Virus record (IMG/VR): IMGVR_UViG_3300029656_000143
Coordinates: 1 to 14,972 of that record
DNA length: 14,972 nt
Reading direction: 5' to 3' (one strand)
Source: a virus
Taxonomy: Duplodnaviria; Heunggongvirae; Uroviricota; Caudoviricetes
Shown piece after piece: positions 1 to 14,972 of the stretch. Positions within the stretch are counted from its first letter, which is position 1. Each line of letters opens with the position of its first letter. The position numbers were made by a program, and so were the translations under genes. The notes below the pieces were generated by a model. The model did no database searches. It saw only the letters and a program-made list of their open reading frames with translations, and was not told the DNA's origin.

Positions 1-336
1 ATGGCTTCTAAAAAATTTTACTCAGATGATGACATCCAGCTGGCAAAAGCTGCTTTATCAGAATTGCCGGACCTCACCGCTCAACGGAAAACATTGCGTG
101 ATTTTCTTGATGCCATTCGTGATGACATTATTGTCCTGGTAAGGACAAAGGGTTATACACTGGCAGATGTTCGTGACACGCTCAAAAATGCAGGGTATGA
201 AGTAGGAGAGAAGGCACTTCGTGACATTATTCGGGAAGCAGAATCGAAAAAACCATCCCGCCGTTCTTCCTCTAAAACAGCACCTAAAAAGACAGATTCA
301 GGCAGGAAAGATGGCATCGATATGAACAACAATTAA
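1..336 (+). CDS. hypothetical protein, 111 aa, with a basic Ser/Lys/Arg-rich C-terminal tail; possibly 5'-clipped by the window edge
   Basis: ORF begins with ATG at window position 1 and ends with TAA at 334-336. No family recognised. Composition suggests a small nucleic-acid-binding protein (inference only). Confidence 0.4.
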   Translation: MASKKFYSDDDIQLAKAALSELPDLTAQRKTLRDFLDAIRDDIIVLVRTKGYTLADVRDTLKNAGYEVGEKALRDIIREAESKKPSRRSSSKTAPKKTDSGRKDGIDMNNN

Positions 337-351
337 TGTGACAATGTCACA
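337..351. repeat. perfect 15-bp palindrome TGTGACAATGTCACA
   Basis: Read directly: 7-bp arms TGTGACA/TGTCACA around a central A, starting 1 nt after the stop of ORF 1-336, between convergent ORFs. Confidence 0.6.
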
Positions 352-421
352 TCGTGTTCTGAGATTATGATGATTACAGAAAAAAAAGCCCCGGCATAAA
401 TACCAGAGCTTTTCTGTTTAA

Positions 422-1270
422 TCAGACTCGTGGCGGCAATACACCAGGATAATGCCGTGCAATAATATCATTCAGTTTTTCAACAAGGTCAGAACGCTTA
501 AAGACAATGTGTACGGTCCCTTTCTGGTAGCCACGCACCGTAAAATATTCCCCTTCTAACAACTTACCGACATTGTCGCCGTTCCCGAGAAATTCACCAT
601 ACTGCGCCCCGATGCTGTTCCTGAAGTCAGGAACGTTGCGCCCGTCCAGCAGATAAAAAGGACGTACCAGGTCATCCAGTACCTCCCGTCCGCTGCAGTC
701 CAGCGTCACACGCCCGTTACTCCAGCGGTACAGCATGTTTTCAATAATGATTCTCTTGCCCAGACGGCAGGGATTATTGGTTCTGTAATCCCATGACAAT
801 TTCCGGTAGACATCAATCAGTCCCTGTTCAAATGTCTGCATCTTGCTGGCATTCAGATGGCGGAATGTTGCCAGCACATTGTCCAGGGTGATTTCAGGAC
901 AGGTGTCGCTCATCAGCTGGCTATTCCACTCATCACACTGGCATGAACTCATGAAGGTGTACATGCCCGTATCTGTCATCAGGCGGTCCCAGATTTTCCG
1001 GTCGGCAAGACGGGTGATATTCCTTTTCGCTTCTTCCGGTTTATCTATGCGACGAACGGAATCAGTCACGCAGTCTTCAAACCCGTAAAGAAAAATATCA
1101 CCTGACGCATCGAGCAGAATCTTGCGCGCTGTCGCCAGGCATTCCATCGCCTGCATGAACAGTGCAATACCTTCGTTACGCTGCGCGATGATGCGGTCGA
1201 TAGCCACAGACGGAATAACATCTGTCGTGCCGGCAGTATTCAGGTCAGCAGTGGGTAAAGTCTGATTCAT
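422..1270 (-). CDS. orphan hypothetical protein, 282 aa (283 aa if the GTG at 1273 is used); family not recognised
   Basis: Long uninterrupted minus-strand ORF. ATG (plus-strand CAT at 1268-1270) is preceded on the coding strand by GAGGAGA 8 nt upstream. Globular-looking composition. Possible resemblance to DUF4942-type island proteins is a weak recollection only. Confidence 0.65.
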   Translation of the reverse strand: MNQTLPTADLNTAGTTDVIPSVAIDRIIAQRNEGIALFMQAMECLATARKILLDASGDIFLYGFEDCVTDSVRRIDKPEEAKRNITRLADRKIWDRLMTDTGMYTFMSSCQCDEWNSQLMSDTCPEITLDNVLATFRHLNASKMQTFEQGLIDVYRKLSWDYRTNNPCRLGKRIIIENMLYRWSNGRVTLDCSGREVLDDLVRPFYLLDGRNVPDFRNSIGAQYGEFLGNGDNVGKLLEGEYFTVRGYQKGTVHIVFKRSDLVEKLNDIIARHYPGVLPPRV

Positions 1271-1745
1271 CACATTGTCTCCTCATCGTCACGACTGCCG
1301 GGTCAGCCAGGTCATTTCCCGGAGGAGCGAAGCTCCTTCTGCCGTCCGGGTCTTCGGGGATTTCCCCGCAGTGGACCTTTCCGACGGGGGACGCTCACCA
1401 CGTCACGGGGCAGTTGTCCGGGGGCAGACGCAAAAGTTTTTGACGCCTGCGGCAAAAAGTTTTGTGGCTGGTACATCTCTCCCCTGGACGACTGAAACGG
1501 GATGTGGTCGTGTATGTACCCCCGGAAAGTTCGTCTGCGGAGAACGGGCCGCAGTGCGGCGGCAGACAGGCAGAGACAGCTGCGCCATCAGGCGCAGTGG
1601 CCTTACACACCGTAAGGTGTGCAGGGAGCGCCGCATCCGGCGCGACTGAAGAAAAACGACGGCACAACAATGGCATGTGGTGGTCACTGGCACACCACTC
1701 CCGCACAGGTGAAAACAGAGAAAACCGCACGACATTTACAACCAA

Positions 1746-1835
1746 AAAAAGTGAAATTTCTTCACTTTTTCACACTTATTTATCGCGTTGATTTGGTGAT
1801 TATGATGATAAAATAAAGTGAAGTTTTTTCACTTT
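1746..1835 (+). promoter_or_regulatory. promoter region with two operator-like palindromes upstream of the HTH gene
   Basis: Palindrome 1 is AAAAAGTGAA-ATTTC-TTCACTTTTT at 1746-1770. Palindrome 2 is AAAGTGAA-GTTTT-TTCACTTT at 1815-1835. Between them are a -35-like TTGATT (1788-1793) and a -10-like TAAAAT (1809-1814). The SD AAAGGTG lies at 1839-1845 before the ATG at 1850. Hexamer assignment is approximate. Confidence 0.5.
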
Positions 1836-1849
1836 TTCAAAGGTGTTTT

Positions 1850-2101
1850 ATGACCGGCTGGGAACTGCGAATCTGGCGAAAAAGCATGCTCTGGTCACGC
1901 GAAAAAGCGGCCAGAGAATTTGGCGTGACGCAGAGAACATGGCACGCCTGGGAAAATGCGGAACAGGTGGATGTCACCGTCTGGAGGACCACCCAGGCAC
2001 TTTCAGTCCGTGACCTGCTGCCTCACATGCAGGGGATGCGTAAGGCAGATATCATCAGGCGACTGGAAAATGAACTGGGGGAAACGGCAGAGGATGTGTG
2101 A
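1850..2101 (+). CDS. small XRE-type helix-turn-helix DNA-binding protein, 83 aa (putative autoregulated regulator)
   Basis: The segment WSREKAAREFGVTQRTWHAWE matches the HTH pattern of Cro/CI-type regulators. Good SD, ATG start, TGA at 2099-2101. Operator-like palindromes lie immediately upstream. Confidence 0.65.
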   Translation: MTGWELRIWRKSMLWSREKAAREFGVTQRTWHAWENAEQVDVTVWRTTQALSVRDLLPHMQGMRKADIIRRLENELGETAEDV

Positions 2102-2131
2102 GCGTGATTCACAGCCTGGCTGAATGCCAGG

Positions 2132-2302
2132 CTACTGCTCATCAGGAAACAGCTTTTTCAGTTCTTCACCGGAAAGTCCGGTCGCCTCCTGAATCCGTTC
2201 CGGCGTCCAGCCCATATCCCGCAGCCGGCAGGCTATTTCCCGCGCCACTTCAAGAGCACCTTTTTCAAAACCTTTCTGTATAAGACGTTCTGCAATCGTC
2301 AT
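2132..2302 (-). CDS. possible small protein resembling the C-terminal repeat domain of Rpn/YhgA-family proteins (56 aa from the internal ATG; the ORF track extends it to 2398, into the IS end)
   Basis: MTIAERLIQKGFEKGALEVAREIACRLRDMGWTPERIQEATGLSGEELKKLF has the G..G....A......G...E.I...TGLS.EEL pattern I associate with Rpn/YhgA C-termini. AGGAG lies 13 nt upstream of the ATG. Could be a gene fragment or spurious. Confidence 0.3.
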   Translation of the reverse strand: MTIAERLIQKGFEKGALEVAREIACRLRDMGWTPERIQEATGLSGEELKKLFPDEQ

Positions 2303-2325
2303 GCTGTTTGCTCTGCTCCTGCTGG

Positions 2326-2352
2326 CAAAAAAGCCCGGGATTTTGCCGGGCT
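2326..2352 (-). terminator. intrinsic terminator-like hairpin (minus-strand sense)
   Basis: AGCCCGG (2332-2338) and CCGGGCT (2346-2352) form a 7-bp stem with a 7-nt loop. On the minus strand it is followed by TTTTTT (complement of the A-run 2326-2331). Confidence 0.5.
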
Positions 2353-2448
2353 TTGCGGTTCTCTGCGTATTACCGTGAAGGAGATCGGTGAGTAACATCG
2401 ATGGAGATCGGTTCGTGTCACTTTCACAGAACCGTTTTTAAATTACCT

Positions 2449-3198
2449 TCACTGATCTCCTTCGGTCAACGGAGATTGTATTTTCCGCATTGATTCTCCT
2501 TTAAGTTCGATCTTGATACTGCCATGAACCAGTCGATCTAGGATGGCATCCGCATGTGTGGAGTCTCCGATCATTTTGTACCAGTTTTCCACCGGCAACT
2601 GGCTCACTACGATGATTGAGCCTCGTTGGTACATCAGATCCACTATTTCCAGCAGGTCGCTACGCTGTTCTGATGAGAGAGGTTCCAGCCCCCAGTCATC
2701 CAGAAGCAGCAGATCGCTATTATTCAGCCTGGTCAAAAGTTTGCTGTATCTTCCATCAGCATGCCCCTGATAGCACTGTTCCATCAGCGCTTTAAGGCGA
2801 TAATAGTAGACCTTGTATCCCTGTCGGCAGGCATTATGACCAAGTGCACATGCCAGGAACGTTTTACCGCTGCCGGTGGCCCCGGTCAGTAAAATATTTT
2901 GTTTCAGGGTTAACCAGTTTCCCTGACTGAGTGAACGGATGAGGGCCCTGTCCAGCCCTCTATTGTTACGATAATCCAGCTTTGATAACTCAGCATTAAG
3001 TCTGAACCGTGCATGTTTGATCAGACGCTCTGCCTTCCTGTTTTCACGGCAGGTTAGTTCTTCTGCTGTCAGTAATGACAGGCGTTCTTCGAAGCCCAGC
3101 TCCTGGTATGTGCCCGGCTGAGCAAGTTGCTTTTTAAGCGCATCACGGAAGCCGGTGAGTTTAAGTGCGGTCAGTTGTTCGTAAAGATGATTCATCAT
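2449..3198 (-). CDS. istB: IS21-family transposition helper ATPase IstB, 249 aa
   Basis: Walker A GATGSGKT and Walker B LLLLDDWG in a DnaC-like AAA+ layout; lies immediately downstream of istA on the same strand. Confidence 0.9.
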   Translation of the reverse strand: MMNHLYEQLTALKLTGFRDALKKQLAQPGTYQELGFEERLSLLTAEELTCRENRKAERLIKHARFRLNAELSKLDYRNNRGLDRALIRSLSQGNWLTLKQNILLTGATGSGKTFLACALGHNACRQGYKVYYYRLKALMEQCYQGHADGRYSKLLTRLNNSDLLLLDDWGLEPLSSEQRSDLLEIVDLMYQRGSIIVVSQLPVENWYKMIGDSTHADAILDRLVHGSIKIELKGESMRKIQSPLTEGDQ

Positions 3199-3209
3199 TG
3201 GATCCCGTA

Positions 3210-4751
3210 TCAGTGGTAATACTCACTGCCGCGTACGTTTTCGTGTTCCATCGTGGATAACAGATCTGGTTTTGGATCCTGAACAGGTTGTTTATCCAGA
3301 CCTTTTTCCAGGATCGATTTAATACCTGACAGACGCCATACCTTTGTTTTCAGAGCTCTTGCACATGCTGCATTAAGTCTGGCTTTACTGTATTTTTTAT
3401 GAAGGTTCAGGAGTCCAAGGCAGAAGCGATAGCTTTGTTCCGGATGTGGACGAGAGTTCAGTATATGAAGCACATAACTATGAGTTTCACTGCCTATGTG
3501 CCCCGCCCATTCCAGAAGACGCTCTGGCGTCCAGGTGGCATGCTGTCGATGAGCTTCAGGCATGTGCTCGTTGCGGGTACTGTAGCCATAAGTACGCTTG
3601 CGCGGGTGCACAGCAACCTCCTGCCCCTGATTGAAGAGTCTTACCAGTTCTCCGGAGATCCATGCTTCCAGTTGCTGGCCTAACAGCGAACATGGAACCG
3701 AGTAGTAATGTTTGTCGATTTCCACGTGGTAATCGGCATGGACTCTGACTTTCTTCACCAGGGTGTAACTGTAACTGGCTTCAGGAAGAGGCTTCAGTGC
3801 GGGTTTATCAAGCTGGATGAAGAGTTCTGCACGTGAATAACCCAACTTCTGCATTATTTTGTTATTCAGTCTTTCCAGCAACTCCCGAATGCGCTGATTA
3901 AGCGATGCAAGGCTGTAGAAGATCTCATGCCTGATTCGGGCCATGATCCAGCGTTCAACAACCTGAACGCCAACTTCAGCTTTGGCTTTATCTTTCGGTT
4001 TACGTGGCCGCGCAGGCAAAACTGCGACATTATAATGCTCAAGCATCTGCTGGTAGGTAGGGTTAACGTCAGGATCATACTTACATGCCCTGGATGTGGC
4101 GCTTTTCAGATTGTCCGGAACAACAAGTTCAGGAACGCCACCCAACCACTGGAAGCAGCGAACATGACTCATCACCCAGTCTTCAAGCTGCTGAGACCAG
4201 GTGGCCTCTGCCCATGTGTAACTTGATGCCCCGAGAACAGCTACGATGACCTGAGCAGTTCTTATTTCTCCGGTCTCAGGGTCGGTAACGCCAACGGTAG
4301 GTCCACAGTAATCAACGAAAAGTTTTTCGCCAGCTTTATGTACCTGACGCATTGATGGTGAAGTGGTTTTGAGCCATTCACGGTACATCCGGCAGTAATG
4401 GTTATAGCTGTAAAAACCGCCTGGATTACGCTCACAGTATTCTTCCCAGAGTAGCTGCAGCGTCACGCATTTATTACGCAGTTCCCGGTGTACTGTAGCC
4501 CAGTCAGGCAGAGAGTGCTTCTTCATCTTAACCTGGGTCTGAAGGAACGCATGTTTTAGTTTTGTATCATCCCATCCTGTAGGTAAGGGCCACTGCTTTA
4601 TGCCAAGTTGAGCCGCCCGATTAGCATATCTGGATACAACGGAAGGGGAGATTGCAAGACTACGACCAATTTGTCGATGGCTGAGTCCAACACCGTATTT
4701 AAGCCTAAGAATTTCTTTAAGTTTTCTCATAGAAATTGGAACTGTTGGCAT
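3210..4751 (-). CDS. istA: IS21-family transposase IstA, 513 aa
   Basis: N-terminal HTH (LSHRQIGRSLAISPSVVSRY), central DDE-type integrase core, IS21-type C-terminal region; 11-bp gap to istB. Confidence 0.9.
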   Translation of the reverse strand: MPTVPISMRKLKEILRLKYGVGLSHRQIGRSLAISPSVVSRYANRAAQLGIKQWPLPTGWDDTKLKHAFLQTQVKMKKHSLPDWATVHRELRNKCVTLQLLWEEYCERNPGGFYSYNHYCRMYREWLKTTSPSMRQVHKAGEKLFVDYCGPTVGVTDPETGEIRTAQVIVAVLGASSYTWAEATWSQQLEDWVMSHVRCFQWLGGVPELVVPDNLKSATSRACKYDPDVNPTYQQMLEHYNVAVLPARPRKPKDKAKAEVGVQVVERWIMARIRHEIFYSLASLNQRIRELLERLNNKIMQKLGYSRAELFIQLDKPALKPLPEASYSYTLVKKVRVHADYHVEIDKHYYSVPCSLLGQQLEAWISGELVRLFNQGQEVAVHPRKRTYGYSTRNEHMPEAHRQHATWTPERLLEWAGHIGSETHSYVLHILNSRPHPEQSYRFCLGLLNLHKKYSKARLNAACARALKTKVWRLSGIKSILEKGLDKQPVQDPKPDLLSTMEHENVRGSEYYH

Positions 4752-4932
4752 AGGTATCCTTTACCGGAATGGCAAAAGATACAGATCAACACACCTGTGA
4801 AGTTCCAATAACATTGATGGAGATCACTGAATAACAAAATGAGTCAAAAGTGATCTCCATCGATGTTATTCAGCGATCTGTTCAAATGTTATTACCCGAT
4901 CTCGATGGAAGTTATTGAGTGATCTCCTTTCA

Positions 4933-6694
4933 TGAAAATACGCAAACGCTAATTGCCGTGGCGAACATGGCCGAAAGTTATAAACCCGCTCTTGCCGAAG
5001 GCTCAGGGCGTTCGCAGACCTGTCGCATGGTCATCATCGTCAGCAGTGTGGCCTCAGTGGAGCTGACCATTGACACCACAACGGTGATGGCGACGCAGGA
5101 TTACGTTGATGACAAAATTGCAGAGCACGAACAGTCACGACGTCACCCGGACGCCTCGCTGACCGCAAAAGGTTTTACTCAGTTAAGCAGTGCGACCAAC
5201 AGCATATCTGAAACACTGGCCGCAACGCCGAAAGCGGTTAAGGCCGCATATGACCTTGCTAACGGGAAATATACCGCACAGGACGCTACCACAGCGCGAA
5301 AAGGTCTTGTCCAGCTAAGCAGTGCGACCAACAGCACGTCTGAAACACTGGCCGCAACACCAAAAGCCGTTAAGACGGTAATGGATGAAACGAACAAGAA
5401 AGCGCCATTAAACAGCCCTGCACTGACCGGAACGCCAACGACGCCAACTGCGCGACAGGGAACGAATAATACTCAGATCGCAAACACGGCTTTCGTTATG
5501 GCCGCGATTGCCGCCCTTGTAGACTCGTCGCCTGACGCACTGAATACGCTGAACGAGCTGGCAGCGGCGCTGGGCAACGACCCGAATTTTGCTACCACTA
5601 TGACTAATGCGCTTGCGGGTAAGCAACCGAAAGATGCTACCCTGACGGCGCTGGCGGGGCTTGCTACTGCGGCAGACAGGTTTCCGTATTTTACGGGGAA
5701 TGATGTTGCCAGTCTGGCAACTCTGACAAAAGTCGGGCGGGATATTCTTGCGAAATCGACCGTTTCCGCCGTTATCGAATATCTCGGTTTACAGGAAACG
5801 GTAAACCGAGCCGGGAACGCCGTGCAAAAAAATGGCGATACCTTGTCCGGTGGACTTACTTTTGAAAACGACTCAATCCTTGCCTGGATTCGAAATACTG
5901 ACTGGGCGAAGATTGGATTTAAAAATGATGCCGATGGTGACACTGATTCATATATGTGGTTTGAAACAGGTGACAACGGCAATGAATACTTCAAATGGAG
6001 AAGTCGCCAGAGCACCACAACAAAAGACCTGATGAATCTTAAATGGGATGCTCTGTATGTTCTTGTTAAAGCCCTTTTCAGCAGTGAAGTAAAAATATCT
6101 ACAGTCAATGCACTGAGGATATTTAATTCATCTTTTGGTGCTATTTTTCGCCGTTCTGAAGAAAACCTGTATATCATCCCTACACGAGAAAATGAGGGTG
6201 AAAATGGAGATATTGGGCCATTAAGGCCATTCGGCATCAACTTAAGAACAGGAGTTGTGTCTGTTGGTAATGGTGCCAGGATTGATGGCGGGCTGGCACT
6301 TGGCACGAATAACGCGTTGGGTGGGAACTCTATTGTTCTTGGTGATAACGACACCGGATTTAAACAAAATGGCGATGGTAATCTGGATGTTTATGCTAAT
6401 AACGTCCATGTTATGCGCTTTGTTTCCGGAAGCATTCAAAGTAATAAGACCATAAATATTACGGGGCGTGTTAATCCCTCGGATTACGGTAACTTTGATT
6501 CCCGCTATGTGAGAGATATCAGACTTGGCACACGTGTTGTCCAGACCATGCAGAAAGGGGTGATGTATGAGAAAGCAGGGCACGTAATTACCGGGCTTGG
6601 TATTGTCGGTGAAGTCGATGGTGATGACCCCGCAGTATTCAGGCCAATACAAAAATACATCAATGGCACATGGTATAACGTCGCACAGGTGTAA
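4933..6694 (+). pseudogene. H: 5'-truncated P2-type tail fibre gene H; the first ~80-100 codons are missing, replaced by the IS end
   Basis: Product from TLIAVANMAESYKPALAEGSGR onward, ending GTWYNVAQV, matches my recollection of the P2 gpH tail fibre. The ORF-track reading frame (4919-6694) begins with a GTG inside the IS terminus. No upstream H segment is present left of the IS. Confidence 0.85.
5180..5374 (+). repeat. tandem 63-bp repeat units (period 132 bp) inside H
   Basis: 5180-5242 and 5312-5374 are near-identical (CAGTTAAGCAGTGCGACCAACAGCA... / CAGCTAAGCAGTGCGACCAACAGCA...), encoding QLSSATNS(I/T)SETLAATPKAVK twice. Confidence 0.7.
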
Positions 6695-6697
6695 TTT

Positions 6698-7225
6698 ATG
6701 CAGCATTTAAAAAATATTACTGCGGGTAATCCAAAAACTGTTGCCCAATATCAACTGACAAAAAATTTTGATGTTATCTGGTTATGGTCCGAAGAGGGAA
6801 AAAACTGGTATGAGGAAGTAAGTAATTTTCAGGAAGACACGATAAAGATTGTTTACGACGAGAATAATATAATTGTCGGCATCACCAGAGATGCTTCAAC
6901 GCTTAACCCTGAAGGTTTCAGCGTTGTCGAGGTTCCTGATATTACCTCCAACCGACGTGCTGATGACTCAGGTAAATGGATGTTTAAGGATGGTGCCGTG
7001 ATTAAGCGGATTTATACGGCAGATGAACAGGAGCAACAGGCAGAATCACAAAAGGCAGCTTTACTTTCCGAAGCTGAATCCGTGATTTTTCCGCTGGAAC
7101 GCGCTGTCAGGCTGAATATGGCGACGGATGAGGAACGCAGCCGACTGGAAGCATGGGAACGCTACAGCGTTCTGGTCAGTCGTGTGGATCCTGCAAATCC
7201 CGAATGGCCGGAAATGCCGCAATAA
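6698..7225 (+). CDS. G: tail fibre assembly protein (P2 gpG-type), 175 aa
   Basis: Starts 4 nt after the H stop with SD AGGTG. Sequence (MQHLKNI...[12 protein letters not shown]) matches my recollection of P2-type G/Tfa proteins and the conserved H-G order. Confidence 0.85.
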
Positions 7226-7446
7226 GTTGTATGATCTCTGGTGTGAGCTTACATATCTATAGCACAGAGTAAAGCCTAATCTGACAGACCGCTCTGTGTC
7301 TGGAGTAGATTTTAGTAAAGCATTATTTTATTAGTGCAAATTCTAATCAATACATTTTATGTATATGATATCCTGCGGACTTTAATGACTTGGTTTAGGC
7401 TAACCAGATAACACTGAAGGAATATTTTTGATAATTAAGGTGCGGT

Positions 7447-8040
7447 ATGTTTACTAAGCGACGATTAAAAAATATTAACTGGGAGGCAAGTTCAGTGATT
7501 CTTGCTATGGTTCTCTTTGTTGGAAATATATTTTACACAAATCACCGTGATGATATAAGCATGGAGGCTGAGAGGGACAGTATCAGAACAATGTTTGCAT
7601 ATGAAATCGCTAATAACCATCGCGCTCTCACTTTTCTTGATAAAACGAGACATATTGGCTTTGACGAAAATTCGGAGCATTTTGTTGGCGAGCCTTTTGC
7701 CATTAATGTCAAATCATTAGGAGGGCCTCGCTTACAGGTTGCATTAAACCAGACTGATAAAGTGTTTAAAGCCTACTTCAGTGAATTAAGTAAACTTGAT
7801 AAAGAGGATGTTACTCTTCTTATGGACTATTACAATGAGCAAAGCATCCTGCTGGAGTGTGTAAAATCTACGTTACAGAAGATGAAAAGCAATAATGATA
7901 TTAAAGTTGATATTGATGGTTACTTATTAGAAGAACACTTCATGAATGAGTTTAATCTTTCTAATATTTTGCTTAAACGCTATAGCCATTTGTTGTCACA
8001 ACACCTCAAAAAACCTGAAACAAAAGATTTACATAATTGA
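7447..8040 (+). CDS. AT-rich 197-aa membrane-anchored protein at the Z/fun lysogenic-conversion locus; candidate superinfection-exclusion / anti-phage protein
   Basis: Position between G and FI is where P2 carries Z/fun. SD AAGGTG 5 nt upstream. Visibly AT-rich codon usage compared with flanking tail genes. N-terminal KRRLK followed by the hydrophobic stretch SSVILAMVLFVGNIFY (signal-anchor-like). Flanked by 221-bp and 329-bp noncoding regions and a strong terminator. Confidence 0.7.
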   Translation: MFTKRRLKNINWEASSVILAMVLFVGNIFYTNHRDDISMEAERDSIRTMFAYEIANNHRALTFLDKTRHIGFDENSEHFVGEPFAINVKSLGGPRLQVALNQTDKVFKAYFSELSKLDKEDVTLLMDYYNEQSILLECVKSTLQKMKSNNDIKVDIDGYLLEEHFMNEFNLSNILLKRYSHLLSQHLKKPETKDLHN

Positions 8041-8247
8041 TGATCTGCTAATGGTTATTCATGGGATAACTATGTTTTATATGTAATCCAACTCAGATGA
8101 ATTATTGATTCTGGATAATAACCGCAGAGCGGCATATACCCTGACAGGCAAATGTCCGCTTCTTGATCAAAGCAGACTGTCAGATTTGATAACTTTTGGG
8201 TTATGTAAATTGTCAGTCGGAAAATGAGTGTGTACAAATCAGGACAG

Positions 8248-8273
8248 GCGGGCGAATTGCCCGCTTTTTCTTT
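8248..8273 (+). terminator. rho-independent terminator downstream of the Z/fun-locus gene
   Basis: GCGGGC (8248-8253), loop GAATT, GCCCGC (8259-8264), then TTTTTCTTT (8265-8273). Confidence 0.65.
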
Positions 8274-8369
8274 ATCTGTTGTTTCATCCACTGACCAGCC
8301 AGGTCAAATAGCGTCTCATGCACTACCCAACGGAAAATAGTTGCACCCATTAACCACGGAGTTAAACGG

Positions 8370-9560
8370 ATGAGTGACTATCATCACGGCGTGCAGGTGC
8401 TGGAAATTAACGACGGCACCCGCGTCATTTCCACCGTATCCACGGCCATTGTCGGCATGGTCTGCACGGCCAGCGATGCGGATGCGGAAACCTTCCCCCT
8501 CAATAAACCGGTGCTGATTACCAATGTGCAGAGCGCAATTGCAAAGGCCGGTAAAAAAGGCACGCTGGCGGCGTCGTTACAGGCCATCGCAGACCAGTCA
8601 AAACCGGTCACCGTTGTTGTGCGCGTGGAAGACGGCACCGGCGACGACGAAGAAACGAAACTCGCGCAGACCGTTTCCAATATCATCGGCACCACCGACG
8701 AAAATGGTCAGTACACCGGACTGAAAGCCCTGCTGGCGGCGGAGTCGGTAACCGGTGTTAAACCGCGTATTCTCGGTGTGCCGGGACTGGACACCAAAGA
8801 GGTGGCTGTTGCACTGGCATCAGTCTGTCAGAAGCTGCGCGCTTTCGGGTATATCAGCGCATGGGACTGTAAAACCATTTCCGAGGTGAAAGCCTACCGT
8901 CAGAATTTCAGCCAGCGTGAGCTGATGGTCATCTGGCCGGATTTCCTCGCATGGGATACGGTCAGCAGTACCACCGCCACCGCGTATGCCACCGCCCGTG
9001 CGCTGGGTCTGCGCGCTAAAATCGACCAGGAGCAGGGCTGGCATAAAACGCTGTCCAATGTCGGGGTGAACGGTGTTACCGGCATCAGCGCATCCGTCTT
9101 CTGGGATTTGCAGGAGTCCGGCACCGATGCTGACCTGCTTAACGAGTCTGGTGTCACAACGCTGATTCGCCGCGACGGTTTCCGCTTCTGGGGTAACCGT
9201 ACCTGCTCTGATGACCCGCTGTTCCTCTTTGAAAACTACACCCGCACCGCGCAGGTGCTGGCCGACACGATGGCTGAGGCGCACATGTGGGCGGTGGACA
9301 AGCCCATCACCGCAACGCTGATTCGCGACATCGTTGACGGCATTAATGCCAAATTCCGTGAGCTGAAAACAAACGGCTATATCGTGGATGCGACCTGCTG
9401 GTTCAGCGAAGAATCCAACGATGCGGAAACCCTCAAGGCCGGAAAACTGTATATCGACTACGACTATACCCCGGTGCCTCCTCTTGAAAACCTGACCCTG
9501 CGCCAGCGTATTACCGATAAATACCTGGCAAATCTGGTCACCTCGGTTAACAGCAATTAA
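8370..9560 (+). CDS. FI: contractile tail sheath protein (P2 gpFI), 396 aa
   Basis: MSDYHHGVQVLEINDGTRVISTV... matches my recollection of P2 FI. SD GGAG upstream. Length and FI-FII-E-T-U-D order as in P2. Confidence 0.92.
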   Translation: MSDYHHGVQVLEINDGTRVISTVSTAIVGMVCTASDADAETFPLNKPVLITNVQSAIAKAGKKGTLAASLQAIADQSKPVTVVVRVEDGTGDDEETKLAQTVSNIIGTTDENGQYTGLKALLAAESVTGVKPRILGVPGLDTKEVAVALASVCQKLRAFGYISAWDCKTISEVKAYRQNFSQRELMVIWPDFLAWDTVSSTTATAYATARALGLRAKIDQEQGWHKTLSNVGVNGVTGISASVFWDLQESGTDADLLNESGVTTLIRRDGFRFWGNRTCSDDPLFLFENYTRTAQVLADTMAEAHMWAVDKPITATLIRDIVDGINAKFRELKTNGYIVDATCWFSEESNDAETLKAGKLYIDYDYTPVPPLENLTLRQRITDKYLANLVTSVNSN

Positions 9561-9572
9561 GGAGCCTGACCG

Positions 9573-10091
9573 ATGGCAATGCCGCGCAAACTCAAGTTAA
9601 TGAACGTCTTTCTGAACGGCTACAGCTATCAGGGCGTTGCAAAGTCCGTCACGCTGCCAAAACTGACCCGTAAGCTCGAAAACTATCGCGGTGCGGGGAT
9701 GAACGGCAGCGCACCGGTAGACCTCGGCCTTGATGACGATGCGCTGTCAATGGAGTGGTCGCTCGGGGGCTTCCCGGATTCGGTTATCTGGGAGCTTTAC
9801 GCCGCAACCGGCGTGGATGCCGTGCCGATTCGTTTTGCTGGCTCTTACCAGCGCGACGATACCGGCGAAACGGTGGCCGTCGAAGTAGTCATGCGTGGAC
9901 GTCAGAAAGAAATCGACACCGGCGAGGGGAAACAGGGAGAAGATACCGAGTCGAAAATCTCCGTGGTCTGCACCTATTTCCGGCTGACGATGGACGGTAA
10001 GGAGCTGGTCGAAATTGACACCATCAACATGATTGAGAAGGTGAACGGCGTCGACCGGCTGGAGCAACACCGCCGCAATATCGGCCTGTGA
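9573..10091 (+). CDS. FII: tail tube protein (P2 gpFII), 172 aa
   Basis: SD AAGGAG overlaps the FI stop. Sequence and length as recalled for P2 FII; position directly after the sheath gene. Confidence 0.92.
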   Translation: MAMPRKLKLMNVFLNGYSYQGVAKSVTLPKLTRKLENYRGAGMNGSAPVDLGLDDDALSMEWSLGGFPDSVIWELYAATGVDAVPIRFAGSYQRDDTGETVAVEVVMRGRQKEIDTGEGKQGEDTESKISVVCTYFRLTMDGKELVEIDTINMIEKVNGVDRLEQHRRNIGL

Positions 10092-10098
10092 TTTTCAT

Positions 10099-10119
10099 CC
10101 GGTCAGCCAGGCTGACCGG
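10099..10119. repeat. perfect 21-bp palindrome CCGGTCAGCC-A-GGCTGACCGG between FII and E
   Basis: Read directly; 10-bp arms; lies 8 nt after the FII stop. No T-run follows. Confidence 0.55.
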
Positions 10120-10147
10120 TTAACCCTGATTCAGAAGTGAGAAAACC

Positions 10148-10423
10148 ATGAACAAAGAAAATGTGATTACCCTGGACAATCCGGTCAAGCGTGGTGAGCA
10201 GGTCATCGAACAGGTCACGCTAATGAAACCCAATGCCGGGACGCTGCGCGGTGTCAGTCTGGCTGCGGTCGCGAACTCCGAAGTCGATGCACTGATTAAA
10301 GTGCTGCCGCGCATGACGGCACCGATGCTGACCGAACAGGAAGTTGCCGCGCTGGAACTGCCTGACCTTGTGGCGCTGGCCGGTAAGGTGGTCGGTTTTT
10401 TGTCGCCGAACTCGGTGCAGTAA
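10148..10423 (+). CDS. E: tail assembly chaperone (P2 gpE), 91 aa
   Basis: Small ORF between the tube and tape measure genes, with the slippery site near its 3' end; matches the P2 gene order. Confidence 0.85.
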   Translation: MNKENVITLDNPVKRGEQVIEQVTLMKPNAGTLRGVSLAAVANSEVDALIKVLPRMTAPMLTEQEVAALELPDLVALAGKVVGFLSPNSVQ

Positions 10424-10575
10424 CGTTCCCGAAAAATCTCTCGGTCGATGACCTGATGGCGGATGTGGCAGTGATATTTCACTGGCCGCCATCAGAACTG
10501 TATCCCATGAGTCTGACCGAACTCATCACATGGCGCGAAAAGGCGCTCCGGCGAAGCGGAAACACGAATGAGTAA
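10148..10575 (+). CDS. E+E': tail assembly chaperone E+E', 142 aa, made by programmed -1 ribosomal frameshift at T TTT TTG (10396-10402)
   Basis: Translating by hand, a -1 shift at the heptamer continues VAELGAVTFPKNLSVDDLMADVAVIFHWPPSELYPMSLTELITWREKALRRSGNTNE to the TAA at 10573-10575, overlapping the T start. 85 + 57 aa = 142 aa, the recalled size of P2 E+E'. Confidence 0.75.
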
Positions 10576-13015
10576 CAATGTAAAATTACAGGTATTGCTC
10601 AGGGCTGTTGACCAGGCATCCCGCCCGTTTAAATCCATCCGTACAGCGAGCAAGTCGCTGTCGGGGGATATCAGGGAAACACAAAAATCACTGCGCGAGC
10701 TGAACGGTCACGCATCCCGTATTGAGGGATTTCGCAAGACCAGCGCACAGCTCGCCGTGACTGGTCAGGAACTGAAAAAAGCCAGACAGGAAGCCGCAGC
10801 TCTGGCTGTCCAGTTTAAAAATACTGAACGACCGACAAATGCACAGGCAAAGGCAATGGAAGCCGCGCGTAAAAATGCGTCTGAGTTACAGGCGAAATAT
10901 AACAGCCTGAGATTGTCGGTACAGCGCCAGCGTCAGGAATTGAGTCAGGCGGGTATTAATACCCGTAATCTGGCGCATGATGAACGAGGGCTGAAAAACC
11001 GTATCAGTGAAACCACCGCACAGCTTAACCGTCAGCGCGACGCGCTGGCGCGTGTCAGTGCGCAACAGGCAAAACTTAACGCAGTCAAACAGCGTTATCA
11101 GGCAGGCAAGGAACTGGCCGGAAATATGGCCTCGGTGGGCGCTGCCGGTGTGGGGATTGCGGCGGCGGGAACGATGGCCGGAGTTAAGCTGCTGATGCCC
11201 GGTTATGAGTTTGCGCAGAAAAACTCAGAATTGCAGGCTGTGCTCGGTGTGGCAAAAGACTCCGCCGAAATGGCCGCGCTCCGCAAACAGGCGCGCCAGC
11301 TCGGCGACAACACCGCCGCCTCGGCGGATGATGCGGCCGGTGCACAGATTATCATTGCGAAAGCGGGTGGAGATGCTGCGGCTATTCAGGCGGCAACGCC
11401 GGTCACGCTGAATATGGCGCTGGCGAACCGCCGCACGATGGAAGAAAACGCCGCCCTGCTGATGGGGATGAAATCCGCCTTTCAGCTTTCAAACGATAAG
11501 GTCGCTCATATCGGGGATGTTCTCTCCATGACGATGAACAAAACCGCCGCCGATTTTGACGGCATGAGCGATGCGCTGACCTATGCCGCACCTGTGGCAA
11601 AAAATGCCGGTGTCAGCATTGAAGAAACCGCCGCAATGGTCGGGGCGCTGCATGATGCAAAAATTACAGGCTCAATGGCGGGGACGGGAAGCCGTGCCGT
11701 GTTAAGTCGCCTGCAGGCACCAACGGGAAAAGCATGGGATGCACTCAAAGAGCTTGGCGTGAAAACCTCAGACAGCAAGGGAAACACCCGGCCAATATTT
11801 ACCATTCTGAAAGAAATGCAGGCCAGTTTTGAGAAAAACCGGCTCGGTACTGCCCAGCAGGCCGAATACATGAAAACCATTTTCGGGGAGGAAGCCAGCT
11901 CAGCCGCCGCCGTGCTGATGACTGCCGCCTCAACCGGAAAGCTGGACAAACTGACTGCTGCGTTTAAAGCCTCAGACGGGAAGACCGCAGAGCTGGTAAA
12001 TATTATGCAGGACAATCTCGGCGGTGACTTTAAGGAGTTTCAGTCCGCTTATGAGGCGGTGGGGACTGACCTGTTTGACCAGCAGGAAGGCGCACTGCGT
12101 AAGCTCACGCAGACGGCCACAAAGTATGTGTTAAAACTCGACGGCTGGATCCAGAAAAACAAATCACTGGCGTCAACCATCGGCATCATTGCCGGTGGTG
12201 CACTGGCACTGACTGGTGTCATCGGTGCCATTGGCCTCGTAGCCTGGCCGGTTATCACCGGCATCAATGCCATTATCGCGGCAGCAGGCGCAATGGGAGC
12301 AATCTTCACGACGGTTGGCAGTGCTGTTATGACGGCCATCGGGGCGATTAGCTGGCCGGTTGTGGCCGTGGTGGCCGCCATTGTCGCCGGGGCGTTGCTT
12401 ATCCGTAAATACTGGGAGCCTGTCAGCGCATTCTTTGGCGGTGTGGTTGAAGGGCTGAAAGCGGCATTTGCGCCAGTGGGGGAACTGTTCACGCCACTTA
12501 AGCCGGTGTTTGACTGGCTGGGTGAAAAGTTACAGGCCGCGTGGCAGTGGTTTAAAAACCTGATTGCCCCGGTCAAAGCCACACAGGACACCCTGAACCG
12601 TTGCCGTGATACGGGTGTCATGTTCGGGCAGGCACTGGCTGACGCGCTGATGCTGCCGCTTAATGCGTTCAACAAACTGCGCAGCGGCATTGACTGGGTA
12701 CTGGAAAAGCTCGGGGTCATCAACAAAGAGTCAGACACACTTGACCAGACCGCCGCCAGAACTCATGCCGCCACGTATGGCACCGGTGGTTATATTCCGG
12801 CGACCAGCTCTTATGCAGGCTATCAGGCTTATCAGCCGGTCACGGCACCGGCTGGCCGCTCTTATGTGGACCAGAGTAAAAACGAATATCACATCAGCCT
12901 GACGGGTGGTACTGCGCCGGGGACACAGCTTGACCGCCAGTTACAGGATGCGCTCGAAAAATACGAGCGGGATAAACGTGCGCGCGCCCGTGCCAGCATG
13001 ATGCATGACGGTTAA
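10568..13015 (+). CDS. T: tail tape measure protein (P2 gpT), 815 aa
   Basis: Coiled-coil-like Q/A/R/K-rich N-terminal third and a long Gly/Ala/Ile-rich hydrophobic segment (about aa 530-620), typical of tape measure proteins. Length and position as in P2. Confidence 0.9.
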   Translation: MSNNVKLQVLLRAVDQASRPFKSIRTASKSLSGDIRETQKSLRELNGHASRIEGFRKTSAQLAVTGQELKKARQEAAALAVQFKNTERPTNAQAKAMEAARKNASELQAKYNSLRLSVQRQRQELSQAGINTRNLAHDERGLKNRISETTAQLNRQRDALARVSAQQAKLNAVKQRYQAGKELAGNMASVGAAGVGIAAAGTMAGVKLLMPGYEFAQKNSELQAVLGVAKDSAEMAALRKQARQLGDNTAASADDAAGAQIIIAKAGGDAAAIQAATPVTLNMALANRRTMEENAALLMGMKSAFQLSNDKVAHIGDVLSMTMNKTAADFDGMSDALTYAAPVAKNAGVSIEETAAMVGALHDAKITGSMAGTGSRAVLSRLQAPTGKAWDALKELGVKTSDSKGNTRPIFTILKEMQASFEKNRLGTAQQAEYMKTIFGEEASSAAAVLMTAASTGKLDKLTAAFKASDGKTAELVNIMQDNLGGDFKEFQSAYEAVGTDLFDQQEGALRKLTQTATKYVLKLDGWIQKNKSLASTIGIIAGGALALTGVIGAIGLVAWPVITGINAIIAAAGAMGAIFTTVGSAVMTAIGAISWPVVAVVAAIVAGALLIRKYWEPVSAFFGGVVEGLKAAFAPVGELFTPLKPVFDWLGEKLQAAWQWFKNLIAPVKATQDTLNRCRDTGVMFGQALADALMLPLNAFNKLRSGIDWVLEKLGVINKESDTLDQTAARTHAATYGTGGYIPATSSYAGYQAYQPVTAPAGRSYVDQSKNEYHISLTGGTAPGTQLDRQLQDALEKYERDKRARARASMMHDG

Positions 13016-13029
13016 GGAGGTGACGAAAA

Positions 13030-13509
13030 ATGATGCTCGCGTTAGGTATGTTTGTTTTTATGCGCCAGACGCTGCCACACCAGACCATGCAGCGTGAATC
13101 AGATTATCGCTGGCCGTCAAATTCCCGTATCGGTAAACGGGACGCCTTTCAGTTTCTCGGTGTGGGTGAGGAAAACATCACGCTGGCCGGTGTGCTTTAT
13201 CCCGAACTGACCGGCGGAAAGCTGACGATGACCACGCTCAGACTGATGGCAGAGGAAGGCCGGGCGTGGCCGTTGCTGGATGGCACCGGCATGATTTACG
13301 GCATGTATGTCATCAGCAGGGTGAGTGAAACAGGGAGTATTTTCTTTGCAGACGGCACACCCCGGAAAATTGATTTTACGCTGTCGCTCACCCGCGTTGA
13401 TGAATCACTGGCCGCGCTTTATGGCGATATCGGTAAACAGGCGGAGTCGCTCATCGGTAAGGCTGGCAGTATGGCGACTAAATTCACGGGTATGACGGGG
13501 GCGGGATAA
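13030..13509 (+). CDS. U: tail protein U (P2 gpU), 159 aa
   Basis: SD AGGAGG (13015-13020) overlaps the T stop. Length and order as in P2. Stop overlaps the D start (TAATG). Confidence 0.85.
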   Translation: MMLALGMFVFMRQTLPHQTMQRESDYRWPSNSRIGKRDAFQFLGVGEENITLAGVLYPELTGGKLTMTTLRLMAEEGRAWPLLDGTGMIYGMYVISRVSETGSIFFADGTPRKIDFTLSLTRVDESLAALYGDIGKQAESLIGKAGSMATKFTGMTGAG

Positions 13510-14672
13510 TGCTGGATGCACTGACATTTGATGCAGGCAGTACGCTGACGCCGGATTACATGCTGATGCTCGACAGCAGGGATATTACCGGCAATATCAG
13601 CGACCGTCTGATGAGCATGACCCTGACGGATAACCGGGGCTTTGAGGCTGACCAGCTTGATATTGAACTGAGCGATGCCGACGGGCAGGTCGGGCTACCG
13701 ATTCGTGGCGCTGTCCTGACGGTGTATATCGGCTGGAAAGGTTTTGCCCTGGTATGCAAAGGGAAATTTACCGTTGATGAGGTTGAACACCGGGGCGCGC
13801 CGGATGTGGTTACCATCCGCGCCCGGAGTGCAGATTTTCGCGGGACGCTCAATTCCCGCCGTGAAGGCTCCTGGCATGACACCACGCTCGGTGCGATTGT
13901 TGAGGTGATAGCCTCCCGTAACAGGCTGGAAGCCAGTGTCGCGCCGTCACTGGCCGGAATTAAAATCCCGCACATCGACCAGTCGCAGGAGTCTGATGCA
14001 AAATTCCTGACCCGCCTTGCTGAACGCAACGGCGGTGAGGTGTCGGTAAAAATGGGAAAACTGTTGTTTCTCAAAGCGGGGCAGGGAGTGACGGCCAGCG
14101 GTAAAAAAATCCCGCAGATTACCATAACCCGCAGCGACGGCGACCGTCATCATTTTGCGATTGCTGACCGTGGAGCCTACACCGGCGTAACGGCAAAGTG
14201 GTTACACACCAAAGACCCGAAGCCGCAAAAGCAGAAGGTAAAACTGAAACGCAAAAAGAAAGAGAAACACCTGCGCGCACTGGAGCACCCCAAAGCGAAA
14301 CCGGTCACGCAGAAGAAAGCGCCAAAAGTACCGGAAGCGCGCGAAGGTGAATACATGGTCGGTGAGGCTGACAACGTTTTTGCCCTGACCACGGTTTATG
14401 CCACGAAAGCACAGGCCATGCGCGCCGCTCAGGCGAAGTGGGACAAACTGCAACGGGGCGTCGCGGAGTTTTCCATCAGCCTGGCTACCGGTCGGGCAGA
14501 TATTTACACGGAAACACCGGTTAAAGTGTCAGGCTTTAAGCGCGTCATAGACGAGCAGGACTGGACAATCACTAAGGTGACACATTTTCTGAATAATAGC
14601 GGCTTCACGACGTCCTTAGAGCTTGAGGTCAGGCTTTCTGATGTGGAGTACGAAACAGAAGATGATGGGTGA
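13509..14672 (+). CDS. D: tail protein D (P2 gpD), 387 aa
   Basis: ATG overlaps the U stop by 1 nt. Length and position as in P2. Contains a Lys-rich tract at about 14210-14345. Confidence 0.88.
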   Translation: MLDALTFDAGSTLTPDYMLMLDSRDITGNISDRLMSMTLTDNRGFEADQLDIELSDADGQVGLPIRGAVLTVYIGWKGFALVCKGKFTVDEVEHRGAPDVVTIRARSADFRGTLNSRREGSWHDTTLGAIVEVIASRNRLEASVAPSLAGIKIPHIDQSQESDAKFLTRLAERNGGEVSVKMGKLLFLKAGQGVTASGKKIPQITITRSDGDRHHFAIADRGAYTGVTAKWLHTKDPKPQKQKVKLKRKKKEKHLRALEHPKAKPVTQKKAPKVPEAREGEYMVGEADNVFALTTVYATKAQAMRAAQAKWDKLQRGVAEFSISLATGRADIYTETPVKVSGFKRVIDEQDWTITKVTHFLNNSGFTTSLELEVRLSDVEYETEDDG

Positions 14673-14753
14673 TGTTTTTATTTTATCTATTTGTTTTATA
14701 AGGATAAATTAACTAAAATGGCACCATCAACAAAACCGGAAGAGGTGCTCGCG

Positions 14754-14972
14754 ATGTTTCATTGTCCTTTATGCCAGCATGCCGCACATGCGCGTACAAG
14801 TCGCTATATCACTGACACGACAAAAGAGCGTTATCACCAGTGTCAGAACGTGAATTGCAGCGCCACGTTCATCACTTATGAGTCGGTACAGCGATACATC
14901 GTGAAGCCGGGAGAAGTCCACGCCGTAAGACCGCACCCGTTGCCGTCAGGGCAGCAAATTATGTGGATGTAA
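14754..14972 (+). CDS. ogr: late-gene transcriptional activator Ogr (zinc-finger), 72 aa
   Basis: MFHCPLCQHAAHARTSRYITDTTKERYHQCQNVNCSATF... with the C-X2-C-X22-C-X4-C zinc finger. I recognise this as P2 Ogr. SD GAAGAGG upstream of the ATG at 14754. AT-rich 80-bp region upstream. Confidence 0.92.
   Translation: MFHCPLCQHAAHARTSRYITDTTKERYHQCQNVNCSATFITYESVQRYIVKPGEVHAVRPHPLPSGQQIMWM

Follow-up and report, generated by a model that had tools for sequence, protein, structure and literature searches.

A DUF4942 gene behind a predicted single-strand promoter element in an IncI1 leading-region fragment, a candidate establishment or anti-defence gene

A DUF4942 gene at the oriT-proximal end of a plasmid leading region

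We analyzed a window of 14,972 nucleotides (positions 1 to 14,972 of IMG/VR virus record IMGVR_UViG_3300029656_000143) and found that the gene at 422..1273 (− strand) encodes a DUF4942 protein and lies in a fragment of an IncI1-type conjugative-plasmid leading region. The original prediction had proposed a defence or conflict gene. The leading-region position behind a predicted single-strand promoter points instead to an establishment or anti-defence role in a new host, and with moderate confidence we propose that the product is a transiently, zygotically expressed accessory protein of this kind, probably directed at DNA. The gene itself is not new: it is a well-known, already described and functionally uncharacterised plasmid gene, and the published literature, in which four papers use the term, contains no experiment assigning a function to any DUF4942 protein.

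The gene had been predicted to be well formed, with a strong Shine-Dalgarno sequence and a full-length reading frame. Indeed, the ORF is uninterrupted, is preceded by GAGGAG (1279..1284, read from 1284 to 1279 on the − strand), and scores 175 bits (E 1.8e-51) against Pfam PF13708 (DUF4942), whose gathering score is 25 bits, with residues 91-276 covering positions 5-189 of the 190 in the model, so it is no chance ORF. This match also bears out a tentative mention of DUF4942-type proteins in the same prediction, which had otherwise called the gene an orphan of no recognizable family; the family in fact comprises 1,997 clusters at 50% identity, and the gene occurs in thousands of IncI1 and related conjugative plasmids. 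RefSeq annotation agrees with the assignment. The gene belongs to the IncI1 ygfB/ydiA family and corresponds to pMS7163B_00760 and to Hp22 of pESBL-EA11 (WP_001077053.1; O3K_25947), with which the window protein shares 275 of 282 residues (~97.5%). A 256-aa leading-region ORF at another locus (L001, 24759-25529) was rejected as a DUF4942 paralogue (BLASTP E 0.3).

A GTG at 1273 (283 aa) directly precedes an ATG at 1270 (282 aa), with the Shine-Dalgarno sequence 5 nt before the former and 8 nt before the latter, a spacing compatible with both. RefSeq starts near-identical genes at the ATG, and the ATG is the more likely start codon. A hairpin resembling an intrinsic terminator, with a U8 run (379..410, − strand), begins 12 nt past the stop codon; folding of the RNA at 337-430 (− strand) gave a G+C-rich stem of 10 bp and, after it, UUUUUUUU (z = -4.5). 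The gene looks monocistronic.

Window positions 1-2363 represent the oriT-proximal end of the leading region, in the order yggA, DUF4942, ssi/Frpo-type element, HTH regulator, with 97.8-99.6% nucleotide identity to IncI1 plasmids (pESBL, 97.9% over 1-2274; pAMSC6, 99.6% over 1-2363). When positions 1-2450, which take in ~87 nt of ISEc12, were used as a query, 2,771 plasmid records were matched, 1,905 of them covering at least 80% of the query. Gene order in IncI1 plasmids is nikB-nikA-oriT-yggA-DUF4942-HTH-Rpn...ardA-psiAB-ssb. The yggA gene (pESBL Hp23; 1..336, + strand) is annotated in IncI1 plasmids, where it is convergent with the DUF4942 gene and separates that gene from oriT. It had been suspected of being clipped by the window edge; the window begins exactly at its ATG, and the same complete 111-aa protein is found in IncI1 plasmids. 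A Pfam search with this ORF returned no family. PGAP names the protein 'MobC molybdopterin...', which is a mislabel. In a neighbourhood survey of 80 loci, all from Enterobacterales, the YggA cluster was paired with NikA wherever it occurred.

In pESBL, YggA occupies 69882-70217 and oriT 70354-70436 (Table 2 of PMC4288162). The corresponding oriT is expected ~140-220 nt to the left of the window, and in the plasmid arrangement both oriT and nikA lie just beyond that edge. On the other side the fragment is interrupted by ISEc12. Plasmid alignments end at 2363, in the remainder of a small leading-region ORF resembling pESBL Hp20 (2132..2363, − strand); an NCBIfam search of this region gave a weak Rpn C-terminal match, and the downstream Rpn-family gene of the plasmids is missing. 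The window resembles the pESBL-EA11 Hp22 and pMS7163B_00760 loci in its neighbours (yggA and HTH), in orientation and in the upstream ssi element (99%), but, unlike the pESBL locus, its backbone is broken at 2363/2364 by ISEc12 followed by P2-like prophage genes, and oriT and nikA fall outside it. The insertion sequence and prophage, which had been taken as the relevant neighbourhood, are secondary; the native setting of the gene is the plasmid leading region beside oriT and nikA.

A predicted single-strand promoter element upstream of the DUF4942 gene

The DUF4942 gene is the first gene past oriT that is oriented with the transferred single strand as template: because it points toward oriT, its template is the incoming T-strand. 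Directly upstream, sequence identity and fold define a 329-nt element of the ssi/Frpo class-1 single-strand DNA promoter type (1318..1646, + strand), in which the + strand, here the T-strand, folds into a long, imperfectly paired hairpin (ssDNA fold, MFE -131 kcal/mol, z = -6.7). IncI1 plasmids each carry three dispersed copies of ~330 nt, the other two being upstream of a 435-nt ORF (81-82% identical) and of ssb (79-80%). Against the three pESBL ssi copies the window element is 99.1% (68571-68899), 81.6% and 78.9% identical, and it is 74% identical over 118 nt to the Frpo1 region upstream of ORF95/ORF273 in the F plasmid. A consensus hairpin built from the three IncI1 copies and F contains 108 pairs, 25 of which carry compensatory changes on both sides, a count that with four sequences is indicative and not statistical. 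Frpo-like elements were also present upstream of DUF4942 homologues in at least nine further plasmid loci. A -35/-10 consensus scan found no site of 9/12 or better within 1318-1646, and manual inspection of both arms yielded weak candidates only. Rfam assigned no family within 1-2500 and gave two sub-threshold chance matches.

According to Wen et al., 2025 (PMC12672017), RNA-seq and 5' RACE showed transcription from pESBL ssi1-3, with start sites mapped in transconjugants, and at the level of operons the strongest induction there was that of the leading operons downstream of ssi1-3. Given its 99% identity to the pESBL element, the window element would be transcribed from ssDNA in the recipient in the same manner.

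On the far side of the element is an 83-aa Xre-type HTH regulator (pESBL Hp21; 1850..2101, + strand), assigned through phrog_6962 and plasmid annotation; its Pfam scores are below the gathering cut-offs (HTH_31, 23.5 versus 27 bits; HTH_3, 16.8 versus 23 bits). In the leading-region survey of Samuel et al., 2024, it is family #22 ('aca6-like'), at position 2 from oriT and encoded on the other strand from the genes for which the T-strand is the template (Suppl. Table 1, PMC11541004). Two perfect palindromes, AAAGTGAA-N5-TTCACTTT, at 1748-1768 and 1815-1835 (two matches, none expected by chance) are probably the operators of this adjacent regulator, and a sigma-70-like site on the − strand (1832 to 1805) overlaps the second of them.

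DUF4942 genes recur next to oriT and in chromosomal islands

Samuel et al., 2024 list DUF4942 as leading-region family #24, with 2,171 members, a median position of 1 from oriT, T-strand orientation and FDR p = 0 (Suppl. Table 1, PMC11541004). In our 80 loci the plasmid-type homologues are separated from oriT by 0-4 genes and oriented towards it, both in NikA-type and in SLT/TraM-type (F-like) backbones. A clade at 35-42% identity occupies chromosomal islands with no oriT nearby, where DUF4942 is the last gene of the operon DUF932 - ArdB/KlcA - RadC - DUF987 - CbeA - CbtA - DUF5983 - DUF4942; this agrees with the predicted occurrence of relatives on enterobacterial integrative islands. Neither a housekeeping family nor core-genome synteny, named beforehand as the contrary outcomes, was found for the window gene, which is a plasmid leading-region gene instead.

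The F plasmid offers a parallel arrangement: ORF273 (DUF932), behind the homologous Frpo-type ssDNA promoter Frpo1, is likewise a functionally uncharacterised, oriT-proximal leading gene, ~270-280 aa in product length, that points at oriT. The two proteins nevertheless belong to different Pfam families and have no detectable homology (hhalign probability 0.1%). DUF932 and DUF4942 co-occur in chromosomal islands.

The window protein lacks the methyltransferase domain of its fused relatives

The DUF4942 product is inferred to be a soluble two-domain protein, with a helical N-terminal part and a C-terminal alpha/beta domain. Neither a single-protein nor a profile search of PDB sequences matched its DUF4942 part, and its fold likewise had no PDB match, structural scores being at noise level. 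Walker, NPPY and GxGxG motifs were all absent, as the original prediction of no recognizable catalytic motif had held. Comparison by hhalign of DUF4942 with DUF932 (F ORF273), ArdB, RadC, LPD29/30, yggA and the small neighbouring ORFs gave probabilities of at most 1.2%.

Proteins of the stand-alone type far outnumber the others (of the best 150 cluster representatives, most have 260-295 aa), and conservation with an unchanged set of invariant residues extends from 97% identity to as little as 30%. Longer relatives exist. In some bacteria, an N-terminal DUF4942 part is fused to a gamma-class methyltransferase (MTase) bearing motif I and NPPF, an architecture also seen in phage genes of 519-543 aa and in phrog_6263. 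The N-terminal halves of Marinomonas phage P12026 gp32, Pseudomonas phage phiPSA1 gp22 and phrog_6263 align with window residues ~3-280 and share the invariant residues, and S159, D200, H254 and N267 are invariant in fused and stand-alone forms alike. Unlike the window protein, the phage and bacterial fusions carry a C-terminal TaqI-like N6-adenine MTase domain, and profile matches to PDB MTases fall only in fusion columns 284-422. DUF4942 is the sole non-catalytic part of TaqI-like N6-adenine DNA methyltransferases in phages and some bacteria, and for this reason it most likely recognizes or binds either DNA or a partner in DNA modification or restriction.

We also considered that the MTase domain might be encoded separately. 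Searches with four fused MTase domains (phmmer and tblastn) gave a single match across the 80 loci, whereas pESBL, pAMSC6 and F gave no match. The split-gene hypothesis was rejected, as neither pESBL nor F, nor 79 of the 80 loci, has an adjacent or plasmid-borne partner MTase of the fused type. A DNA-mimic hypothesis was likewise rejected, because the pI of the window protein is near neutral (5.7; family median 6.8); strong DNA binding similarly finds no support in the pI.

Comparison with known anti-restriction proteins and transposon screens

The window gene has several features in common with the genes for ArdA, ArdB/KlcA and the ssDNA methyltransferase M.EcoGIX, namely compartment, strand, a predicted zygotic expression of the ssDNA-promoter type and dispensability in permissive matings. 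At the protein level there is no sequence or fold similarity to any of the three, and the window protein is not acidic like ArdA; Pfam gave no ArdA or ArdB/KlcA match, and hhalign against the ArdB cluster reached a probability of 0.2%.

Two saturating transposon screens bear on function. Hp22 of pESBL was classed as non-essential, with a probability of 1.00, for both maintenance and transfer (PMC4288162). In TraDIS of TOP10-to-J53 matings, where the recipient is EcoKI+, insertions in pMS7163B_00760, which is near-identical to the window gene, had a log2FC of +1.0, as against -3.1 for ardA and -3.4 for ardB (PMC10286972). The screens show that neither maintenance nor transfer into K-12, the EcoKI+ recipient included, requires the gene; against such a recipient ardA and ardB are needed, and the DUF4942 gene is not. 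Because this recipient depleted ardA and ardB insertions but not DUF4942 insertions, a non-redundant role against type I restriction is unlikely. The gene may be a neutral passenger.

Proposed role and alternative explanations

The proposed establishment or anti-defence role would work as follows. On entry, the folded ssi hairpin would provide a promoter for host RNA polymerase, which would transcribe the DUF4942 gene from ssDNA within minutes (zygotic induction), as inferred from published work on near-identical plasmids. Expression would drop once the complementary strand is made, and the divergent HTH protein, bound to the palindromes at 1748-1835, may then silence any double-strand promoter, by analogy with Acr/Aca circuits. 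The product would help the plasmid to become established where the recipient is hostile or non-isogenic, and would be irrelevant to replication or DNA transfer as such. Without methylating, the stand-alone plasmid form would either shield DNA or interfere with some defence that is not EcoKI.

More tentatively, DUF4942 could be a new class of early zygotic effectors of plasmids, phages and islands: a DNA-recognition or catalytic module of orphan adenine MTases whose stand-alone form neutralizes, without methylation, a barrier beyond those met by ArdA, ArdB and PsiB. Candidate barriers would be non-type-I restriction, a methylation-dependent system or another nucleic-acid-sensing defence. If true, this would explain why DUF4942 is the very first gene expressed on entry, both by IncI1 plasmids and by many F-like plasmids from other genera.

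Among the alternatives, a new kind of enzyme, for example a nuclease or hydrolase attacking a host factor or nucleic acid on entry through its invariant Ser, Asp, His and Asn, is unlikely: the noise-level structural scores speak against it, and the window protein matched no nuclease family. Slightly less probable still is a gene that benefits the host through anti-phage defence, abortive infection or exclusion of rival elements. The accessory DNA location, the link of chromosomal relatives to a type IV toxin-antitoxin pair and the presence of the family in prophages fit such a gene, but PADLOC, the defence-system check proposed with the original prediction, gave no credible match (a single 15.7-bit partial hit to '2TM effector', over 36 residues and with no partner genes). 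Moreover, transcription from ssDNA is transient and ends on plasmid establishment, which suits an entry function and not a standing defence, and the co-enriched neighbours (ArdA, ArdB/KlcA, PsiB) are anti-defence genes.

We regard as improbable a conjugative DNA-processing factor acting at or near oriT in the recipient, in recircularization, priming or complementary-strand synthesis. An oriT-side position kept across two unrelated relaxosome types (NikA and TraM/SLT) and expression from the first ssDNA promoter to enter would suit this role; against it, near-identical genes are dispensable for transfer in both screens, the large sister clade sits at the end of the CbtA/CbeA operon in chromosomal islands away from any oriT, and the phage homologues are MTase fusions. 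Decay of an MTase gene into a functionless remnant would account for two screens without a phenotype and for the existence of related full-length fusions, but it is very improbable for a form that is the commonest of the family, keeps its invariant residues across such divergence, retains a Shine-Dalgarno sequence, a terminator and a dedicated promoter, and holds a fixed position in thousands of plasmids. Last, protection of the incoming plasmid by methylation, as implied by database names ('methyltransferase', 'restriction methylase'), by UniProt and Foldseek cluster names in Suppl. Table 1 of Samuel et al., by the annotation of phage homologues as DNA methyltransferases and by phrog_6263, is scarcely credible and already essentially refuted: the names stem from longer fusions of which DUF4942 is merely the N-terminal half, the window protein has no MTase Pfam match, no motif I and no (D/N/S)PP(Y/F/W), PDB matches are confined to the fused domain, and the AF2 model, read by secondary-structure elements and not by coordinates, shows no Rossmann-type strand-helix alternation.

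Survival of a plasmid in a new host depends in part on the genes that the incoming strand expresses first, and DUF4942 is the median first ORF past oriT in more than 2,000 conjugative elements. Among resistance plasmids, those of IncI1 are major carriers, of ESBL genes and of others. The target of DUF4942, once found, would fill a gap in what is mapped of how plasmids establish themselves and counter defences, and could reveal a recipient barrier new to conjugation.

ISEc12 joins the plasmid fragment to a prophage

A search of public plasmids and E. coli genomes for the exact plasmid/ISEc12 junction found none, and the junction is in no database record. The plasmid-ISEc12-prophage junction is the sole unusual feature of the window, which adds nothing new on the DUF4942 gene itself; cut off from the rest of the plasmid by ISEc12, the gene is probably a mere passenger here. 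The regulator gene, insertion sequence and prophage remnant noted earlier as neighbours are all present: beyond the HTH gene (1850-2101), ISEc12 (IS21 family; 2364..4944, − strand; istB 2449-3198, istA 3210-4751) connects, in the window as assembled, the plasmid fragment with a tail-fibre gene of a P2-like prophage, and P2-like tail genes follow from 4945.

Identity of the DUF4942 gene

The ORF at 422..1273 (− strand) encodes 283 aa if translation starts at GTG 1273; an ATG follows directly at 1270 and is the RefSeq start for near-identical plasmid genes, giving 282 aa. A Shine-Dalgarno sequence, GAGGAG (1284→1279, − strand), stands ahead of the gene, and a G+C-rich hairpin followed by a U8 run (379–410) begins 12 nt past its stop codon. 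Together these features mark a well-formed, monocistronic gene, in agreement with the original prediction of a real ORF with a strong Shine-Dalgarno. Its description there as an orphan of no recognizable family is contradicted by a match to Pfam DUF4942 (175 bits, E 1.8e-51), which backs the tentative comparison with DUF4942-type proteins offered at the same time. NCBIfam contains no model for the product, PADLOC gave only a 15.7-bit partial match, and four related families were found in PHROGs, including a "DNA methyltransferase" profile of 548 positions, covered at positions 26–286 only. We conclude that the gene is real but ordinary: a catalogued and extremely common plasmid gene, not an orphan. 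The significance is modest for the window itself and greater for the DUF4942 family, to which no paper in the literature has assigned a function.

Leading-region context

Positions 1–2363 of the window are 97.8–99.6% identical to IncI1 plasmids. A query of 1–2450, which includes ∼87 nt of the IS21-family element ISEc12, matched 2,771 plasmid records, with at least 80% of the query covered in 1,905; the plasmids are mostly conjugative, from Escherichia, Salmonella, Klebsiella, and Shigella hosts. The gene order in pAMSC6 and pESBL-EA11 (pESBL) is nikB, nikA, oriT, yggA (111 aa), DUF4942, HTH, small ORF, Rpn and, further along, ardA, psiA/psiB, parB-like, ssb, klcA, and DNA methylase, which is a classical leading region. 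The DUF4942 gene, ardA, psiB, and ssb all face oriT, so the transferred strand (the window + strand) is the template for the DUF4942 gene. The ORF at 1–336 (+ strand), suspected earlier of being clipped, is the complete 111-aa yggA (pESBL Hp23), the window beginning exactly at its ATG; yggA was non-essential in pESBL Tn-seq (PMC4288162). The YggA protein has a lysine/serine-rich tail and is often mislabeled [quoted passage not shown] by PGAP; in IncI-type loci its gene is always divergently paired with nikA across oriT (cluster c11 with c12).

In a survey of 80 Enterobacterales loci, homologues with 48–58% identity were plasmid-borne, 0–4 genes from oriT and facing it, the neighbours being yggA-NikA in some (IncI-like) and an SLT transglycosylase plus TraM in others (F-like). 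Homologues with 35–42% identity were chromosomal and last in the operon DUF932 - ArdB/KlcA - RadC - DUF987 - CbeA - CbtA - (DUF5983) - DUF4942, a CP4-type island module, as the earlier mention of integrative islands had it. At the equivalent position the F plasmid itself carries ORF273 (DUF932), a protein without homology to DUF4942 (hhalign probability, 0.1%). On F-like plasmids of Serratia, Rahnella, and Buttiauxella (loci L006, L012, and L014–L016; cluster c31), the space separating DUF4942 from the SLT-TraM oriT region holds the gene of another entry-associated protein, which has 289 aa and LPD30 and LPD29 ("large polyvalent protein") domains.

Putative upstream promoter element and candidate operators

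The ∼575 nt of non-coding DNA ahead of the DUF4942 gene include a 329-nt ssi/Frpo class-1 element (1318–1646). Two further copies (∼80% identity) are present in each IncI1 plasmid, upstream of a 435-nt ORF and of ssb. BLAST found exactly three copies in pESBL (68571–68899, 65171–65496, and 58827–59152), the first of which abuts the DUF4942 gene and matches the window copy at 99.1% identity. In its central part the element shares 74% identity with F plasmid DNA that precedes ORF95/ORF273, at the Frpo1 position. A profile of the ssi element located Frpo-like elements in at least nine additional plasmid loci, 0.1–1.7 kb upstream. Folding of the + strand as single-stranded DNA gave an extended hairpin with imperfect pairing (−131 kcal/mol, z = −6.7). 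When the F sequence was aligned with the three IncI1 copies, the consensus hairpin had 108 pairs, of which 25 carry compensatory changes, a result that is indicative rather than statistical because it comes from four sequences. No convincing −35/−10 hexamers could be assigned in the element.

According to Wen et al. (2025, PMC12672017), the pESBL genes whose expression rises by as much as ∼500-fold in transconjugants are organized in six operons, every one of them preceded by a hairpin-forming ssDNA promoter; ssi1-3, three of the six promoters, are the strongest, "class 1" and Frpo-like, with starts mapped by 5′ RACE. Since pESBL has three copies of the element, one ahead of Hp22 (the DUF4942 gene), we infer that this gene is among the zygotically induced operons. 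The element would drive its transcription as a single-strand promoter, so the protein would be made transiently in the new recipient.

The HTH gene (1850–2101, + strand) is divergent from the DUF4942 gene and corresponds to family #22 of Samuel et al. (PMC11541004), "aca6-like," at position 2 on the opposite strand. Two perfect palindromes, AAAGTGAA-N5-TTCACTTT, lie 67 bp apart at 1748–1768 and 1815–1835, between the element and the HTH gene and just upstream of the latter (two found versus zero expected by chance); the one at 1815–1835 overlaps a sigma-70-like site on the − strand. The palindromes look like candidate operators for an Aca-like HTH repressor of the early gene; bound to them, the HTH protein could shut off transcription from double-stranded DNA in the direction of the DUF4942 gene.

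Protein family and methyltransferase fusions

The DUF4942 family comprises 1,997 clusters at 50% identity (E ≤ 1e-3), most commonly stand-alone proteins of 260–295 aa. Across 36 sequences (24% mean column identity), S21, W94, P125, G150, L158, S159, D200, H254, N267, and L278 are invariant. The window protein lacks SAM motif I and an NPPY-type motif, consistent with the earlier failure to recognize a catalytic motif, and its pI is 5.7 (family median, 6.8); on these grounds it is not a methyltransferase, nor is it an acidic mimic like ArdA. In a minority of relatives (P0255, P0278, and P0281) and many phage genes, such as Marinomonas phage P12026 gp32 (519 aa) and Pseudomonas phage phiPSA1 gp22 (543 aa), the whole DUF4942 region forms the N-terminal half of a 460–560-aa protein whose C-terminal half is a TaqI-like gamma-class N6-adenine methyltransferase catalytic domain (motif I, then NPPF). 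As the fusion enzymes have no other candidate DNA-recognition domain, DUF4942 is probably their DNA-directed part; this architecture, which suggests a DNA-directed domain, is the sole lead to molecular activity. A homologue of the fusion-type methyltransferase domain was absent from pESBL, the F leading region, and 79 of the 80 surveyed loci, and the stand-alone protein therefore has no split partner of this type.

Transposon screens and proposed role

Published screens indicate that the gene is dispensable in permissive matings. Hp22 (68947–69795) was non-essential (probability 1.00) for pESBL maintenance and transfer to K-12 (Yamaichi et al., 2015, Table 2, PMC4288162). The same gene in pMS7163B, 00760 (c69857..70705; 98.1% identity between pMS7163B and the window region), had a log2FC of +1.02 in TraDIS of TOP10-to-J53 transfer, while insertions in ardA (−3.1), ardB (−3.4), and ssb (−2.5) were depleted (PMC10286972). 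The J53 recipient is EcoKI+, and this screen argues against a non-redundant anti-type-I role.

The identity and regulation of the DUF4942 gene are well supported: in the leading region of an IncI1 plasmid it is the first gene to have the T-strand as template, with the ssi/Frpo class-1 element as its probable single-strand promoter. Alternatives for what it does include a new enzyme, a DNA-processing helper, a defence gene, and a fossil. A conditional establishment or anti-defence accessory fits better than a transfer function or host defence gene, because the gene is dispensable in permissive matings, stays in pole position across two relaxase backgrounds, and keeps company with anti-restriction and SOS-inhibition genes.

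In the same pMS7163B screen, insertions in 00780–00800 (small ORF, Rpn-family gene, next ORF) raised conjugation ∼8-fold (log2FC +2.8 to +3.2; PMC10286972 S1 Table), a possible sign that this segment of the leading region holds transfer or establishment in check. Its equivalent lies just past 2132 and is missing or truncated in the window.

ISEc12 junctions and prophage

Plasmid homology ends at 2363, and ISEc12 (2364–4944) bridges the IncI1 leading-region DNA and a P2-like prophage tail module that occupies the window from 4945 on, the 4944/4945 joint being with the 3′ part of a tail-fibre gene. On E. coli chromosomes this prophage has ISEc12 within its tail-fibre gene, and some IncI1 plasmids carry ISEc12 ∼1.2 kb deeper into the leading region. 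The plasmid/IS junction (2363/2364) had no match in 72,556 plasmids and 5,426 complete E. coli genomes. The window thus represents either a cointegrate or rearrangement mediated by the IS, in which a plasmid integrated or rearranged via ISEc12 copies, or a chimeric assembly joined across the IS. The DUF4942 gene is here severed from the remainder of the plasmid, most likely as passenger of an IS-mediated event.

Elsewhere (E. coli genome matches H86–H92), ISEc12 copies abut psiA, parB-like, yeeS (RadC), and DUF5983 genes, which suggests an insertion preference for leading-region/CP4-island modules or joint spread with them. Within the prophage, a 197-aa ORF (7447–8040, + strand) with a hydrophobic N-terminal segment had no match in Pfam and PADLOC searches and so is more truly unassigned than the DUF4942 gene. 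It lies between a P2-type tail-fibre assembly gene (6698–7225) and the tail sheath gene (8370–9560), at a variable cargo spot occupied in related prophages by a Shedu nuclease or another hypothetical gene.

Follow-up and report, generated by a model that had tools for sequence, protein, structure and literature searches.

The spacer holds the ssi1 element of IncI1 plasmids

Positions 1320-1648 of the window (the whole stretch of 14,972 nucleotides that was analysed) can be identified with high confidence as ssi1, the oriT-proximal Frpo/ssi class 1 single-stranded DNA (ssDNA) promoter of the IncI1 leading region. The assignment of this class 1 (Frpo-type) element, which folds on the plus strand, i.e. 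the transferred or T strand, is based on sequence identity. Of its 329 nucleotides, 326 are identical to "Frpo1" of ColIb-P9 (AJ238399.1:1459-1787), which was taken, like the other ColIb-P9 Frpo reference sequences, from Supplementary file 4 of Samuel et al. 2024; the other two ColIb-P9 copies, ssi2 and ssi3, show 81% and 79% identity. The identity to ssi1 of pESBL-EA11 (NC_018659.1) is 99.1% over 329 nt, and the core at 1415-1525 (the central 111 nt) aligns to ssiD/Frpo1 of the F plasmid with 74% identity over 116 columns. A BLAST comparison of ssiE (D90180) with the window gave no match. The element has been described before, and the window copy is near-identical to the published one, so that it is nothing new in itself.

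Homologous sequences are abundant on plasmids. A megablast search with positions 1200-1900 matched 1426 records in 1347 complete E. coli genomes, with 2578 of the 2597 matching places located on plasmids and a median of two places per genome, and at least 5000 plasmids in PLSDB carry a homologue. The best match, plasmid pAMSC6, is 100% identical and contains two paralogues of the core 1318-1646 (ssi2 and ssi3, about 80-82% identical), which precede other leading operons; one of the two is immediately upstream of ssb. With three ssi-like copies the arrangement in pAMSC6 corresponds to that in ColIb-P9, whose three "ssi" repeats are homologous to the Frpo elements of F. In other work the leading operons of IncI plasmids have been numbered "ssi3-1", where ssi3 drives ssb-yfhA-psiB-psiA; because of this numbering and of its oriT-proximal position the window copy is taken to be ssi1.

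Position relative to oriT and the flanking genes

In pAMSC6 the genes nikA and nikB and an R64-type oriT are located just left of window position 1, and the same holds for the 96% identical pESBL. The gene order in pAMSC6 is nikB, nikA, a 111-aa gene, a DUF4942 gene, the spacer and an HTH gene; ardA, psiA, psiB, a ParB-like gene and ssb follow at some distance and share the strand of the DUF4942 gene. The gene content and order identify the left part of the window as an IncI1 leading region. On the plus strand of pAMSC6, some 140 nt left of window position 1, the nick-region motif CACATCCTG/TCCCG is found, and the nick within it presumably lies at the position given by the MOBP/R64 oriT consensus. 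The distance between ssi1 and the oriT nick of IncI1 is about 1.6 kb. The presence of the oriT motif on the plus strand implies that the plus strand is the transferred strand and serves as the template of the minus-strand genes.

With regard to T-strand transcription, the DUF4942 gene (422-1270, minus strand, 283 aa; Pfam PF13708, E = 1.8e-51) is the first one downstream of ssi1. It is templated by that strand and is conserved together with the gene order in pAMSC6 and pESBL. Its start at 1270 is the RefSeq start of the identical gene in pAMSC6, the 283-aa open reading frame (ORF) itself running from 422 to 1273. The proximal 5' untranslated region (1271-1319, minus strand) contains a Shine-Dalgarno sequence, GAGGAG, at 1279-1284, 8 nt before the ATG at 1270.

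At the other side of the element, positions 1649-1743 form a flank that is specific for ssi1, diverges from the tail module that ssi2, ssi3, Frpo1 and Frpo2 have in common, and separates the ssDNA promoter from the A/T-rich sequence that is the promoter region of the HTH gene (1850-2101). Within this A/T-rich region (1744-1848) a 38-nt repeat occurs twice, with 82% identity between the copies, and a palindrome AAGTGAA-N5-TTCACTT is present in both (1750-1769 and 1817-1836). The palindromes bracket hexamers resembling -35 and -10 boxes just upstream of the HTH gene, and the repeats are probably autoregulatory operators around its promoter. A promoter-like site on the minus strand, GTGAAA-16-TATCAT (1832-1805), points towards ssi1 and the DUF4942 gene.

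Composition and coding potential of the spacer

The intergenic gap proper extends from 1271/1274 to 1849, between the minus-strand 283-aa ORF (422-1273) and a plus-strand 83-aa ORF (1850-2101), and the GC-rich structured element occupies 1320-1648 within it. The original prediction had singled out 1274-1745 as an unusually long, GC-rich and hairpin-dense spacer. This is a real, non-random feature: the G+C fraction is 0.597 in 1274-1745 compared with 0.507 in the whole window, and windows of 200 nt reach 0.58-0.62 between 1201 and 1700, as opposed to 0.39-0.54 in the flanks. The GC-richness of the ssDNA promoters of F has been noted in the literature. Perfect hairpins with a stem of at least 6 bp occur six times in 1274-1745, where 0.67 +/- 0.93 are expected on the basis of 500 dinucleotide-preserving shuffles, none of which reached six.

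The individual hairpins named in that prediction were recovered to a varying extent. CTGCGCC-ATCA-GGCGCAG is located exactly at 1580-1597. CACACC-GTAA-GGTGTG was likewise correctly placed at 1606-1621, but its GNRA-type loop is not a conserved property, as ssi2 and ssi3 have GTCA in this position. The first copy of the proposed near-repeat, GCAAAAGTTTTT, is indeed found at 1430-1441, and the second, GCAAAAAGTTTT, lies at 1452-1463, one base away from where it had been put. In fact the two copies pair with each other as the arms of an A/T-rich helix, which forms the tip of a far larger hairpin; they can do so because each of them is nearly palindromic.

Six overlapping ORFs of 54-124 aa span 1274-1745 on both strands (1275-1649, 1462-1791 and 1619-1816 on the plus strand; 1395-1745, 1403-1735 and 1312-1476 on the minus strand). 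Their translations are enriched in Arg, Pro and Cys (up to 17%, 15% and 9%, respectively), and they had been regarded as artefacts of composition, an opinion that we share: the ORFs result from the high GC content and the scarcity of stop codons, a Pfam search of all ORFs overlapping the spacer gave no match, and no frame is kept among the paralogues. It had also been considered that the region could be a degraded gene. The long ORFs on both strands might be taken to indicate a decayed protein-coding gene, and RefSeq annotates a protein of 65 aa over the 3' tail of the element in many plasmids, so that one small protein, at 1619-1816, could even still be encoded. Against this, besides the lack of Pfam matches, ssi1, ssi2 and ssi3 differ by gaps of 1-3 nt (mostly 1-2 nt) that are scattered over the alignment and preserve no frame, and the longest open frame switches strand and phase between the copies. 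We therefore attach practically no probability to a coding origin. The 65-aa 'hypothetical protein' of RefSeq/PGAP (WP_001161108 in pAMSC6) corresponds to the plus-strand ORF 1619-1816, which starts within the 3' tail hairpins of ssi1, extends into the operator region and has no Pfam match; it is probably an over-call.

Anatomy of the fold

Folded as ssDNA, the plus strand of 1300-1660 has a free energy of -99.8 kcal/mol (z = -6.59; none of 100 shuffles was as stable), and the 329-nt element alone reaches -98.3 kcal/mol. The minimum free energy (MFE) structure starts with a small 5' hairpin, AGGAGC-GAA-GCTCCT (1323-1337, plus strand), of which one A-T pair is replaced by a compensatory G-C pair in ssi2 (columns 8/17). 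It is followed by the main long imperfect hairpin of about 230 nt (1338-1566, plus strand), which is found in the MFE pair list and in the consensus fold of ssi1, ssi2 and ssi3. The MFE structure of ssi1 has two small side hairpins (1352-1371 and 1535-1554), where the consensus of the three copies is one continuous rod. The only differences from ssi1 of ColIb-P9 are found at 1531, 1533 and 1546. The substitutions at 1531 and 1533 change Watson-Crick pairs into G-T wobbles in the helix 1372-1377/1529-1534 and do not break the pairs.

The tip of the main hairpin (MFE pairs, plus strand) is the A/T-rich helix GCAAAAGTTTTTGAC / GGCAAAAAGTTTTGT (1425-1470, with the loop at 1446-1449). On the 3' side only, it is followed by a 10-nt bulge, GTACATCTCT (1471-1480), and a block equivalent to this bulge, (G)T-CAT-T, is present in all the IncI1, F and pSLT copies. 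Below it, the 5' arm CAGTTGTCCGGGGG (1411-1424) pairs with 1481-1494 to form a GC helix, GTCCGGGGG / CCCCTGGAC, under which the stem is rich in mismatches. The 3' arm of the GC helix includes a hexamer resembling a -35 box, TGGACG (1485-1490, plus strand, the non-template arm), which was identified from the alignment and by scanning, and further down the same arm a stretch rich in mismatches and bulges, TCGTGTATGTA (1508-1518, plus strand), is unpaired at 1509, 1511, 1514-1515 and 1518.

The element ends with a 3' tail (1568-1648, plus strand) of three short MFE hairpins, at 1580-1597, 1606-1621 and 1628-1643, the stems of which are invariant among ssi1, ssi2 and ssi3, with variable loops. The motif of the last one, GCGC..GGCGCGAC, is also found behind Frpo1 and Frpo2 of F. 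A further 3' module, GGCGGCGCGACCGGAACGGTCGCTGCAAGCC, is located beyond the annotated element and is common to ssi2, ssi3, Frpo1 and Frpo2 (L001 17343-17400 and 23688-23745; L002, F, at about 8150-8240 and 13540-13630; minus strand); it is absent from ssi1.

Conservation, covariation and strand asymmetry

We aligned nine sequence types: ssi1, ssi2 and ssi3 of IncI1, Frpo1 and Frpo2 of F, the pSLT element, a Klebsiella/Serratia type and two metagenome variants. Compensatory changes were found in 12 of the 30 consensus pairs, 90.8% of the alignment cells are paired as compared with 36-44% when partners are slid, and the observed covariation score was reached by none of 500 shuffles, for a set of nine types that falls in only about three clades. 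Another eight compensatory pairs occur among ssi1, ssi2 and ssi3. A fold more stable than that of shuffled controls (z = -6.6) and covariation between homologous regions, both proposed as checks in the original prediction, are thus borne out.

The GC helix is almost invariant in sequence, its TGTCC and GGG being identical in all nine types, while the flanking helices, including the one below, covary. This combination suggests that the GC helix may be recognised in a sequence-specific manner. The lower stems of the IncI1 type and of the F type are unrelated in sequence, and both are rods of about 115-130 pairs. The A/T-rich tip helix is conserved in the IncI1, F and pSLT copies; in the variants from insect metagenomes (Frpo' 5 and 6), which keep GTCCGGGG / CCCT(G/A)GAC and the CATTT block, a short GC hairpin has taken its place. 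Not all members of the family, consequently, have the UP-like helix.

Several copies of the core are also present in other plasmids, and within one plasmid they are often identical or almost identical. An IncF plasmid of Klebsiella contains three identical ssDNA promoter cores (L126, 20139-20213, 25615-25689 and 28915-28989), and p628-KPC contains four (L127, 20168-20264, 22952-23048, 31301-31397 and 34687-34783), of which a single copy deviates, at no more than a few loop positions. Each of the four is found just upstream of a leading-region gene or operon, e.g. a DUF932 gene and ssb. Judged from the sequences, the identity of the cores within a plasmid suggests recent duplication or gene conversion. 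A scan of contigs with the pattern TGTCCKGGG-N(35-65)-CCYTGGAC proved to be too loose, with chance matches in GC-rich genomes, and the loci from L006 were ignored.

The two strands of the element are not equivalent. The complement of 1300-1660 folds with -86.1 kcal/mol (z = -6.0), so that the T strand is better by 14 kcal/mol, and a higher stability of the T strand, by 8-16 kcal/mol, was observed in ten out of ten family members tested. This advantage is partly due to G-T wobbles, which are conserved, for example, at columns 10/136 (eight of the nine types) and 28/115 (seven of the nine types).

The asymmetry is relevant for the question whether the structure acts in RNA, either in the leader of the DUF4942 mRNA, as a riboregulator, or as an independent non-coding RNA; a structured 5' leader and a structured ncRNA had both been put forward originally. 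The region is situated directly upstream of the gene, it folds well on either strand (z = -6.6 and -6.0), and the 5' arm of the element probably does end up in the 5' leader of the DUF4942 transcript. Yet the strand with the sense of the mRNA folds 14 kcal/mol worse, and the conserved G-T pairs would become A-C mismatches in it. A transcription start inside the hairpin, as reported for the family, would moreover yield an RNA without one of the arms, and no promoter-like site was found on the plus strand in 1200-1900. Rfam gave no match at the gathering score in the window, and the best hit of 1274-1745 (E = 0.39, to a eukaryotic lncRNA model) is at chance level. An RNA-level role is for these reasons very improbable. 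The ncRNA proposal has to be abandoned; the leader proposal holds in so far as the region is structured, non-coding, regulatory and upstream of the 283-aa gene, but it is in DNA that the structure works.

Proposed mechanism and promoter layout

The analysis favours a function of ssi1 as a promoter in ssDNA. During conjugation the plus strand would enter the recipient with the 5' end leading, from a point some 140 nt left of the window. As long as it is single-stranded, ssi1 would fold into the long imperfect hairpin, the stem of which would mimic duplex promoter DNA, and the sigma-70 RNA polymerase of the host would bind it and, while the complementary strand has yet to be made, transcribe the T strand in leftward direction and into the DUF4942 gene. 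Synthesis of the second strand would then remove the hairpin and switch the promoter off, leaving a short pulse of expression. The 3' arm would be the non-template strand, with the polymerase moving from the tip to the base of the hairpin and on into the DUF4942 gene, and the start site would be on the 5' arm.

In the layout that we propose, the hexamer TGGACG (1485-1490) would represent the -35 box, with the arm 1411-1424 as its template-strand partner. Most relatives have TGGACA (five out of six positions of TTGACA) where ssi1 has TGGACG. If the bulge at 1471-1480 is extruded, the A/T-rich helix could stack directly on the GC helix, which would place the A/T tract about 46-56 bp upstream of the start, i.e. 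at the location of an UP element; the tip helix may accordingly be an UP-element-like part of the promoter. With low confidence, the stretch 1508-1518, located 17-22 nt downstream of the -35-like hexamer, can be put forward as a degenerate, pre-melted -10 box. A poor -10 box would also explain inactivity as duplex DNA. The putative spacer/-10 region is 2-4 nt longer in ssi1 than in ssi2 and ssi3. The layout fits the description of -10, -35 and UP elements in the Frpo hairpins by Samuel et al., as well as their Frpo2 construct, which ends just past the equivalent of window position ~1535.

Linear sigma-70 scans of both strands, which covered the window region and ten family members, revealed no canonical promoter in ssi1 and nothing with a score of at least 8/12, and the -35/-10 assignment is weak for that reason. 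Three other arrangements were considered and rejected. A -10 box in the bulge at 1471-1480 would place the -35 box in the hairpin loop. If TTGACG at 1440-1445 were the -35 box, a -10 box would not fit in ahead of the loop, and transcription would have to proceed around the hairpin tip. The sequence TTGACG-17-TTTTGT in the lower stem of F, finally, does not occur in the IncI1 elements, and the published Frpo2 construct does not include the sequence with which it pairs.

The experimental basis for this function comes from relatives of the window copy. Frpo, as ssDNA, forms a stem-loop that presents -35 and -10 boxes, and the RNA made by the host RNA polymerase can also prime DNA synthesis. For Frpo1 and Frpo2 in F a deletion analysis has been published. 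When an anti-CRISPR gene was expressed from Frpo in the leading T strand, conjugation was approximately 225-fold higher than for F without anti-CRISPR; placing the gene in the lagging region or on the complementary strand made it far less effective (Samuel et al.). For pESBL, Wen et al. 2025 describe RNA-seq of transconjugants in which six operons are strongly induced, each behind a large predicted hairpin; three of the six hairpins are ssi1, ssi2 and ssi3, denoted "class 1", and the start sites determined by 5'RACE for all six promoters are reported there to match the predictions. By analogy with these near-identical copies, ssi1 of the window is expected to have ssDNA promoter activity and to be transiently induced.

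The priming activity raises the possibility that the primary role of the element is that of a single-strand initiation site, which recruits RNA polymerase mainly to supply primers for complementary-strand synthesis, or slows this synthesis down, expression being secondary. Frpo was first isolated as ssiD, and its RNA primes DNA synthesis in vitro. According to a 2026 preprint, early conversion downstream of the ssp1/Frpo promoters of F is rifampicin-sensitive, and the hairpin of the ssDNA promoter ssp2 acts as a replication roadblock. Such a role, however, is compatible with promoter function and not an alternative to it, and in pESBL the highest transcription was obtained from the class 1 promoters (Wen et al. 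2025). As the primary role it is in our opinion hardly to be expected, and the preferred reading of ssi1 remains that of a promoter.

The 3' tail (1568-1648) has no counterpart in the Frpo2 fragment of the published anti-CRISPR construct. That it constitutes a separate, as yet undescribed module is a speculative idea, which we consider rather unlikely. Such a module might stall complementary-strand synthesis before it reaches the hairpin, or terminate transcripts that arrive on the T strand from the operon upstream, and, if real, it would prolong the period during which the element is single-stranded.

The right part of the window

The IncI1 sequence ends at position 2382, where the IS21-family element ISEc12 begins (2382-4879, with inverted repeats at 2382-2409 and 4852-4879; istB at 2449-3198 and istA at 3210-4751, both on the minus strand). 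From 4919 onwards the window contains the tail module of a P2-like prophage, which matches chromosomal prophages located beside pflB/focA in E. coli with 100% identity and comprises a 5'-truncated tail-fibre gene and genes for tail-fibre assembly, sheath, tube, tape measure, gpU, gpD and Ogr. The junction of plasmid, ISEc12 and prophage was found in none of the complete E. coli genomes or PLSDB plasmids searched. It reflects either an IS-mediated integration of the plasmid, in which case the arrangement would be Hfr-like and oriT would point into the prophage, or a collapse of the assembly at the IS.

Implications

Through ssDNA promoters, genes for anti-defence, SOS inhibition and establishment are expressed within minutes of entry, which helps resistance plasmids to spread. 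The ssi1 copy in the window does not extend this picture. Its recognition nevertheless explains the long, seemingly "empty" GC-rich spacer, flags the hypothetical ORF that PGAP calls over the tail as doubtful, and marks the DUF4942 gene as presumably the first gene to be expressed from an entering IncI1 plasmid.

Comparison with known systems

Recognition of folded ssDNA by an RNA polymerase, which then starts an RNA, is also known from the sso elements of rolling-circle plasmids and from the early promoters of phage N4. The sso elements serve in priming only, N4 uses its own virion polymerase, and the sequence families and the hosts differ from those of ssi1. The ssDNA promoters of classes 2 and 3 (upstream of ardA/klcA and of M.EcoGIX, and ssp2 of F) are likewise GC-rich T-strand hairpins that rebuild a -35 and a -10 box, but according to the literature they share no sequence homology with ssi1, ssi2 and ssi3, and the window contains no member of these classes.

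Frpo1 (ssiD) and Frpo2 of F, which are also known as ssp1a and ssp1b (Masai and Arai 1997; Couturier et al. 2023), share with ssi1 a tip domain of about 110 nt (TGTCCGGGG ... A/T helix ... CAT-T bulge ... CCCTGGAC) that is 74% identical, the rod-like ssDNA hairpin, the T-strand orientation upstream of leading genes and the strand asymmetry of folding. Unlike ssi1, they have a lower stem of unrelated sequence, and the genes under their control are ygeA/ygeB and ssb-psiB-psiA instead of a DUF4942 gene.

The closest known system is ssi1 of ColIb-P9, R64 and pESBL (Bates et al. 1999; Wen et al. 2025). Compared with these plasmids, the leading region in the window is cut short at 2382 by ISEc12, so that ssi2 and ssi3 are absent from it; apart from this and the three substitutions, the element itself, its distance from oriT and its neighbours (a MobC-like gene, the DUF4942 gene and the HTH gene) are the same.

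Follow-up and report, generated by a model that had tools for sequence, protein, structure and literature searches.

[quoted passage not shown] We predict the protein to be a dimeric autorepressor that would be expressed only after the incoming strand has been converted to double-stranded DNA. The window (the whole stretch of DNA analysed here, 14,972 bp) has an inverted repeat at each site, with the coordinates (1746-1770 and 1815-1835) and the 10-bp and 8-bp arms that the original prediction had assigned to them. The arms of the distal site, O1 (1746-1755 and 1761-1770), are 10 nt long and 100% complementary, and those of the proximal site, O2 (AAAGTGAA at 1815-1822 and TTCACTTT at 1828-1835), form a perfect 8-nt repeat; the spacer is 5 nt in both. 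The two sites, the promoter and start signals read from the sequence and the gene itself are as follows.

1746..1770, O1, predicted distal operator: AAAAAGTGAA-atttc-TTCACTTTTT, with the core AGTGAA-N5-TTCACT at 1750-1766
1788..1793, + strand, TTGATT, candidate -35 hexamer separated from the -10 by 15 bp
1806..1814, + strand, extended -10 element TGaTAAAAT
1815..1835, O2, predicted proximal operator: AAAGTGAA-gtttt-TTCACTTT, with the core at 1817-1833
1840..1845, + strand, Shine-Dalgarno-like AAGGTG, 4 nt before the ATG
1850..2101, + strand, gene for the 83-aa HTH protein (WP_000148285), the predicted dimeric repressor of O1 and O2

The repeats were expected to flank -35/-10-like hexamers, and TTGATT and TGaTAAAAT do lie between them. 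The distance between the centres of O1 and O2 is 67 bp, with the promoter flanked by the pair. O2 begins 2 nt past the -10 hexamer, 33 bp ahead of the ATG, and thereby covers the predicted transcription start, which we place at about 1821-1822, inside O2. This agrees with the earlier claim that the second repeat overlaps the start, and the position of the -10 is kept across the family. Relative to the predicted start of the HTH-gene transcript, O1 is centred at about -63. The HTH-gene promoter probably relies on its extended -10 element, because TTGATT is not conserved in a locus that is 85% identical (L008). A consensus promoter scan of the + strand did not list this promoter because its spacer is only 15 bp.

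The core AGTGAA-N5-TTCACT has two exact matches in the 14,972-bp window (1750-1766 and 1817-1833), where 0.03 would be expected. Two core matches occurred in 0 of 200 shuffles, and the window holds no third copy at up to one mismatch. Both sites sit within a 38-nt direct repeat (1744-1781 and 1811-1848; 82% identity), the copies of which are 67 bp apart. When the motif search is extended beyond the window, the core is again found at this promoter alone: in the complete 95-kb IncI1 plasmid pAMSC6, O1 and O2 are the sole copies at up to one mismatch. Allowing up to two mismatches gave three further matches in the 95-kb plasmid, a number within chance, and these lie off the promoters of interest. 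The motif search of the whole IncI1 plasmid found no plasmid target beyond the gene's own promoter. Control of neighbouring orphan genes by the switch, as suggested earlier, is therefore not supported, since the motif is at one promoter in the whole plasmid and the gene is monocistronic (upstream neighbour divergent, downstream neighbour convergent, no co-directional neighbour). Scans of viral contigs for two 14-base motifs, AAGTGAA-N5-TTCACTT and AAGTGCA-N5-TGCACTT, each gave at least 119 loci. We rejected these as evidence of a regulon and regard them as chance matches in a very large collection; a homologue of the HTH protein was found at none of the 239 viral-contig loci listed from the two scans.

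Positions 1-2363 of the window match the leading region of IncI1 plasmids (pAMSC6, for example) at 100% identity; in these plasmids, nikA and oriT lie just left of window position 1. The 1.2-kb region is found at a coverage of at least 80% in 1,311 of 5,426 complete E. coli genomes. Around the HTH gene and its operators, the following features were recognized.

1-336, + strand, yggA, the other anti-oriented gene
422..1273, - strand, DUF4942 (methyltransferase-like) leading gene (Pfam DUF4942, 1.8e-51; phrog_6263, DNA methyltransferase, 1.3e-16)
1318..1646, - strand, Frpo/ssi-like single-strand DNA promoter element, with transcription leftward into the DUF4942 gene; it is the + strand that folds
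1805..1832, - strand, weak candidate leftward sigma-70 promoter, with its -35 (GTGAAA, 1832-1827) inside O2, a 16-nt spacer and the -10 TATCAT at 1810-1805
2132-2363, convergent Rpn-family remnant, last small ORF only

Beyond the Rpn-family gene, the plasmid carries ardA, psiA, psiB, a ParB-like gene and ssb, all on the - strand. Leading genes are transcribed off the transferred strand, which is the + strand here. The HTH gene lies on the + strand, against ardA, psiB and ssb on the - strand (in the orientation of the window), and in the gene table of pESBL the homologous gene Hp21 opposes its neighbours in the same orientation. Because it is anti-oriented relative to the leading genes, the HTH gene should not be transcribable until the complementary strand exists. 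In the F plasmid, the product of an anti-oriented leading gene appears only 10-20 min after double-strand conversion.

The Frpo/ssi-like element ends about 100 bp left of O1 and is directed into the DUF4942 gene, which is divergent from the HTH gene. Two other segments of this leading region, including one upstream of ssb, match segment 1318-1646 at 80-82% identity, and F Frpo1 matches it at 74% over 118 nt. As single-stranded DNA, segment 1318-1646 folds at -131 kcal/mol (z = -8.5 versus shuffles). Three class-1 ssi copies have been described in IncI1 plasmids (PMC12672017). Based on segment identity, similarity to F Frpo1 and folding as single-stranded DNA, the segment is assigned by its sequence as one of these three class-1 Frpo/ssi single-strand promoters of IncI1. 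The study that maps the single-strand promoters of the early leading genes names no regulator (PMC12672017). The DUF4942 product was also considered as M.EcoGIX, and this identification was rejected, as the M.EcoGIX gene sits elsewhere on the plasmid.

The protein encoded at 1850..2101 was originally described as XRE-type. Its predicted structure agrees with this description, and its Pfam scores do not reach the level required for it. An AlphaFold2 model (pLDDT 88.9) has five helices (residues 3-12, 17-24, 28-35, 42-60 and 65-76) and no strands. This is a five-helix XRE-type HTH arrangement in which helices 2 and 3 would form the HTH, followed by a long fourth helix. All top Foldseek matches are XRE-type (probability 0.9-0.99, with E >= 0.18); Aca2 comes first (TM 0.61, non-significant at E = 0.18), followed by HipB, SinR and restriction-modification controller proteins. 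Scores for Pfam HTH_31 (23.5 bits versus a cut-off of 27) and HTH_3 (16.8 versus 23) are both below the curated cut-offs, and several homologues have precomputed PF01381 or PF13560 matches. In profile searches against the PDB, the best solved relative by sequence is Aca2 (7ezy; E = 1.3e-4 and 5.9e-4), with the match restricted to residues 1-60/69. NCBIfam holds no family for the protein, and the only PHROGs match is phrog_6962, a family of unknown function.

The family is narrow: among 1.84 billion representatives, 84 clusters match at E <= 1e-10. Of 72,556 plasmids, however, 3,699 encode a homologue, and 3,222 of these are conjugative. In a laboratory TnSeq screen of pESBL, the homologous 252-bp gene Hp21 was non-essential for both maintenance and transfer; thus, the switch has no known phenotype. 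Among the papers searched, we found no study of the 83-aa protein. In some IncI1 records WP_000148285 is labelled YgeA, after the R64/ColIb numbering, and otherwise it carries a generic 'XRE family' label. The F genes ygfA and ygeA were rejected as homologues (F ygfA encodes an SLT transglycosylase and F ygeA is a different gene), and the F plasmid leading region contains no homologue of the HTH protein. The putative tra regulators Orf35 and Orf36 of pCTX-M3 were also rejected; Orf35 is a homologue of YggA.

Comparison across homologous loci links the palindrome to the gene. The set was drawn from annotated plasmids and one genome per species, and comprises 55 analysable loci from many Enterobacterales genera, with protein identities of 30-100%. 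A perfect AGTGxy-N5-y'x'CACT lies upstream of the gene in 33 of the 55. Perfect palindromes number 40 in the 14.2 kb of 260-bp upstream intervals and 2 in the remaining 321 kb, an enrichment of about 450-fold, and relaxed matches outside the upstream intervals are at the level of the shuffled expectation (6 versus 6.7). This recurrence of the palindrome at the gene's own promoter supports the autoregulated switch that had been proposed, as a prediction from sequence comparison. A perfect site is missing from about 40% of the homologous loci; degenerate variants occur in some of them, and none occurs in the IncL/M branch.

In most loci the proximal site starts 30-34 bp ahead of the ATG. Immediately in front of this site, with a gap of 0-2 nt, about 20 of the 29 loci listed have a TAnnnT hexamer, TAAAAT being its commonest form. 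Given this hexamer, the conserved unit is a predicted -10 box followed by an operator that would lie over the +1. Many family members have the proximal site alone. A distal copy is found 55-67 bp upstream of the proximal one in L006, L007, L008, L020, L024-27, L031, L033, L036-37, L039-41 and L049, with a spacing of 55-57 bp in most lineages, 64 bp in L049 and 67 bp in IncI1. Some Buttiauxella-type loci contain a third operator copy.

The AGTG/CACT core of the half-sites is constant, and positions 5-6 vary by lineage (AA, CA, TA, TC, AC or CC); in most sites both arms change together. The half-sites are distributed as follows.

AGTGAA: IncI1 (this window)
AGTGCA: most loci
AGTGTC, AGTGAC and AGTGCC: other lineages
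Mixed AA/TA halves: the 85%-identical Salmonella variant

These variable bases follow the recognition helix. Variants with Arg33 have C at half-site position 6 in 7 of 7 cases, and those with Ala, Asp, Ser, Thr or Val at residue 33 have A at this position in 19 of 19. At position 5, His32 pairs with A/T and Lys32 mostly with C. A specificity code is thus predicted in which residue 33 would read half-site position 6. Taken together, the conservation of the core, the compensatory change of the variable bases and the co-variation with the recognition helix predict a cognate dimeric repressor. The earlier assignment of the adjacent 83-aa protein as the binder gains from the same upstream enrichment and from co-variation at half-site positions 5-6, and is likewise a prediction.

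On this basis, we propose that the 83-aa protein would bind each 17-bp palindrome as a dimer, with one recognition helix per AGTGAA half-site. Because O2 begins 2 nt past the -10 and covers the start, its occupancy should block RNA polymerase, and the HTH gene would be self-repressed. O1, 67 bp upstream, could act as an auxiliary site and would probably add cooperativity. The gene would be silent on the incoming single strand and made once this stretch is duplex. In a naive recipient, its promoter would fire unrepressed and then settle to a low, self-limited level. In other negative-feedback circuits of plasmids, transcription overshoots when the plasmid enters a new host (PMC3937220). Such an overshoot would be expected for the HTH gene, because it is predicted to be under negative feedback and the recipient contains no repressor.

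If this is correct, the switch itself is of an ordinary kind, an autoregulated HTH repressor with palindromic operators, in an uncharacterised and plasmid-restricted family. What stands out is its position: the gene runs against the leading genes and immediately follows a single-strand promoter, in the DNA of IncI1-type resistance plasmids that is transferred first. IncI1 plasmids and their relatives rank among the major carriers of ESBL genes and other resistance genes. The gains are an operator definition (AGTGxy-N5-y'x'CACT), a predicted code for its specificity and a clear way into experiments on a leading-region gene that, unlike most, would be expressible only after double-strand conversion. 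Should the protein regulate only itself, the result is a tidy annotation; should leading or host genes also be under its control, it would bear on the establishment of plasmids in new hosts. An extended version, which we regard as possible though rather unlikely, is a timer licensed by double-strand formation. Here the protein would also shut a leftward duplex promoter into the DUF4942 operon, or give a pulse as activator and then repressor, or bind host sites. Such a timer would supply a missing layer of regulation, by which 'zygotic induction' is brought to an end in plasmids of the IncI1 type.

Two alternatives retain the protein as the binder and differ in what the sites do. The pair could work as in C-protein systems, where a low level of protein at O1 would aid RNA polymerase and a high level would fill O2, giving a delayed and sharp pulse after entry. 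Many homologues have weak -35 elements, so that O1 could activate in addition to repressing; in general the -10 is conserved, and the -35 is weak or lacks conservation. O1 also lies upstream of the -35 without overlapping the promoter (at about -63 here and about -54 in lineages with the 56-bp spacing), the two spacings of 55-57 and 67 bp differ by about one helical turn, and C-proteins are among the structural neighbours. However, the many members with the proximal site alone imply a conserved core function that is independent of O1, and the 64-bp spacing of L049 implies that the phasing is not strict. C-protein operators are adjacent rather than 55-67 bp apart, and the HTH gene here is not followed by a restriction gene. 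We therefore consider dual activation and repression unlikely. Alternatively, the main role of the pair could be to govern a leftward promoter, active on double-stranded DNA, from which transcription would cross the ssi element and enter the DUF4942 gene; any expression of the first leading operon that persists after establishment would then be silenced by the protein. A promoter-like site with its -35 inside O2 does exist on this strand and would run through O1 toward the ssi element, with O1 at about +32 to +48. Moreover, in at least 17 other loci the HTH promoter adjoins a repeated leading-region promoter-like element. In L038, L045 and L046 an extra operator copy is found on the leading-gene strand, directly after A/T-rich hexamers of the TATAAA/TTCTAA type and before a GC-rich structured region. 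Against this, the leftward candidate matches the consensus at 9 of 12 positions, and 0.6 such sites are expected by chance in the region; its conservation cannot be judged independently and is uninformative alone because its bases are shared with the rightward extended -10; and L006 shows no comparable leftward promoter. Control of a neighbour by this route, toward DUF4942, would depend on a weak consensus match. The DUF4942 gene is a possible, unproven second target of the switch, and a main role of the pair in leftward control is doubtful.

The remaining alternatives concern the nucleic acid itself or another binder. The palindromes might be hairpins that serve as weak bidirectional terminators or as structures of the incoming single strand. 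On both strands, O1 and O2 can form an A/U-rich stem followed by a U run (-6.3 to -9.4 kcal/mol; z -2.4 to -4.1), and they also form in a single-stranded DNA fold model. However, termination between the -10 and the ATG would prevent expression of a gene that is conserved in thousands of plasmids. Each stem has just two G-C pairs, and a terminator scan called neither palindrome. An Rfam search returned two sub-threshold chance matches only, sraA (E = 0.83) and NsiR1. The AGTG sequence itself is kept, beyond its pairing, and the variable bases follow the residues of the recognition helix; a hairpin role is very improbable. A related reading adds RNA control of the kind known for Aca2, in which the protein would bind the O2 hairpin in the 5' UTR and block translation, if transcription started upstream of O2. 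Aca2, the nearest solved relative, binds promoter DNA and also 5' UTR hairpins, and O2 lies 16 nt before the ATG and folds at -6.3 kcal/mol. Nevertheless, the conserved -10 puts the start inside O2, so that the full hairpin would be absent from the mRNA, and the predicted 5' UTR of the HTH gene is not unusually structured (z = +0.88). Such an added layer seems improbable. Least probable of all is that a host factor such as MetR binds the sites instead of the plasmid protein. The one point in its favour is that the IncI1 sites contain TGAA-N5-TTCA, which we take to be the MetR consensus. Other promoters of the family have TGCA, TGTC, TGAC or TGCC in place of TGAA, yet keep AGTG/CACT. Because TGAA varies among homologous promoters, the MetR-like match is lineage-specific and the link to the plasmid protein is general. 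Neither hairpins nor a host factor would readily account for the combination of conservation, compensatory change and co-variation with the protein.

Autorepression by the 83-aa protein, the reading that we prefer, has parallels in several mobile-element systems. The closest by sequence and structure, though a distant one, is Aca2 of phage ZF40 (PDB 7ezy and 7vjo-q), an anti-CRISPR-associated autorepressor that acts on inverted repeats in its own promoter. Like the protein studied here, it is a small mobile-element HTH protein with two similar inverted repeats in its own promoter region. Aca2 is produced on entry into a new host, as would be the 83-aa protein; it is both the best sequence match among solved structures and the top Foldseek match. 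However, Aca2 has 116-125 aa and a C-terminal alpha/beta dimerisation domain (PMC8434428), whereas the protein here has 83 aa and is all-helical in the model. The Aca2 repeats IR1/IR2 are TTCG-N6/N8-CGAA, compared to AGTG-N9-CACT here, and Aca2 follows the anti-CRISPR gene in an operon while the HTH gene stands alone. The 83-aa protein has no match to Pfam DUF1870. Membership of the Aca2 family was rejected because the C-terminal domain is absent, the operator differs and there is no anti-defence operon.

The HTH antitoxins HipB, HigA and MqsA share the XRE fold and autorepress via promoter palindromes, and HipB is among the top structural matches. Unlike these, the HTH gene has no toxin gene in its operon, its neighbours being divergent or convergent. 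ArdK and KorA (IncW R388, IncN and IncP) are plasmid HTH repressors that act in the early-transferred region and whose negative feedback leads to overshoot on entry (PMC3937220). They belong to another protein family, the KorA fold with an alpha/beta dimerisation domain. ArdK acts on direct repeats at the -35 of five promoters, in contrast to the palindromes at one promoter here.

The C proteins of restriction-modification systems (C.AhdI, C.Esp1396I and C.BclI) have an XRE fold of about 80 aa and two palindromic sites before their own gene. They are timing devices that act after a mobile element has entered a naive cell, and are among the structural neighbours of the 83-aa protein. The C-box consensus is GACT...AGTC. 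C-boxes are adjacent, overlap the -35 and have this other consensus, whereas O1 and O2 are 67 bp apart and flank the promoter. C genes are co-transcribed with a restriction endonuclease gene; the next gene here is the convergent Rpn-family remnant. The IncL/M homologue is in a different operon without an AGTG operator, and only in this distant branch does the HTH gene precede a 'restriction endonuclease' ORF.

The plasmid sequence in the window is interrupted at 2363/2364 by ISEc12, an element of the IS21 family. This insertion has removed the Rpn nuclease gene that comes next in intact IncI1 plasmids, and to its right lies a P2-like phage tail module with genes for tail fibre, fibre assembly protein, sheath, tube, tape measure, gpU, gpD and Ogr/Delta. 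The N-terminal part of the fibre gene is missing. Features of the window, including those of the leading region considered below, are as follows.

1-336, opposed to the leading genes: YggA ORF
1318-1646: Frpo/ssi-like single-strand promoter element, from similarity and ssDNA fold
2132-2363: small C-terminal Rpn-like ORF, the sole Rpn remnant
2364-4945: ISEc12, IS21-family element
2449-3198, minus strand: istB of ISEc12
3210-4751, minus strand: istA of ISEc12
4919-14972, right of the IS: P2-like phage tail module

Among 5,426 complete E. coli genomes, not one contains both the plasmid part and the window beyond 4947. The window thus joins a fragment of an IncI1 leading region to a P2-like prophage via the IS, through a rare IS-mediated rearrangement or else as a chimera of the assembly.

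Within the IncI1 leading region of the window, only the HTH gene and YggA are oriented against the leading genes. Orf35 of pCTX-M3, a YggA homologue, has been proposed to repress the nikAB-tra operon, and thus both anti-oriented genes near oriT look like late-expressed regulators.

The Frpo/ssi-like element is one of three copies in the IncI1 leading region, which are 80-82% identical, and has strong ssDNA structure (z = -8.5). Two 'hypothetical' ORFs are annotated across it, 1275-1649 and 1619-1816, but neither is probably a genuine gene. At L006, a locus carrying an HTH relative, a repeated element of ~270 bp (4582-4911) adjoins the HTH promoter, and matching segments occur in the homologous loci L015, L016, L018, L020, L022, L023, L026, L027, L030, L031, L035 and L041. 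In the same loci this element repeats upstream of other leading operons with its orientation unchanged. It has no sequence relation to the IncI1 ssi copies, and probably represents a further class of promoter element in leading regions.

In Providencia sp. Me31A (L056, 3001-4290), an HTH homologue is followed by an Rpn-family nuclease gene on the same strand, whereas the HTH and Rpn genes are convergent in IncI1. A few lineages show this putative link between the HTH family and Rpn nucleases again. In the IncL/M branch (~31% identity; L004 5001-5829 in pCTX-M3, L047 and L048), the HTH gene lies within a co-directional operon and overlaps by 8 bp a gene annotated as 'restriction endonuclease'. 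The AGTG-type operator is absent from these three loci. This branch may work differently, perhaps in the manner of a C protein.

Three loci carry extra copies of the AGTGCA-type operator on the opposite strand, upstream of the HTH start by ~825 bp (L045), ~1120 bp (L046) and ~969 bp (L038). After each extra copy come a terminator-like hairpin and a structured, GC-rich region, and a toxin-antitoxin-like pair sits between the copy and the HTH gene. These operators could represent either a further target or the relic of a promoter. A different palindrome, ATTCGTAC-N3-GTACGAAT, occurs in two copies upstream of the HTH operator in L017, L021 and L044, 85-117 bp from the HTH start. Its TTCG...CGAA ends are reminiscent of the sites of Aca2, the anti-CRISPR-associated autorepressor. 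The copies adjoin a divergent gene pair, c16 then c21, which, read by eye, would encode a RelE/HigB-like toxin and an HTH partner.

Follow-up and report, generated by a model that had tools for sequence, protein, structure and literature searches.

The 14,972-nucleotide stretch of DNA that was analysed here (the window) contains a complete copy of an insertion sequence which, on alignment, is the known Escherichia coli element ISEc12 of the IS21 family. It lies between DNA of an IncI1 plasmid on the left and the truncated tail fibre gene H of a P2-type prophage on the right, and it lacks a target-site duplication. The explanation that we tentatively prefer, giving it slightly less than an even chance, is that the IS is a hybrid joint, formed from one insertion into the plasmid and another into the prophage, and that the plasmid was fused to the chromosome in the cell. 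The preliminary description of this DNA had regarded the IS as a deletion or rearrangement endpoint. It was right in that the mismatched flanks mark a rearrangement joint rather than a simple insertion, but an assembly artefact competes seriously with any such event. The element, the mechanism and both partners are already well known and call for no new biology; what is seen in the window results either from IS-mediated joining of a routine sort or from a mis-join during assembly, and it does not represent a new kind of element.

ISEc12 and its missing target duplication

ISEc12 occupies positions 2364 to 4944 of the window (2581 bp, minus strand), as given by full-length alignment to reference copies, that is to copies which RefSeq labels “IS21-like element ISEc12 family”. 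Over the full length, the identity of the window copy is 99.96% to L002, 99.88% to L004 and 100% to L008. The element runs from TGCGTATT to AATACGCA, with imperfect terminal inverted repeats and the ends 5'-TG and CA-3'. As is characteristic for the IS21 family, two genes follow each other directly, both on the minus strand: istA (3210 to 4751), encoding a DDE transposase of 513 aa with an N-terminal HTH (NF033546, 310 bits at a cutoff of 160; Pfam rve and Mu-transpos_C_2), and then istB (2449 to 3198), encoding an AAA+ helper ATPase of 249 aa (Pfam IstB_IS21; PF01695, 227 bits; NF038214, 270 bits at a cutoff of 200). The istA and istB profile matches above the cutoffs confirm the earlier assignment to the IS21 family. 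The IS ends that had been proposed together with it (2376 and 4932) are each 12 bp too far in, since the alignment of ISEc12 copies gives 2364 and 4944, and what had been taken as flanking DNA, GCGTATTACCG and TGAAAATACG, is the terminal inverted repeat proper. The istB-distal terminal inverted repeat (2364 to 2410) starts with TGCGTATT and contains the motif GGAGATC at 2380 and again at 2403, and the istA-proximal one (4898 to 4944) ends with GATCTCCTTTCATGAAAATACGCA. The distance of 23 bp between both GGAGATC motifs is the same as the spacing described for the direct repeats within the terminal inverted repeats of IS21 (PMC10122671).

When the corrected ends are applied, ISEc12 copies elsewhere are flanked by target duplications of 5-6 bp, namely TATAT, ACCAC, and GTTCTC, and a fourth copy is flanked by the duplication ACTGC (PMC10711316). 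The copy in the window is preceded by GCGGTTCTC and followed by AACGCTAATT, which means GTTCTC on the left versus AACGCT on the right. No flanking repeat of 4-8 bp is present at the corrected ends, nor with either end shifted by up to 3 bp. The absence of a duplication, noticed before with the wrong ends, thus persists after the ends have been corrected against the three reference copies with TATAT, ACCAC, and GTTCTC. Since the duplication expected for the IS21 family is missing here but present in the reference copies, its absence concerns the history of this particular copy and not the family assignment.

Origin of the plasmid and prophage halves

The left flank (1 to 2363) is IncI1 plasmid backbone of the nikA-proximal side, an assignment that refers to this backbone segment, with the replicon gene lying beyond the window edge. 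It is 98-100% identical to IncI1 plasmids on the nucleotide level, with 99.6% to pAMSC6 and 100% to L007-L011, and in the IncI1 plasmid pAMSC6 the matching segment is located beside nikA, nikB, and trbABC. The flank is found with at least 80% query coverage in 1356 records, and nearly all of the matching places are plasmids. Among complete genomes, 24 of 2661 places with IncI1 backbone (about 1%) are chromosomal, and chromosomal IncI1 backbone also occurs on contigs of Mb size, some of them with IS elements as boundaries. The statement that the DNA left of the IS is not P2 DNA is borne out by this plasmid identity and by the lack of any match of the left flank in the phage collection. The segment contains orf111 (1-336, plus strand), a DUF4942 gene (422-1270, minus strand; Pfam/NCBIfam), an ORF of 65 aa (1619-1816, plus strand), a gene for an HTH regulator (1850-2101, plus strand; Pfam/NCBIfam) and a small Rpn C-terminal-like ORF (2132-2302, minus strand), which has 77 aa in IS-free plasmids. 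A further plasmid ORF of 56 aa is ubiquitous in IncI1 plasmids and therefore uninformative. A terminator-like hairpin, AAAAAGCCCGG gatttt GCCGGGCTTT, can be read from the sequence at 2328 to 2354 (plus strand), a few bases ahead of the plasmid target site; it was not called by the terminator scan.

The left flank ends with GTTCTC (2358 to 2363), the left one of the two 6-bp copies that arose with the insertion into the plasmid; the partner of this copy is absent from the window. This partner is found in the gut-metagenome scaffold L008, which is 100% identical to positions 1-4944 of the window and then continues with GTTCTC and plasmid DNA, its filled site being GTTCTC-IS-GTTCTC. The empty site reads GCGGTTCTCATCAG in L007 and L003, the IS-free plasmid site is also present in L009 and L011, and the right flank of the plasmid, on the other side of the insertion site, reads GTTCTCATCAGTGAG. 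The plasmid-IS junction corresponds to one side of a simple insertion of the canonical type, with the target GTTCTC.

The right flank (4945 to 14972) comprises a P2-type prophage region from nucleotide 297 of H through ogr and is 100% identical to an intact ST131 prophage adjoining pflB in L001. The P2-type segment is 95.3-95.8% identical to P2, P2_AC1, and pro147. It shows the Peduovirus late-gene order H-G-(cargo)-FI-FII-E/E'-T-U-D-ogr, and the following genes are all on the plus strand. The tail fibre assembly protein G (6698 to 7225; phrog_136, 267 bits) is annotated in L001. It is followed, at the position of P2 Z/fun, by a putative cargo ORF of 197 aa (7447 to 8040), which matches phrog_3829 only and has no match in Pfam, NCBIfam, or PADLOC. 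The tail operon FI, FII, E/E', T, U, D (8370 to 14672; Pfam) is intact and 100% identical to that of L001, and the late-gene activator ogr (14754 to 14972; PF04606) corresponds to positions 17810-18028 of L001 (ogrK). The upstream part of the complete P2 layout, with V-W-J-I and a full-length H, is not in the window, and nothing P2-related lies left of the IS. The earlier description of the prophage as a remnant that retains H'-ogr alone goes further than the window does. Two contigs that match the window from 4815 to 14972 and begin within the IS end extend into the chromosome: the Logan contig L005 reaches pflB, and the MEGAHIT contig L024 of 132.5 kb shows, at a distance of 319 nt behind ogr, a gene of the pflB type (PFL-like/Gly_radical). 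The junction between the IS and the truncated H (H') forms the terminus of chromosomal contigs in gut metagenomes of the TwinsUK study (PRJEB9576) and in a few other runs or assemblies. The right flank originates from a chromosomal prophage beside pflB.

The breakpoint in H (2046 nucleotides) is at 296/297, so that H' lacks the first 99 residues; of the 150 profile positions of PF12571, the N-terminal tail-fibre domain in Pfam, 107-150 are left (about 106 lost). A fusion ORF of 591 aa (4919 to 6694, plus strand; H-derived DNA from 4945 to 6694) consists of 9 codons from the IS end and the junction, followed by H residues 100-681. The in-frame GTG at 4919 with GGAAG 7 nt upstream, on which such an IS-H fusion had been proposed, does open an ORF that is called by gene finders, with the 591-aa product in six contigs and a 575-aa version starting from ATG 4967 in two Logan contigs. 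No promoter-like site facing H' or the fusion ORF was found in the promoter scan, and it is most likely that the truncated H' is silent.

The right flank begins with AACGCT (4945 to 4950; H nucleotides 297-302), a candidate right copy of a 6-bp duplication. In L022 and L023, which represent a different P2 prophage with an AACGTT allele, the same ISEc12 end abuts H nucleotide 302. Since this end (302) overlaps the start of H' in the window (297) by 6 nt, AACGCT can be assumed to be half of a duplication. Judged from these sequences, the IS-H' junction would correspond to the opposite side of a canonical insertion, in this case at AACGCT in H, and the site in H is a genuine ISEc12 target in the other P2 prophage.

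Possible joining of both halves across ISEc12

If plasmid and chromosome were fused, the left junction would be the plasmid half of a simple ISEc12 insertion into an IncI1 plasmid at GTTCTC, and the right junction would be the downstream half of an ISEc12 insertion in H of the P2-like prophage on the pflB side at AACGCT. The halves may have been joined by RecA recombination between the plasmid-borne and the prophage-borne ISEc12, or alternatively by a replicon fusion of the IS21 type, in which the IS of the plasmid would attack H. By both routes, IncI1 DNA would become joined to the chromosome within H, in the manner of Hfr formation. An H5'-IS junction is predicted by fusion as well as by recombination; since it was not found, a further deletion step has to be assumed. 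This second step, an IS-adjacent deletion or a recombination with another ISEc12, would probably have removed upstream DNA together with the 5' end of H. The predicted H5'-IS junction was represented by 20 chimeric products (duplication lengths of 0-8, four N-terminal variants), none of which is present in a collection of 15 billion proteins upon exact look-up. Searching for homologues of H residues 1-101 gave no H5'-IS junction for this H allele either; the only case, P0002, has the AACGTT allele, and its junction is absent from the complete genomes. The absence of H5'-IS would agree with the 5' part of H having been lost, as negative evidence only.

Neither of the two 100-bp junction probes matched any of 5426 complete genomes of E. 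coli or of 72,556 plasmids (PLSDB), and the exact junction patterns were not found in IMG/VR, the GTDB representatives, or the JGI metagenomes. Exact look-ups of the IS-to-plasmid read-through ORFs of 88 aa and 86 aa and of a 578-aa variant of H' also gave no hit. Several observations speak against a fusion in the cell: no public record contains either junction across the whole IS plus the other flank, the scaffold L008 from the same study joins plasmid left and plasmid right through the same IS, short-read contigs break at the IS ends and leave the flanks unlinkable, and for every integrated IncI1 plasmid there are about 100 free ones.

The strongest alternative is an assembly chimera, which we consider a serious candidate, although it clearly stays below an even chance as well. 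The strain would contain IncI1 as a free plasmid, interrupted by a simple insertion of ISEc12, and separately a chromosomal arrangement X-ISEc12-H', and assembly would have misjoined the two across the 2.6-kb repeat. The plasmid-prophage linkage would then not exist in the cell, but the IS, both junction halves and the truncated state of H would remain genuine. Each side of the window is 100% identical to short-read human-gut contigs of one and the same study (L008 on the left, L005 and L024 on the right, with L008 and L024 both from PRJEB9576, XieH_2016), in which L008 resolves the repeat the other way, with a matching GTTCTC duplication. Moreover, the MEGAHIT contigs L010, L024, and L025 end 127-141 nt inside both IS ends, from which it follows that two or more copies of the IS are present in those samples and that short reads cannot link its flanks, as expected for a multi-copy repeat that is not bridged by short inserts. 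The rarity of integrated IncI1 (about 1% of places) also favours a mis-join, and the inventory of junctions (X-IS, plasmid left-IS, IS-plasmid right, and IS-H') is identical in the linked and the unlinked model. None of the collections searched contains the contig of the window itself. However, a chimera requires an X-IS junction that was not seen and a separate deletion of the H 5' part, and a mis-join over 2.6 kb would be unlikely if the window came from a long-read or finished genome. In ERZ27306524, the one assembly that could be checked for both, the plasmid-IS junction (L010) and the IS-H' junction (L025) co-occur, which is what linkage predicts as well. If the join is an artefact, it is a reason for caution, as mismatched IS flanks in an assembly of uncertain provenance do not prove a deletion.

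Rather improbable is an intramolecular transposition in one step, in which the istA-side IS end would have hit H in cis and deleted the DNA up to H nucleotide 297, corresponding to the deletion endpoint of the preliminary description. Plasmid and prophage would already have been one molecule, of which the old flank and the new flank remain. This single step would cover the missing duplication together with the missing H5'-IS junction, with the old insertion junction on the left and a site that ISEc12 is known to use on the right. However, a previous plasmid integration on the upstream side of the prophage would have to be postulated, the IS-GTTCTC-plasmid junction that the step would delete persists in the same study (L008), and this reading hangs on the same presumed plasmid-prophage linkage as the hybrid joint. 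It is very unlikely that an IS-bounded fragment from H' to ogr was captured by an IncI1 plasmid. P2 tail-gene blocks (window 8344-14972) are present on many PLSDB plasmids, but these begin at 8344, show an identity of about 96% and do not include the ISEc12-H' junction. A P2 segment on a plasmid was rejected, as the 100%-identical contigs, one of them 132.5 kb long, pass ogr and the attachment site and extend into pflB. Finally, a simple insertion with a duplication hidden by misdefined ends is practically ruled out by the corrected and shifted ends and by flanks that come from different replicons, even though the ends given first were indeed off by 12 bp per side.

Comparison with known systems

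Simple insertions of ISEc12 are known as tssM::ISEc12 (E. coli ST131 clade C; PMC10711316), as H::ISEc12 (strain 23AR1183, L002) and as a copy in an IncI-gamma/K plasmid (L004). These copies are 99.9-100% identical to the window copy and agree with it in their ends, in the istA-istB layout and in the host species, but whereas they have 5-bp duplications in one continuous target, it is flanked by two replicons without a duplication. Replicon fusion and chromosome mobilisation are documented for elements of the IS21 family (PMC10122671, PMC3297565), among them IS21-mediated fusion and mobilisation by R68.45 with the tandem (IS21)2 and a cointegrase isoform (PMC10122671 references 35-37; PMC3297565 reference 45). 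Like in R68.45, an element of the IS21 family is located at a junction of conjugative plasmid and chromosome, with one donor flank and one target flank. Unlike in an R68.45 fusion, one junction is visible, and neither a second IS copy nor a target duplication that encloses the entire plasmid nor a tandem donor was seen. A cointegrate of the IS21 type would have the plasmid between two IS copies in direct repeat, and the target duplication would be divided between both outer junctions (H5'+AACGCT-IS).

In classical Hfr formation, F undergoes homologous recombination via IS2 or IS3. Recombination of the Hfr type would give exactly such a hybrid IS, flanked by plasmid DNA on one side and chromosomal DNA on the other, with mismatched half-duplications, but for this route the lineage must already have had H::ISEc12 as a simple insertion, and no such insertion was found; Hfr formation by IS recombination is discussed as a mechanism in PMC3297565. 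If the linkage is true, an E. coli of the gut commensal or ExPEC type has a conjugative plasmid integrated in one of its prophages by way of an IS, and the strain could mobilise chromosomal genes while the tail-fibre module of the prophage is inactivated. In IncI1 plasmids the transfer origin adjoins nikA, and it would then be only a few kb away from the chromosomal DNA on the pflB side. We regard it as doubtful, if conceivable, that a gut E. coli lineage present in PRJEB9576 and at least one further run or assembly, with IncI1 fused via ISEc12 in a P2-like prophage, represents a natural Hfr-like strain and that H 297-302 is a recurrent target hit independently in two P2 lineages.

E. coli K-12 contains a cryptic P2 remnant with ogrK/gpD. 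The prophage part of the window resembles cryptic P2 remnants in being a partial late region that ends in ogr at the chromosomal attachment site, and it differs from them in that its boundary is an identifiable IS end. Since the 10 kb that are retained are 100% identical to the intact prophage, it can be assumed that the event was recent.

ISEc12 and its missing duplication

The element at the joint carries the adjacent genes istA (3210-4751, minus strand) and istB (2449-3198, minus strand), as found in the ORF listing and by direct reading of the sequence. They encode a 513-aa IS21-family transposase (NF033546, 310 bits; cutoff 160) and a 249-aa helper ATPase (NF038214, 270 bits; cutoff 200), respectively, and near-identical copies in RefSeq and PLSDB are labeled "IS21-like element ISEc12 family." The ends were set by alignment to the copies in two annotated records, strain 23AR1183 (L002), where a tail fibre gene is interrupted at a position different from that in the window, and an IncI-gamma/K plasmid (L004). 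The homology spans 2364-4944 (2581 bp), with an identity of 99.96% to L002 and 99.88% to L004; the window copy starts with TGCGTATT and ends with AATACGCA. Its inverted repeat is perfect over the first 8 bp and then imperfect, with GGAGATC motifs 23 bp apart, which is the motif spacing of IS21 terminal repeats (PMC10122671). The ends given in the preliminary description (2376 and 4932) each lie 12 bp too far inside according to this alignment, and the "flanks" quoted there are therefore IS sequence. With correct ends, the reference copies are surrounded by the duplications TATAT (L002), ACCAC (L004) and GTTCTC (L008, a scaffold sharing the plasmid flank of the window), and tssM::ISEc12 of ST131 by ACTGC (PMC10711316), so that 5-6 bp is the usual length for ISEc12. 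The window copy lies between ...GCGGTTCTC and AACGCTAATT..., and no direct repeat of 4-8 bp surrounds it, also when each boundary is shifted by up to 3 bp. Thus, the missing duplication, which had been the central observation, is still true with the redefined ends.

A plasmid flank and a prophage flank

The DNA left of the IS (1-2363) had rightly been regarded as not P2, since it matches none of 50,697 phage records and is IncI1 backbone instead. It matches 1433 E. coli records, at 2637 places on plasmids and 24 on chromosomes, and the assignment to the IncI1 backbone follows from pAMSC6, where the same segment adjoins nikA, nikB, and trbABC. The genes here are orf111, those of a DUF4942 protein and an HTH regulator, and a small ORF whose product is like the C-terminus of Rpn proteins; the DUF4942 protein is a rare variant, for which exact look-up returned 12 contigs. 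L007, L009, and L011, contigs with the same flank, are 100% identical to the window as far as 2363 and then show the empty site GCGGTTCTCATCAG. L008 (scaffold_1549, sample SAMEA3449217, study code XIEH16) is 100% identical over 1-4944 and continues after the IS with GTTCTCATCAG and further plasmid DNA. On this comparison, L008 represents the parental simple insertion with its 6-bp GTTCTC duplication, and the left junction of the window is one half of it. The MEGAHIT contig L010 stops 140 nt into the IS.

The right flank (4945-14972) has its counterpart in ST131-type chromosomes (e.g., L001), where a complete P2-like prophage next to pflB matches it with 100% identity; P2-group phages match it with about 95%. 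It starts at nucleotide 297 of the 2046-nt tail fibre gene H of this prophage, and G, a 197-aa cargo ORF, FI, FII, E/E', T, U, D, and ogr are intact. Contigs joining the IS to H without its 5' part (H') were found via exact look-ups of truncated H products. The Logan contigs L005 (ERR912022) and L006 (ERR3451135) both begin 30 nt within the IS, and L005 runs through ogr into pflB with 100% identity to the chromosome. Six more contigs carry truncated H products, among them L024, a 132.5-kb MEGAHIT contig of ERR912022 (PRJEB9576, the XieH_2016 UK twin cohort, from which L008 also originates) beginning 127 nt within the IS, and L025 (ERZ27306524), beginning 141 nt within it. To judge from these contigs, the IS-H' junction is present in reads of at least two runs (ERR912022, ERR3451135), in a chromosomal context. 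ERZ27306524 holds both contig ends, plasmid-IS (L010) and IS-H' (L025).

Homologues of H residues 1-101 included P0002, a 109-aa product ending in ...DDAGTFAYYREGDR, on the contigs L022 (10243-10332) and L023 (Logan ERR10376569 and SRR34028603). In both, the same ISEc12 end in the same orientation abuts nucleotide 302 of H (AACGTT allele) within a P2-like prophage with 97.3% identity to L001; this type of junction is not present in 5426 complete E. coli genomes. The end point at 302 overlaps the H' start of the window (297) by exactly 6 nt, the duplication length of the plasmid insertion, and the hexamer corresponds to window 4945-4950. Because of this overlap, the right junction resembles the downstream side of a canonical ISEc12 insertion at AACGCT. 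The H site was either used at least two times or inherited via recombination between prophages, and H is possibly an ISEc12 hot spot or the place of an old insertion spread by recombination. P2-like prophages are repeatedly interrupted by ISEc12 in complete E. coli genomes (e.g., L002:9231-11811), both at other H positions (H1-H11) and within the prophages of strains 1428_w1 and 2406_w1, which are 100% identical. Moreover, dozens of genomes carry ISEc12 in the gpA "replication endonuclease" gene, with a left flank partly like the plasmid target (the match extends 9 nt).

Origin of the joint

The window ISEc12 can be read as a hybrid, with the left flank from the plasmid insertion and the right flank from the prophage insertion. 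An exchange in the cell is given slightly less than an even chance. Recombination between plasmid-borne and prophage-borne ISEc12, or IS21-type replicon fusion, would fuse DNA of the IncI1 plasmid with the chromosome at H, and a later deletion would strip the 5' part of H (H5'). Alternatively, a plasmid integrated beforehand could give the same joint in a single step by intramolecular transposition, and with this variant counted in, an origin in the cell becomes marginally the more probable. IS21 is the classical case of replicon fusion, with tandem copies, a cointegrase isoform and the mobilisation of chromosomes by R68.45 (PMC10122671, PMC3297565). Chromosomal IncI1 segments are rare (24 of the 2661 places). 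The same IncI1 leading-region segment is found on 3.5-5 Mb contigs (L013, L015, L020; CP074234.1, AP027926.1, UGGC01000001.1), two of which (L015, L020) have it truncated by IS66- and IS4-type elements, hence IS-bounded chromosomal IncI1 fragments exist.

Nearly as likely as the exchange in the cell, though itself somewhat under even, is an exchange made by the assembler. Both IS ends break MEGAHIT contigs in metagenomes holding both junction halves, which therefore contain at least two IS copies, and in L008 the repeat was resolved as plasmid-IS-plasmid with a matching duplication. Furthermore, the window matches short-read metagenome contigs by 100% on both sides, and the four expected junctions are identical for linked and unlinked models. 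The earlier proposal that the IS marks a deletion or rearrangement endpoint agrees with flanks from separate insertions and no duplication, but an assembler join fits as well.

A reciprocal junction, H5'(...AACGCT)-IS, is predicted somewhere in the genome whether the event was a simple insertion, homologous recombination of two IS copies or a replicon fusion of the IS21 type. Chimeric ORFs across it were predicted for duplication lengths 0-8 with the L001 N-terminus and for lengths 5 and 6 with three other N-terminal variants; 0 of the 20 products occurred in a 15-billion-protein collection, which covers assemblies with IS-H'. This negative evidence suggests that H5' is now detached from any ISEc12 end in this lineage. 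A prophage remnant keeping only H' to ogr, as previously proposed, is compatible with the absent reciprocal junction, and the window by itself cannot show it. Neither 100-bp junction probe matched over its full length in any of 5426 complete E. coli genomes or 72,556 PLSDB plasmids, and IMG/VR, GTDB representative genomes and JGI metagenomes lacked the exact junction patterns. The contig of the window itself occurs in none of the collections searched. IS, plasmid backbone and prophage are all known, and the join is fully explained by standard IS biology or assembly error.

Reading frames at the joint and the prophage cargo

The fusion ORF from GTG 4919, noted before, is real and 591 aa long; its first nine codons derive from the IS end and the junction, and the rest encodes H residues 100-681. 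It is called by some gene finders, whereas others start at ATG 4967, and of the N-terminal tail-fibre domain profile (150 positions) the product covers only 107-150. The P2 late promoter normally serves V-W-J-I-H-G. Since the window is without this promoter, no sigma-70-like promoter at the IS end points towards H', and the promoter elements known from IS21 ends either serve istA or are directed outward at the other end (PMC10122671), expression of the fusion ORF is unsupported.

At the left end, the IS sits exactly (2358-2366) where, in IS-free plasmids, the start ATG of the 77-aa Rpn-C-like ORF overlaps the stop of the upstream ORF (tcATga), and destroys this ATG. A new 88-aa read-through ORF (2132-2398, minus strand) opens at ATG 2398 inside the IS and leaves via the IS end, the IS21 counterpart of which bears an outward -35 box. 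The count of small Rpn C-terminal-HTH-like ORFs after the Rpn gene varies among IncI1 plasmids (L003:10132-11306, a plasmid with the empty target site, vs. L007:7730-9139). L007 and L008 have a 57-aa plus the 77-aa ORF and pAMSC6 the 77-aa ORF only, which suggests a local duplication or deletion where the IS landed.

The 197-aa ORF (7447-8040, plus strand) lies between G and FI, the Z/fun cargo position of P2. Its sole match is phrog_3829 (unknown function), with none in Pfam, NCBIfam or PADLOC; according to annotations, Shedu, SIR2 or kinase genes occupy the same position in other E. coli prophages. It may encode an uncharacterised function in defence or lysogenic conversion. The P2 tail block from FI to ogr (8344-14972) is also plasmid-borne in PLSDB (about 96% identity), on plasmids of about 43-210 kb, many of them about 200-210 kb, in Klebsiella, Citrobacter, Enterobacter, Salmonella, Providencia, and E. 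coli.

Follow-up and report, generated by a model that had tools for sequence, protein, structure and literature searches.

A mobile AT-rich cassette at the P2 G–FI site, very probably encoding a bitopic helical membrane protein

Gene order, boundaries and signals of the cassette

The window, that is, the whole stretch of 14,972 nucleotides analysed here, carries a lone open reading frame of 197 amino acids (aa) between two phage tail genes. This frame, ORF197, occupies 7447–8040 on the + strand (ATG start; the end coordinate includes the stop codon). Upstream lies the tail-fibre assembly gene G (6698–7225, + strand), which matches Pfam Caudo_TAP (E 5e-35) and is annotated as a tail fiber assembly protein in NZ_AP022326. 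Downstream lies the tail sheath gene FI (8370–9560, + strand), annotated in NZ_AP022326 and in phage records. G and FI are the left and right flanks of a known P2 hotspot (see next section). ORF197 has a GC content of 0.348, compared with 0.449 in G, 0.565 in FI, 0.568 in FII and 0.507 over the whole window, and its GC3 is 0.34 versus 0.68 in FI. An earlier note on this DNA had described an AT-rich lone gene at the Z/fun site, separated from G and FI by 221 bp and 329 bp; both distances are exact, and coordinates, composition and the breaks in the alignment with P2 bear the description out.

Homology to reference P2 (blastn) stops at 7298 and restarts at 8155, which delimits a cargo-specific cassette of 856 bp (7299–8154, + strand) with a GC content of 0.343. 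At the equivalent position reference P2 carries a 2086-bp fun(Z) segment. The cassette is missing from reference P2 and from 136 of the 149 matching phage records, and so has two marks of a moron: extra DNA between conserved genes and a distinct base composition. On its left, 7226–7298 (+ strand) is conserved P2 backbone with an imperfect hairpin (CACAGAG...CTCTGTG) that is also visible in reference P2. On its right, the DNA from 8155 onwards is again conserved backbone common to reference P2, and the FI-proximal stretch (from ∼8145–8168 to 8369) is found in ∼1000 of 5426 complete E. coli genomes, irrespective of cargo. The right-hand boundary falls within a short 3′ flank segment (8146–8183, + strand) that also accompanies the cassette in a Pantoea element and on an Enterobacter plasmid. 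By blastn the alignment with L005 extends to 8183, and that with L003 covers 8146–8178 at 85%. The same segment occurs in the reference P2 backbone, and as read from the alignments it may be a recombination junction or a relic.

ORF197 is preceded by a ribosome-binding site, AAGGTG (7437–7442, + strand), 4 nt 5′ of the ATG, and homologous loci carry equivalent motifs (AAGGAG, AAGGA or GAGGA). Pairwise pN/pS values of 0.20–0.36 against six homologues, together with this conserved site, indicate that ORF197 is a real gene under purifying selection. Residues R47, N57 and L117 are invariant in a family that diverges to 19–38% identity, and E53 and Y129 are also counted among the invariant positions.

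A consensus scan of the + strand upstream of ORF197 gave no convincing sigma-70 promoter; the sole match (7408–7435) overlaps the ribosome-binding-site region and is too close to be credible. A segment at 7339–7406 (+ strand) travels with the gene. It is 74% identical over 68 nt to the DNA upstream of the L005 homologue, which lies in an unrelated Pantoea element, and it includes a TATGAT at 7364–7369. Such a conserved upstream block fits a portable promoter and marks 7339–7406 as a candidate promoter region; an independent promoter for ORF197 is plausible. Downstream, a rho-independent terminator spans 8246–8275 (+ strand), with a stem at 8246–8266 (GGCGGGC-GAATT-GCCCGC) and a run of T. In reference P2, whose fun(Z) has the opposite orientation, this hairpin exists only in degenerate form. 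The pF late promoter region (8277–8346, + strand) follows, with a putative Ogr-type activator site at ∼8277–8302 and transcription start at ∼8344–8346; these coordinates were transferred by alignment from P2 features at record 17555–17583 and 17626–17628. No terminator was found between G and ORF197, and the downstream terminator is predicted to end transcripts from G and ORF197 just 5′ of the FI promoter. The earlier note had counted a strong terminator among the hallmarks of a moron. A strong terminator does follow the gene, but it belongs to the backbone that is shared with P2 and with prophages carrying other cargo, not to the cassette.

An RNA element in the intergenic regions was considered and ruled out by an Rfam search and by folding z-scores. 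Rfam gave zero matches at gathering thresholds and one chance snoRNA match (E 0.4), the hairpin after G folds no better than shuffled sequence (z = +0.47), and the z-score of the 3′ region (−2.0) is largely due to the terminator.

Protein architecture, family and distribution

The N-terminus of ORF197 is basic (K4, R5, R6 and K8) and is followed by one hydrophobic segment at approximately residues 12–31 (Kyte-Doolittle maximum 2.2 over 15 residues), the only one in the protein. The net charge of its flanks is +3 on the N side and −3 on the C side. We therefore place a predicted transmembrane anchor at codons 12–31 (7480–7539, + strand; WEASSVILAMVLFVGNIFYT), on the basis of hydropathy and flank charges. 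The hydrophobic helix is present in 18 of 18 family members tested, and in all 18 the N-terminal flank holds more K/R than D/E. Over 19 residues its Kyte-Doolittle maximum is 1.54; the helix is thus moderately hydrophobic, which we counted against a membrane or exclusion reading. A lipoprotein or a cleaved signal peptide was rejected, as the sole cysteine (C138) is far from the N-terminus and there is no AXA-like cleavage site, and we treat the helix as a signal anchor.

An AlphaFold2 model (pLDDT 76, pTM 0.70) shows the transmembrane helix, as part of a helix spanning residues 12–66, and a generic up-down four-helix bundle. The predicted topology is N-in/C-out, with a cytoplasmic N-tail of ∼11 aa, one transmembrane helix and a C-terminal domain of ∼165 aa facing the periplasm. 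Three distant family members have a pair of cysteines (CxxxxC) at their C-terminus, as would suit an oxidising compartment. The nearest structural neighbours among natural proteins include periplasmic four-helix-bundle sensor domains, but beyond the generic bundle we found no specific homology to a 4HB_MCP-type sensor domain, and so generic a fold carries no functional information. The earlier note's picture of an inside-positive N-terminus, one hydrophobic segment and a soluble domain free of motifs thus agrees with hydropathy, charges and model. Very probably, the cassette is a mobile single gene for a bitopic helical membrane protein.

ORF197 belongs to PHROG 3829 (E 8e-133), which has no assigned function. 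Searches of NCBIfam, Pfam and PDB sequences gave no significant match for ORF197 or for 18 relatives; a Pfam NCH2 match (E 0.024, 15 bits versus a cut-off of 27) was dismissed as noise. PADLOC-DB 2.0 (5027 models) gave no match to ORF197 at E ≤ 1, and among 19 family members it gave three unrelated single matches at E 0.004–0.006, which we regard as noise. Membership in a known defence, Pfam, NCBIfam or PDB-sequence family is accordingly rejected for ORF197 and these relatives. The family is tiny: an exhaustive HMM search of 1.84 billion protein representatives recovered 28 clusters, all with one common architecture and none annotated. As the earlier note had supposed, the mechanism is uncharacterised across the databases and papers searched. 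NCBI applies the name ‘lysogenic conversion protein’, which we could trace to neither an NCBIfam model nor a paper; it appears to be positional naming and not functional evidence.

In E. coli, ORF197 occurs in P2-like prophages of 201 of 5426 complete genomes (3.7%), that is, at ∼20% of G–FI sites when counted over the ∼1001 genomes with a G–FI junction, and in 13 of the 149 matching P2-like phage records. Many human isolates are among the E. coli matches listed. An O25:H4 human isolate carries a cargo identical to the one in the window. A scan of the genome collection with alignment A1 gave a single species-representative locus. Twenty-eight IMG/VR loci share the G–ORF–FI geometry with fixed spacing, in combination with at least three G/H tail-fibre types. 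Outside P2-like elements, the family lies directly after the primase in P4-like satellites (in Pantoea, Kosakonia and one IMG/VR contig), at the end of a lambdoid prophage adjoining a DNA methylase/DUF4928 pair, and on plasmid-like DNA near VapC or AbiJ-like (AbiJ_NTD3) genes. In every context the gene is solitary, with no partner gene, and in every host it is AT-rich (31–42% GC). Gene order and composition thus point to a self-contained, horizontally mobile moron gene at variable site 2 (G–FI, Z/fun).

The content of G–FI is variable in P2-like prophages, and ORF197 is cargo of P2 defence hotspot 2, also called moron position 2 (Wiles 2013). Other cargos at this junction include fun(Z), Wphi orf44 and a SMEK-domain protein. 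The earlier note credited the hotspot to Rousset et al. 2022, which is wrong. It was Vassallo et al. 2022 (PMC9519451) who described the Z/fun site as a defence hotspot, with three validated anti-phage systems, and they state that it had not been noted by Rousset et al.; the word ‘fun’ occurs nowhere in the latter paper. Both the P2 G–FI and the P4 primase–att sites are published defence hotspots. Position alone does not imply a defence role, because G–FI also carries a virulence gene: in a P2-like prophage of strain CFT073, moron position 2 holds neaT, an AT-rich gene (30% GC) that aids fitness in bacteraemia (PMC3573123).

Candidate functions

Phage P2_AC1 carries ORF197 at 99% identity. E. 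coli C lysogens of P2_AC1 were challenged with lambda, T4, P1, 186cIts, CLB_P2, LF82_P8, AL505_P2 and T7, a panel without T5 and most siphoviruses, and were protected only against lambda and LF82_P8. The same protection was obtained with a clone of the TIR system that lies at the other hotspot. Because the TIR system alone reproduces the phenotype, ORF197 at native expression adds no obvious protection against these phages. ORF197 is also absent from the systems tested in Rousset 2022, Vassallo 2022, the 2026 NAR P2/P4 study and the iLund4u preprint. The anti-phage function put forward in the earlier note is thus unsupported by the data, given the AC1 result, the empty PADLOC search and the presence of neaT at the same site.

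We nonetheless favour, tentatively, lysogenic conversion of the envelope by narrow-range superinfection exclusion. This reading is preferred because of the constraint on the gene, its solitary and mobile state, the transmembrane topology, the P2/P4 hotspot context, the AT-rich composition, the terminator after but not before the gene and the lack of known relatives, and because morons within tail-gene clusters do encode single-pass membrane proteins that act in this way (the precedent is HK97 gp15). Since ORF197 lacks a cytoplasmic domain, a partner gene and any enzymatic or nucleotide-binding motif, it would have to act by protein–protein or protein–envelope binding, either at the inner membrane or within the periplasm. 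During lysogeny ORF197 would be transcribed from a promoter in the AT-rich leader (7299–7446), read-through from the late V–G operon would add transcript in an intact prophage, and both transcripts would stop at the backbone terminator stem (8246–8266). The four-helix bundle could then bind an inner-membrane or periplasmic host component needed by some phages for genome delivery or, alternatively, the ejected tail proteins of the incoming phage. Adsorption would proceed and DNA entry would fail. Points counted against exclusion, besides the AC1 result, are neaT at the same site, the generic fold and the lack of sequence similarity to HK97 gp15. A further one is that the gene fills ∼20% of G–FI sites, yet no PADLOC model matches it. 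The weight of this point depends on the coverage of PADLOC, which we take to include the systems from the T4/lambda/T7 selection of Vassallo et al.

A further-reaching version, possible but doubtful, is that ORF197 founds a new envelope-level anti-phage family, in which the periplasmic bundle blocks genome delivery of a few phages outside the published panels. These may be, e.g., T5-like phages or other siphoviruses. The family would move as a promoter-plus-gene cassette of ∼850 bp among P2-like phages, P4-like satellites, lambdoid prophages and plasmids, and would run counter to the report that P2 and P4 seldom share cargo.

The evidence bears differently on several alternatives. The AC1 lysogens, which show no phage phenotype attributable to ORF197, are compatible with conversion of host fitness or virulence, in which the anchored periplasmic bundle alters an envelope property and benefits the lysogen in its niche for reasons unrelated to phages (e.g., stress tolerance, colicin or serum sensitivity, aggregation, or signalling via a bound sensor). 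The neaT precedent at the same moron position, the identical cargo in an O25:H4 human isolate, the many human isolates among the matches listed and the sensor domains among the nearest natural structural neighbours point the same way. We consider it somewhat unlikely, as the family is also carried by plasmids and by P4-like satellites whose hosts, Pantoea and Kosakonia, are plant-associated, and is thereby untied from a pathogenic niche; moreover, several copies have defence-like neighbours (methylase/DUF4928, VapC and AbiJ_NTD3), and ORF197 lacks an enzymatic domain of the neaT kind. The P2 and P4 defence hotspots could suit an abortive-infection effector, inert in the inner membrane until an infection cue causes it to oligomerise, collapse the membrane and kill the cell before the phage matures. 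Small transmembrane proteins serve as effectors in many defence systems (Rousset et al.), and a helical bundle could rearrange. However, an N-tail of ∼11 aa leaves no cytoplasmic sensing domain, there is just one transmembrane helix, no context supplies a partner sensor gene and no PADLOC effector model matches, which makes such an effector unlikely.

Gene order raises a different prospect. ORF197 has the same orientation as H–G with no intervening terminator, and its transcripts would be cut off by the backbone terminator a short way ahead of pF, as expected if it were co-transcribed with the late tail-fibre operon to serve the lytic cycle, either sparing progeny genomes from lysing cells or modulating lysis or tail-fibre maturation. 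The family's presence in tail-less elements (P4-like satellites and plasmids) and its combination with at least three tail-fibre types argue against such a role, as does its absence from most P2-like phages (13 of 149 records carry it). In the P2-like phage DuoHS the G–FI region was swapped for a marker and proved dispensable for infectivity. We judge a lytic accessory quite unlikely. Finally, the gene occurs in helper-type (P2) and satellite-type (P4) elements alike, and the hotspots occasionally carry anti-defence genes (Anti_RM and Anti_CRISPR in 28 P2 elements), which could suggest counter-defence or competition between elements, e.g., by neutralising a host envelope barrier or interfering with a satellite or helper. 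Most known anti-defence proteins, however, are small, stay in the cytoplasm and are made early. ORF197 is anchored in the membrane, has hardly any cytoplasmic part and resembles no anti-defence family, so that this role appears very improbable.

ORF197 fills about one-fifth of E. coli G–FI sites without annotation, relatives of known function or a PADLOC match. Should it prove to exclude phages, a mechanism that needs one gene and acts at the envelope would join a field in which cytoplasmic systems that target nucleic acids predominate, and the phage-resistance patterns of clinical lineages, O25:H4 among them, would be easier to explain. Should it prove to serve host fitness instead, it would be the second case after neaT of non-defensive cargo at this site, and would counsel caution in annotating genes by location.

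Comparison with known systems

The closest comparison by position is P2 Fun(Z) (AAD03288.1), which shares the G–FI insertion site, the AT-rich composition, the non-essential status and the annotation as lysogenic conversion. The fun phenotype is defined by a block to phage T5 and by FUdR sensitivity. The order of elements differs: the V-operon terminator precedes the cargo in P2, whereas here the cargo precedes the terminator. The earlier note had left undecided whether this gene is the fun allele or different cargo. The fun allele is rejected, as fun(Z) encodes 528 aa on the minus strand and an alignment of the family profile with Fun(Z) (hhalign) gave a probability of 0.08 and E 0.64; different cargo at the same G–FI location is what we find.

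The PD-type systems of Vassallo et al. 2022 share the P2 hotspot position with ORF197, but none of the 5027 PADLOC models rises above noise for ORF197 or 18 relatives. The neaT gene of CFT073 likewise occupies moron position 2, is very AT-rich and recurs at moron positions across unrelated phages. Its product, however, is an acyltransferase (PF01757) that crosses the membrane several times and has a proven part in virulence, and the gene runs on the opposite strand.

In layout, ORF197 resembles HK97 gp15, a lone extra gene among tail genes in the same orientation, with its own terminator and the annotation ‘moron product’, whose small product also has an N-terminal membrane helix. HK97 gp15 reportedly blocks DNA entry. 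The two proteins show no sequence relationship (hhalign probability 0.4%), and gp15 is 62 aa long, compared with 197 aa, and lacks a four-helix-bundle domain. Exclusion proteins of the lactococcal Sie2009 type and the T4 Sp type are single-gene, prophage-encoded products with an N-terminal anchor and a domain of ∼100–170 aa outside the cytoplasm. In overall layout they would match the predicted architecture and size class of ORF197, although they come from other phyla and phage groups and no Pfam, PHROG or PADLOC annotation links them to it. For the bundle itself, the periplasmic four-helix-bundle sensor domains of Tar/Tsr, PcaY, PilJ and histidine-kinase sensors offer a close known comparison.

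Limits of the G–FI cargo

A P2-like (Peduovirus) prophage contributes its late tail region to the right-hand 10 kb of the window, where the genes stand in the order H, G, ORF197, FI, FII, E/E', T, U, D, ogr. ORF197 (197 codons; 7447–8040, plus strand) lies between G (6698–7225) and FI (8370–9560), and the tail fibre gene H occupies about 4945–6694. Non-phage DNA makes up the left third (1–4945): ISEc12, an IS21-family element (about 2400–4945; istA 3210–4751 and istB 2449–3198, both minus strand), adjoins plasmid-like DNA with genes for a DUF4942 protein (422–1273, minus strand) and an HTH protein. ISEc12 cuts H at about 4945, and ∼90 N-terminal codons are missing together with every late gene upstream; hence this copy of the prophage is probably defective and severed from the V-operon late promoter. 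This ISEc12–H junction is absent from every complete E. coli genome in our collection, and in NZ_AP022326 the V-W-J-I-H arrangement is intact.

ORF197 is a genuine gene, since its Shine-Dalgarno motif is conserved in homologous loci and its pN/pS against six homologues from other genera is 0.20–0.36, with synonymous sites near saturation. The features described in the earlier note were all recovered: the ORF with its 221-bp and 329-bp flanking gaps, the drop in composition (GC 0.35, versus 0.565 in FI and 0.507 in the whole window), the charged N-terminus, the single hydrophobic segment, and a downstream terminator. A 73-codon GTG ORF on the minus strand (8070–8291) covers part of the 3′ flank and of the conserved backbone, as well as the terminator; it shows no sign of gene status and is probably spurious.

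Homology to reference P2 (blastn, AF063097) runs to 7298 and restarts at 8155, which delimits a cargo-specific segment of 856 bp (7299–8154). Reference P2 holds 2086 bp in its place, including fun(Z). The earlier note could not choose between the fun allele and different cargo. The fun(Z) allele is ruled out, because Fun(Z) is 528 aa long, is encoded on the minus strand, and gives a profile comparison probability of 0.08; ORF197 is different cargo. The FI-proximal stretch, from about 8145–8168 to 8369, is conserved P2 backbone: of 5426 complete E. coli genomes, 1001 match it regardless of the left-hand content. The full ORF197 cargo occurs in 201, or about 20% of these junctions and 3.7% of all the genomes.

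The terminator hairpin (8246–8266) falls inside this backbone. Because the backbone is shared whatever the cargo, the hairpin is best read as an insulator of the FI late promoter, pF, that the cargo exploits; the terminator is present, but would not belong to the moron as had been proposed. P2 annotation carried over by alignment predicts an Ogr-type activator site at about 8277–8302 and, for pF, a start of transcription at about 8344–8346. The P2 hairpin (record about 17524–17544; about 4525–4545 in the extracted locus) is degenerate, with one mismatch, one G-U pair, and an interrupted T run, whereas that of the window is perfect. ORF197 reads towards the hairpin; in P2, fun(Z) is read in the opposite direction, and between it and G stands another terminator, that of the V operon. 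The backbone may have become co-adapted to the direction in which its cargo reads. No terminator was found between G and ORF197, so the late V–G operon would read through into ORF197 in an intact prophage. A sigma-70-like match in the AT-rich leader (TTGATT-17-AATAAT, 7350–7322, minus strand), directed leftwards to G, is probably due to chance, as such matches are scarcer in the scan than in shuffled sequence.

An orphan family with a predicted membrane-tethered fold

ORF197 belongs to an uncharacterised orphan family, common in E. coli. PADLOC and NCBIfam gave no match to ORF197 and Pfam only a sub-threshold one; PHROG 3829 ('unknown function') matches it over its full length. Nothing consistent emerged when 19 family members were scanned one by one against Pfam and PADLOC, or when the family profile was searched against all PDB sequences. 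The 37 relatives retrieved by a word-indexed search all belong to Enterobacterales; some bear the NCBI name 'lysogenic conversion protein', for which we found neither an NCBIfam model nor a paper. Among 1.84 billion cluster representatives, searched exhaustively with an HMM, only 28 clusters matched. Full-length distant members share 19–38% identity and keep the same plan, in which one hydrophobic helix joins a K/R-rich N-terminus to a helical domain. Three residues (R47, N57, L117) never vary, and four others (A51, E53, I54, Y129) hardly do.

The AlphaFold2 model (pLDDT 76, pTM 0.70, from a 23-sequence alignment) contains a continuous helix (12–66), a low-confidence loop (67–91), and four more helices up to 183, suggesting a transmembrane helix that leads into an up-down four-helix bundle. 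Flanking charge is +3 ahead of the helix and −3 behind it, and in each of the 18 members tested the N flank has more K/R than D/E. This bias predicts an N-in/C-out orientation, with essentially the whole protein membrane-tethered in the periplasm. ORF197 lacks a lipobox or a cleavage-site-like motif.

A mobile, solitary gene in several element types

ORF197 is a selected, mobile, solitary gene of accessory hotspots in several kinds of mobile element, and its product is modelled as a bitopic helical membrane protein. Across 28 IMG/VR loci the G-ORF-FI frame and its spacing are fixed, and at least three G/H tail-fibre types are joined to it (G identity 75–77%, 87–89%, and 95–98%); ORF197 is thus not tied to one receptor-binding module. 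Homologues outside the P2 G–FI site share 55–68% identity. In P4-like satellites of Pantoea ananatis, Kosakonia oryzendophytica, and one IMG/VR contig, a homologue directly follows the primase gene. Homologues of about 60% identity at L004 5402–6001, L002 5989–6591, and L040 3809–4591 lie just after the primase (roughly 775 aa) of such satellites in Pantoea and Kosakonia, at the lesser of the P4 hotspots, the one bounded by primase and att. The family is therefore present in both P2-type and P4-type elements, and this sharing is ancient, not recent.

Other homologues lie at the end of a lambdoid Salmonella prophage, near an AbiJ-like gene in plasmid-like Pantoea DNA, and in a small AlpA-type element. 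In the Salmonella prophage's terminal moron region (L006–L008, 7040–9188), the homologue adjoins a DNA cytosine methylase gene followed by one for a DUF4928 protein, which together look like a compact restriction-modification pair. The Enterobacter cloacae IncFII plasmid CP033467 carries an N-terminally disrupted copy (L003 5871–6518) beside IS91 and a VapC module; the called product is 161 aa and lacks the TM helix, and DNA homologous to the 5′ ORF lies upstream of the called gene. Alleles of 99 aa (cluster members P0040 and P0042) occur on about 40 E. coli contigs. Given these disrupted copies, ORF197 is occasionally lost through mutation. In all contexts it is solitary and AT-rich (family GC 31–42%, versus 42–57% in the hosts).

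The unit common to the window and the Pantoea element (7339–7406 and 7425–8183) comprises leader, ORF, and about 140 nt, and agrees with the limits set against P2. Its last 30–40 nt (8146–8183) recur in the Pantoea and Enterobacter-plasmid copies and are also kept in the reference P2 backbone, although P2 lacks ORF197. This cassette 3′ edge of about 35 nt contains the inverted repeat CTGACAG...CTGTCAG. It may mark a common recombination junction, or be what is left of ORF197-type cargo that the P2 lineage once carried.

The hotspot and a candidate role

The hotspot and the moron concept are already known. Vassallo et al. 2022 (PMC9519451) count the fun site as a second defence hotspot of P2, where three of their validated systems lie, and state that Rousset et al. 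left it unnoted; the Rousset et al. 2022 paper nowhere mentions 'fun'. The earlier interpretation is partly supported: it holds for foreign single-gene cargo at the Z/fun variable site, whereas the terminator would be backbone and the credit to Rousset et al. is wrong in detail. The same site is 'moron position 2', where CFT073 carries neaT, a virulence-promoting acyltransferase (Wiles et al. 2013, PMC3573123), and the iLund4u preprint labels the locus 'mixed purpose'. A 2026 NAR study places hotspots within P2 tail genes and between P4 primase and att, and finds that defence genes are almost never common to P2 and P4; none of its new validated systems resembles ORF197. Phage P2_AC1, isolated by Rousset et al., encodes ORF197 at 99% identity. 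Against lambda, T4, P1, 186cIts, CLB_P2, LF82_P8, AL505_P2, and T7 (a panel without T5), E. coli C AC1 lysogens were protected from lambda and LF82_P8 only, and the cloned TIR system of the other hotspot gave the same protection. This is indirect negative evidence on broad defence by ORF197 at native expression.

With hardly any predicted cytoplasmic part, no catalytic motif, and no partner, ORF197 would act only by binding, and we infer a target in the periplasm or inner membrane. Prophage proteins of such build most commonly serve in superinfection exclusion, at the step of genome entry. By analogy, we tentatively propose that ORF197 may be a superinfection-exclusion protein acting when the genome enters. 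An envelope or fitness role with no phage link, for which neaT is a precedent, is a weaker but real contender. It is improbable that ORF197 is an abortive-infection membrane effector, a shade more so that it is a late-cycle accessory, and counter-defence is very improbable. ORF197 is an inexpensive, well-defined target for experiment. For the proposed exclusion role, the closest parallel is HK97 gp15, a moron inside a tail operon that is analogous to ORF197 in position and architecture, although the two sequences are unrelated.
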